The notes: generated from the letters alone by a model not told the origin. Positions 1-64,000 are shown, numbered from the stretch's first letter. The stretch is 64,000 nucleotides of DNA from Okamejei kenojei (GCA_035221665.1 CM069163.1:22692001-22756000); one strand, 5' to 3'. Numbers and translations are program-made.

Positions 1-15
1 TCCTGTTTTGTGTAG

Positions 16-270
16 AATATGAATCTGAAACTACGAGAAGCCGAGCAGCAGCGGCTACGGCAGAAGGAGTTGGAGCATCAGAGGCAAGCAGAAAGCCGAG
101 ATCGACTGCGCAAGTTGAATGCTATCCAGGCAGAAGTGTTACATCTGAATATGCAGATAGAGCCCTACTTGAAACAGAAGGACCTTGTGGGACTGGACCT
201 CTCGGAATACAGTAATCGTGGCAATCAACTTTGCAGCCTGGTGTCAGGAGTTATTAAGCTCACATCAGAG
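16..270 (+). CDS. GLE1: GLE1 internal coding exon (coiled-coil region; equivalent to human exon 6); gene starts upstream of the window
   Basis: tgtAG acceptor at 14-15, GT donor at 271; 255 nt, phase 0/0; NMNLKLREAEQQRLRQKELEHQRQAESRDRLRKLNAIQAEVLHLN...SEYSNRGNQLCSLVSGVIKLTSE. Confidence 0.93.
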
Positions 271-470
271 GTGTGTGTGTGGCATGAATAAGCGTGAAGT
301 GTAGATGGAGTTAATGGTGAGGTCTGGTCTGTGTGGACTGGGCTACATCCCCAACTCTGCACTTTCTTGCGGATTTGGGCAGAGCTGTTACCACTAAGAA
401 ACCTTGGGTGTGTGAGGAAATGTCATGGATGGAAAAAAGTAGAGTCGTCTGTGCCAGTGCAGACTATGAA

Positions 471-960
471 AATAAGCAAGTTCGGTATTCAGCCTGCGCA
501 TGCCCAGGTCATAGGTCACTCGCGATAAACATTCTCGACAGCTGTGATGCTGCATGGAAACAGACCTGCGTTTCATCCATAGTCAGGATAGTACCCGGGT
601 CTCCGGCACTGCAAGCACTGATGAATTGCCATTGGACCGTCCCCTTCCGAGTGTCCCATCCCTGTCTGGGGGTGGCCGAAGATGGCTGGGGTAACCCTGG
701 ACTGACGGGACATGGGCCCAGAGCAGTGACAGCCTAGGCTTACAGCCGGCGCCAAGTCCAGGGCTGTCGGTTAACCCTGCGGGACAGGCAGAGTTGAGAT
801 AGAGTTGGCGCTTCTTGCCCGCGCTGGCTGTAAACCTGGGCCGCCACTGCTCTGGGCAGGCAGGTCTGTTTCCATGCAGCTGCCGAGAATGTTTATCGTG
901 AGTGACCTTTTACAAATCCCATGATTCCTTGCATTTTTAAGAATACCGAACTCGCTTATT
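471..960. mobile_element. Non-autonomous inverted-repeat element (MITE-like), GC-rich core
   Basis: Outer IR AATAAGCAAGTTCGGTATTC (471-490) / GAATACCGAACTCGCTTATT (941-960), 19/20; inner IR 513-569 / 860-908 (~49 bp plus an 8-nt indel); no TSD seen. Confidence 0.75.
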
Positions 961-1037
961 GCCAAGAGCAGGAAAGGAAGCATATTACTTACATTGTGAA
1001 TGTCCATATTAAAAAAATACTAATTTGCTCTTTGTAG

Positions 1038-1251
1038 GGTGGCTTGCTACAACAAGAGGACATGCTGAATGCAGAGCGAGCCCTGCTGCAAATGAGAACG
1101 CTGATAGCCGCTATGCATGAGAAAATTGCTGCTGTAGCAGCAGATAAGAAGAGGATAAAAGAAGAAGAGGAGAAAGCACTTCAGAAAAAACAAGAAGTCA
1201 AAACTGAAATAGCACCACCAGCTCCTCAACAGAAGCCCACTCATAAAGAAG
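1038..1251 (+). CDS. GLE1: GLE1 coding exon (human exon 7 equivalent)
   Basis: tttgtAG acceptor, GTattc donor; 214 nt, phase 0/1; GGLLQQEDMLNAERALLQMRTLI...QQKPTHKE. Confidence 0.9.
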
Positions 1252-1858
1252 GTATTCTAGTGTTCTTATTTGTGAAAAATCTTTTTTTGGTCATTCATAT
1301 GGTGGCATTGCAGGGGTGATTTTGCAGAGAAATGCATGGAAATATTCCTAAGTGTTCCATGAACTGCTTTTAAAGCAAAGAATATTGTTCTTGTGACTGT
1401 TTTATCTGAGGTGGCAAATGCTCATTGGTAAGACGTTTGGAAGTCTTGATGAAACCCTTTCAATGCAAGGGAAGTAAGGAATGCACTCAGACGTTCAGAG
1501 ATAAATATTATGCTAAAAGATCTCTGTAAAATGGGTTTCTAAAACTTGGTTCCTCAGTATTTAAATTCAGCTGCCTCAAAGACATGCTGCATGTGAGGCA
1601 AGAACAATTAGTTTTTGGATTTGTCTCTTTTTTCCCCCATTGGAGATTGTTTTTGTGAAATGTGAAATTTAACCTGAAATGTGAAAAACATTCTCAGATC
1701 TTTGTCCCGCTCCGCTAAAATTTCCCTTTGTTGTGCACAGTCATTGACAAGAGTGACTGAATCTGTCTGGTAGTCACAGAAATCTGTGTCTTGCCATCTA
1801 GTAGCTATCAAACTTCTGAAAGGTCTTCCCATAAACTACGGTATAGTAAGGATCTTTT

Positions 1859-4800
1859 AATAGTAAGATTAAACGAGAACTTACCAGTTCAAAGTTTGAT
1901 CGTTATTTTATGAGGAGTAACGATGAGGGATTACGTGAAGAACCCCGCCTGGCGCTGGAAACGGCATACTTCAAAGCAGCGGCATGAAAAACACAGAACA
2001 CAAATAGCCGGAGTAAGATAGTAAGGCTCATCATAGATTTAGAACTACCAGATGATCATTTATTTTATGAGGGTGGGGAGTGGAGGGCACGTAATCCCTC
2101 ATCGTTACTCCTCATAAAATAACGATCAAACTTCGAACTGGTAAGTTCTCGTTTAATCTTACTATTTTACTTCGGAGTCACGTGAGTGACTACGTGAAGA
2201 GTGTGAAGCTTTCTGTGTTTTTCGTGTCGTAGAATTTATTCCATACGACAGTACGGCTCATTTAACACAATAACGAGCGAATAACACATTTTCCCCAAAC
2301 ATTGCCTCAAGTTATGTGATAAATTATTTCACATTATAAAAAATGAAAATAATGCCCTTTCCAATGAAAGGCAAGTTTATCACAAATACCAATTGATATA
2401 TATATTTTTATGGCATGACAAAGCAACAATTATAGAGAACCGAACATTGCGTGTCTAAATCTGACACCATGACTGGTTCCTTTTTACTTTAACAGTAATT
2501 TACAGCCTCCTGCGGCCTTGCATCTTTGCTCGAGTGGCTCATCCTGTGCCATTCCTGTGAATGTATTTTCCTCATTAACAGAGTGATTTTTCCACCTTTC
2601 AGTGTCTAGTTCCTACTGAATGTATCCAATTTTTAAACCATCTAGAAATACATTCCTCTATAACTATCAGTTTTTACTGAACCCAATGTGGTTTTTGTGT
2701 GTAATAAGCAGTCTCATTGCCACAGAGACTCTTACCTACTNNNNNNNNNNNNNNNNNNNNNNNNNNNNNNNNNNNNNNNNNNNNNNNNNNNNNNNNNNNN
2801 NNNNNNNNNNNNNNNNNNNNNNNNNNNNNNNNNNNNNNNNNNNNNNNNNNNNNNNNNNNNNNNNNNNNNNNNNNNNNNNCTTATAGTTTACCTTCGTTTC
2901 AGGTCTTCTTGGTGTGCTTTGTTTGGTAGATTCATAAACATATATGATAATGCAATTTCTATCCACATGCAATTATAACGTAACATTTGCAATGTTTGCA
3001 CTCTTATATTGATACTAAAGTTATCAGAATTATTATTTTCAATGTTCAAGTTTTTTGAATCATAGATAGAGTTAGAGTCCATTTCTTAAGGCATTTCAAG
3101 ATTATTTATCTCCTGCCTTTATATNNNNNNNNNNNNNNNNNNNNNNNNNNNNNNNNNNNNNNNNNNNNNNNNNNNNNNNNNNNNNNNNNNNNNNNNNNNN
3201 NNNNNNNNNNNNNNNNNNNNNNNNNNNNNNNNNNNNNNNNNNNNNNNNNNNNNNNNNNNNNNNNNNNNNNNNNNNNNNNNNNNNNNNNNNNNNNNNNNNN
3301 NNNNNNNNNNNNNNNNNNNNNNNNNNNNNNNNNNNNNNNNNNNATTCTGAGCCCTATTATTGGCTCTATCAATTAGATACTTAGAAAATGCAATCCACAA
3401 GGAATTCACATATATCCAATATGATAAAATAACTATACTGTATATACAGACCTCCAATTTCTTATAACAAAATATTGTTTTTTAGACTTATTTCTGCAAA
3501 TTGCAGGTATAACACTTCTTTATACATAATTATTTTATTGATATATTGTTATATTGGTTAACATTCATAGACTTCTTTGACCATCAGCTGTTGTGATGGT
3601 CTGGTCAACCTGTAGATAGTAAAATTCATATTTCCATGTCATGGAGGTTTTTTTGTACAACAATAAATTACTGCAGGGTTTCTCAAACCTGGAGATCCCA
3701 GTGGGTGCAGCAGCATCCAAAGAGCGAAGGGAGACAGGCAACGACCTGGGTCGAGACCCCTTTTTTGACTTCAATAAATTGCTGCCACTATGAATCATCA
3801 CTAGCAGTTCAAATCACACAATATTTATGAAACCATAAAGGACCCGTATTAGGCCACCAAAATGCCTCTCGCAGTGTCCTGCTACATTTTCATCAGACAC
3901 TGCCCTATAAACAAAAATGAGGAACACAAAGAAATCTTTTCCTCATGTAATTGGGAGAAAAGCATCCACCTTCACTGTTCTTGGTTTACCCACAAGAAAT
4001 ATTCAAAAGATCGGTGATTTAATCTGTATGCAATCAGATTAATCGTAAGTAATCCATATTGATGACAATATGTTTTTTCTCCCAAATTTGTTATCTTCCG
4101 ATACCATTGTCTCTTCCTTAGAGATAAACAGGTGGACTAAACTTTAAAAATATGCCACATCTGTTTACTTAGATAATCCCATGATTGTTATTTGACTTAT
4201 CTTGTGACCCACAAGAAACATTTGAAAGATCAGTGATTTAATCTGTATACAACCAGATTAATCGCAAGTAATGCAAAATAATGACAATATGTTTTTCTCC
4301 CAAATTTGACCATTGTTAACATATGCCACAGCCGTGGTATTGTTCATCTTGATACGACATGGACAGTTCCATAATAAAACAATCGATCTTTTTAATCCAT
4401 AACTCCTTATACTTCAACAATTAATTACGAATGTTTGGAAAATTTCTTAGGACAAACCATTTATGTTCGCCTGGTATTATTGTCTGCAGTCCGAACAAGA
4501 GACATATCAATTATTGTTATAAGAATAGATAATATTCTTATCTTTACACAAACATTCACAGAAGCTGTACATCATCTGTAACACTTGCTTCAGTTTGCAA
4601 CAGCTGTTAATCTTATAGTTGAAGCAGCTTATGAACCTTTTTTACATTACTTTAATAATGATAACGTATCATTTGATATTTTGCATAAGCCTCTTCACAA
4701 GGCATACATATTCTTATAAGCTTCTGTATTCCTTCTTTTGGAACTTTATTTATTTTTTACCTAATCCTAATGGAGGGACAAAGTATGTCGACAACAATTA

Positions 4801-6749
4801 GACATATTTGTATCATGGAACAATTTTCCCCCTCTCTTTATGGTGCTTGAATTACTTCTGAATTCAGAATAGTAATTTATAAGTATTTTATTAATGCCTG
4901 AGCATATGCTTTATGTAATGGGTCAGGTCCTTACCTTCCACCAGGTTTGTAATGGCAGGCACTAATTTGCAGCTGCTCTTATCTCTTCCAATTTAAATGT
5001 AATCGAGATAACCCATGACCATGACCTCATTAGTGCAAGTGCTGATCTTTTATCAGTATAATTGTTCCTTCAGTGTTCGGTTTAACAGCCTTGAACTGAT
5101 TGATTGTTTGGACAATGTTTTAACTTGCACAGCTTGACCCACTTTCATTAATTTCAAGCACCTGAATATTGATTAACACTTTGTTAATCACAACAGTTTT
5201 TCCATGTTCTAGATGTTTCCATTTTCTTACACTGAGGTAATTTTATAATATACATGTACGTACCCTTCTTATTAAATTACTTTTGAGTGCAAACCTGAAA
5301 TCAATTTTTAAAAGTTTCCTTATACAGGTGAACCAATCCTTCCTTGGATATATTGGTTAATAATCATAATACACCTGTAATCCCCCATAATTGGAGATTT
5401 CATGAACTTATTTTGTAACCAGGTGTTTGCACCTTTTCAACGTACTTCAAGCCTTCTTTCCCCCAATTATATAGGTTTAGATAAGGCTATGTTTGGATTA
5501 TACCACTTCTGCCTTTGTTTTGATCCATTATCAAATCTTTCATTGGATCATAGTTTTTTCACCGCAAGTTAAAAAAGATCTTTGCCTTTGTTTTGATCCA
5601 TTATCAAAATTTTTTCATTGGATCATAGTTTTCTCCCCAAAGTTTAAAGATCAGTAGTCTTTTGTAATTAATATCTTTGATTTATCATAAGGCAGGTTTA
5701 TTCTATAATAATCAGGAGTTTAATATCCTGATTTGTATTGATCTGCGAACCTATAGTGCAGATTTGGTAAATTATATATATTTCTTCCTATTGAGCTCCA
5801 CAACTGATGGCAATTTATTTTATTTTGAAAGTATTACTTATTTGCACCATTTTGAAATACTTTTAAATTGTATTTCTTATATCTCATATTATTTGAGACA
5901 TGGATATTTATAAACGGATTTACCGTTGATATTTTAATAAAACATAAAAGTTTTATCATATTCTTGAAGTTGGTGAGATACCATATAATTAATGTTGGCA
6001 GCTAGGTTTTCTTCCATAGCCTCACCACTTCTTTTAGATATAGCAAAATCTTTTGCTATCTCAGGCACATCTGGCCTCACTTTTTTTATTTGTGGTTTGC
6101 ATTCATAATTCACATCACCACTTGCAGGGTCTGTCTTTTGCAGCCCTGATCCACTTGGAATTATATCCAAAGAGACTTCCTCCACCCTAATCCAGGGTTC
6201 AATTCTCAATTTGGCACATAGCCATATTTTGTATATTTAAGCCCCTCAGGACCCTTGTGACCCTTGTCTCTTTTTATATTTTGTAGTATATTCTCCATAT
6301 CACGATTTTTATTAACTTTTTTAAAGTACAGCCTTTCTGTCTTTTAAAATTCCCTGCCAAAAGATTGTGGAGCATTTTTACCTCTCTATCGTAATTTTAA
6401 CGGTACCAGTATCGGAACCGGCCCCGTAATTAATCTCTCGTCCCGATCACTGGGTATTCCCCTGGGACGTTCTTTTCAAAAACTCCGTTATTTTAACAGA
6501 GTATATCTGTTCAATTTAAACTTTTAGTTTGTTTTTAAAATCCTTTAAAATCCTGGTTTCCACCAGGCACGGAGTTTTCCAGTCCTTAAAAAAAAATTTT
6601 TTAACTGCCTTACCTGCCGGTTCCGAACCTACCGCTGTCGAGGAGCTGTCTGTGCAGCTCCTGCTTCTGCCATCAGCGTCGACGTAATGCCGTTTCCAGC
6701 GCCAGGCGGGGTTCTTCACGTAGTCACTCACGTGACTCCGAAGTAAAAT
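1859..6749 (-). mobile_element. DIRS1-type tyrosine-recombinase retrotransposon, coding-degenerate
   Basis: 36-bp perfect ITRs (1932-1967 / 6687-6722); ICR 2088-2200 complementary to both termini; AAT trinucleotide at both ends; minus-strand relics of gag (~5700-6200), RT (VMGYLDY, 4999-5019) and YR (ISRW...GLDT...HSVN...PLE...KAAG, ~2500-2650). Confidence 0.93.
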
Positions 6750-6856
6750 CTATTATTGTGGACATTTGATTTTTTTGCCTTTAGAACTCTAATGCTGCAA
6801 TGCTGTAAAACTATATTCTGTACTCTGGTATTTTCTTTGCTCTACCTGATGTATGA

Positions 6857-8235
6857 GGGCAGGCTGGCCAAGAATATAAAGAAGGATAATAAAAGCTTAT
6901 TTAGGTATGTTAAGAGAAAAATATACGTTAAGAGAAAAACATTAAGAGGTTCTGTCCTCAGTAAGGAAGACACAAACATTTTCCCAGATGTACTAGAGGA
7001 CAGAGGATCTAGGGACACAGGAACTGAAAGAAATTTGCATTAGGCGAGAAATAGTATTGGGTAGACAGATGGGACTGGAGGCTGATAAATCCCCAGGGAA
7101 TTTGGATGAAGGAGAGCCAGTGGATGTAATGTATCTGGACTTTCAAAAAGCCTTTGATAAGGTCCCACACAGGAGATGTGGGTAAAATGAGAGCAAATGG
7201 TATTGGGGATATGGTATTTACATGGATAGAGAATTAGTTGGCAGACAGGAGTAGGAATAAACGGGTCCCTGTCAGAATGGCAGGCAGTGGCAAGTGGAGT
7301 GCCACCAGACTTGGTGCTGGGGCTGCAACTATTTACAATATATATTAATGATTTAGATGATGGAATTAAAAGTAACGCTAGTAAATTTGCAGATGACACA
7401 AAGCTGGGTGGCAGTGTGAACTGCGAAGAGGATGCTAGGAAGCTGCAGGGTGACTTGGACAGGTTGAGTGAGTGGGCAGATGCATAGCAGATGCAGTATA
7501 ATGTAGATAAATGTGAGGCTTCCACTTTGGCGGCAAGAACAAGGGGGCAGATTATTATTAGTGTCAGATTAAGAAAAAGGGAAGTGCAATGAGACCTGAG
7601 TGCCCTTGTACACTAGTCACTGAAAGTAAACATACAGGTACAGCAGGCAGTGAAGAAAGCATGTTGGCCTTCATAACGAGAGGATTTAAGTATAGGAGTA
7701 AAGAGGTCCTTCTGTAGTTGTACAGGGTGAGACCACATCTGGAATATTGTGTGCAGTTATAGTCTCCTAATTTGAGGAAGGACATCCTTGCTATTGAGGC
7801 AGTGCAGCGTAGGTTCACGAGGAAAGTTTGGAAAGACTGGCCTTATATTCACTGGAATTTAGAAGGATGAGAGGGGATCTTATAGAAACTTATAAAATTA
7901 TAAAAGGACTGGGCAAGCAAGATGAAGGAAAAATGTTCCCAATGTTGGCGGTGTTCAGAACTAGGGGCCACAGTCTAAGAATAAAGGGAAGGCCATTTAA
8001 AACTGAGATGAGAAAAAACGTTTTCAACCAGAGAGTTGTGGAATTCTCGGCCATAGAAGGCAGCGGAGGCCAATTCACTGGATGAATTTAAAAGAGTTGG
8101 ATGTAAACCTAGGGGCTAACGGAATCAAGGGATATGGGAAGAAGGCAGGCACGGGTTACTAATTGTGGATGATCAGCTATGCTCGTAATGACTCAAAGGG
8201 CCAAATGACCTCCTCCTGCACCTATTTTCTATGTT
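6857..8235 (+). mobile_element. CR1-type LINE, 5'-truncated and degenerate (RT C-terminal half plus 3' UTR)
   Basis: YLDFQKAFDKVPH, SGVPPDLVLGLQLFTIYINDLD, KFADDTKLGG, RPHLEYCVQ, LEFRRMRGDLIETYKI; ends cctcctgcacctattttctatgtt. Confidence 0.92.
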
Positions 8236-8350
8236 ATATTTAAGTAATTTATATTTGATTTATTAGAACTGTACAAACATTAAGATTTGTGGAAACAAAC
8301 AATTAATTAAAATCTAATTTAATTTGCATAATCTTTTTATTTATTTGTAG

Positions 8351-8463
8351 GGCTACAATTAAAGGCAGATTCAAGCACTTTGCAATGGTACCACCGGTTG
8401 CAGGATATCTGTAATCAATGTGCAGCATCCATTAATGATCTTAACAACAGCAAGGATAGTAAG
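8351..8463 (+). CDS. GLE1: GLE1 coding exon (exon 8 equivalent)
   Basis: ttgtAG/GTaaaa; 113 nt, frame-compatible with neighbours; GLQLKADSSTLQWYHRLQDICNQCAASINDLNNSKDSK. Confidence 0.93.
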
Positions 8464-9320
8464 GTAAAATAATATTAAATGCTTTTGAAGTAATCTGTAA
8501 TAATTTTACTTCCAGGCAATTTCTGCACTAACGTTGTCAACATAGTTTAGTCCCTTTTGTAAACTTTTCAATGGAAATCTCTCCAACTGGCCTCATTTAG
8601 ACCTCATGGAGGGAAGTGAGCTTCAGATTTCATTTGCATTTTGAAGAGAAAGCCAATCGTTACAGTTGGGTGATAGTTGATAGCAATTTTAACCCTGGAA
8701 GGTACAATTGATTCTCCTTTCTACAGTGGGTATGCGTTTTGTAAGGCTATAAATCATTGCATTGTGGCATACATGATTCTCGACTTTTTATGTAACTGAA
8801 CAAGGAATTATCACCAAAATAATTTCAGCAAAGTATCCTATGGTTACAATCTGTCTGTAATCTAGCTCTCGACATAGTGTGTGCCATGTACGAAGTGCAA
8901 TCTAGTTATTTAACTTGACTCGACTGACAAAAATCTAACTTTAGAAAAAAAGCAGCAAGTAACTGGGAGTATTTGTGGGGTTTCATCCGAGTCGTTTTGA
9001 CTGAGAAATGTGTGGCAAATCCTTCATTATTGCTGCATCTAAATCCTGAAATCCCCATCTAACCATATTGTAGAATCCGATGATTAGGAGAGTATGGTTC
9101 ATGAAGGTGGCTTACCTCTACATTCTCAAGGATAATTATGAATCCTTGGTCTTGCTAATGAAAGCCCCAACCTGAAAAATTAATTAAAAAATACAAAATC
9201 TATTTAACTTGGCTGGAAAATTAATACAGGTAGGCAATGTTACACAATATCAATATAAGTAAATAATATTTCCCATTTAAGTTATAATACACTCATAAAA
9301 GTTTGTACATGTGTCTCTAG

Positions 9321-9390
9321 GTTAAGAAGATTAAAATGGATCTTCAGAAGACGGCAACCATTCCCGTTGGTCAAATCTCTTCTGTTGCAG
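9321..9390 (+). CDS. GLE1: GLE1 coding exon (exon 9 equivalent)
   Basis: ctctAG/GTaaat; 70 nt; VKKIKMDLQKTATIPVGQISSVA. Confidence 0.94.
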
Positions 9391-10902
9391 GTAAATGGGG
9401 GGAAAAAACACATTTTTGTTTTTCAATTTAATAATGCCATTATCTGTTCTACAATTTGCTCCTTCCTTTAATTTCTCTTGCCATGCCTCATCATACATAA
9501 ATTCTGACCTCATGGTCTCATACCAATCATTTGTTCTATTTAGGGGTTTTCTCCTATTGCCTCCCAAATCTATTGAAGTTTATGATTACTTGCTAAAGCA
9601 TGGTTGCAGAAAACTCTAAACAGGAGAGAGCATCTGCAGAAAAAGAGTTGTTGAGAGTTCTTAGTTAATTAGAATTGGAGAATAGATATCTGGAATTATT
9701 TTGAACATTAAGGGTTTTTTTTTTTGGTAAAATGTATCTCTCAGTTAACATTATTAAAATGGATGGTTTGATAAAAAAGATTATAAATTACTAGCATAAT
9801 AGCATCAAGAATTGGATGGAACCTGGTGAAATAATAGGCTTTATCTGAATATCCAGAATGGTATATAAAGATCTCTACTCTGGGTGAACTATTAGTTTTG
9901 TGATACTGTAGACCAAAGAGGGGTAAGAAGGCAGACAAAAATAAACAAAACTGGAAATAGTATTACAATTAAGCCAGTGATTAATATCAGATTGCATAGA
10001 TCTTAATTTTTGTTGGCTTTGCTTTATGCAAGAGTTTTGATTGTTGTGTTGGTTTAACACCATCAAGCCGCTCAGCAACAAATGCATTCTGTGGTTGTTA
10101 GGGCAAGGTTCCCAAGCCTGGTTAATATCTTGGACTCTCATTCATATGATGTCCTAAAAATGTTATAGTCGGTAAAAATGGTTGATAATTTCTCACATCG
10201 CCATTTGTAGGACTTCTCTGTGTAGATTAGGCTGCTAAATTTGAGTTTTAATGGTATTACATTTCAAAAGTACATCATATCAGATGTCAGATGCTTCAGG
10301 ATATCCTTGGGATGTGAAAGCAGTTGTTTAAATGCAAGCCTGTCTTTTGACATTTGTTTCAGCCAGAGACTTTTCCTTTCATCGTTACAATTTAGTTTCT
10401 GCTTTTATAGTATGTGGAGTGTGTTCTGGAATTTATTTCCTTTACCATGTCATCAAACTTTCCAGCCAAAGTCTCCAACACAATGTAAAGTACTGTTTTG
10501 CTTGCGACACATGGCACATGAGACTTCCTTTGGGATTTATTTGTGGAAATCGGGACAGTTCACTTTCAAGGACGTTTGCACAGAAGTAGAAATACATACT
10601 GGGATAATTTAAACAACTCAATAAATGGGGGGGAGGGTGAAGAAGCATTAACAGATTAAATGGCCAAATTCCCTTTGCCGATCTATCTTGTGCAATGAGT
10701 ATCAGTGATATACAGATGTGAACTGGAATTGGATTAGTTTTGAAGTAAATGTAAACATTTGATCGATGTATTATGTTCTGTTGAAATATATTTGTGAAAA
10801 TACTGCACACAGTGAAATCATTTTTCTTTTGCTGAAATACAAAAGAAATGTCAAATAATTTTTGCGCTCTTTTTGTACCCCTCCCCTATCTTCATCACCA
10901 AG

Positions 10903-11045
10903 CATCTCACCTGCGTGAAATCTTTGACAAGATCAATAACCTCCTCCTAGGCAAGCAAATATCGTCAGGTGGGAAGATGGTGTCGATTGCTCAACACCCA
11001 CAAGGTCAGGAGTTTGTCTATTACAAACTGGCAGAAAAATTTGTG
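10903..11045 (+). CDS. GLE1: GLE1 coding exon (exon 10 equivalent)
   Basis: ccaAG/GTgagc; 143 nt; [47 protein letters not shown]. Confidence 0.94.
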
Positions 11046-11174
11046 GTGAGCAATTAAAATTAATGCCTGTAATATGATTGTGCAATGTAAAACCAAGGAC
11101 CTGCTATGTGCGCTAAAATATATATAAAATTAAAAAAATGGTGTAGCTCCCTTTTATGACCTCTTGATATCCTT

Positions 11175-11479
11175 GGGCGGCATGGTGTCGCAGTGGTAGA
11201 GTTGTTGCCTAACGCACCAGAGACCCGATTTGATCCTGACAATGGGTGCTGTCTGTATGGAAATTGTACATCCTCCCCGTGACTGCATTGGTTTTCCCTC
11301 GGTGCTCTGGTTTCCTCACACACGCCAAAGATGTACAGGTTTGTAGGTTAATTGGCTTTGGTAAATATTGTAAATTATCCCTAGTGTTAGGATAGTGTTA
11401 GTGGATGGGGGATCACTGGTCGACGCAGACTGGGTGCACCGAAGGGGCCAGTTTCCACGCTGTATTCATAAACTAAACT
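11175..11479 (+). mobile_element. tRNA-derived HE1/V-SINE-type SINE
   Basis: GGGCGGCATGGTGTCGCAGTGGTAGAG head, degenerate B box, V-domain-like ...ggtttcctcacacacgccaaagatgtacaggtttgtaggttaattgg, (TAAAC)n tail. Confidence 0.85.
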
Positions 11480-11480
11480 T

Positions 11481-11780
11481 ATTAATAAGCACAGAGGCCG
11501 ACTTCAAAAGATCCTCCAGTGGGGTGAACCCTCGGAAAGTGCCTGGATCTGATGGTATACCCGGTCAAGTTCACAAGACCTGTGCAGACCAACAGGCTTT
11601 TGCAGATCTTTTCAACCTCTCACTACTGAGGTCTGAGGTTCCCAAATTTGTTTTGCTCTCTCATTTATCATATTGTTTACAGTGTACTATGTTTACATAT
11701 TCTGTTGTGCTGCAGCAAGTAAGAATTTCATTGTTCTACCTGGGACATATGACAATAAAACACACTTGACTCTCTTGACA
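11481..11780 (+). mobile_element. Rex1/Babar-like LINE fragment with 3' UTR
   Basis: VNPRKVPGSDGIPGQVHKTCADQ..FADLFNLSLLRSEVP; 3' UTR ending in gactcttgac repeats, shared with 24965-25077. Confidence 0.75.
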
Positions 11781-12407
11781 TTTATAGTAAAGCTTCTCAA
11801 AGTAATGAGAAATAAAGATAATGTTCAGAAGTGAGATTGCTATTCACTCTACCAGTAGAGTTTTTGTTTCAGTTTGAATTAAAATAACTATTTTTTTATT
11901 TCTCTCATTCTGCCCGTCGGAAACCGGCACCAGTGCGTCACTAATGTTTTCAATGATATAATAATTCTCATTGTTAATACTTCATTTNNNNNNNNNNNNN
12001 NNNNNNNNNNNNNNNNNNNNNNNNNNNNNNNNNNNNNNNNNNNNNNNNNNNNNNNNNNNNNNNNNNNNNNNNNNNNNNNNNNNNNNNNNNNNNNNNNNNN
12101 NNNNNNNNNNNNNNNNNNNNNNNNNNNNNNNNNNNTCCTTTGAAGCTTAAACCAAATGCCTATTTTTCTCTTGTTTTGAACAATCTCATCATCTGCAAAA
12201 TGGAGGCTTCCCTATGTATCTATAAAACATTAATTGCATTAAAAACTCCCAGAGGGATAATGAGAGCTCATTTTAACTAAGTGCTATAGAGAAGAGCAAA
12301 TACTGGTCACAGAGCTATACAGGTCCAGCTTGTCTATGCTGAATACGATGTGTACCTGAAATAGGGCTGATATCTCTCCAATCACTATCCGTGTACCTGT
12401 CCATATG

Positions 12408-12652
12408 CAGATATAAAATTCTTAAAGGATTGGACAGGTTAGATGCAGGAAAAATGTTCCCAATGTTGGGGGAGTCCAGAACGAGGGGTCACATTTTAAG
12501 AATAAGGGAATGGCCATTTAGGACTGAAATGGGGAAAATTTTTTCACCCAGTGAGTTTTGAATCTGTGGAATAGATGATCAGCCATGATCATATTTGATG
12601 GCAGTGTTGGCTCGAAGGGCTGAATTGCCTACTCCTGCACCTATTTTTCTGT
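12408..12652 (+). mobile_element. CR1 LINE 3' end fragment
   Basis: YKILKGLDRLDAGKMFPMLGESRTRGH and the CR1 3' UTR ending cctactcctgcacctattttt. Confidence 0.85.
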
Positions 12653-12738
12653 CTAAACATCTTTTAAATGTTGGAATTGTAATTAACATGCATTCCATCG
12701 TGTTGTTGTACGATGCAGCAGAGTAGGCCATTGATCCT

Positions 12739-13718
12739 AAGATGGCCACAAATTGCCAGAGTAACTCGGCGGGAGAGGCAGTATCTCTGGAGAGAAGGAA
12801 TGGGTGACGTTTTGGGTTGAGACCCTTCTTGAGACAGGTCTTCTTCGAGACCGTCACGACCTGAAAAGTCACGTATTCTTTATCTCCAGAGATGCTGCCT
12901 GTCATGCTGAGTTACTCCAGCATTTTGTGTCTATCTTCGATTTAAACCAGCATCTGCAGTTCCAGAGCTGCCAAGTAGTACGGATTTTCCGTGTTTTGTA
13001 CGGAAATGCCATCAGTATATGGATTTGCTTTGTAAAATACGGATTTTTTTAAAATCAGCCCGTCTTCCTGTTTCATCTTGCTGCTTAAAAATGCACGGAT
13101 ATAAAAAGTCATACTGTACCTCTAAAAATTATAGCAGATTAAATCTCTTAGTATTTTAAATTTCAAGATCTGGATAATTATTTTTGTAAGCTTTGATCTG
13201 CCTGTCCGGCTCGAGGTTTAAACAGCGATGTCAGTTTAACACGTGGGAATTTAAACGAACAGTGCTATGGGTTCTAAAAATAGCCCTCCCAGCTGGGGCT
13301 TTACACATAGCGCTGTGGCCACAATGCTATGGGTCACAGACTGTTAGGGGAGGGAGGGAATAAGAGGGAGGGAGAAAAAAAAAAGGAAGAAGGTGGGAGG
13401 GGGAGAGGGAGGCTTCCTAAATGGCTTCTACATCTGGTGCTAAAAGCAGGAAGCAGCCATTCAAACATCAGTATACAAAGAGATGGTAATAAATGCATTG
13501 TCAAGTAAGGTGCATAGAGGAATTGTCAATTGGTATCAAAGTTATGCTTTCTTGTACTCTTACATGGGTATAACCACACATTAAAAAAACACTATTTTCA
13601 GCAAAATGGCACTGCGTAAAAATACTGATTTCTTCAGCGAAATACTGATTTTCAGGTACTAGAATACTGAAATTCTCTGACAAAACCTGGCAGCTCTGCA
13701 ATCCCTTCCTGCACAGAT
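12739..13718. mobile_element. Inverted Penelope-like terminal repeat pair interrupted by a nested DNA transposon
   Basis: Inverted gagtaactc..gcagtatctctggagagaaggaatgggtgacgttt..gacccttc arms; TSD-like CATTGATCCT (12729-12738) / CATTGAACCT (13719-13728). Confidence 0.75.
12963..13698. mobile_element. hAT/Tip100-like MITE
   Basis: 11-bp TIRs CAGAGCTGCCA / TGGCAGCTCTG; clustered subterminal AATACGGA/AATACTGA repeats; splits a Penelope-repeat sequence. Confidence 0.8.
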
Positions 13719-14024
13719 CATTGAACCTGTTGCGCCAAAGTAAACTCACTCCCACTCGTCTGTTATTTGTTGTCCTTGGCCATGGATTTTTTTCAATTGA
13801 AGTAAAAAGGTGCTTTTGCAATTTCTTCTACAAACCGTTTGAACATTACATTCCATGATACAAAAGGTTGACTCTATGCCATCTGTTATAAATACATGGT
13901 GCAAAAGAACCCATCCTAAATTCTGTTTGGGTCGGGTATAAAAAGTTATTGATTTTAATTGGGAAGCCATAAGTACAGTGTGTGCTTCCATTCTAATGTT
14001 GCTTTATTTCATTATTATTTGCAG

Positions 14025-14215
14025 AAACAAGGGGAGGAGGAGGTTGCATCTCACCACGAAGCTGCATTTCCAATAGCAGTGGTTGCTTCAGGAATCTGGG
14101 AGTCCCACCCGAAGGTTGGCGATATTTTCTTGGCCCACTTGCACCGAAAGTGTCCCTATGCTGTTCCGTTTTTCCCTTCATGGAAAGATGGGTTACCAAA
14201 GGAAGAATACCAAAG
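14025..14215 (+). CDS. GLE1: GLE1 coding exon (exon 11 equivalent; QxxEE motif and IP6-binding segment)
   Basis: tttgcAG/GTagaa; 191 nt; [51 protein letters not shown]...EEYQR. Confidence 0.96.
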
Positions 14216-14514
14216 GTAGAAGCCCCCAAACAACATTATACCCTCAAAACTGCAAGCATAACTGATCTGATTTCTGCTATCTGCCAGGTGGTTATTCATC
14301 GCCGTTGTTTTAGTGTTTCTAACCCGTTAACTACAATTACAAGCTACTTTAGCTGTCTCACTGTGGCTTTTGTAAATACCTTTCTACGTTGGTCTTTTTC
14401 CATTTTCGAAAAAGATATTGATTTATGTATTGCAATTGATTTGATAAAAGTTGGGTTGCCATGTAAATGTTGTAGAAAACTTTGTTGTTCACTAGTATGT
14501 TGCTGGGATTGGAG

Positions 14515-14856
14515 TGTATTAGCCATATGGGGAGATTGAGCAAATTTGGATTGTTTTCTCTGGGGGGGAACTGAGGGGAGAGCCTAATAGAGTATATAAA
14601 ATTCTGATCGATAATGATAGGGTAGATGGTCTTTATTGCAGAGTGGATATGTCAAATACCACAAGGCATAGGTTTTTGAGGAGGCGAAAGATTAAAGGAA
14701 GGCAAATGTTTCCATAGACAGAGTGGTATGTGCTTGGTAACAAGCGAAGTGGTAGAAGCAGATATGATTGCAACAAGAAAGAAGCATTTAGACAAACATG
14801 AACAGACTGGGAATAGAAGGATGCAAATCTTGTGTTGGCAAATGGGATTAGTTTAG
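14515..14856 (+). mobile_element. Old CR1 LINE 3' fragment (probably resumes ~15185-15245)
   Basis: Degenerate ..tggattgttttctctgg..ctgaggggagagcctaatagagtatataaaatt..; 3' UTR-like ggtgggccaaaaggcc..ctgtgctgt. Confidence 0.65.
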
Positions 14857-15923
14857 CAAAAAACAGACTGCTGGAGGAACTCGGTAAGCTAAGTAAGGTC
14901 TGTAGAGAGAAATGGACAGCTGACAGTTAGGGTTGGGACCCTTCAGACTGGAGGGGGAGGGGAGAGGGGGCAATGGAAGAAGAGGTCAACATCTTGGAAC
15001 TCTGAGGTGTTGGTGCAGGGCTATTGAGGCCAGCATCAGAAAGGGCGAATGCAGGAAGCAATGACGGGGCTGAGGCTGGATCAAGACAATTACAGATGGA
15101 TGGCGGCTTAGAGGAAAGTGTGGTGTGGCATGAAGTGCGGCGGTGCCCCAGCCTGTATACAACTGTAGGAGTTGTGGGCTCAGTTTAGATCGACATCATG
15201 ACTGGTGCAGACATGGTGGGCCAAAAGGCCTAACCCTGTGCTGTGGCTGTTTCAAAAGTACCGTGATACAAATTGAAGTAGCTTTGGTAAATTTATAAAA
15301 CTCTATGCCTATGAACAGACACTGCTCCAATGGCATCTTGAAGTTTAACAACTATAGCTCTGTTGTTGGACTATAATGGGTCATTAGTCAGAGTAGAGGA
15401 GGGAGATCAATATTCTGGTTTAATGTGACCGAACAAAACTCTTGCTGTCAATGTTAGCAAGGAACTAATTTTTGGCTGAAGAATGGAGGAGATTGCAGAA
15501 AGTGATAGGGTTGCCTGGACCATCGTCATCATTGGAACTGTGATCATATTTTCATGGTTTAGCTTGATACAAATTCCATATTTTACTATTTTAGTACTTC
15601 TGGCAAACCATTCTTTTCATAGCTCATATGAGATGGTATTTCTATTAGTACGAAATCAAATGTACTAGAAATCGGAAATAATTATAATATGCAGGGAATA
15701 CTTAATGGGTCACACAGTATCTGTGGAGAGAGAAACAGTTAATGTTGAAGATAAACAACCCTTTGTTTCTATTAAAACTCCTTTCTTTGTAAGTTTGTGT
15801 TTAAGTAATGATTCATTTCATGATTCTTTCTAGGGGTGATGATGAAGTGAAACAGTAGAACTGCAAATTGCTCTTCCCTCTGGAAGTATAATTAAAGTTT
15901 TATCCTTTAATCCCTGCTGGTAG

Positions 15924-16053
15924 GTTATTGGGGTACAGAGTGCAGGAAAATTGTGTTGAACAGCAGGACAACTTTCTGAAACGGATGTCTGGAATGGTTC
16001 GTCTGTATGCAGCCATCATAGTGTCAAGATGGCCCTATGGAACAAAGCAAGGG
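15924..16053 (+). CDS. GLE1: GLE1 coding exon (exon 12 equivalent)
   Basis: ggtAG/GTaagt; 130 nt; [43 protein letters not shown]. Confidence 0.96.
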
Positions 16054-17072
16054 GTAAGTAGAATAACCAAATGCTATAGCATTAGATGTGCAATTAATGG
16101 TGATTTGTTCAAATGCTGACTGGTCCAATTCGGAATCAAACCCTAATGAATATGGGGCCACATTGCTTTGGACTTGGCTTGCACCTTCCCGCACTAAACT
16201 TTTTCAACTGTGCTGCCCCAATTGCATTTCTGGCATTGCCGTGGGGCCTGTTTCAAGCAGGCTTTTCCTGCTGCTGAATGTATGATTATCAAAGATGTGT
16301 AGAAACATTGAGGATGAAAAAGTAAATAATTACAATTTAAACCATCTTTAAATGGGACTGTCAAACTTAATTAAAACCAATAAATGAATCCATGTTAGAT
16401 GTGCCAGAAATGGGTAGTGATAAACTGATGAAGCTGCAGCTAGCTACTTGGCTCAGTAAATCATGCAACACCCCTTACCTTGGTGGCAAGTTCGGGCGTG
16501 GAGCGTGAAATCAGATATTACCGCACCCGAGTTTCATACCTGTCCACAGGTGTTGAAATCTGGAGCATGGGATTATTTTCTTTGTAAAATTAATTTATCT
16601 TAAATGTGTTAAGACTGTGTTCCTACATTTCTCTCAAAGTACAATTATTTACGCAAGCTGTGTATTTATTTCAATGACTACCCCTTCCCTCAAATTCAAT
16701 TTTTGAATTAACTAATAAATTTTTAAAGAGGAGTTCCACAGGTACTACCCAAGTAAAATCTGAACTGCATTATAATGTAGAATTTATAGCAAGGAAAGGG
16801 TAGCGCGTTTGCCGACCTTATGCCTCCTCCCACCTCTTCTATCCCTAACAGTGTATTTTTCATTTCCTCTCGCTTGTGTAACAGTCCAGCTCTGTCTTAA
16901 ATGCATTTATGTTGTATATTATCAAAAGGAAAAGCTATGATATCTACTATACCGCACTGCTAATATAACAGCCCTATTACATTTCCTTTCTAAGAAACAT
17001 AGTTGCGTTATTTTATTGAGACTTGCTAATGATTGAAATTGACATGTAATTACTGTATGATTCTATGCCTAG

Positions 17073-17177
17073 GAACATCCACATGACCTGAATCATGCTT
17101 GGCGCTGGTTAGCTCAGATGTTAAACATGGAACCATTGGCTGACGTAACTGCTACACTACTCTTTGACTTCTTGGAG
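17073..17177 (+). CDS. GLE1: GLE1 coding exon (exon 13 equivalent)
   Basis: cctAG/GTatgg; 105 nt; [35 protein letters not shown]. Confidence 0.96.
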
Positions 17178-17849
17178 GTATGGCACTACTTGCATCATAC
17201 TATTTTTCTAATGTAAGTAACAGACAGTAATTAGACCTTGGACTCCACTTAAAACTGCTTCAACATTTCAGACACCCTTATTATTGGTAGGCTGTGGAAT
17301 AATGAAATGGTTGGGAGAATTTATTTGGATAAATGGACTTTGTTTTCAATGATTGCCATATCATATCTGCAAAGGTTAACCTCAACTAGCCTTGTGACAA
17401 CTTTTAGCACCACATTGAAATAAGTAAGCCAAAGCCAAGAGATAGTGCAGAGGTAATGCAGTAGAATCGTACTATAAATTAGGACATTTGTTTTTTGTAG
17501 ATCAGTGTCACTCATGAGTCATACTTTGTAGTTACACCCTCTAGCTTTACAGTAACCTCCCTGCCTGGTTCCCACATTATTAGAGAAACGTGTTAGCATG
17601 AAGTTACCGATGCTGTAACATTAATAAAGTCTTTGGACATTTATCACGGTGTAAGGCTTCAGTTATCTGGACAGTGACATAGCAACAGTTATGTTGATGT
17701 TAGAAAATTTGTATCATTCTCCTTGCAGTCGGAAAGATTGAGATTTTGCACAAGCGTTCAAAAATATTTGATGGATTGACTAAAGAAATTATTTCTACTT
17801 GACATTGTGGGTGAATAAGCAGAGAAACAGCTATAACAATTTTAAAACT

Positions 17850-18490
17850 GATGAAAGGTTAACCCTGTTTCTGTCTCCTCAGATGCAGCCTGATCTGCTG
17901 AGTATTTCCACCTTTGTGTGTTCATTCCAAATTTCCAGCATCAATAGTATTTTTATTTGGTTTTATAATTTAATCCACTGCTACTTTTCCAGTATTCTTT
18001 GTCTCTATTAGAGAGAACAAATGCAAATTGGATCACTTCAAACATGAAGCACGACCTCAAGCTTCCAGTTGCCTGGTGCTTTAATTGTCAATCTCACTCC
18101 TCTCTGTCCTTGCCTTCCGACATTGTGCCAATAAAGCTCAATACAAGGTCAAGAAACAACATATCATCTTCTGACTGGCACAGTGCACCCTTAAACATTC
18201 AACATTGAATCAACAAGTTATATTATCAGTACCTTTATCCAGCTTTCTTTACATAATCATTTGGTGATATCAGAAGTTTTGTATTTTCACCTACTCTTGA
18301 GAATATCACTGTTTATGTCACTCTGTCTCTCCTGCCTTACACCCTACCACAATTGTTTCCTTTCATTCTATCCTCATGTCTTTGTGTCCAATAAAAAGTC
18401 TTTGACGTTCTTCCCAGATCTGGCGGTAGCTCCTTGATCTTAATCGTAAACTCAGTTTCTCTCTGCACAGATTGGAGAATGTTGCAGAAT
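17850..18490 (+). mobile_element. Old Penelope-like element relic (terminal repeats flanking a GIY-YIG endonuclease C-terminus)
   Basis: ~18060-18210 reads LPVAWCFN..H / LSVLAFRHCANKAQYKVKKQHIIF*LA (frameshifted), resembling the PLE endonuclease tail LPVAxHFN..LSVLGLxHC..KLEEQHLIFxLG; flanked by cagatgcagcctgatctgctgagtatttcca-type repeats. Confidence 0.65.
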
Positions 18491-18681
18491 TACTATTCGT
18501 ATTTGTTTGTAGAAGGAGATGCAATAGTCATTTTCAAGAAGAATGGAGGAATTTACTGGGGAGGGGGATTCATTGGATGGGTTTTTCAAAGAGGAGGCTT
18601 GGGTGGAAGACATTAAGTTATAGCCTGCATTGGAGTATGACAATGTAGATGTATTATTCCCCATACTTGTTTCCCCAACAG

Positions 18682-18764
18682 GTCTGTGGCCATGCTTTGA
18701 TGTTAAAGTACCAGAATCAGTTCTGGAAAATGATCCGACTAATCATGAATGAATATTTCCCCAG
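18682..18764 (+). CDS. GLE1: GLE1 coding exon (exon 14 equivalent)
   Basis: caacAG/GTagga; 83 nt; [28 protein letters not shown]. Confidence 0.95.
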
Positions 18765-19905
18765 GTAGGAAACTAATGATGGTTGCGGATATTTATCCCC
18801 TCATGGAATACACAAAGATAATGCAAGAATATTGGGATGTTATGTTACTGTTATTAAGTTTGATGTTATTTTGCAAACAAAAATAACGTATTACTTTAAT
18901 TTTCATGATTTAAAGGTACCCCAAAATGTGTTTCTGCAGTTTTAAAACAGTTTTGTCTTGTAATAAAGAAAGAGTAACTATAATTTAATAATATTAGTTG
19001 ACAACAGCTTCAGAAAAAGGTGCAGGAATGGGTAATTTGTCCCCTTGTGCCTACTTTGTCTGAGGTTGAGACTTTCCATTGACCTGAGGTTATTTATTGA
19101 GTCTGACCATATTCATCCCTGAACTAAAATCACTAAAATTAGGTAAAGCTTTTACAATAATAATTTTTATTTTTTTATTTTTTTTAATTTATTAGAAGCA
19201 AATGTACAAAATTAAAACCAACGGTATATAAACCAATAGTTATTGTACAGCTTCAATTTTAACTTTTAGCTATAGTCGGAAGAAAAGAAAGGAGAAAAAG
19301 CAAAGAGAAAAAGTAAAATGTGCAAAGATAGAGCCCCTAGACTACCAAAGTGGTGTAACCAAAGAGTGAATAGATGAAAGAAAGAAGAGAGGAATAGAAA
19401 AAACAAGAAAAATAAAAGGACAAAAAGGGAAAGAAGGAAATAAGTGGTGATATACCTGCCTCACATCCCTCCCCGCCCACCTCACCCAAGACATATTTAG
19501 ATTTAAATCCAATGTTGTGTTGTACCATACTATCCTTGTAATAAATCGATGAATGGTGTCCATGTCTTCGAAAATTGATCTGGTTTTTCTGCCATGACAA
19601 GTCTAATATTTTCAAGATGCAGCGTCTCGGATATGTTTATAATCCACATCTTAAGAGTAGGGACAGATGTATTTTTCCAAAATTTGAGTATTAATTTTCG
19701 AGAATTTATGAGAATTATTACAATAATACTTGTTTGTAGGTTATTGTCATGTGTAAATTAATTGCTACATTTTTAGTAAAATGAAGATTTTGATAATCTC
19801 ACTACACATCGGGAAGCACTTTGTGATTAATTGATATTACAAACAATCTATGAATATGTGTGTATTAAAAAATATAAATAAATTACTTCTGATATTTTTC
19901 TTCAG

Positions 19906-19969
19906 GATTGAAGCTGTTACAGGCAGTGGTCAAGTTGGGGCCCTAATCAGATTGCGCCAATTCCTCGAA
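19906..19969 (+). CDS. GLE1: GLE1 coding exon (exon 15 equivalent)
   Basis: ttcAG/GTaagt; 64 nt; IEAVTGSGQVGALIRLRQFLE. Confidence 0.95.
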
Positions 19970-20389
19970 GTAAGTGCTCCTCTTTGTATGATATATTTTC
20001 TCAATTCAAGCTCTGCTATGATTTTTGGACATTTTCCAATTGATACGTATAGAGTAAAATAAAATCCTCTCCCCATACAGTAATCATTAAATACACATGT
20101 CAGCAAAAAGGACCTAGAGATAGCAACATTTATATTTAATTTAATGCAATAATCTGTCCCTAAGTGCTTTGCCGGAACATTATCAACTGAAATTTAAGGT
20201 CAAGAGATTTAGTAGGGGATAATTTCAAAATTTGAAGGCATGGCAAGTAAATACACAGAAGAGGAATAGAGGGATTAACGTATTGGCGAAAGGAACCTTT
20301 GACCTTTGATATGTGCACTCAATTTCAAGCCATGTTTCTGTATTACAAGTACAGATTGAAAGTACCAGAAAGCTTTGATTTATTTAGCA

Positions 20390-20523
20390 CCTTCTTTCGT
20401 GTGGCGTGCACAGCCTAAAGTTGTAGGACAACTTGTTCTATTTGATCTTCTGTTTGTGCACGTCGAGTTGATTGCATTAGTCGAAACAGGGCGGACCACG
20501 TGAAGGTTGCAATCTTCCACCCC
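20390..20523 (-). mobile_element. 134-nt short retroposon with a 5' HDV-like ribozyme and GAA-rich tail
   Basis: Perfect 8-bp TSD ATTTAGCA (20382-20389 / 20524-20531); CpG-rich against an AT-rich intron; 3' end ...CACACGAAAGAAGG. Confidence 0.85.
20470..20523 (-). ncRNA. Minimal HDV-like (delta/CPEB3-type) self-cleaving ribozyme, 54 nt
   Basis: GGGGUGG-AA-GAUUGCA-ACC-UUCACGU-GGU-CCGCCCU-GU-UUCGA-C-UAA-UGCAAUC: P1 7 bp with G1-U wobble, P2 7 bp, P3 3 bp, L3 UUCACGU, 1-bp P1.1, catalytic C in ACUAA. Confidence 0.85.
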
Positions 20524-21119
20524 ATTTAGCATTAATATTGATTGAAGACCATTTCTGTTACAGCTATCCACTGGACACTAGGTTAATTACCTCAGTAAAT
20601 TGCCCTAGTGTGTAAGAAATGGTTGAGAAAGTGGGATAGCATAGAACCAGCGTGATCAATGGTTAGTGTGAACTTGATAGGTCGAAGAGACTGTTTTCAT
20701 GTTATATCTTTCAATCAATCATTAAAAAAACTTGTGTATTCTACACATTGCAGGAGAATTCCACATGTTAAATAACATTGTTTTCAAATTGTACATTTCA
20801 GAATTCAAAGTGCCTTTAGTTGTTTCATTAGCGTAATTTAAAATAATATTTGTGGTAAAACTGATTCAAGAAATTTGGCCATCTTTCAGCGCCTAGTTAT
20901 TTAAATGTTATGATCAGCTGTCCAGTCCAAAATATCTTGAAACTTTAAAATAGTTTGAAAAATATAAACAAGATTCTAACAATAAAATTGGAATGGGCTT
21001 CAATACAACATATCTGATCTTTTAGACCTGATTTGCCTGAGAAATATGTTTCCTACAAGTGCTGCTCAACCTACAGTCTTTCACCAGCAGACTGTTAAGA
21101 AATGCCTTCCTTGAAATTA

Positions 21120-22100
21120 GTAGATTTATCGATAGCAAGGAAGATTGTATAAAGCTAAAACAGGATACAGATTCAATGGAAGGTTGGGCGGAGCATTGAT
21201 AACTGGAATTTAATCCTGATAAGTGTATGGTGATGCCTTGTGTGACACTAAGGAATTTTGATGAACAGAGGGATCTTGGCTTTCAAGTTCATAGTTTCCT
21301 AAAAATGGCACACAAGTAGATAGAATGATGAAGAAGGCTCCTAGCATGTCTGCCATCATAGGTCAGGGCATAAAAATTGGGATGTTATGGGGCATCTGTA
21401 AAAACACTGGTTCGTGTATTTGGAGTTGGACACAAAATGCTGGAGTAACTCAGCGGGACAGGCGGCATCTCTGGAGAGAAGGAATGACGATCAGTCTGAA
21501 GAAAGCTCTTGACCTGAAATGTCAACCATTCCTTCTCTCCATAGATGCTGCCTGTCCCGCTGAGTTACTCCAGCATTTTGAGTGTGTCTTTGATTTAAAC
21601 CAGCATCTTCAGTTCATTCCTACACAGTGTATTGGAGTATTGTGTGCCCTTCTAGTTTTCAGACCATAGGAGGATATGTTTGCACTGAAGTTAATGCAGA
21701 GGGGGGTAACTAGGGTGTTGCCCTGATTGGAGGACTTTAGGTATGGGGAGAAATTGGCCAGGCTGGGTTAGTTTCTCTCGGTGATCTTGGAGGTATTTGA
21801 AAATATAAGGGGCCAAGAGTAGGTAGATCGTCTGAATCTTTTTCTCGCATAGTATGGTAATAAGTTTAAGGAGATAGGAAGGATTTTTAACCAAATGGCT
21901 ATTTTGTAAAATTGGTGCCAGAAAAATTATGGAATCGGATACGATGACGAGACATTTAGATAGGCACTTGCACAGAAATAAGTAAGGCATAGAAGAATAT
22001 GGAGCGAGTATGGGTAAATTGAATTTGTGTGAACAGGCAAAATGGTTGGCATGGAGTGGTGTGCCAAAAGGCTTGCTTCTGTGCTGGACAATGCTATGAC
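21120..22100 (+). mobile_element. Degenerate CR1 LINE with a nested inverted Penelope repeat (21428-21626)
   Basis: Relics of W..EFNPDKC, RDLG.QVH, LEYCV and a CR1 3' UTR; interrupted at a duplicated gtgtatt(t)ggagt. Confidence 0.75.
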
Positions 22101-22138
22101 TGTAAATTTTTGATTTCTCCTGTCTGTCTGCATTACAG

Positions 22139-22207
22139 AAATGCTTGAAACAAAAAGATTTTCCTTTACCGAAGGGCTACCTAAAACCTGCTTTCTGGAA
22201 GTCATGA
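22139..22207 (+). CDS. GLE1: GLE1 last coding exon (GLE1B-type NUP42-binding C-terminus) with stop codon
   Basis: ttacAG acceptor; 69 nt; KCLKQKDFPLPKGYLKPAFWKS-TGA (22205-22207). Confidence 0.95.
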   Translation, partial: KCLKQKDFPLPKGYLKPAFWKS

Positions 22208-22292
22208 ACAATTCATAGGCCAGCATCAACAAGCCAAGGACATTTTATTTGCTCTCGACTAAATCATTTTTTAAATTTTACTGTTTATTGAT

Positions 22293-22298
22293 ATTAAA
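22293..22298 (+). promoter_or_regulatory. Candidate GLE1 polyadenylation signal (ATTAAA); alternative AATAAA at 23074-23079
   Basis: ATTAAA ~86 nt after the stop, followed by T/GT-rich sequence; which signal is used cannot be seen from DNA. Confidence 0.35.
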
Positions 22299-23491
22299 AA
22301 TAATTAACTTAAGTGGGATTGTCGGATTAATTGAATATTTATACTTAATTTGTCAGTTTTTAAAGCTTTGTGTTGCTCTTGATGTTCAAAATTTTGTAGT
22401 CCTCTAAACTATAGTAATTGACAAGAGGGCAAATGGTGTTTGAGAAGCTGTGTATTTTAATTGATTGTTTTGTGATTTGGGGTTTATTATGTAACATGAA
22501 ACGATCATGTGACTATTATAGTATGACGTAATCAGCATTCACTGTCGTAACAGGTTGCATCAAGTATTTACGGATCGGTACAGTGGATGTTTCTTGAGAG
22601 TATTAATAAGTTGTGGGAAGCCTTTATAATATGCTGTATACTGACTTTGTAAAAAATATTTGTGGTATCTTATGCATTGGACACGCAATCTAATGATTGA
22701 TGTGAATGGTGAAGTAACTTGCCTAGGATTTGGTGAATTATTTCCTTTTGAAGGCATTTTGAATGTTCTTTTTAAATATTGTTTTGCTAACTACTTGGTT
22801 AACTGTGTACCTTGAATAGTTGAGTAGCCTGCTATACTTCAAACTTACTATCTTCCACCAACCACATTCTCCCCTTGAAGTAAAATTGATTATATTGAGC
22901 AACGACTACTATAATCTGTCACAATGAGATGTACTCTGGTAATCTGCCTGATGGGAAACCAGTTAGATGTGGGGTTAGGAAATTTTCTGCTTATCCCATT
23001 ACTATATTTTCTACACTTTATAAGATGTATTTTGCCACTTCCCTGGGAATAGTTTGGGACAATCATGCATATAAATAAATGAAGTATTTAAGGCATTTCT
23101 AGAAAATTATAAAGACCATTGCATCTATCTGCTTTGTGACTTCGTGGTCCATGTAAGCTGCCCCCTGTTGTGTTTTCATTTTTTCTCTTATTAACTGATA
23201 ATTCTATTTATTTCATCATTATGCTCACTGAGTAGAACAGCTTTGTGCAGAAATTTCTATTTGCATAGAATTTCCAACACCTCGGATGGCTTTTTGGCCC
23301 ATCTAGTCCAAATCTGCATGAGTGGATATAATAGGCTCTTCCTACCCTGCCCCATCAGCAAAATGTTCTTTCTTCATTGAATTTATTGGTGGCTCTCTTG
23401 TATTTATGAACCCCAGTTTTGGATATCTTCCCTACAAATGAAGTTGTTTCTTTCTCCTTTAAATAGCCATTTATAATTTTAAAGATCTCTA

Positions 23492-23570
23492 GGGTAGACA
23501 CAAAATGCTGGAGTAACTCAGTGGGACAGGCAGCATCTCTGGAGGGAAGAATTGAGACCCTTCTTCAGAC
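23492..23570 (-). mobile_element. Short Penelope-derived insertion (hammerhead partly deleted)
   Basis: gacacaaaatgctggagtaactcag..gagacccttcttcagac; perfect 14-bp TSD TTTAAAGATCTCTA (23478-23491 / 23571-23584). Confidence 0.85.
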
Positions 23571-24084
23571 TTTAAAGATCTCTACCTCTCATAGAGTTAA
23601 AAAATAAATGTTGTCACGAAACTGAGATTAACTAGCTTTTTTTTTTAAAATGGAAGATAACCATGTGATATTGTTTCTGTATTTCTTCTGTGCAAGGAGA
23701 AATAAAATTAGAGGTCAATTCATAAACAATTGTTGAATGAACATGGGCTATCTTACTTGATTTTGGTCAGAAGACTTTTTGTATTGCATTGTGTCAAATC
23801 TATTATCGTTGTGTGAAAAGCGTTTGTGTTAAATGTATTCCTAAATGCAAGTTTATAGCACATTTGGAATTTAGCATTTATTAATTAATTGGTTTTGTCC
23901 TTTTGTATGCAAGATGCAGTATCACTTTATGTAATGATTTTAACAGAAATATTTCAAAACAACACTGGCGTTATCAAAGAAAATTTATATTGTCTCATGT
24001 GAAGGTATTGGTGCATTACTAAACTTTTAAAACGCAAGTTGGATTTTAATGAGAGTCTTCAGGAGGGGTAGAGAGATCATACGA

Positions 24085-24230
24085 CATAGGAGCAGAATTG
24101 GGCTATTTGGCCCATTGAATCTGCTCTGCCATTCAATCATGTCTGATCTATTTTTCCTTCTCAAGCCTATTCTCCCTGTAATCTTTGATGCCCTTACTAA
24201 TCAAGAACCCAATCAGTCTCAACTTTAAAC
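24085..24230 (-). mobile_element. CR1 3' UTR fragment
   Basis: cataggagcagaattgggctatttggcccattgaatctgctctgccattcaatcatg, the reverse complement of the CR1 tail seen elsewhere in the window. Confidence 0.7.
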
Positions 24231-24899
24231 ATAAATATCCTCTGCAACCACTGCTTTAGAGATAAAGGAGATGATCTCCAAGCTTTTAGGAACTTGGCTC
24301 TAAATGGTGGAGTGATTTTGTTTTAAAATAATCAAAAAGGGGCAAGGCATGAAAGTGAGGATAAGAATTTTGAAGTTAATGGTTTTCTGAACTGCAATAT
24401 CATGGAGAACTGATAATTGGGATGATGCTGTATATATCAATGCAGCATGCCTTACTATGATAGAAAGTTATAGGGAAGGCAGGAGTACAATGACATGTTT
24501 GTGTTTTGAGGTGAACCCTTGGATGAGGGATTCAGCTGAAGATGGGCGAGTTGGATGGTGATAATGAGTTGGAACAGTCGAAATCTGTCACAGAAACAAT
24601 GTTCAAAACGTATCTTGGTCAGAAAACATACCTTGCTTGTGAGCAGTGAATCCATTTTCAGAAAGATGCGATGTGACAGATTCCGTGACGGGGGAACGGT
24701 CTTTGTGACAAGTACTTTATTTGTTTTCACTGAACCATTCTTAAATGTCAGACAGGCTGATAATTTATAAATACCAGGCCAAGAGAGATGGTGGTGATTT
24801 GATAAATGTGGGTATTATTATGATATAGTGGAAACTGTTGTGCTTTAGAATGATGATGCTGAGGAGCAGCACAAAGGCAAGCATTAAGGAAGTTGAAGG

Positions 24900-25960
24900 A
24901 TGAATCGAGTGTTTAATTGTCAATTGAACCGAAAACAAAATAATTGAATTATTTTTTTCTTACTTGCACAGTGTATTATGTTTACATATTCTGTTGTGCT
25001 GCAGCAAGCAAGAATTTCATTGTCCTATCTGGGTCACATGACAATAAAACTCTTGACTCTTGACTTTACTCTTGACAGATCTGTAAACACAGTACTCATG
25101 AATAACACAATAATAAAAATAGAATTGACAAATTAAAATGCATTGTTAACGCAAAACAAAAGCCCAGAGTCCCTAGATCAACCAAAATCATTGCAATTAA
25201 TAATTTTTTTGGTGTTTGTAGTGTTCAAGAGTCAGATTTTTGGGAAAAAGCTGTCCCTGAACCTGAAGGTCAGTTTTCAAACTGCAATATCTTCCTGATG
25301 AAGAAGAATTGCCAGTAATGTGTCCAACAATATTGGTGTGATTGTCATTGGTGTCAATGTCATTTAATGGTGGGTAGGAGCTGTGCCCGGCTACACAGTC
25401 ATGGGTATAGAAGGAGCCTTGGTGTGCCTGTGCTGATGGTTATCGAGGAGGAAGTGTTGTTATCAGTTCGTAGCTATCTGGTCTGTGATGAGGACATCAC
25501 AATCCAGTTGCAAAGGATGCACAAAGACCCAGTTCTGTGAGCTTGTTAACAGGTTTTTAGGGGATGATGGTGTTGAATGCCGAGCTATAATCTATGAACA
25601 GCAGCTTGACGTATGTTTTCTTATTGTCCAAGTAGGCAGTGCAGAACGGAGAGCTAGCAAGATTGTATCTCCTATTGATCTATTGTGGCCGTGGCAAATT
25701 GTAGTGGGTCCAGGTTCTTGATAAGGTAGGAGTTGATATGCGCCATAACCAACCTGTCAAAGAAGTTCATCGCCACAGATGTATTACATGTCTAGCTATC
25801 GAGGCATGCTACCTTACTCTTTTGAGCACCAGTATTATTGATGCCCTTTTAAAGCAGATGGGAACTGCAGGTGTCTGTAATGAGATCCCCGCAAACACTC
25901 TAGACAATTGGTCGGTGCAGGTATTGAGAACGCAACCAGGTTCAAACTCATGAAGGATCT
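24900..25960 (-). mobile_element. Rex1/Babar-like LINE, degenerate RT (contains an oppositely oriented 3' UTR piece at 24965-25077)
   Basis: Minus strand encodes [18 protein letters not shown] (~25560-25620), a Rex1-type RT motif. Confidence 0.75.
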
Positions 25961-27885
25961 TATGATGTTGTCCTCAGTGATTGAGATAAGATTGTCAGGA
26001 GGATAATATGATCAACAGTAACTGTCTGCTGGTCGGTCAAGGAGGACAAGGATGGAGATTATCCCTTATGCTATAAGAGGAGTGCAATAACTTAATCCCA
26101 CTCCTTTCTTGGCTGAGAATGAGAAGTATCAGCTAGGTTTCTAGCTGATTACCGCTTAGACCTTTGCTGTGAATTATGTCAATCTATTGTAAGTGTCTTA
26201 ATTGCATCTAGAGGTTTCTGGTCTAATTTATATCAGTTTATATCAAAATGTTTCTTTGGTCTTTGCACTATCTTGGTCGGTTTATTGTATTTAGAATAAC
26301 TGATTTATTGTATTTTTCTTTTGTTAACTAATGCGCCTATAAAGCTGCAATAAGTACGAATTTTGTTGTTCCGTTCATATGTCGAACACTCCTGACCCTT
26401 TTGAAGAGCTTGGGGGATAAAGTGCCATCTGTGGAGTGAATGGATGTCAGTTTCATGTTGAGACTGCATTAGAACTCAAATTAGAGGCAAGGTAGTCAAT
26501 ATATCAAAGTGATAGGGAGAGTTGAGTTGGAGACTGGTAGTGGTGGGATTATTCAGTTTGTGGAATGATGAGCCAACGATGGGCTGGGGGAGGTGGCATT
26601 CAGATGGAGTGAGGTTGGAACGTGGGAAGGTGTGGAGAAGTTGCCGTGGTCAATGTTACATTGGTAATTTGAAATTAAAAGTCAAGAGAGGGTAAGAGGC
26701 CAGGTGAGGGTTGTCCAGGTGGAAGGGGAGAGCTGGAGACATAGAAACATCTTGTCGGTAAGGGATGAGGATTCCTTGCTGAATAAATAGTCAAGTTGAG
26801 TTTATTAACATGCACAGTTAGTCTGATTTTTTGTGCTGGTCCCCGAAACAGTTCATCTTGAGATGTTAACGTCCCGGAATTTGAAGATGCTGCTTCTATT
26901 ACTGGCACATTAAAACTGAACCAATGAAAACTGACACATTTTTTGAAATCAAAGAATATTCACAAAGACAGTGACAGCAGAACTCAACATCTTGTTAGAC
27001 CCCAAACTCGGGGTGCATGGGTACGAACGTGAGCCTTCTGCGAGGACTGCCCACTTGGTGTCGGGGAGGAGGAAGTTAAGGGGGAGGGACAACATGGCAT
27101 GGGTTGGAGCTGGGGTGAGATATTACATTTGGGGGGGGGTAAGAAGTAAATTTAACATTGAAATTGACGGAGAGATGAAACAGTTCCTTGCCCCAAGCAT
27201 TCATTTCGTAAGTCCTCGGCAGGAGGGGAAATTTAGTGGGGGAAAGTCCTTGGCCCTGCTTGATTATTCTGAGCCCATTTGAATTAAAAAATATATATTT
27301 TTGAATGAAGGTACAGAATCACTGCAGATGTTGATTTGCACATGGTTGTTTTATACCCTAAAACTAATATGGAAGGGAAATATGAGGGAAGTGACTGAAA
27401 AGTATGTCCTTTGGGAGAATAAAAATGATTACAGCAATGTGCATGCTTGATAACACAGGTAAACAAGTGCTAAATAGGAAATCTGACTTTGGAGTAGAAA
27501 AAAGTACAACTTTTTTTGGTTTCCAAATAATGGATCTTTTTGTAGTATTAGACAAAGAATTAGATCTTTTTAAGAATAATAGCTTTGCCAATACTGCCGA
27601 CAAAAAAAAATGCTGAGTAATTTGAACAGCTGCCAAATTTTTAACTGCATTTTCCAGAGCCTTTCCTGGTGGAACGATGGTATTGTGGGCTCTGCAGATA
27701 TTTGGTGCAGTGTGCACAATACATAGGATTGCGTGATTAGATTTGGGACAGAATTGCATGTGGAAGAAAAAGTTGCCTTATTTAAAGGGGAAATGTTCTT
27801 AACCTGAGTACCACTAATTGAAAGGAAAAAAATAAAATAGGAGTGAGTGTAGTGTGTTGATAGATTAGCTTATTGTCCTAGACTG

Positions 27886-28000
27886 GAAAGACAAGAAACT
27901 GCAGATGCTGGAATCTTGAGAAAAACACAAAGTGCTGGAGGAACTCTGCAGATGAGGCAGCATCTGGGGAGGTAACTTTTCAGGCTGGGACTATTCATTA
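27886..28000 (-). mobile_element. Older Penelope-derived short insertion
   Basis: aactgcagatgctggaatcttgag..cacaaagtgctggaggaactc..gcagcatctg; TCCTAGACTG repeated on both sides. Confidence 0.65.
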
Positions 28001-28214
28001 TCCTAGACTGCCGAGGGACACTTGTAACGGCAGCTGAGATGTATTACCTTGTACAACTCCCATTGTGATAGGATTTTTCTCTAGACCTCTGGTCGATATT
28101 TCTCTCTGGTTTATTGTAATCTTTATCAGATTTAGCTGTGAATAATTTGGCTGTAGTATTTACTGCATCAGATTCTACACTAAACTGTAGCTTGTTGGCT
28201 ACATTGTTCTTCGG

Positions 28215-29000
28215 ATCATAAGACAGAGCAGAATTGGGCCATTCAATCCATCAAATGTGCTTTTATTCTGAAGCTGTGCCCTCTGGTCCTAGATTCTTCT
28301 ACTACTAAAAACATCGCATTTGCCTTCCTTAATACCGACTCAACATGCAAATTAAAGTTTTGGGAATCCTGCACTTTCAAGTTCCTTTATTACTCCAATT
28401 TCTGAATCCTTTCTCCGTTTAGAAAATGGCCTACTCCTTTATTCCTTCTACCAAAGTGCCCACTCTCTCAAATTGTCAAAGTCCTTCTGCAGCCTCACTG
28501 TTTCCTCAACACTACTTGCCCTCCACTTATCTTTGTATCATCCCATGCAATTCCAACATCCAGATCATTCATATAGAGTGTGAGAGGTAGTGGACCCAGC
28601 ACCGACCCTTGCAGAACATTGATTGTAGGAAGGAACTGCAGATGATGGCTTAAACAGAAGATAGACACAAAAAGCTGGAGTAACTCAGCGGGACAGGCAG
28701 CATCTCTGGAGAGTAGGAATGGGTGATGTTTCGGGTCGAGACCCTTCTTCAGCCATTTGTCACTGGTCCCCAACCAGAAAAGACCTCCTTTCATCACACT
28801 CCTTGCCATCTGCAGTCAGCTAATCTTCCTTCCATGCTAATACCTTGCCTCGAATACCATGGCCTCCAATCTTGTTTAGCAGCCTCACGGACTGCGGCTG
28901 GTCAAAGGTCTTCTGAAAATCAAAGTAAATAAAATCCATAGAATCTCCTTTGTCTATGCTGCTTGTTACTTCCTCAAAGAACTCCAAGATTTGTCAGGCA
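28215..29000 (-). mobile_element. Degenerate CR1 LINE with a nested Penelope repeat (28625-28753)
   Basis: Minus strand QGSVLGPLPLTLYMNDLD and DDTKISGG; the nested repeat carries a hammerhead core with one substitution (GAAACATC). Confidence 0.75.
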
Positions 29001-29599
29001 AAGTACCCTGAAACGTGAACCTTAATAATGGACGCTAAAGTCTTACCAAGCACTGAAGTCGCACCCGCTGAGTTTCTCCAGCACTTTCTTTTTTTTTACT
29101 TTGCTTGCTCCCTTCTTAGACAGTGGGGTTACATGTCTAAGAAGAGAGCAAGGTTACATGTGCTTGGGGCGACTACGTGAATATGTGTTATCTTCTAAAA
29201 CCTATATGGGGTAAGTATACCTCGTATCCCGTATCTATAACTTGCATCCCTAATTATTCTCCCATCAGAATAGCTGTAAATGCATAGGCTTGCACACGCC
29301 CCTATGTCATTTAATCTGTGTCCCAGTTTTCCCTTACCAAATATCGTTGTAAATGTACTTTGAGCGTCCCACTTCATACTATTGTGAGTACCCAGTTGTT
29401 AAGAGTAGTTCACCACCCACTTCTTAAATGGGCAATACATGCCATATTTATAAAAGAAGAATTCGAGGCATGCAAAGTATTCATATTCTAGTATCGCTTT
29501 CTCGGGCCAATTAGAGATGCACATTGGCACATATGGTCTTTCTGATGTCAGCGACAGTGCTTGGACAAAATAAAAACCTTTCGCGTATAATCTATTACT

Positions 29600-30007
29600 T
29601 CGAAGAGATGATTTCAGTAAATGTTCATTCGGAATGGTGCGTCGTTGCCGATGCAACGCCGCAGAGGGTATGCGGAATTTACCGAGGATGTGTTCGGAGC
29701 GAATCTAGCTGTTGATCTTTCTGCTAAACACCCCAACTTTCAAAAACATTCTTGACCTTGAGAGGACTGGAGCGGTGCAGTGTTTGGGCGACGGCGGAGC
29801 TCGCCGAAGCAGGCGCCTCACCCCGATGACGGAAAGTGCCGAAGTAGCTGCCGCGCCCGCTTGACGGAATTGGCCGAAGGTGCTCGGGTTTGTTCGTTTC
29901 CTTGCTGCAGAACAGTGACATCATCATCGCGGTCGGTAAAAGAGGCCGGAGCGAGCTCGGAGGGCGACAGTGCAGCGAGCGAGCGAGCGGGCGACGGAAG
30001 GGTTTTG
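29600..30007 (+). promoter_or_regulatory. SPTAN1: CpG island promoter and probable non-coding exon 1 of SPTAN1
   Basis: Only CpG-dense non-TE stretch between the genes; CCAAT (~29507), TGACGGAA (CRE-half/ETS-like) motifs and TGACATCA; ends at a TTTG/GTATGT donor (GT at 30008); the first coding exon has only 3 nt of 5' UTR, so an upstream exon is required. Confidence 0.7.
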
Positions 30008-30091
30008 GTATGTTTTACATTTATCTGGAAATATGGTTTAAAGTCAGTAACTTATCCATTTCAATGCTCCGTTTTTTATTCGACCTGCTTA

Positions 30092-30098
30092 ATATATA

Positions 30099-30137
<39 letters not shown>
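30092..30137. repeat. (TA)n microsatellite
   Basis: atatatacctatatatatatatatatatatatatatatttatatat. Confidence 0.9.
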
Positions 30138-32303
30138 TCATATTTTAAGTGTGGTTGTTGAGAAATCATTTGAATAAACTATTGAGGTAAAACATCAAAT
30201 TTCTGTTTGATTTAGCATTTTGTTTTGACTGATATGGGAGAAGGGTTTGCAGTCAACGTGGTTATCGGGCGTTGTCTCCGGTCGAAGGAGCGAGGAATTT
30301 TAATCTATACATTTGAACTGTAATTATAGAACTGAATAATTGAACTGAATCTGACATCTGGAGTATTTTTTCAAAAATATCCAGACAAAATATGTAAAAT
30401 ATTTCTGTTCCCCGCGGCTGCGCATTTTCAGTTTTTTTCCTTCTATGTGCTGTTGCATACAATTGTACGGCATGTTTAAGATAATGTTAAACATGGCTTT
30501 TCTCTCCCCTGGTTTTTGGTGTTTTCAATCACAATGAGCTTTAAAATGGCTGCGGGGATGGGTTTCCTGCGGTTTCGACCGCAGCAAGGTCAGAGAACAT
30601 ATCTAGAATATAAATATCCATAGATGAGAGGAATCGGTCCAGAGGTTGTCTTGGGGAGAGGACTCGTCTTCATTGTGGCAATGTGGAATTCTTCCTCCAG
30701 GGAAGGAAGGTCAGAGGAGAGCGGTGGGTGGTAGAAGGAAGAAGAAAACATAAATATATTCTCTCAAATAGGTTGGCAGATGATCTTGGATTCAATGAAT
30801 GGGGAGTACATAATTTGATAGAAATAAATGGATTTGGCGAATGGCCCGACAGGAAGAGAAAATGTATTATAATAGCTAAATAATTGTTCGGTATTCATAA
30901 AATCCATGACATGAAACTATTTCTGGAAATCAAGTGGGGGGGGGGGGGGGGGAGAGATTTAAAATACTTTATTGCAACAAAATGGACCTTAAAATAAGCC
31001 CACATTAATTAACAGAACAGTTTGAAAACTGGTTCATTTAGATTCCCAATAACAGATGTCAGGGTGATTCCTCTAGCAACAGTTGAGGAATGCAATGTTT
31101 TTTTCCCCAAGAATTAACTATATCCAGGAATATGTTACATTGAATCCAAATCAAAATGTGATGTTGAAATGAATTTTATGGCCATAAAATTATGGAAGGC
31201 TGAGTGGTACTGGAAACAGGAGTTGTGTGAATTTTATCATTTCTGTTCCAGGACCGTTTCATTTGTTTAATGCAAAGGTTTAATTGGTTGGTTAACATGA
31301 TTTTAACAATTGTTTTCTTTTCGCTAATTTCATGGAAACATGAAATTAAAGAAATCTGGCCTCCCCAAAGACACATTGTTAATATACTTTTTAAAAAAAT
31401 AGACATACCAGAATTTATTCTATTCTGCTGGATTTTTGATGATTTAAGCAAATTGTCCACGCTTATTTTTTGAAACTGTACTTTATCACAATTATGACAT
31501 TAATCTGTCATGTATATTATGAATTTATTTGGTGGAATGCAAGTGTATAAAGCCATGATCCAATTATGTGTAATCTAGTGTGAAACAGTGACCCATTCTG
31601 TAGGAATAATAGATTGATGGGCCATTCGGACTAAATTTGGAAGATGTTTGCAAGGGATTCCTAGCTCTTTCCTGGAGCACAATTTATTAAAAATCCTCTT
31701 GTGTGTTTTGCAGTGCTGCTGATGTGTAATCTAAATTTAATTATCTCAAACGTATACAGGGAGGGGAAAATATTTTAATCGGGGCAATAGGTTGAAATTG
31801 CATAATGGTGAAAAGTCCAATTGGTGGTGTGCAGGATATCTTTCAGGTGATGACAGTAATTAAAGCTGTGCATCATGTTATTATTGGTATTTTGTTCAAA
31901 TGTTTATGTATCATATTTATAAACGTATATACATATAAACATACTGCATAGTTAAAGAAGATGGTTTTTTTTGGGCTATTGCAGAATAAATGTTTTCTGT
32001 ATTAGGATTTGACACGGATTTAACTACATAAATAAAATACTGATTCTACGGTTAGATCATTTATGGGGGGGGGGGAGAGGGGAGAGGAATAGTACCAGTC
32101 TGATACACAATGTTTTTAATTGCCACATTTTTGTAACAGGATGTCTGTGCACTAGAATAACAGCTCAAAGATTACATAAAGTTGAAGATGTATGCAATTG
32201 GAAGCTAGTAGAAAATTTTGCAGTGAATGTGTTTTGTATACTGCATCAAAAACAAGGTCAGGGTGGAGTTAGTTATTGCTTTACCAGTTGTGTTGGAATG
32301 CAA

Positions 32304-32405
32304 GATAGACACAAAACGCTGGAGTAGCTCAGCGGGACAGGCAGCATCTCTGGAGAGAAGGAATGGATGACGTTTCAGGTCGAGACCCTTCTTCAGATTC
32401 TTCGA
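32304..32405 (-). mobile_element. Short Penelope-derived insertion with minimal hammerhead core (32369-32396)
   Basis: 11-bp TSD TTGGAATGCAA (32293-32303 / 32406-32416); minus strand CUGAAGA-A-GGGUCUCGACCU-GAAACGUC. Confidence 0.85.
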
Positions 32406-35400
32406 TTGGAATGCAATTTGAATATCCTAATTTTATTTAAGGTTATAAAATTGTGCCGCAACAGTTTTAAATTAAATGACTTTTTAAAAAAAAGTTCCTT
32501 TGCTAATAACCTAAATAATTATGGTTTTTATGGAAGAAATTAGAACTGAGCAAACCCGCCATTTCTAATCGAAATAGAATTGGGATTTGGATGCGGTTGC
32601 CTAAATACAAATTACAACTACCTCGTGTTTGAGGAGGCCTGAATACAATTGCCTTTTTGGTTCAGTGTTGAAGTTTAGAGAAACAAATACTAAGGAATTT
32701 AACAATAACACTTTTTATATTGAAATATCCGATCTTTATGCAGAATGTATTTTGTGTGAATTGTTTTATAATTATTTAGCAGATATTCTGCTTACCAAAC
32801 AGCACCGCTCATCATGTCTTCATTCCGTAAAACCAAACTGCAGGTATTGTGTATTTGTGGAATATAGTGTGATTGACTGACACTTAATTGGTATGTACTC
32901 CAGTAACATGAACATGATTACAAGAGCAATAAATTGGGTGACGCATGCAGCATGCTTTGACAGTTGCATTTTACCTCCGACTGATATAACTGAATTCCTT
33001 AATGATTTGGAGTCTCATTTGCATTTTTATTTGCTCTTAGAACTGCTCTTCTAACTGCCTTTCTTCAATTAATTGCTATTTACAACAAAAATTCTCAGTT
33101 GAAATATTGGCAGCTAACTTGTACATTTATTTATAAGGGTAATTGTATAGAAACTAACGTCCTACCTTAGTATCATAGTCCTACCTTGGATAATGTTTCT
33201 TAAAGATGTCCTACAAGGTTATCATTCAACAAGCATTTAAATTAACATAAAAAGTAATATTTATATTATTTACAATCATTCTCTCAAGGAACCTTTTTCT
33301 ATGGAAGTATTTATGTTACTATAAATTAATTTAAACTCTATTATAAGTTTATATGGCAGATATTAATGTTTCTCTCAAACTGTTATAGAAAGACCTGAGT
33401 ATGCTATGTAGGATTAATCTTTTAATCTTGGTTGTCTTTTTGTAAAACAAAGCTTGCACAAAATACTTTATACGTGTGAAACTTTCATTTATTTCTGTTC
33501 ACTTGAGCTTTCTGATATTAATTTGGCTCGTGAATAAGTTGATTAGTTTTAGTCTGTCAGGCCCACTTTTTATTCTCAGTCTGAATATTAAACAGGATTT
33601 TAAAATTATTTCTTCAAAATGTAGTTATCCCTGACTGCAGCCCATTCTTTGCTTATTTACATGAAAGGCAGGTAGATGTTTTGCTCCATTTCTTTTTCAA
33701 CGCTTTTATAAACTGTTCATACACTAAGAAGCATGAATTACCTGGGCCAGACTGTTTGGTGATTTAAAAAAAAATCAACTTCTTCCTTTTGTCCCTGCAT
33801 CTGTTCCCCATAGCTTTCTGAATACTCTTGCTGCAAATGTTGATCATTTTAAATTATGGCATGACCTTGGAGTGATAATTTTGGCCATCGTTTGGTTGCT
33901 GGTTTGTGTCGATGTAAGGGAATGCTGTCCATCGAAGTGTGCAAGTGATGCTGTTGAGCAATGATGCTGAGACATGACTTCTCTTTTCAAATAGCATGTA
34001 TTTTTGCCCCTGTCATTATAGAAATTGTTGACTACCTCAAATGGTTTTATAATGTGGAAATAAAACAACACAATATATATGATCTTGGCTTGGTTGTATG
34101 TTTACATATATTTCCAGTGCACAGCTGAAGCTTTCATTATATTGAATGTAATTGTACTGTGTTGTCTTTTTGTAAGAATATAACAGTAATGAAGCATGTG
34201 TGGAAATAAAAAAAATTAAGCTGGCAGCAGTAACTATCTGTTGTACTAATGACAAGTGCTTGGTAACTGCAGACGTAAATTACTGGCCACCTTCCGTAAA
34301 TGAGGTATGGAACAGTAATTCCATTCTACTTTTATCTATTGATCATTCAATTTCACGTAATTTAATCATACTGGATAGAATATTCTAGCAAGTTGCTGAT
34401 TTGTGTTATCAGACTGGGCCACGATGCAATGGGAGTGTCTTAATCCTGAGCAGCTGGTGTGCAGTATTGCACATCAGCAAATGGCCCCTTGAGATTTGGA
34501 GTGGAGGATTGTGTGGATTGGAGACAAGCTTAGCTACTTGTTGGCTTTTATTAATGTAATATGTATGCTCTAGGACAGGTTTTTATTTCAGTACTGTTTT
34601 CATATGTATTATGATCCTCAGATGTCAGAAATGTCAGAGTTAACCATTTACAGCGCCGGATCCTGAATAATTTCTGTGACATTCACTAAGTAAATTGTCA
34701 GTGTTTCTCTACTCTGGGAAGATTAAGGGCCAGCAATGCAGAGTACAACTGACATCAGCTGTTCAACAGAAATGCTGGATGTTATCCCAGGAGTAATTGT
34801 TTTAATAATACATCATATGTTCAGTTTTGTAGGACTGTAACATAATGAATTGTATATATATGCAAACTAAATTTATTAAGCAATATAAAATAACTGGCAT
34901 TCTTATCTAGTTAATTCTGGTAAAGAATACCTTCTGATATGTGAGGAATTTATTGTTGGATTTATCTCCAGAAATGCAATCAATCTGTAATGTTCTATTT
35001 GATCAAAAGCAAAGCATGATCTATAAGACCACATTTTGTTTCCAGAGGGAATTTGCCAAAGGCTCAATCTATATAACAATTGGTCTCCGAACTTGCCAGA
35101 TACTATGATTAAATTGGACCAGGCTGTTGTGAATTCAGACTGAGAATTATTTTGACACCATGAAACCATCTTTAATCAAATTAGAATGGAATTTTAAGCA
35201 CAAAGACTAATGATTCTGTCTAGCATTAAATGAATAGATTCAGATTAGGAACAACAAAGGGAGTTATCTGTTTTTGCAGTCGTCATGAGATTTAAAAAGT
35301 GCTCGTCTGCTGAACCTATAATCTATCTCTGTATTCTGCAGGGTGGAAGGTGCAGAATCGTTCCCTACTGCTAATGTTGTTGTGGTAGAATGTTTTTTTG

Positions 35401-36108
35401 TGTGTTTTTTTTTAAGTTATGACATAAATATTTGTGACTGCCAAATACAATTGGGACCCTGAGAATCTTGGTGTTTGGAACTTCAACCATAAATTCCTTT
35501 TTGCACTGTGAGTTATTATGTATGATTGTATGCAGTCAAAGTGCAACATTAAAAGCCTTTCTTTTAATTTCTTTCAAATGTTTCCCTCTTCTCTAATTAC
35601 AGTATAACTCCATGACTTTCTAGACTGGGGGATTTTCTGAAGCATTGAATGTTATCCCCAATAATGCCAATGGACTCTTAATTCGCTTCTTTAAATGTTA
35701 CATAGTATATTACTTTTTCCAATGAACCCAGTAAGTTTAAAGGGAGTATAGGAAGTGGGGACCTGGTATGTTTCAAGGGAACACAGGAAACATGACCTGG
35801 TGATTCAGATGCCGATTCATCAGAATTTCCAAACAGTCAAATAAAGATTATCAGAATTTTATTGCATTGGGTCTGTGATTTAGATAGTAGCTGTTGAATT
35901 TTACACACTCCTTCAGAATGTGTACCGTTTGTGGGGTGATAGCAGAGAGGGCAGGGGAGACTTGTCATGAACATTTGCAGCTCTGTACATATCAGCTATA
36001 GGAATGTTGGAGAGATCCCTACATTTTCAGCTTTTTGAATTGCTGACTGAGAATATATTTTAAATTACCAGCGAATATTGTTCCAGTGTTTGAACAACTG
36101 CTTTTGTT

Positions 36109-36703
36109 TATAGGAGCAGGGAGGTTCTACTTCAGTTGTATAGGGTCTTGGTGAGACCACACCTGGAGTATTGCGTACAGTTCTGGTCTCCAAATCTGAG
36201 GAAGGATATTATTGCCATAGAGGGAGTGCAGAGAAGGTTCACCAGACTGATTCCTGGGATGTCAGGACTGTCTTATGAAGAAAGACTGGATAGACTCGGT
36301 TTATACTCTCTAGAATTTAGGAGATTGAGAGGGGATCTTATAGAAACTTACAAAATTCTTAAGGGGTTGGACAGGCTAGATGCAGGAAGATTGTTCCCGA
36401 TGTTGGGGAGGTCCAGGACAAGGGGTCACAGCTTAAGGATAAGGGGGAAATCCTTTAAGACTTTTTTCACACACAGAGTGGTGAGTCTCTGGAACTCTCT
36501 GCCACAGGGGGTAGTTGAGGCCAGTTCATTGGCTATATTTAAGAGGGAGTTAGATGTGGCCCCTGTGGCTAAGGGGATCAGGGGGTATGTAGAGAAGGCA
36601 GGTACAGGATACTGAGTTGAATGATCAGCCATGATCATATTGAATGGCGGTGTAGGCTCGAAGGGCCGAATGGCCTCCTTCTGCACCTAATTTCTATGTT
36701 TCT
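36109..36703 (+). mobile_element. Young 5'-truncated CR1 LINE (open ORF2 C-terminus plus 3' UTR)
   Basis: LYRVLVRPHLEYCVQFWSPNLRKDIIAIEGVQRRFTRLIPGM..LEFRRLRGDLIETYKILKG..WNSLP; tail ttctgcacctaatttctatgtttc. Confidence 0.93.
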
Positions 36704-37335
36704 TTTTTTATTAATTAACAATGTTCTGACTGCTACAGTGGATTTTAGTCATTACTTTCCTAAATCATTTAGTCATTTGTTGTCTTGTGAATGCTGGCAT
36801 GGTATTTTGCTACTTTTTTCTGAACATTTTTTGCCTCATGTCCGCCCCTCTGGTGAGGTAGAATTCCATGCATTCTATAACTTGCTCAAGTGACCACCCT
36901 CTTGTCGAGATAAGTGCCCAGAAGGCGCCCTAACAATGGGAAAGGGGAACAGATTGAACTAACACGCAGAATTGTGAGTCACCTGTGGTTATGTTGCACC
37001 TGTTAAAATGGATTTGAGGTTTAGCTGACTAAATAACCAAATTATGCTGAGATGAACATGGATATAGAAATGGGCAGTAATGGCTTTGAAGCTCCTTTTG
37101 GACCAAAGATTGCACGCACTACTTATGTGAGACAGCCACTTTGGCCTGCCCAGTCTTTTAATTGGAAGAAATTTCTGTCCGTATAGCTTTGAGTAATGAA
37201 CAAATAGCTTGCCAGTTTTGGTGACAATGTGGCTTGGTAACACAGTATGGCAAGAGGCCATTCAGCCTTGACTTAAAACATCTAATTACACTCGCTCCAA
37301 CAGTAATCCTATTTTATTCTGTGCACATTCCCGGC

Positions 37336-37628
37336 AGTTTAGAGAGATAGCATGGAAACAGACTCTTTGGCCCACCGAGTTCGCACCGACCAACGATCAC
37401 CCATACACTAGTTCTATTCTACATACTAGAGACAATTAACAGAAGCCATCTAATCTACAAACTTGCCCGTCTTTGGAATGTGTGAGGAATCAAGAGCACC
37501 TGGAGAAATCCCTCTTGGTCACAGAGAGAAGATACTAACTCCAGACAGGCAGCACCCATAGTCTGGATCAAACCTGCGTCTCTGGCGCTATAAGGCAGCA
37601 ACTCTACTGCTGCACCACTGTGCCGCCC
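37336..37628 (-). mobile_element. HE1/V-SINE-type SINE
   Basis: Reverse complement begins GGGCGGCACAGTGGTGCAGCAGTAGAGTTGCTGCCTTATAGCGCCAGAGACGCAGGTTTGATCC. Confidence 0.87.
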
Positions 37629-38630
37629 TGATCACTTGCTTGTGTGCTAAGGGCAATTCACAATTAATCTACGACCCTTTCCATTTTTTGGGATGTGGAA
37701 GCAAAACAGAGAACTCAGAGGATACCCATAAAATCATAGAGAGAATGTGCAAACTTAACACAGATGCACAGGTGGTCAAAATAGAACCTGGGTTCCTGGA
37801 ACTGTGCTAGCTGCACCACTGGTGATGGTGGTAATACAAAGCCTGGTGTCACTCGCGTTTGTGACAGTGTTGCAAAACATTGGTGACCTGGTGAGAATTT
37901 TCTTTTTTGCGTAGAATGAATACTGAGTTATTGAAAGTGACCCTTGTTTCCATGGAAGTTGATTATTGTCTCGGTGGGTTGGGGGGGGGGGGGGCGGGGT
38001 ATGGAGGTAGAAGGTGAGCACAGTGGAGAACTAGTGGTTGTTGTACTGTGTGAGGCCGACCCATTTTTATGCATTTGTGAAGTAGGTTACTGATATTGGC
38101 GATTAGAATGATCATGTGTACTCAATTGAGATCCAAAGGCCGAAACAGGGTCTGATTCTGTGCTGCATATTATGTTGTGGTAATTCACCAGATTTTGTTT
38201 GTCTAGTAACCTCGATATTTTGCAGCTGATGGATGGTTTATCATTCTCTTGGTGAGCTGTAGCAGTATTGAGTAGTAGATGTGGTGGTATTGACATTGTG
38301 GTAGTGTTCTGCAGGATGAATACACGGATCCTTCCATCAGTGGCTCTCTTTGCTTGAGATGTTGTAAAGTGTTCGTTCTCTATTTTGGAGTTTCTTCTTG
38401 GCTTTTCGTCAGGTGAGATCTTGAGTGTTCGGGTGCTGGATTTTTATGGTGATGAATTCCCTAAATGTTTTATCAATCATCCATACATTAGGTTACAGTA
38501 TTAGAAAATGTATACTATGAAGAGTTTGAAATCCATCAATAGTTCTGACAATGCCATGATTTAAAGCTACTCACAAAACATTCCATATTGAATAATTTAT
38601 TGTAACTTGAAGAAGCTTGCTCTGGTTCTA

Positions 38631-38728
38631 GGGTTACACAAAAAGCTGGAGAAACTCAGCGGGTGCAGCAGCATCTAAGGAGCGAAGGAGATAGGCGACG
38701 TTTCGGGTCGAGACCCTTCTTCAGACTC
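38631..38728 (-). mobile_element. Short Penelope-derived insertion
   Basis: Perfect 13-bp TSD TGCTCTGGTTCTA (38618-38630 / 38729-38741). Confidence 0.88.
38695..38726 (-). ncRNA. Minimal type I hammerhead ribozyme motif (Penelope type)
   Basis: GU-CUGAAGA-A-GGGU(CUCG)ACCC-GAAA-CG-UC-GC: intact core, stem II, palindromic ACGU stem III. Confidence 0.75.
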
Positions 38729-38897
38729 TGCTCTGGTTCTATATGTTTTAAAGTCAATGACATGGGGGGGGGGGGATGCTTTGATTACAGGGATGGAGTT
38801 GACTATTAGTTTAAATGTTTGAGATGGCTTTTTAATGTTGTCTTCACCTATTTCTAAAATCATTTTTTAATATGTATTTTTATGCCTGTAACAGAAA

Positions 38898-38971
38898 ATG
38901 GATTCCACTGGAGTAAAGATTCTAGATTCAGCAGATGACATCCAAGAAAGACGTCACCAGGTGCTAGATAG
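38898..38971 (+). CDS. SPTAN1: SPTAN1 first coding exon (exon starts 38895, ATG 38898)
   Basis: aacAG|AAAATG; GTatga donor; MDSTGVKILDSADDIQERRHQVLDR matches the alpha-II spectrin N-terminus. Confidence 0.95.
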
Positions 38972-39825
38972 GTATGAGCTTTTAATTGAGACATATGCAG
39001 GAGAAGCTGGAACCTGGAGGGAAAAAAATGTATGTTCATTACCTTGTGGAATTTATATAGAACAATAGAAGTTGTAATAGTGGCAGCTTGATGTCCGACA
39101 AAGGCATTTCTCATCTGCATGAGTAAGGTCTAGACTAAAATGGTATGCAGGTTCTTGTACCGAACGACTTGGCCAAATTTGACCTATCTGACCTACCAGA
39201 ATTGCATTCAGTGACCTGCTGGATATCTACAAGTGAATTTTCATTTATTTGCTTTTGTTAATTTCAGATGGAGTCAGTTTGGAGGTCACAGTAACGTACA
39301 TGGGACAATTTGGGGCCATTAACCTTTGCACAGGAGGGATATAGTTATACAGGCTATGTAAAATTTCATTCCCAGAGAAGGGTGCAGTGCATAAGGTCAT
39401 ATTGCTAGCACATAATATTGTGATGTGATTGCTTTCATACACCTGCTTACCGGCCTGTGATATGTAGCAAAGTGTAGAAGCCAGAAGGTCTGAGATGAAT
39501 GCTGGTCGCTGGACTAACTTTTTTTTAAAGCTGCATTTTTGCTCGGCCCCATGTTTATTTCAGTGGATGAGCACTTGTTTTAAACAGCCACCAATAAGTC
39601 TCGAGAATACTTGATCTGGTATCAGGTCAGATGCCTTCTAAGTGTTTGAGACGTGAGATATTTGTACTTTTGTTCTTTGGTATGCCTGTTTTACAGGCTG
39701 TGATTTTCTGATTTGTTTGCTCTCATCTTAGACTAGTTCTCACAATTTTTAATTTTACTTGGGTGTATCTGGGTGAGGGAATAATCAAGGGCCCCAATTC
39801 AAGTTACTCTGTTTTTGTGTGCTAG

Positions 39826-39988
39826 GTACCAGCGGTTCAAGGAACTTTCTGTTTTGAGAAGGCAGAAGCTAGAAGATTCTTTCAGTTTTCAGTGTTTCCG
39901 CCGTGATGCAGATGAATTGGAGAAATGGATTCAAGAGAAACTTCAAATTGCATCTGATGAAAATTATAAGGATCCTAGCAATCTGCAG
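39826..39988 (+). CDS. SPTAN1: SPTAN1 coding exon
   Basis: gctAG/GTgctt; 163 nt; YQRFKELSVLRRQKLEDSFSFQCFRRDADELEKWIQEKLQIASDENYKDPSNLQ. Confidence 0.96.
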
Positions 39989-40189
39989 GTGCTTGATATT
40001 TCAGACTTTTTGAGAGTTTTAGCTCTATGAAAGTATTGTTTTGCATCTTGTTCATTCCAGTAGCAGTAGATCTTTATATCAATTTGACATTTTTTAGAAT
40101 GAAATTTTCAGCGAACAAAGTAACTTTGATACTTTGATATATGCAGTTTTATGTACAAGGAACTTGCTTTGCATGAACTCTGTGTGCAT

Positions 40190-40810
40190 CTGGTGATTAG
40201 TGGTATTCCACAGGGGTCAGTGTTGGGTCTGCTACTTTTCAACTTTTCATGTTGTATATCAATGATTTGGCTGATGGAATTGATGACTGTGGTCAAGTTT
40301 GCGGATAATACGAAGATTGGAAAGGCTGGTAGCGTAGAGAAAGCAGGGAATCTGCAGAAGGGTCTGGGAGAATGGGCAAAGAATGGCAGATGGAATGGAG
40401 TGTGGTCATGAATTCTGGTAATATGAATAAAGGCTTAGACTATTTTCTAAATAGGGAAAAGATTCAGAAATCGGAGATGCAAGGGGACTTGGGAGTGTTG
40501 GTGCAAGATTCCCCAAAAATTAATTTGGAAGTTGAATCAGTAGTAAGGAAGGCAAATGCAATGTTAGCATTCATTTAGAGAGGACGAGAATATAAAATCA
40601 GGGATGTAATGCTGGGAGTTTATAAGCATTGGTCAGACTGCATTTAGAGTATTGTGAGCAGTTTTGGGCCGCATATCTGAGGAAGATGTGCTGGCATTCG
40701 AAAGAGTTCAGAGGAGGTTTACAAGAATGATCCCAGTGATGAGCGTTTGATGGCTCTGGGACTACTCGCTGGGGTTTAGAAGGACAAAGGGGGATCTCAG
40801 TGAAACTTGG
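40190..40810 (+). mobile_element. Degenerate CR1 LINE RT fragment
   Basis: SGIPQGSVLGLLLF, KFADNTKIG, QGDLGVLVQDS, RLHLEYCEQFW. Confidence 0.85.
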
Positions 40811-41150
40811 GGAAATTAAAAATACAGAAAATCAAACTTAAACATATTTGAGGCATGGTAAAGTCAGACATGGTTTTTTTTAAAAACTTTCATTCCCTCA
40901 ATGGAAAAAAATGTTGGGAGCTATTTCTAAATGTTCTGCTGCAAAAACATGTGTTTCACTATAATTGGAGCTGCAATACAAGTGCTTGCAATATCCTCAG
41001 TTTTATGACTTTTGGTAACACCTGCATAAATGAAGATTGTCCTTGCAGGTAAGGATGATGCTTGTGCCATAGAATTATTGCCAAGCATGAGTTAGTGCCA
41101 TCACTAAAGGGAATAGGAAAATGATGGTGTTTTGTTTTTATCTTTGGCAG

Positions 41151-41276
41151 GGTAAGCTGCAGAAACATCAGGCATTTGAGGCTGAAGTGCAAGCTAATGC
41201 TGCTGCCATCATCAAACTTGATGAATTTGGTAACAAGATGATTACAAATGACCATTTTGCCACAGAAATTATTCGA
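41151..41276 (+). CDS. SPTAN1: SPTAN1 coding exon
   Basis: ggcAG/GTaagt; 126 nt; GKLQKHQAFEAEVQANAAAIIKLDEFGNKMITNDHFATEIIR. Confidence 0.96.
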
Positions 41277-43134
41277 GTAAGTGGGTTTTCTGTTGTATGG
41301 TTTCATGTTTTTGTATTGTTAATTAGAAATGTAATTTTTATTGTTAATCTTTAGTCTTTCACGCCCTACCGGACTACACAACGGCCTATTGTAACCACAG
41401 TACACATTGGTACTCACATGGAAGTAGGTGCCCCTTGCTGTGTAGTGCAGTGTTTATGCTTTGAATTTCCTCTCTTGAGTTGAAAATGTCAAGATTTTAC
41501 TTTGACTTTATTATTGGCAGTCCTTTTAAAATAGTTCATATTGAATTTCTGATCTGAGCCTCGGTGTCACTTTGTAATTGGCTGTGAAAATTTTAATAAT
41601 AAAGTTGAATTGCCTCGTAGTACTATCCAAGCTTAGTTCAAAAGTGAAACGTGCTGGTACTGCATAATTTTCAATATTGTGGTTCTCTTCCATCATTGTA
41701 TTTAACTAAATGCCTTTCCTGCAACTTTGAGGGTAGGAAGCAGCTTGTGGAGTATCTTCTGACAGGAAATAAAAGAGCAGAACATTATTTGTGATAACCC
41801 CATCTGTACAAGTAGAACGTTGCTTATCAATTTAAAACCATATTATTCATGGTGGGGATAGTTGTTTGGAAACTGCAAGCATAAGGAATGTTATCTTGCA
41901 TTTGAAGTGTATTGACTACTTTTGGCATCTTTGCATGTGTAAAATTACACTCAAACGATTAGCTTTGGTTTAAAATGGTTTACTTCATCTTTATAGTTTT
42001 AGCTTATCCAATCTAGTTGGGATCCACTTAAATTCACAACATTTCTCTTCTGCCTGTTGTATAGCTGCAAAATGGGGAAAATTCTATTATGACTTTAAAT
42101 TCTAGTTTTTAATTTTTTTTAAGCCCAAACAGTTAACATTACTTTTTCTTCAAGTAATATTCACATTTTTTTTGTTTTCATGTGGTATAATATAATGGTG
42201 TTTTAAAAAAAAATTGTATACAGTTCAAGGTTTTCCAAAAGTGTTTGCTGATTGAAACAGTCATAATTGCAAATGGAAGCTCTGAGAGCCTTTATAGACG
42301 AGAGGCTTGAACATCTGTCTGTCTTATAAATGGGGTCTCTTGCCACAATCAGCTTTTTTTGCTGAATATTACCCACATTTTTTTTTTTTTGGTTATGATT
42401 CTGGTGGATTTTCATTTAAAGTCAGAAGGGGCCAATAATATATACTATAAATTGCAGTAATTTTCACATTTTAATCTTTGCGGGAAAAATTGTGATTAAT
42501 CATCTAGTTTTGTGATTTTTGTCATTCATACCTTATAAACTTTCTACTTCCCAAAATAAGAGCGAGTCCAATGCTTTCAGAGTGGCACAATTGGTCTTCT
42601 GGTTTGAGCATTTTGCATTGGTTAGATCGATCTTTCCTTTTTTCTGCCATTTAATTTCCTGAAATTATATTTATGGTAAAATAGTAATACACGATTAACC
42701 AAAATGGGTGTCAAAGCTTCTTGTTTGATCACCTTTATTTTTGAATGTGTGTGTGTGGCACTCATAAGGAAAATATAATACAAAGTTGAGAATATAATAT
42801 CCAGTTTGAAATCTGTGGTGTGGTTGCAGGAAGCCTTTGTTGTTATTTTATCAACAGAAACAGCTGTCAGAGGTTGTTTCCATGTTTTGTTCTACTTCCT
42901 TTGAAATGATGCTGTTGTTATAGAACTTGATCAAGGTAAAGCTCTTGAAGGTAATCTATCACTACTTACCTGTAAGAAAACAGCTGCAGTATTATGTGGG
43001 ACACCAGTTTGTACAGAAACGTTAATTGTAGAATTGTGATGTGATGACATTCAAAAACCTAACACCATTTGCCTTAATTCTGTTTACAAAAAAAAGCTGA
43101 TTTTCTTTGATCAGTTTAATTTCTGTCTTTCAAG

Positions 43135-43275
43135 ACACGACTAGAGGAGCTTCATCAACTATGGGCACGCCTGCTGGAGAAAATGAGGGAGAAGGGGATT
43201 CGACTTCTGCAGACGCAGAAGCTGGTGCAGTATCAGCGAGAGTGTGATGATGTCATGGACTGGATCAATGATAAG
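43135..43275 (+). CDS. SPTAN1: SPTAN1 coding exon
   Basis: tcaAG/GTcagt; 141 nt; TRLEELHQLWARLLEKMREKGIRLLQTQKLVQYQRECDDVMDWINDK. Confidence 0.96.
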
Positions 43276-44013
43276 GTCAGTAGTTTGTTTTGGTGATAAG
43301 AATTGCTATATCCAGTTACACAGCAGGGGAAAACGTGCAGTTGAATTAGATTAAAAGTGGCCTTTGCATAGTCAATGAGAGCATCATGTTCCATCATACA
43401 CTGCAACGCCAGCTTCTCCATGTTAGAAAGATATGCCCGTACAAAAAGCTGCATGTTCTTAAATGGTCTTATTACCGATGGAGAGGTCAATAATTCACGT
43501 TAACCATTAAACCCATGTGAGAGTCAGTAGATGAGAGGAGAGTTTATAGCAATCAACGTTGGAAAAATAATATTCACCCAATCATGTCTCTGCTAACCTT
43601 TCGAATAAGCAGTTCATAACTCTGTCACAAAAGCCTACTGACTTTTGTTTCGTATTTGAAATTGTGCTTTGTTTATTATAATGCAACATTGTGTACTTGA
43701 ATCGTAATATCATCAATGCCCTGGAGTTTCACAAGTTTTATTTTGGGGGGGATCTAAGATCATTTCCATGTGGCACAACAGATAATCTGCCTGAAATGAA
43801 GTTCTGAGCCTTAATGTCGGGAAAGATGCTGTTGATTTAAAAAAAAAATTGAGAAATAGGTCTTATTTTTAATTTGGTTCAAAGCCATTTGATGAGTTTC
43901 TCTTTTTGTGGTGCATAATTTCATTGATTAACATGTGTAAAATATTTTACATTGTACTTTGTTTCTTTGTATTTCAAAATCATACTTAAGCTAATTAAAG
44001 TTCCAACTTTTAG

Positions 44014-44160
44014 GAGGCTTTTGTGACATCAGAGGAAGTTGGCCAGGATTTGGAGCATGTGGAGGTTTTGCAGAAGAAATTTGAGGAATTCCAGACTGAC
44101 CTTGCAGCTCACGAGGAGCGTGTTAATGAAGTCAATCAACTTGCTGGAAAACTGGAGCAG
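44014..44160 (+). CDS. SPTAN1: SPTAN1 coding exon
   Basis: tttAG/GTttga; 147 nt; EAFVTSEEVGQDLEHVEVLQKKFEEFQTDLAAHEERVNEVNQLAGKLEQ. Confidence 0.96.
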
Positions 44161-45010
44161 GTTTGAGAAAGCTTTTTAAGTTAAGAATGGGTTAGCTATT
44201 TATCCACAATTATGTTCTGAAGCTAAATTTGCACTGCATTTTTGCATTAAATTGGGAATTGTTCGTCAGCAAGACAGAGTGGGCAGTTTGCACAGCAGAT
44301 ATAACACTGCTAAAATTGGGGTTATAACATTTTCAGAACATTTATAAGGCCCCTGTCAGCGAGCTTATATGGGCTGTGATGTGGATGAGCATGCAAATAC
44401 GTTTGTTATTTATGGGTGTGGTGGAGGGGAAATACCAGCTGCTGTTTACTGAATTACAGCCAGGCAGCTGCAATTCAGGATGTAAGAAAACGGGATGTAG
44501 AAAAACACTGAATTCCAATTACCTAATTTTTGTGAAGCAATTGTCCATTCCACAATATCTCTTGTATTCTTCCAAGAAATTCTTCCGAAGCTCATCTAAT
44601 TTGCTTATATTTATTTACTTGCCCATAAGGAGATACTACTTGTTCGTGGGCAATGTTTTAATTGATATTTTTAATGCAACTGTACACTCAATTGCACTGT
44701 TGCATTTGTGTAACAATATGAAATGTTTAAATGCAATTATAATTTTATAATTGCATTTTGCATCTTAATACATTTTCAAATTGATGGATTTAATAATATT
44801 AAATTTAATTGAAATCTCAAGGAAAATATCTGTTCAATTATCTGCAGCTAAATGTTTTTATTCAACTCTTCTCAAGTCCTCTTTTAAAATTCTGCCTCAT
44901 TACGTTTGGATGATAACATATACACTGAGTATTTCTGGTGTGTTTCCTGAGGAAAGTAATGTAAATACGTTAATTGTGGAGAGAAACCTGTTGCTATCAT
45001 CTTTCTGCAG

Positions 45011-45144
45011 GAGAATCATCCAGAGCTGACACTTATCACCCATCGTCAGGATGAGGTCAATGTTGCCTGGCAACGACTCAAGGGCCTGGTACTACAACGG
45101 CAAGGAAAACTTTTTGGAGCTGCAGAAGTACAGCGTTTTAACAG
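45011..45144 (+). CDS. SPTAN1: SPTAN1 coding exon ending at a non-canonical GC donor
   Basis: tgcAG acceptor; 134 nt; [45 protein letters not shown]; donor AG|GCgagt. Confidence 0.93.
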
Positions 45145-45609
45145 GCGAGTCAACTGTTACAATCACGTTTGAGAAAATAATAAAAGCCTCCTGAATAGCG
45201 AGAAGGATATCCCGGATTCCAGTACTTGGTAATCTGCTTTAAGGAAACTGCAAATGCCATATTTAATCCCAATCAGTTCAATTTTCACCAAATTATTGTT
45301 TAAAACTCTGCAGGAAGCTAAATAGTTCCTTTTTGCGGGTTTGGGGGAATAAAAACGTTGTAATTTAGCCTTTAATTGAGTAGCGCTTACGTGTTATTTC
45401 AAGTTGGATGCAAAATAAACAAGAACCCTCTTTTCAACACTTTAATTCTTTTGTATCGTATGAAAAATAATTTCCACTAATATACTTTTAAAACCATTTT
45501 CATCGTAAAAAAAACATTGAATTAAAGCAAAGGAGAGTTAGAAAGTGTTTGTGTGTTAAATTAGTGTTGCAGCTTCAACTTCTGAATAAATGCTTATTAC
45601 AAATTACAG

Positions 45610-45754
45610 AGATGTGAATGAAACCATCAGTTGGATTAAAGAGAAAGAACAGCTAATGGCTTCGGATGATTTTGGACGTGACCTGGCCAGTGTGCAAACG
45701 CTTCTTCGTAAGCATGAAGGCTTGGAGAGAGATCTAGCAGCTCTGGAGGATAAG
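45610..45754 (+). CDS. SPTAN1: SPTAN1 coding exon
   Basis: tacAG/GTaatg; 145 nt; DVNETISWIKEKEQLMASDDFGRDLASVQTLLRKHEGLERDLAALEDK. Confidence 0.96.
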
Positions 45755-46180
45755 GTAATGCTAGAAATCTGATGGCTAGAAATCTACAATTTATTGATGT
45801 GTTTTTAAAATGTAGTTTTGGTTTCTGTATGATAATCAAGTGCTATTTGCACTAAATAAATAATAAGCTTTTAAATAAATTCATGTGGTTTAGCTACTGG
45901 AAGGAACTCAACTTGTTTATATGGGTGCTGAGGACCTATGGTGACTGAAATCTGACATTGTAATGTTACAGATTTAATAATACTATTTATTCATTCCTAG
46001 CACTATAAGCGTCAGATTATAAATGAAAAAAAATCATTCCATTTGGCATGGAGAACAGTTATTCAATTCTTAAATATTTAAAGTAATGAAAAGATAACTG
46101 CAGCTAAAATTATTTGGCTCATAATTCATTTCTCAAACATGAGATATTATTGATATTAACTCTTTCTTTTTGTTTTGCAG

Positions 46181-46335
46181 GTGAAGGCACTCACTTCTGA
46201 GGCAGATCGCCTGCAACAGTCACACCCACAGAACGCAGCCCAGATTCAGGTCAAACAAGAAGAGCTTATTCAAAATTGGGAGCGAATCCGCACCTTGGCA
46301 GCGCAAAGGCATACCCGTCTGGATGATTCATACAG
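46181..46335 (+). CDS. SPTAN1: SPTAN1 coding exon
   Basis: tgcAG/GTaaaa; 155 nt; VKALTSEADRLQQSHPQNAAQIQVKQEELIQNWERIRTLAAQRHTRLDDSYR. Confidence 0.96.
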
Positions 46336-47149
46336 GTAAAAGTGCCAGTGAGAAGGCCAAATAGTTACACTGGGACCTCAAGAAAGTGAAAAGGGAATTT
46401 GCTTTCTATTTAGCCAGTATTAGTATTCTAATACAGGACATATCTTGCAAACCTTTTATTGAAGTAACCATAAATAGGGCTTTTGATTTCAAAATCTATG
46501 TTTCATGTTGACTTGACAAAGTGACTTAAATTTTGCCTTGAAGCAATGAATTAGTTTCTCTCATATGATTAACAGAGCCGCACTGGCTTGGGTATGTTTA
46601 CTGCTGAAACCTATTTGTCCCCTAAACCTGAACATTTCAAAGTGCTCCAAGCTAGCCTCCCATCTTCCAGTCTGTGACTCATTCAAAGTTTTGTTGCTTT
46701 TAGCCAGGTCTGCATCGTCACACTATTTTGTTTTTTCTATGTTGCCCAATATCAAGGTTTGTTCTCGTGTTTTCTCCTCTTTACTCAAATCTTGCCCTGA
46801 TTTCTTGTCATTTTGTGAGCTACAATTCTGGTCTCCTTTTATTCCCACTCCTATTGTTAGCAGCTGCCCTCTAGCTGTGGAGCTCCTTCACCTGGAACAC
46901 ATCCCTAAGTCCCTGCCCCTCATATTCTTATCTTTTCAGTTTGCCTTGTTCTTTGTCTTCATATTTCCTTCCTCGCTTAGAATTATCTGGCCTTTTCTTT
47001 GAATGCCAGTCTTGACTATGGGATTAAGCAGAATAGCTACAGTGCTTGAAGTGTTTAATTATCTGGTTTTGTAGTAAAGTGTTCTGTGATGGTTGGAGAA
47101 TTGTTCATGAAAGTGACCATCGTTTGAGACAATGTTACATTTTTCCTAG

Positions 47150-47285
47150 GCTGCAACGTTTCCTAGCAGATTTCCGTGACCTGACAAGCTGGGTGACTGA
47201 AATGAAGGCGCTCATCAGTGCTGACGAATTGGCGAATGACGTGGCTGGAGCAGAGGCATTGCTTGATAGACATCAGGAGCATAAG
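47150..47285 (+). CDS. SPTAN1: SPTAN1 coding exon
   Basis: cctAG/GTgatt; 136 nt; [45 protein letters not shown]. Confidence 0.96.
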
Positions 47286-47837
47286 GTGATTCTAGTCTTA
47301 TATCATTGTAAATGTGTAGGCTCACTTGTTAAGGGATGTGAAAAGTCCACTAAATGCATAGTCAAAATACTATGAAATATTTACCGAAAAAAATTACTGT
47401 AAGCAGGAAATTGTTGAGGAAGCACATATAATCATACTAATTGCCATCTCTACTAATTCACACAACATAAACATGCTTCTGCTGTATTCAGATACTCGTT
47501 TTTTGACGTGAATGTGATGCCTGATTTTTAATGGTTATATACTTGTTTATTCAAGTGTGAAACAGTCACGAATGGAGCTACTCTCAACTGGTATTATTCA
47601 TTAAGCTTGAAGATGAGCAGGCTGTTTCCAACTTTGATATATCTAGATCAATCAGGTTTTGTTTGATTATCGGATTATTTATTCACAAAATGCAGATGGA
47701 GAAATTCTGCATTACTAAAGACATCGCTGCCTAATTACAAATGAATATTATTGTAATAAACGAATAAAGCAGATTATAAAGATTTTAAAGACCTGAACAG
47801 AAATTAATGTAATATTTACATATCTGATATTTTCCAG

Positions 47838-47939
47838 GGTGAAATTGATGCTCATGAAGACAGTTTCAAGACAACAGATGAAGCGGGACAAGCCCTGCTT
47901 GCCGGTGAGCACTACGCATCTGATGAGGTCCGAGAGAAG
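47838..47939 (+). CDS. SPTAN1: SPTAN1 coding exon
   Basis: tccAG/GTacga; 102 nt; GEIDAHEDSFKTTDEAGQALLAGEHYASDEVREK. Confidence 0.96.
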
Positions 47940-48549
47940 GTACGATACTCCCGCATCAAAGCTGTCAATATTTTTTGCTGATAAGGAAATTGCAATGTTG
48001 TTCTTTTTGGAATTACATGAATCTTAATGATAATTATTCATTAGTTTTGTCAGCTGGTGCAATCCTTGGAAATTGTTCTCTTTTCAGAATAAGTGAAACC
48101 AACTAATTCCTGGGAATGCTTTTGTTTTACATTACCTTCCTGTGTGAAAATTCACAAGGAGAGCAATTTTCCTTTGATTGCGTATATTAACCATGTAATT
48201 TAGTAGAAGCTGAAGCGATTATGGTGACTAAATACAACATGAAAATTCTACTATGTTACCCTTCATGCAAATATTTGTTGATGAATTTGGACCCACATGG
48301 TCTTTTAGACCAGATAGACACAAAACATATATGGAATTGGTTATTATCGATTTTTTTTATACCCATATTTTACATGTTGAAGTACTCCCTCCATCTCCTG
48401 TACAACTAGGTGTAGATTGGATCTGTATACTGTCGTGATTGATTTCTTGCCGATTTGTTGTATCTTCACAAAGGAAAAAGCTCTTGCTTCTTCCTTTCTT
48501 TCTAATGATTCACTGTGATTCATATCTCAATTCTAACATCGAATCAAAG

Positions 48550-49620
48550 AGCTGTAAAGCATGAAACAGACCCTTCTACCCCATCTTGTCCATGCTGCGC
48601 AAGTTGGCGGACTGGGCGAGTCGCATTTGCCCATGGCCCTATAAACCCTTCCTATCCATATACCTATCCAAATGTCTTATAAAAGTCATGATTGTATTCA
48701 CGTCTCTAGCTTTCTCTGGCAGCTCATTCCAGATATGGATACCCTCTGAATGAAAATGTTGTCTCTGTTGTCCCTCATAAAACTCTCCCATCTCTCCTTA
48801 GGCATATGCCCTCTAATTATAGAATCCTCTATCCTGGGTAAGAGACTCTGAGCATTCACTTTATTCATGCCCCTCCTGACTCCTCAATAAGGGATGAGAG
48901 TTATATTTCACAAAGGAACTGCAGATATTGGCTTACAAAAAAAACACGTGTTGGAGTAATCCAGCATGGATAGGCAAAATTTCGGGTTGGGAACCCTTCT
49001 TCAGACTGATTGTAGTAAGGGGGAGAAAGCTGGTAAAGGGGAGGGAGTGGGGGGGTGGGATCAGGAGGATGCCTATGTAATAAGAGGAAACAGATAAGGA
49101 GTGGGTTTGATTGGCAGATGGGTAGACAAAGCCTAGAGAAGAAAAGGACACAAGAGTGTCAGATAATGTATGAGCAGGCATATTGTACCTGTCAAGCTGT
49201 GCAAATGTATCCACCTTAATGTGCCATAAAACTGCTATTGTTTCCTCGTTGATAATTTGTATTGGATCTTAGACATCACATTTCTATGCCTCCTACTCTA
49301 TAGTAAAATCGGATGCGAAATATTAATCTAATATCTCCCTCACCTCTTGTGCCTTGGCACAAAGATGACCATGCTGATCTTTAAAGCGAACAATTATTAC
49401 TCTAGCTCCCCGTTTATTCTTAATATACCTGTAGAATCTCTTGAGATTTTCCTTCACCTTGACTGCCAGCTCCGTTTCATGCCCTCTTTTTGCCCTCCTG
49501 GTTGCTTTCTTAAGTGTCCCACTATTCTAATGCAGAAGGATTTGCTTGATCTCAACTGCCTAAATCTGACGTGCTTCCTTTTTCTTCCTTGATCTCAAGT
49601 GCCTAAATCAGTCATATACT
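48550..49620 (-). mobile_element. Degenerate CR1 LINE with a Penelope terminal repeat nested at ~48910-49170
   Basis: CR1 3' UTR reverse complement (aaacagacccttc..catcttgtccatgctg) and ORF2 relics; nested aactgcagat..tttcgggttgggaacccttcttcagactga. Confidence 0.65.
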
Positions 49621-49796
49621 TCCTCCAAGCCTCAACATCTTGTCAACCAGTTGGGGGTTTTACCTTTCTGCATAACTGAAAATTGGATTTTTGGATATCT
49701 AAAATGTGTCTATTTCTGGTAATTCAAATAATCATAAGTGTATATAATTTTTCTGTTTGAATCTAATGATTATAAATGTCTTGATTTATTTCTTAG

Positions 49797-49934
49797 CTGG
49801 GAATTCTTGCTGAGGAGAAAGTTTCTCTTCTCGACCTGTGGGAGCTCCGTAGACACCAATATGAGCAATGCATGGATCTGCAGCTCTTCTACCGTGACAC
49901 TGAGCAGGTGGATAACTGGATGAGCAAACAGGAG
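49797..49934 (+). CDS. SPTAN1: SPTAN1 coding exon
   Basis: cttAG/GTaagt; 138 nt; LGILAEEKVSLLDLWELRRHQYEQCMDLQLFYRDTEQVDNWMSKQE. Confidence 0.96.
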
Positions 49935-51253
49935 GTAAGTTAATTTCCATTACTTTCTATTTTAATAATTTTACTGTTCACTTTTAAACCTATGCCTCTA
50001 GTTATCATAAAATTATTTTATTTTACCCCAGTTGCCTCTGCCTTGGCCTAGCATAATTTAATTCTACAATATTAAATCTGTCTTCAACTGCAGCTGAGCT
50101 GGTTGCTTCTCTGCTCCAAGACCCCAGAACTCTGAGAACACTTCAGTCCCCTGGTCCTATCACTACTTGTACTTTGGTGGTCAAAATTGTACTGTGCACG
50201 CTGACTAGCATTTTTCTATTATGCACAGTATATACCTGCCCTTGTATTCTGTGCCTAGTCTACTTGACCTGCTCTTTTTGGGACTATGTAGTCATGCACT
50301 TGCAGCTCTCTCTTCCATTGCACTTTACTATTCCAGCACTTTGCATTAGCTTGCCTTGCTTGCCCATCCCAAATGCATCACTGCATTTCTCTGGATTTGA
50401 CTCTTTTTGCCACTTTAACCAAACCATTGATATGCTCTTTAAAACCTATTATGGCACATGATTTTTTTTTTAAACTTTAATAGGTCCGTTGGCTTTTCCC
50501 CTTTCCATGTTTATAAAAGCTCTTGGTGATATCCTTTTATTCTGCATACATTTATATTTTTTTTTTTCATGCATCTACTTTGCTTTCAAAATGTATTTAA
50601 AATCGTTCCTGCACTTTCTGTAGTCTGGAGTACAGAAGGTATTGCCTTGTTTGTATCTTAAACCTTGTTGAACCCCTTTCTGTAATGCTTCTTGGTGCCG
50701 ACGAAGTCAAGAAATTGGAGTTCTAAACATTTTTCATTGATTCATCCATTTTTAATTTATCAAAACAAATTTTCTTGAACTGTCTCCATTCTGAAATCCT
50801 CTCATTCTGCTGGCTCAGTTTACATTTACTGAGGTTTGAATGAAAGTTGAAAGATGTGGTCTTCAACTGCAAATTACAGATTAGATTGTAGGATAATGAA
50901 TGGCTGACAAGCTTTCACGTAAGTTTTCAGCAATAGAACATTGGAGAAAACCTGCAGTATTTATCATTAGGTGCAAGTTTATGCTAAAATTATTCACCCT
51001 TTCTGTACATAGTCATCTCAAACCTTAGCTAATCATAGTTCATAAATGTGGTTCTACTGAACAAAATCCATCATTCTATAAAAATAATTACTAAAATATT
51101 GATTGTAAATTTTGTCTACTGATGTCTTCTAATGCTGCCTCAAGCAATAATTTTGGAATGCTAAGATCTCTTAAGATTTCAGGAGGTGGCAGCAAATATG
51201 GAGATTTATTTTCTGGTGGAAACAATTATTTTTTAACTTTTGATCTTGTGTAG

Positions 51254-51364
51254 GCTTTCTTGTTGAATGAAGATTTGGGAGATTCACTTGATAGTGTAGA
51301 AGCACTCCTGAAAAAGCATGAAGATTTTGAGAAGTCCCTTGGTGCTCAAGAAGAGAAAATTACG
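51254..51364 (+). CDS. SPTAN1: SPTAN1 coding exon
   Basis: tgtAG/GTagga; 111 nt; [37 protein letters not shown]. Confidence 0.96.
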
Positions 51365-51454
51365 GTAGGATTGGCAAAATTCTTCCAGTTCGTGATATTT
51401 TTGTTATGTGTTTTGATCTTCACTAGTTGTAACTATGCCATTTTTTCCAATCAG

Positions 51455-51532
51455 GCACTGGAAGAATTTGCTACCAAGTTGATTCAGAGTGATCACTACG
51501 CTAAGGAAGATGTTGCAGCTCGTCGTGATGCG
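51455..51532 (+). CDS. SPTAN1: SPTAN1 coding exon
   Basis: atcAG/GTaact; 78 nt; [26 protein letters not shown]. Confidence 0.95.
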
Positions 51533-51946
51533 GTAACTTTGTGTTGCTTTATCTTTTAAATGTTCATGCCAATTTTTTTTTCATTTCAGAGATTTTTATA
51601 TTGTGTGATTGTTTAATGAATATATAGTTTTAAATTGTTTCCATTTACCTACTACAGATACTTAATGCACGAGATAGCGATCTCTACCCTTTAGGATAGG
51701 CTTATCTTATCAACTAATTGTCAGAGAAGTGGGCATTGTAGCCTTGTGCTGCCTCAGTAAAAGAACGAACCAATTGGTTGCACTCAATTCATTTTTGCCA
51801 TTGCTCAGCATTTAATTTACTACTTTGAATATACACTATTCTTTTGAAAGTTGCCGATGAATTGACTTCCATCATCCCTTCTGACTATGTATTTCAGATT
51901 TTTAACAATTTGCTGAGTTTCTCATCTTACTGATTTGTGTTTATAG

Positions 51947-52102
51947 CTGCTGAGCCGTAGGAATGCTCTCCATGAGCGTGCCATGTATCGGCGTGTGGTG
52001 TTGGAGAACTCCTTCAGTCTGCAGCAGTTTTTCCGTGACTCGGATGAGTTGAAGAGTTGGATAAATGAAAAGATGAAAACAGCCACCGATGAAGCTCACA
52101 AG
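51947..52102 (+). CDS. SPTAN1: SPTAN1 coding exon
   Basis: tatAG/GTgcga; 156 nt; LLSRRNALHERAMYRRVVLENSFSLQQFFRDSDELKSWINEKMKTATDEAHK. Confidence 0.96.
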
Positions 52103-52253
52103 GTGCGATTGCGCAGTGGTGTAACGTTACTGGTATACAAATTGTGCTGATCAAAATTTATATCTGGATATATAATGTCTCCTGCATTGAGCAGTCATGC
52201 TCTCTGGGGCATCTTAACTTCAATATTTTTTAAATGTTTATCTAGTTACTTAA

Positions 52254-52575
52254 GGGTGGTGCAGCTGGTCAAACTGCTGCCTTACAATACCAGGGACCCA
52301 GATTTGATCCTCACCTTGGCTGTTATCTGTGTGAAGTTTGCACGTTCTCCTTTTGACTCTGTGGGTTTGTTCTGGGTGCTCTGGTTTCCTTCCGCATCCA
52401 AAAGATGTGGATTTATAGATTAATTGGCCACAATAAAATTACCCTTAATATGTAGGGTGTGGATGAGAGAGTGGAATAACCGAACAAGTGTGAAAGGGTG
52501 ATTGATGGTCTGTGCGGTATCAGTGGGCATAAGGGCCTGTTTCCATAGTGTATCTAAACTCAAACTAAACTAAAC
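52254..52575 (+). mobile_element. HE1/V-SINE-type SINE
   Basis: tRNA-like head, V-domain-like tgtgaagtttgcacgttctcc..gggtgctctggtttcct, (TAAAC)n tail. Confidence 0.83.
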
Positions 52576-52735
52576 CATTCTATATCAATAGATTTTATTC
52601 TAAAATTCCTAACCACAATTGGGATTTTTAATGTTAAGAATTAGTTTTAAATGGTGAATTGTTCACCTGGGATTTATTGTCTTCAATGCAGCAATATTGT
52701 GAAGCATTTCTGTGTCTTTAACTTCTTGGATGTAG

Positions 52736-52940
52736 GATCCCTCCAATTTGCAAGGAAAGGTTCAAAAACACCAGGCTTTTGAAGCAGAACTTTCAGCCAA
52801 CCAGAGCCGCATTGACACTCTGGAGAAAGCTGGTCAGGAACTGATTGATGCTAACCACTATGCCTCAGATGAAGTGTCTGCTCGTATGAATGAAGTCATC
52901 TCTCTGTGGAAAAGGCTGCTCGAGGCCACAGAAATGAAAG
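52736..52940 (+). CDS. SPTAN1: SPTAN1 coding exon
   Basis: tgtAG/GTcagg; 205 nt; DPSNLQGKVQKHQAFEAELSANQSRIDTLEKAGQELIDANHYASDEVSARMNEVISLWKRLLEATEMK. Confidence 0.96.
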
Positions 52941-54803
52941 GTCAGGAAACAACAGATGTTTTGTATAGATCATATGATGGTCTTGCCAAGAGCAGCCCTG
53001 CTGCTAAACTCAGAAAAATATGCTTCGTTGAAAATATTAACAATGGTACAATGGAGGTTTGTTGTTCTTGTACACCACCTGCTAGTGCCCACTTTGCGCG
53101 AGTCTGGGCAGCGGATAATGCTGCAACTGTCTTGTTATCCAGTATTTTCCAATCATTCAGACTTTTCCAAAGAGGTAATTGAATGGTGATCAAAAGTCTG
53201 AACGCACAGGTTTTTCCTCCTTCCACTCTTTTTTGATTTTCCAGTTCAGTCTGTGACGGGGCCTCCCATTCAATAATGACTAAGAACTATTATAGCACAG
53301 ATGCCACTTGAATATTTTGCTATTAAAACCAGAATTGGCAATATTATTCATTCTAAGGAATAAAGTTGTATTCTGCAGGAAGAAATCAGTACACTCTTTG
53401 GGTATGTTTGTAAATGGCAAATAGAATTGAATCTGGAAAAAATGGAGGTGGGGGGGGGGAATTGGGGAAACCAGTTGATTGGGAGACCTTGTAATGAATA
53501 CATGCCCACTGATATGAGACTGTTTGATATAATATTATGAAGCCATATGGGGAGACATGGCCAAGGTGTAGAACTTAACAATGTGGCACAACTGTATAAA
53601 TAGCTTGTTAGGCTGCAGCTAGTACAATTCTGGATAGCAGATGAAGGATGTGTTTGTGGAATAAATTGGAAGATGCTGTCTGAGTAGAGGAATTACAGAT
53701 AAGTGGGGAGATCAACTTGGGCTGCAGCAATTGTGGGGGTGGGGCTGAGAATCTAAAACATCACGTAGAGAGGTAGTTCTGGAACTATCTTCCAGCAAGG
53801 GGATGGAAGTAGACACCCTGCCACATTGAAAAGGTATCTAGATAGGCATGAAGAGCCTTGACTCAAGACCAATATTTGTAGAGTGGGAGTAATTAGAAAA
53901 ACCCTAGTTTGTGTGGACATTGAAACTGGTTCCTCTGATATAAACATCTGTGAAATATCCATGTCCAGTTATGTTTGCTTGTTGTGCCTTTGGCTCTTGA
54001 ACTGTCTTGATTACAAATTTTCCAACTGTTTTAATGTAGGTGTGCGATGGGACTTTTTTGAAAACCTCCAACCTTAGTTAATGATATAGTTACTTAAAGG
54101 GAAGGTTTCTTGGCATAAGCTTGACCTACTTACTGAGACATAGGTAGGCCTGCAATCAGCAGTGAGGCATCTCAAAGCAGCTTGCTTTCACCTTTTATAC
54201 CACAGATTATCTTTTCTGCTGGCTCAGTCTTGCTGGTGGGACAGGATGTAACCAGGGGTTGTGACTTGTGATGGAGAAATCTGTCTATAAATAATGGTTC
54301 TGTGAATATGACTGTCAGGTGTTGCTTAGGCAGTTTTTGGAACCGCTTTCCTAATCTATATCAGTCCTCAGATTTTACAGGATCAACTGGGCAAAAATTA
54401 CTTCGCATTATCTGCACTTGGTGCCTCGGTTAATGACACTGAATTATCTGCCAGATTTTTTTTGTATTTTTAAGATATTGGCTATGATGCAACTGAGTGA
54501 CTTGGTCAGATCATTTCAGAGGGTTGTCATCCTGTGCTGGTGCCATTAAGGCTAGACTGGGTGACTAATTCCCTCCCATGAAAGATATTAGTGAACCTGA
54601 GGGTTTGTTGACAATCCAATAATTTTGAGATTGTCACTCCAGGTAATAATTTGAATTTAGTTCCACTGCTGTCTAGGTCATTATCTGAGGTCTTTGGTTT
54701 ACTAATTTGGTTCTGCCATCATAATGTTAGAGGAAGGATGCGAGAATATTATTGGGAGTGAAGTTGAATCGATAATGTAGCCTTTGTTTTTGTTTACATT
54801 CAG

Positions 54804-54985
54804 GCATTAAACTACGTGAAGCCAACCAGCAGCAACAATTTAACCGGAATGTGGAAGATATTGAACTCTGGTTGTATGAAGTTGAAGGTCACCTTTCTTC
54901 AGATGATTATGGAAAGGATCTGACCAGCGTACAGAACCTGCAGAAAAAACACGCACTGCTGGAGGCTGATATTGCAGCACACCAG
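54804..54985 (+). CDS. SPTAN1: SPTAN1 coding exon
   Basis: ttcAG/GTacag; 182 nt; IKLREANQQQQFNRNVEDIELWLYEVEGHLSSDDYGKDLTSVQNLQKKHALLEADIAAHQ. Confidence 0.96.
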
Positions 54986-54999
54986 GTACAGACATTTTA

Positions 55000-55082
55000 A
55001 AGTGCTGAACTTGCAATTCTTCAAGTGCTGAACTTGCAATTCTTCAAGTGCTGAACTTGCAATTCTTCAAGTGCTGAACTTG
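55000..55082. repeat. 23-bp tandem repeat, 3.6 perfect copies
   Basis: (AAGTGCTGAACTTGCAATTCTTC)x3 + AAGTGCTGAACTTG. Confidence 0.95.
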
Positions 55083-56214
55083 AAGGTCTGAATTTCCTGC
55101 AAGGATTATAGTTACATGGGAACACAGTGCCATTTTGTTCTCTATCCAGATGCCCAATGTTCAAATTTAAGTATCAAATCTTGAATTTATTCCTCCTTGA
55201 CATGCTTGTAGGTGTTGATAAACATCAGTTGGAAATGGGAATGATGGCTAATTTTATTTACAACTTTGATCTGTTGTTTACAGCATCTCAACCGATTCAA
55301 GGCCAAAACCAGTTAATGATTGAGATCAGGCGTGTAACCTAGTACTTTCCTGGTCTCTGTGATTTATCTAGTTACTGAGCTAAAGGAAATTTAGCAAAGG
55401 TCTATAAAGGCCTCAATAAAGAAAGGACAAGTAGGCTAGTGATTAACATTAAAAACAGATGGTCCTACATAGAAAGGAAAATAAAAGCTTAATGTAGGTC
55501 TGTATGTTGCTTCCTCCTCTCTTGGGATAACTAACTTTGACTATTGGGTCTAATTTATATAGAATTATAGCCACACCCTTTCACAACATTAATGTATCAG
55601 ATTTCATAAGAGAATTGATATTTCAATCTCTGCCAATGCTGGCTGCGAGATTGGATTCCGATTGTTTCTTTTCCTCTCTGCATGTCATTTTCTTCGGGGA
55701 TTTGTCTCCACCCAGTAATGTGTTGTTTTAGTTGAACGGCACTGTGCTGTTAAATAAAATGCTATGTGGAAATAATGTTTACTTAAATAAGTCTCTGCCA
55801 TAAATAGTTAGCAGATATAAACTAGTTTCCAGCTGCTTTTAAAAGTGAATCACATTATCCCCATGGAAGCAAATAATACCAAACCAAATGGTGAACTTAA
55901 GTACATAAGAATAGATGTGGGCGTAGGCCAATTGTCCCCTCGTTCTTGTTCCTCCTTACACAAGATTATGGTAGATTTTTCATATTGGACTCTTTCCTGC
56001 AATATACTGCTATTGTTGTTGAGAACAACCAAAGTTTGTGATGGTTTTAGTTTGTTATCCAAAACATTAGGTGGGATCATTTTGCAGGAAAGTAATTTTC
56101 ACTTATAAGACATGGTTATAAACATTTGGCTTGGCTAATGTTTAGGATTTTATTTAGTTAGCTGAGCCAGCAGTGACAGTAAAATGTTAAGATGCCACCA
56201 CCGGCCTTGTTTAG

Positions 56215-56466
56215 TCATCATCATCGTTGAAAACGTCAACAGGCAGGGTGCCTTGCAATGCTATGTACGACAGTGATTGCAACTTCTACTGAAGTATGGA
56301 TGGCCGTTGGTTCGCTAGGAGCTCATCCTCCCTTTGACAGGTCTTATTTTAGGTCCTGTCAAGGTCCACAACCCCCTCCTCACCTGGCAAACCAGATGGG
56401 GTAGATGGTTTAGTCGCCGACCATGGAGCGGGTAGCACGGGATTACATGGTACCCGTGAAGGGGGG
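56215..56466 (-). mobile_element. Short structured GC-rich interspersed element with (GAT)n tail, possibly derived from a HERO-like LINE 5' region
   Basis: Sharp GC/CpG-rich block; minus strand starts CCCCCCTTCACGGG and ends TTTTCAACGATGATGATGA; several hairpins; no TSD found; family assignment from recall only. Confidence 0.5.
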
Positions 56467-56570
56467 AACTCAGTAATACCACTCATTAATCTTTTCTACA
56501 AATACTTTTATTGTAGATGGTGCTTAATGCAAGAATAAAACCAATTTTACTTGCTTTGTTTTGCTTGAAG

Positions 56571-56814
56571 GACCGTATTGATGGGATTAATATCCAAGCC
56601 CGGCAGTTCCAGGAAGCAGGACATTTTGATGCTGATAACATCAAGAAAAAGCAAGAAACTTTAGTGAGTCGTTATGAGGCATTGAAAGACCCAATGGTGT
56701 CCCGAAAACAGAAACTTGCTGATTCCCTCCGACTTCAACAACTTTTCCGTGATATTGAAGATGAAGAAACATGGATTCGAGAAAAGGAGCCCATTGCTGC
56801 TTCCACAAATAGAG
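56571..56814 (+). CDS. SPTAN1: SPTAN1 coding exon
   Basis: tgaAG/GTtggg; 244 nt; DRIDGINIQARQFQEAGHFDADNIKKKQETLVSRYEALKDPM...WIREKEPIAASTNR. Confidence 0.96.
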
Positions 56815-57089
56815 GTTGGGCTGATTTGCATGTTACAGAATGTTGGCATACTTATTTCCTCTGTGAATATGGTCGTTCAAAACAGAAAGAGGAGTTTCAG
56901 GAAACATACACAGAACTGCAGATGCTGGTATTCTGCCTTCCGAGCCAATTTCCTCTCATCAGTTAGATCTTTCAATTAATTAAACACTACCCATGTCAAG
57001 ACATGTTGAATCCCACAATGCAGACTGGGAACATACGTAACACATCTGAAATTTAAAAAATGTCTAGTAACAGTAAGTGGATTGACATT

Positions 57090-57265
57090 AAATAAAACAT
57101 CTGGCTCAATGTTGTCCTTTAGGGAAGGGTGGTGGCTTTCTAACTAGATGTAAGTGATTCCAGATGCACTGTGATTGACCCTTAACTGCCTCTTCGGGTC
57201 AGTGACCATTGGGAATGAGTAATAAATGCCTGTATTGCTCGCGATGTTCACATCTTGTGAACAAA
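57090..57265 (+). mobile_element. SacSINE1/DeuSINE-like relic (similar minus-strand relics at ~54490-54720 and ~60630-60760)
   Basis: aaaacatctggctca..gtcctttagggaagg..gtgattccaga..ttgacccttaactgcctct..aataaatgc..gcgatgttcacatcttgtgaacaaat. Confidence 0.65.
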
Positions 57266-57734
57266 TACTTTTTAATCTTTGCGATGTTAATTTTGATCTT
57301 ATATGTAGACCTAAACAACATTGTGATGCGCTCTTTTGGTTCCTTGCAAACACGCCTAATATGCTGTGTTGTCTTGCCTAATCCTGGCCTTGATGCTGCT
57401 GAGTTAAAGAAGGTTTGTATCTAAGATGGTAGTAACCTCCTGCCACCTAAGATGGTAGTAACCTCATCCCACTCCTCTCCCAAGGCCACCACCACCATTG
57501 GAGGTAATTATGTTTTGGCATTGACTAGATTAACCTGGTCTTATTAGCCTATGTGTCGAGGCAGTCCTCGGAAAGATTTGCAGATTTCCTCTGCCAATGG
57601 GACTGCTTGCTTCAAATGTTGGGACCTTTAGATAGCTTTCCAAACATTAGATGATTAAACTTGCTGTATATAGTTTTTAACAAGCATTCTTTGGGAGGAT
57701 GATTGATGCTAAGATTTTAAACCATGTGTTTCAG

Positions 57735-57857
57735 GAAAGGATTTGATTGGCGTACAGAACTTGCTTAAAAAGCACCAGGCGCTCCAGGCTGAGATTTCTG
57801 GTCATGAACCACGTATTAAAGCAGTGGCTCAGAAAGGCCAAGCCATGATTGAAGACG
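57735..57857 (+). CDS. SPTAN1: SPTAN1 coding exon
   Basis: ttcAG/GTaggt; 123 nt; KDLIGVQNLLKKHQALQAEISGHEPRIKAVAQKGQAMIED. Confidence 0.96.
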
Positions 57858-58098
57858 GTAGGTGTTGTTAAAAGCATAACAATTCTTGCTTTTGATGTGC
57901 AAGTTTGGTGACAATAAATTTGTGGAAGTCCAAGAATGTGCTGATTTTAATTTCCTGATTCTGCAAATGAAACAATTAACTTGAATTGTGCATGTTTATA
58001 AAATGGCAGTATGATGGATTCAAGTTGTGCTGTGGCAGTGAGGGGGGGGGGGGGGGGTGGTAAGATAATGAAGAGCCTGTGTGGCTTTCTATCTCATT

Positions 58099-58161
58099 CC
58101 TTCCCTTCAGCGATGCTGCCTGTCCCGCCCGCTGAGTTGCTCCAGCATTTTGTGTCTACCT
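58099..58161 (+). mobile_element. Short Penelope-derived insertion lacking the hammerhead core
   Basis: Perfect 17-bp TSD TGGCTTTCTATCTCATT (58082-58098 / 58162-58178). Confidence 0.85.
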
Positions 58162-59271
58162 TGGCTTTCTATCTCATTGGTGCACTTTACACCCAAGTCT
58201 ATTCCAGTATCAATGCAGCATGATAATGCCGCTGTTGGTGTTGCTGCTTCACTGCTCTTGGGATCCAGGTTCAGTCATGGCCTGGGGTGCTGACATATGC
58301 ATTTGCATGTTATCCCCATACTATGGTTTCTTCCAACATCTCGTTCTGTAAATATCCCTTGGGAAGTTGGCTAAAACAACTAAAGGGTTGGACATGTTAA
58401 GGATAAAGTTTATTCAGAACTATCGAGAAGTGAGAAGGGGAAAAGGACTGATGTGAAAGGACAGTTGGTAACTGGCAATGCTAAATTACGTCCTATGTGG
58501 AGTAAAGTAGGAAAGACTTTTAAATAAATGCTTCCTTAAAAAAAAAAAGTGTTTCACACACTGTTAGAAGTAAAATGAAGGCAAAATTGAGATGGAAAAT
58601 GGGGAAGAGATAGGTGTGATATATGGAAGTGACACATCATTTAAATGTCAGGAGGGAAGAACATGAAACAAAGAAGAGAAACAAAGCATTTTTTAAAGAG
58701 CTACTGGTAATTATGTCCATGTCAAAGGGAAAACGAATGGCTCCTGATATGCCCATGTTAGGGATTAAGAAATATTAAATAGCATTACTTTATTCAAGCT
58801 TGTTAAAAATGACAATTTGCTGTTGAATCCAAGCCTGTGGAAACCTCAATGGTGTTGCAGCCAAAATTGGAGAATTCTCTAGACTACATCCATTTTATAT
58901 TGTGCTATATATTATCGATTTGCTCTTTATGCCAATACTCATAATTTAATTAGTTGGTTATAACTGAACAAGGAACAGAAAAATGGATTGAATACAAGTT
59001 ACGAGATTCCTTAGTTACAAGAGTGCCATTCAAAACCATTGTAATGATTTGGTTTGGAGAATTGCGTTATATTGAGTGCCAACCTCAACATGTTCTTGAT
59101 GTTTTCTCTTTACTTGTCCGTAGTGAATTTTGAATAGTGAAAGTTGTTCAGGGCAAGGTAAAGATGGTAAATGAGATGAGGTTCACAAGAGAGACGGGCA
59201 ATTTAAATCCAAGTTGGCACACCAAAGGTGTGAGTAATTTTTCATTTCAACAAAATCTAATTATTTTTCAG

Positions 59272-59489
59272 GTCACTTTGCGAGTGAAGAAGTAAACACC
59301 AAGCTGAATGACCTGAATCAAAAATGGGATTCCTTGAAAGCCAAGGCTGCACAGAGGCGTCAGGATTTGGAAGATTCACTACAGGCTCAGCAATACTTTG
59401 CTGATGCTAATGAGGCAGAGTCTTGGATGAGGGAGAAAGAACCTGTTGTTGGCAGCATTGACTACGGAAAAGATGAAGATTCTGCTGAG
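59272..59489 (+). CDS. SPTAN1: SPTAN1 coding exon
   Basis: ttcAG/GTatgc; 218 nt; HFASEEVNTKLNDLNQKWDSLKAKAAQRRQDLEDSLQAQQYFADANEAESWMREKEPVVGSIDYGKDEDSAE. Confidence 0.96.
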
Positions 59490-59559
59490 GTATGCTTCTT
59501 TGTTTCTGCAAATATAGTTTACTATGCAAACTCCATAGGTTCTTGGAGCTGGTAAACAT

Positions 59560-60020
59560 GGAGTGGAATATATGCTGTTTGAAGGATGCAAAGGGACTCT
59601 CTGTGGTTCGACCAGTTGGGTGAGAGGACATGCACATACAGTGCATCGTAGGTAAATGTGAGATTATCCACTTTGGGTCTAAAAACAGGGACGACATTAT
59701 TTTCTGAGTGATGAGAAATTGAGAAAAGAGAAGCTGTATGTAACCTGCTCTTGTATAGCCTTGTGTACAGATGCTGAAAGCAAATGTTCAGCTATATCAG
59801 GCTGTTTGGAAGGTAAATACCATGGTAGCGATTAATCCTTGTGGATTTGAGTATCCACAAGTAGGAGCAAGGATGAATTGCTACGGCTGTACAGGGCCTT
59901 GTTGGAAATCTTATAAAGTTGTAGCAAGAATTTTGTGTGCAAATTTGCCTTGTGTTGTGAAGAAAGAGGTACTTGCCTTGAAGCAAATGCAACAAAGGTT
60001 TACAAGAGTGATTCCTAAGG
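59560..60020 (+). mobile_element. Old CR1 LINE fragment
   Basis: Relics of KCEIIHFG and QQRFTRVIP. Confidence 0.7.
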
Positions 60021-60023
60021 TGG

Positions 60024-60569
60024 TAGAAACATAGCAAATAGGTGCAGGAGTAGGACATTCAGCCTTTTGAGCCAGCACCGCCATTCAATATGATCATGGC
60101 TGATCATCCAAAATCAGTACCCTGTTCCTGCTTTTCCCCCATATCCCTAATAGCTAAATCGAACTCTCATGAAAACATCCAGTGAATTGGCCTCCACTGC
60201 CATCTATGGCAGAGAATTCCACAGATTCACAGCTTTCTGGGTGAAAAAGTTTTTCCTCTTCATCCTAAATGGCCTCCCCGTTATTCTTAAACTGTGACCC
60301 CAGTCCTTGAAGAATTTTATGTGTTTCTATAAGATCTCCTCTCATCCTTCTAAATTCCAGTGAATACAAGCCCAGTTGACCCATTCTTTCCTCGTATGTC
60401 AGTCACGCCATTCCAGGAATTAACCTGGTGAACCTATGCTGCACTCCCTCAATAGCAATAATGTCCTTCCTCAATTTAGGCGACCAAAATTACACACAAT
60501 ACTCCAGGTGTGGTCTCACCAGGGCCCTGTACAACTGCAGTAGGATCTCCTTGCTCTTATACTCAAATC
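60024..60569 (-). mobile_element. Younger CR1 LINE 3' end, minus strand, abutting or nested in the older CR1
   Basis: Reverse complement encodes LQLYRALVRPHLEYCV..IEGVQHRFTRLIPGM and carries the CR1 3' UTR. Confidence 0.9.
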
Positions 60570-61055
60570 AGTAGCTTAATAGAACACTCCAGTGGCAAGA
60601 TAAAAAATTGGGTTTGGAGTTAATTCCTGAAGAATTAAGTAGGTCTTTTCACAACAATCCGATGGTTTCATTGTTAGAAATCCAGATATTTATTTTACAA
60701 TGTGATTTTGAATTCTCCACCCACCATAGTGGGATTTGAAATATTGCCTCGGACGAGAGTTTTAGTCATCACCTTTTTGAACCCCTGATCTTGTTTCTAG
60801 TAGGTTCACTCTAACACTGCGATCAGTGCACAACACTTGTTGTTAACGAACAAACAACATTGATCTATTTTCAAGACTTGTGATTAAACTGTAGATGATG
60901 TAACAGAAGGTGGTTTTCACACATAAGGAATTTCTATTCTTCATAGTGCTGGTAACTGTTTGCAAATACACAGGACTAGATGTTAAAATCCAAGGTGCCA
61001 AATATCAATTTACTCCTGATGGTGATGGGAGCCTTCTGCACTCACCTATGCTCCT

Positions 61056-61337
61056 CAGATGTTGAGAAAGGCTAGGCAGACACGTCATTGGGGTTATCAA
61101 GTGGGCACCTACTTTCATCAACGTTTCGCTGATTGAACCCACGACGTCTCCAGTAGGCTCAGCGGTGCATTCTGGCGTCCCAGAACCACCCCCCTCTGCA
61201 TTTAGTCGGTTATTTGGGAGACCAAATGGGGTCTTTCCTCTTCAGCCAGAGCCACTGGCTACTCCGCTCTGCTACCCGTGATGTTTCTTTGATGGCCTGG
61301 CGTAGGGCTTGTCCGCTGATCCCCAGGTCCTTCATCA
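61056..61337 (-). mobile_element. HERO-like (RLE-type) non-LTR retrotransposon 3' end
   Basis: 61335-61210 reads MKDLGISGQALRQAIKETSRVAERSSQWLWLKRKDPIWSPK*, followed by a GC-rich 3' UTR. Confidence 0.7.
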
Positions 61338-61832
61338 CTGAAATAATTTATTTATTTTTGTAACAATAACTTAAGTTATCCAAGTTAATAGGCAAAGTAA
61401 GATAATTATTACACTATCATCCAAAATCAAAATAGTGCCTGCTGAAATGTATTTCCAAGGAAATTAGTACTTCACTAAGATGAAGTTGTGCTTGATACTT
61501 GATGCAGGTTCAGGTAGCATTACGTTGAATCTGAAACTTATTAACCAAATGGTCCAGGATGCCTCAAAATTTCTAGATAAAGATTGGGGATAGGAAATCT
61601 GTCCATTCTTTACTTCGTAACTGAGTTGACACCTTTTTGCGCCCTTCCCATTGCCTTCTGAATGGAGACCTAATGTTGTATTTGAGAATTAGACTTTGAA
61701 GTTTTGTGAATGCCTCATTCCATTGCAGGATAAAGTGGGTGAATGTCATCCTCTGACTTTATGCTGTTTGTTGCAGTTGTTCATACACTGAATTTTATTT
61801 GATGGTACAATAAAAATCAACATTTTTTCCAG

Positions 61833-61925
61833 GCCTTATTGAAGAAGCATGAAGCTCTGATGTCTGATCTAATTGCATATGGAAGCAGCATTCAAGCATT
61901 GAAGGAACAGGCTCAAGGCTGTCGT
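61833..61925 (+). CDS. SPTAN1: SPTAN1 coding exon
   Basis: tccAG/GTaagg; 93 nt; ALLKKHEALMSDLIAYGSSIQALKEQAQGCR. Confidence 0.96.
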
Positions 61926-62075
61926 GTAAGGAATTCGAAGCTTATAACCACGTTGAACAAATTTTCTATACTGAAATTATTTTTAAAAAATTGGTGAACC
62001 TTACAACTTTTAGCCATTAATTTACTTCGGTTGTAAATAAATATGTGCCCGATGGTTGATTTAACAGGTCTCTAA

Positions 62076-62234
<159 letters not shown>

Positions 62235-62674
62235 TAATGCCTTGACAGATTGTGAAGGCGTAAAAAAATGTGTGCTGGTTTTTTCTTTTGTTTATGTTAG
62301 TGTCATAAATCATTTTAATTTCTTCATCTTTGAATATCTAGGGAGTGTGCTTCGGTTTTCTGGGTGAAACATTTCATTGCATTATCAGTTGATGTTGGAT
62401 AGAACATAGAAAATAATATCTATTTTGTCTTTGGAAATGTAGTTCAGTGGTCCTTAGTGCTGTAAAATATGGTTGTTTAGACATGCAGTTGTAGAATGAA
62501 AAACAAAACACATGGAACAGTTGTGTGTTTTTCACTGAATTTTGTAATAAACGCGGGTCGTCTTTATTCTGATATGTGAGCACATCAAAGACCATATGGG
62601 TAATACCATGTCTGTCATATCCAAGGTAGGCAAGGTCTATCAAAGGTAGTTTATCTAATAATAATTTCCTTTGA

Positions 62675-62875
<201 letters not shown>

Positions 62876-63129
62876 TAAGTAACTAAATTTGCTAATGTAT
62901 CACCAGGCATAGAATTTTGCAGAAGTATTAATTCATTAAAGAGCACTGTGCATTTTTGGTGGTTAGATTCAGTATTTCCATTTTGTGTTGGATGACTTCC
63001 CAGACCTTTGTTATTTTCTGTATTTTGCTGTATTTCCTTTTGAGTAATAGTGATCTTGGTTTTCTTTTCCTTCAAGGGATAATTGGTTGAGAATGGCACA
63101 TTTTGAGTGCTGGGGCTAGTATGAAAATT

Positions 63130-63900
63130 GTTTAGAACCTTGGGGAAAGAGCAGAAGAATGGTACTTATGGAATGTGTTGCACTTTGAGAGGTTGATTGT
63201 ACGGGTAAAGTAAAGGTTAATAGCAAGATCATTAACAGCATTGATGTACAGAGGGATCTTGGAGTCAAAGTCCATTGGTCTCTGAAAGTTACAACACAAG
63301 TTGATAGTGGTAAAGACAGTGTATGCTTGCCTTGATCAGTTGGGGGCATTTGGTTTTAAGAGTTAGGGAGTCATGTTGCAGCTTTATAAAACGTTGGTTC
63401 GGCTGTATTTGGAGTATTGTGTGCAGTTCTGCTCACCGCATTACAGGAATGGAGACTTTGGCGAGAGTGCCATAATGCTGCCTGGTTTAGAGGGTATTAG
63501 CTTTAAGGAGGAATTGGGCAAACTTGGATTTTTTTTCTCTGGCGCGTCGGAGGTTGGGTGAATACCTGATAAAAGTATTAAAAAATTACGAGAGACTTAA
63601 CTGGGAGAGACTGTCTGAACCTTTTTTCTCTGCTGCCATTATCAACGATGTGAGGGATAGTTTTAAAGTCGGAAGGGGAATATTCAAAGGAGATAATCAG
63701 TGCAAGTTCTTTGCATAATGCATGCCTGGAACATGCTATCAGAGGTGGTGGTGGAGGCAGATATGGTAATGGCATTTAAAAGGCTTTTAGATCAGCACTT
63801 GGATATGGAGGGATGTGGATCACATGCAGGAAGAAGAGTTTAATTTGATATCATCAGCACATACATTGTGGACCAAGAGCCTGTTCCTGTGTTGTTCTAT
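63130..63900 (+). mobile_element. Degenerate CR1 LINE 3' part
   Basis: QRDLGVKVH, MLQLYKTLVRLYLEYCVQFCSPHYR; 3' UTR ending gcctgttcctgtgttgttctatgt. Confidence 0.85.
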
Positions 63901-64000
63901 GTAAAGGGATGGCTCTTTTAAAAAATATATAATTTTTTTAAAATGTTAAAAAATGTTGAGCTAAATGGTCCCATTTTGTGCTGGATTGATTAAAACATTT

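What the first reader, a model, noticed from the sequence alone, without database searches (positions are those of the whole stretch)
1859..6749. DIRS1 element with pristine cis-signals but long-dead ORFs: a probable non-autonomous family
Seen: the ITRs are 36/36 identical. The ICR matches one terminus at 78/79 (2088-2166 vs 1859-1937) and the other at 37/37 (2164-2200 vs 6713-6749). In contrast, gag, RT and YR are barely recognisable, AT-rich, frameshifted and internally deleted: RT YLDD reads YLDY followed by a stop, YR HSxR reads HSVN, and AAGW reads AAGG. Known: DIRS1 termini are regenerated from the ICR during replication, so their identity dates the insertion. Inference: the element inserted recently although its coding sequence decayed long before, so it is mobilised in trans, like a LARD among LTR elements.
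Basis: partly seen in the sequence, partly recalled or inferred. Interest (0 to 1): 0.72.

Follow-up and report, generated by a model that had tools for sequence, protein, structure and literature searches.

The report
Helper-dependent DIRS1 retrotransposon with fossil genes
A nearly full-length jumping gene in a vertebrate intron has freshly matched ends but long-ruined genes, so it was most likely copied with enzymes borrowed from an intact relative; this kind of hitch-hiker is expected but little described for this family.

Summary
Confirmed. Window 1859-6749 (minus strand) is a 4.9-kb DIRS1-like retrotransposon with ATT ends, a 3-nt circular junction and cis-repeat pairs that differ at 1 of 146 positions. 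Its gag/pol/YR genes are fossils that no profile search detects. Internal clocks show that the damage is older than the last copying. A frame-breaking 128-nt insertion beside the RNase H motif differs from its source at 15 of 117 positions, and three interior repeat pairs differ at 21 of 195 (Fisher p 7e-5 against the ends). Each end is contiguous with dead coding sequence, so the N-gaps do not explain the contrast. Mobilisation in trans is therefore well supported. CpG-rich ends, an imperfect hairpin between the ICR and the adjacent spacer, and an excess of perfect short hairpins across the interior (post hoc test) favour a repeatedly copied non-autonomous lineage over a single revival. No second copy or helper could be found: no eukaryotic DNA collection was searchable, so 'family' is untested. 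Non-autonomous tyrosine-recombinase elements are known (TOC1, SIRE); my searches found no ITR/ICR-type case. New variant of a known kind.

The parts
1859..6749 (-). Whole DIRS1-like element, 4891 nt including 358 N; begins and ends with ATT; removing it leaves a single ATT
6687..6749 (-). Left terminus (63 nt): 6713-6749 complementary to the left ICR; 6687-6722 conserved ITR core
   Evidence: 37/37 and 36/36
6390..6686 (-). CpG-rich, structured 5' leader (probable promoter/packaging region; function inferred)
   Evidence: 17 CpG vs 13.8 expected in 6380-6686, p 4e-5 against the interior; fold z -4.4 for 6330-6749; some interior windows fold as well
5830..6240 (-). gag fossil (assignment by position and recalled motifs); longest open stretch 5934-6236; folds into short hairpins
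   Evidence: z -6.4; no homologue found
5510..5648 (-). 73-nt tandem duplication; 5 substitutions in 64 aligned positions plus 2 gaps
4800..5400 (-). Reverse transcriptase fossil; KMET 5214-5225, YLDY 4999-5010
   Evidence: YL/IDD motif in PMC3266345; KMET recalled
4100..4520 (-). RNase H fossil; DAS-like motif from 4517, NNTTAVAYV 4318-4344
   Evidence: spacing 493 nt; 7 of 8 residues match the SpDIRS1 and TcDIRS1 rows of PMC2685390 Additional file 6 (compared by eye)
4191..4318 (-). 128-nt frame-breaking insertion right after the RNase H motif, bounded by a 7-nt direct repeat; 4192-4308 is a copy of 3971-4090
   Evidence: 15 substitutions in 117 aligned positions
3640..4090 (-). Methyltransferase-domain fossil (end of pol)
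   Evidence: by eye; DLFAS/FPP/PxW landmarks; not detected by Pfam or PHROGs
3661..3785 (+). Nested 97-nt host repeat (3675-3771) with a 14-bp target duplication (13/14); 111 nt, in frame
   Evidence: 18 of 95 positions differ from the copy at 38630-38727
2741..3343 (.). Two assembly gaps (2741-2879, 3125-3343) around a 245-nt island, in the most AT-rich part
2480..2740 (-). Tyrosine recombinase C-terminal fossil; HSVN 2574-2585, AAGG 2505-2516
   Evidence: HSTR motif in PMC3266345; AAGW recalled
2201..2290 (-). CpG-rich hairpins before the ICR; 2211-2229 pairs with 1980-1998 (17/19)
2088..2200 (-). ICR: left part 2164-2200, right part 2088-2166, overlapping in the 3-nt circular junction 2164-2166
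1980..2087 (-). Spacer that is a degenerate complement of the ICR and pre-ICR (2096-2229); blocks of 13/13, 16/18 across the circular junction, and 17/19
   Evidence: local score 60 vs max 47 in 5000 resamples and 46 in 1836 host windows; z -5.2 as RNA, -6.0 as DNA
1859..1967 (-). Right terminus (109 nt): ITR core 1932-1967, divergent ITR about 1905-1931, right extension about 1859-1904
1252..8350 (+). Host intron (GT..AG) that holds the element in antisense; gene read as GLE1
   Evidence: splice sites; Pfam GLE1 hits in downstream exons, E 6.6e-34 and 9.3e-09; the two flanking exons were not themselves matched to GLE1

Best explanation
A non-autonomous DIRS1-like retrotransposon that has been copied repeatedly without coding. 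Shown: complete, self-matching termini and ICR; clean ATT integration; dead ORFs; interior lesions far older than the ends. Established for Dictyostelium DIRS-1: termini are restored from the ICR, and RT works in trans. Inferred: a source copy is transcribed from its CpG-rich left end; an intact DIRS supplies Gag, RT/RNase H and recombinase; the single-stranded cDNA rebuilds both ends on its own ICR, circularises at ATT and recombines with a genomic ATT. Each round resets the end-to-ICR identity, while the interior keeps every stop, frameshift and nested insertion gathered during genomic residence. Selection now acts on cis-sequence and probably on strand folding (ICR-spacer hairpin, short hairpins), not on protein.
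For: Cis pairs 1/146 (95% CI 0.02-3.8%) vs interior pairs 21/195 (6.8-16%), p 7e-5; the RNase H insertion alone 15/117, p 3e-5. That insertion is 128 nt and so frame-breaking from birth. CpG observed/expected is 46/35.6 at the ends vs 32/100 inside (p 1e-9), including the leader and ICR, which are not rebuilt from other repeats; only 2 of 282 host windows reach 1.1. Perfect hairpins (stem at least 7, loop up to 20): 18 in the de-duplicated interior vs 5.0 shuffled and 6.35 host-adjusted, p 1e-4; all 16 host blocks have 9 or fewer. ICR-spacer complementarity. ICR essential, RT in trans (PMC7192593).
Against: No second copy in the window, and no relative or helper found anywhere (weak negatives). 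The hairpin test was post hoc and is weaker at other settings (p 0.015 for stem 7/loop 12; 0.007 for stem 8/loop 12). Differences between the duplicate copies do not significantly avoid stems (6/66 vs 9/51; 2/33 vs 3/31). The interior may have been CpG-poor from the start. A gapped assembly that resolves both ends suggests copies are few or diverged. The tandem duplication and the nested insert need not have been lethal.
Confidence: 0.7

Rival explanations
1. One-off revival: an old relic that decayed in place was transcribed once and copied by a helper, which rebuilt the ends; no lineage or family exists.
For: The replication model makes ends match the ICR after a single round; interior CpG depletion equals host background (0.32 vs 0.36); no sister copy seen.
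Against: The ICR and leader of a relic should have lost CpGs with the interior, but have o/e 1.2-1.9; perfect hairpins should have decayed but are in excess.
Confidence: 0.12
2. Graft: about 370 nt at the 5' end and 430 nt at the 3' end come from a young autonomous family and were joined to an old interior by template switching or recombination; still mobilised in trans.
For: Sharp CpG boundaries near 6390 and 2280.
Against: Needs two junctions that keep gene order and normal spacings (HSVN to ICR 385 nt, spacer 120 nt, within published ranges); does not explain the interior hairpin excess.
Confidence: 0.1
3. Assembly or polishing artefact: ends of a young copy placed on an old interior.
For: Two N-gaps inside the element.
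Against: The left end runs without a gap through gag, RT, RNase H and MT fossils (3344-6749); the right end through the YR fossil (1859-2740); both run on into unique intron and exon sequence.
Confidence: 0.04
4. Old insertion whose ends were kept matched in place by gene conversion or by selection on a structure in the host pre-mRNA.
For: The right ICR and right terminus are 150 nt apart and form a 79-bp stem.
Against: Two other pairs lie 4.5-4.7 kb apart and are also perfect, while the divergent ITR parts stay different from each other and each matches its own ICR.
Confidence: 0.04

Closest known systems
DIRS1-like retrotransposons (ITR/ICR type; PMC3266345)
   Same: ITRs with conserved and divergent parts, right extension, two ICRs overlapping in a 3-nt junction, ATT ends, 4.9 kb, RT-RH-MT then YR motif order and spacing.
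   Different: No open frame; motifs altered; ends about 16-fold less diverged than interior repeat pairs. Repeat sizes (core ITR 36, extension about 46, ICR 37/79) resemble 4 mollusc elements (core 31-36, extension 48-49), not the 7 vertebrate elements (core 102-148) among the 28 in Table 3.
TOC1 of Chlamydomonas
   Same: Described as an active nonautonomous DIRS retrotransposon (10.1101/2022.06.16.496473).
   Different: TOC1 has split direct repeats of the PAT-like type (recalled, from no call), not ITR plus ICR; algal host.
SIRE, derived from VIPER (trypanosomes)
   Same: Non-autonomous derivative of a tyrosine-recombinase retroelement (PMC6681497).
   Different: About 0.4 kb, reduced to repeats; that paper leaves its mobility open.
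LARDs (plants)
   Same: Large, no protein products, assumed trans-complemented, structured RNA (PMC7215508).
   Different: LTR/integrase class; here the interior is a colinear fossil of the element's own genes and integration is by recombinase at a trinucleotide.

Membership tests
DIRS1-like superfamily | Inverted terminal repeats with conserved and divergent parts | tested here: met
   36/36 core, partly matching outer part
DIRS1-like superfamily | Two ICRs complementary to the termini, overlapping in a 3-nt circular junction | tested here: met
   37/37, 78/79, overlap 2164-2166
DIRS1-like superfamily | NTT trinucleotide at both ends, no longer target duplication; right extension | tested here: met
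   ATT at both ends, flanks differ beyond it; extension about 46 nt
DIRS1-like superfamily | gag, RT-RH-MT and YR homology in order | tested here: inconclusive
   No profile or sequence hit (a CR1 RT control reached only E 0.082). Motif order and spacing fit published tables by eye; gag rests on recall
Autonomous DIRS1 element | Open gag, pol and YR frames with catalytic motifs | tested here: not met
Non-autonomous family | Loss of coding older than the last transposition | tested here: met
   21/195 vs 1/146; 15/117 for the frame-breaking insertion
Non-autonomous family | Several dispersed copies sharing the lesions | not testable with these tools
   No eukaryotic DNA collection; none in the window
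Non-autonomous family | An autonomous partner with related termini | not testable with these tools
   Protein searches found nothing
LARD | LTR retrotransposon derivative with direct LTRs | tested here: not met
   Termini are inverted with an ICR; it works like a LARD but is not one
PAT-like / Ngaro / VIPER | Split direct repeats | tested here: not met
   No such direct repeats in 1-9000

The most novel reading that the evidence does not exclude
A long-lived, satellite-like DIRS lineage in which former coding DNA, freed from protein constraint, is being reshaped into a hairpin-rich scaffold by selection or template switching on the single-stranded replication intermediate. The spacer acts as a fold-back switch that masks the ICR until the ends are rebuilt. 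Such elements would be invisible to domain-based DIRS screens, and their invertebrate-style termini would mark a DIRS lineage not among the vertebrate elements tabulated in PMC3266345.
Probability: 0.3. Interest if true: 0.72.

Novelty: new variant of a known kind. Interest (0 to 1): 0.54.

Why it matters
If true, it is natural evidence in a vertebrate that the DIRS replication model (ends rebuilt from the ICR, proteins acting in trans), tested so far in Dictyostelium, operates over long times. What such an element keeps while its genes rot maps the cis-requirements of DIRS replication, which are poorly known: no primer is known (PMC7192593). The ICR-spacer hairpin is a concrete candidate that can be deleted in the existing assay. 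It also means domain-based surveys undercount DIRS. The surprise is moderate, because non-autonomous derivatives exist in most transposon classes.

Tried and rejected
Homologue searches that found nothing: long frame-3 region (4500 candidates, none at E 1); gag stretch; RNase H piece (4 candidates, none at E 10); phmmer of a 623-aa MT-YR frame against 1.84 billion representatives (0 at E 0.001); exact look-up, 0 of 7 ORFs; PDB; Pfam on 3 frames and on 36 pieces (nothing relevant; the CR1 control reached only E 0.082, so these scans are insensitive); PHROGs on 7 pieces. Prokaryotic genomes were searched for host contamination: 0 confirmed of 449 stretches and 0 matches. The protein atlas gave no result, so that check is open. 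Rfam showed nothing above gathering scores in 1-9000 and no hammerhead in a sister copy of the nested repeat, so the recalled Penelope/hammerhead identity of that repeat is unconfirmed. Stop-codon depletion on the sense strand (190 vs 233, z about -3.6) only just exceeds the host range (-3.2 to 1.1 in 36 blocks) and was not used. Stem-versus-loop bias in the duplicates was not significant. The multiple alignment misplaced the nested copy; the pairwise value was used. Folding z-scores do not single out the 5' leader, because interior windows at 5504 and 5864 score lower (25 shuffles). The bacterial promoter scan is irrelevant. One-step hypermutation was rejected because the lesions include indels, duplications and a nested insertion, and the duplicate differences are 8 transitions and 7 transversions. 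PMC12477816 and PMC8498967 (passages) and PMC3701649 (abstract) held nothing on this question.

Full report
Observation. The element lies on the minus strand from 6749 to 1859, in the intron 1252-8350 of a gene whose downstream exons match Pfam GLE1; spectrin-repeat exons follow later in the window. The three cis pairs are 78/79, 37/37 and 36/36, and the one mismatch is a CpG transition. The two ICR halves overlap in three bases, both ends read ATT, and the flanks differ beyond ATT, so the empty site is a single ATT. This is the architecture defined in PMC3266345 (passages, section 10 and Additional file 3 seen; its PPT could not be read and its ZIP and two PDFs were not opened, and these may bear on terminal structure). 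The repeat sizes resemble 4 mollusc elements of the 28 in its Table 3 rather than the 7 vertebrate ones. That is a hint about lineage, not a test.

The interior. No frame is open beyond chance: 59, 63 and 68 stops in about 1012 codons, longest stretch 100 aa, reached by 10.6% of 500 resamples. No search recognised a domain, and these scans are insensitive to such decay, since a CR1 control scored only E 0.082. The DIRS identity of the interior therefore rests on motifs and distances. NNTTAVAY matches 7 of 8 residues of two rows of the alignment in PMC2685390 Additional file 6 (both parts seen; passages). YLDY to the DAS-like motif is 493 nt against 476-492 in the 18 animal elements I tabulated from 28 (left out: 7 fungal and amoebozoan, 2 hemichordate, 1 cnidarian). 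YLDY to HSVN is 2186 nt after removing two insertions, against 2023-2140. The pol-YR span is thus close to full length; the main loss is upstream of YLDY (position 1740 against at least 2058). The gag, KMET and AAGW assignments are recalled.

Which is older, the damage or the insertion? If the element had inserted intact and decayed in place, any later duplication inside it would be younger than the terminal pairs and no more diverged. The opposite is seen. A 128-nt insertion sits directly behind the RNase H motif, is bounded by a 7-nt repeat, breaks the frame, and copies a downstream MT segment; copy and source differ at 15 of 117 positions. A 73-nt tandem duplication differs at 5 of 64, and the target duplication of a nested 97-nt host repeat at 1 of 14. 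Pooled, that is 21 of 195 against 1 of 146 non-overlapping cis positions (p 7e-5; the first alone p 3e-5). The nested repeat also differs at 18 of 95 positions from its nearest copy in the window. Only the first lesion was certainly disabling from birth: the nested insert is in frame, and the tandem duplication may lie between genes. The N-gaps cannot produce the contrast, because each end is contiguous with dead coding sequence and with unique host sequence.

Mechanism. In Dictyostelium the transcript lacks most of the termini, the ICR is essential, the cDNA is single-stranded, and RT acts in trans (PMC7192593, passages and Introduction seen). The last copying of this element must have used another element's proteins. 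Self-matching ends alone do not prove a lineage, since one round would make them. Three observations favour repeated copying under selection. First, both ends keep CpG (46 observed, 35.6 expected) while the interior has lost it (32 against 100; p 1e-9); this includes the leader and the ICR, which are not rebuilt from other repeats, and only 2 of 282 host windows reach 1.1. Second, the spacer between ICR and right ITR is a block-wise complement of the ICR (13/13, 16/18 over the circular junction, 17/19), scoring above all 5000 resamples and all 1836 host windows and folding at z -5.2 and -6.0. The four mismatches in the two long blocks would be wobble pairs on the cDNA strand, too few to weigh. 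Whether intact DIRS elements have this hairpin I could not test; a search for it listed 3 papers, and the one read mentions only a short 3' hairpin. Third, perfect short hairpins are in excess across the interior: 18 against 5.0 shuffled and 6.35 host-adjusted (p 1e-4), above all 16 host blocks; 10 against 4.4 (p 0.015) and 6 against 1.65 (p 0.007) at stricter settings. This test was prompted by the fold and is post hoc.

Against. No second copy exists in the window, none was found elsewhere, and no eukaryotic DNA collection was available; the metagenome and viral contig collections stayed unchecked. The duplicates' differences do not significantly avoid stems. A gapped assembly that resolves both ends suggests that near-identical copies are not very numerous. 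Age: 1 in 146 corresponds to about 5 million generations (0.1-27 million) at 7e-10 per generation (PMC10587355, passages), so only the relative age is firm.

Known systems and novelty. TOC1 is called an active nonautonomous DIRS retrotransposon (10.1101/2022.06.16.496473, passages); SIRE is a short non-autonomous VIPER derivative of uncertain mobility (PMC6681497, passages); LARDs are the LTR-class analogue (PMC7215508, passages). PMC3266345 has no occurrence of 'non-autonomous', and the Xenopus DIRS preprint none of 'autonomous' as a word start (10.1101/2021.08.05.455354, passages; its published version lists one 'nonautonomous', not read). Searches showed no ITR/ICR-type non-autonomous family in the listings, but I read only some of the listed papers, and Repbase, Dfam and most subscription journals were out of reach. 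Verdict: a DIRS1-like element by its cis-structure, not autonomous, almost surely mobilised in trans (about 0.9), probably from a long-lived non-autonomous lineage (0.7). New variant of a known kind; interest 0.54.

Noticed in passing
window 471-960: Long imperfect palindrome (nested inverted arms of 20-37 nt, fold z -10.8) in the preceding intron; looks like a MITE or foldback element.
   Followed up: partly
window 6850-8235, 36094-36700, 60025-60570: Decayed CR1-like LINE 3' portions, 66-71% identical to each other; the first starts about 100 nt from the element's left end.
   Followed up: partly
window 12739-12960, 21424-21620, 23484-23560, 27893-27975, 28624-28755, 32302-32400, 38627-38729, 58092-58168: Short dispersed repeat family, two copies arranged as inverted pairs; several carry a CTGAAGA...GAAAC-like core on one strand that recalls Penelope-associated minimal hammerheads (recalled; Rfam gave no hammerhead hit). 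The copy nested in the DIRS element belongs to it.
   Followed up: partly
window 29600-30200: The only host CpG island in the window, followed by an AT microsatellite; probable promoter of the spectrin gene.
   Followed up: no
window 47037-59555: Spectrin-repeat exons (Pfam E 1e-8 and 2e-17); the GLE1-SPTAN1 neighbourhood is recalled as conserved in vertebrates.
   Followed up: partly
window 3568-3798 (minus strand): A 77-aa ATG frame reads through the nested repeat, whose insertion is 111 nt and in frame; probably chance.
   Followed up: partly
window 2064, 2157, 2240 (minus strand): AATAAA/ATTAAA hexamers near the 3' end; the one at 2064 lies just after the ICR and could mark a transcript end before the right ITR.
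   Followed up: no
window 11988-12135: A third assembly gap (148 N) outside the element.
   Followed up: no
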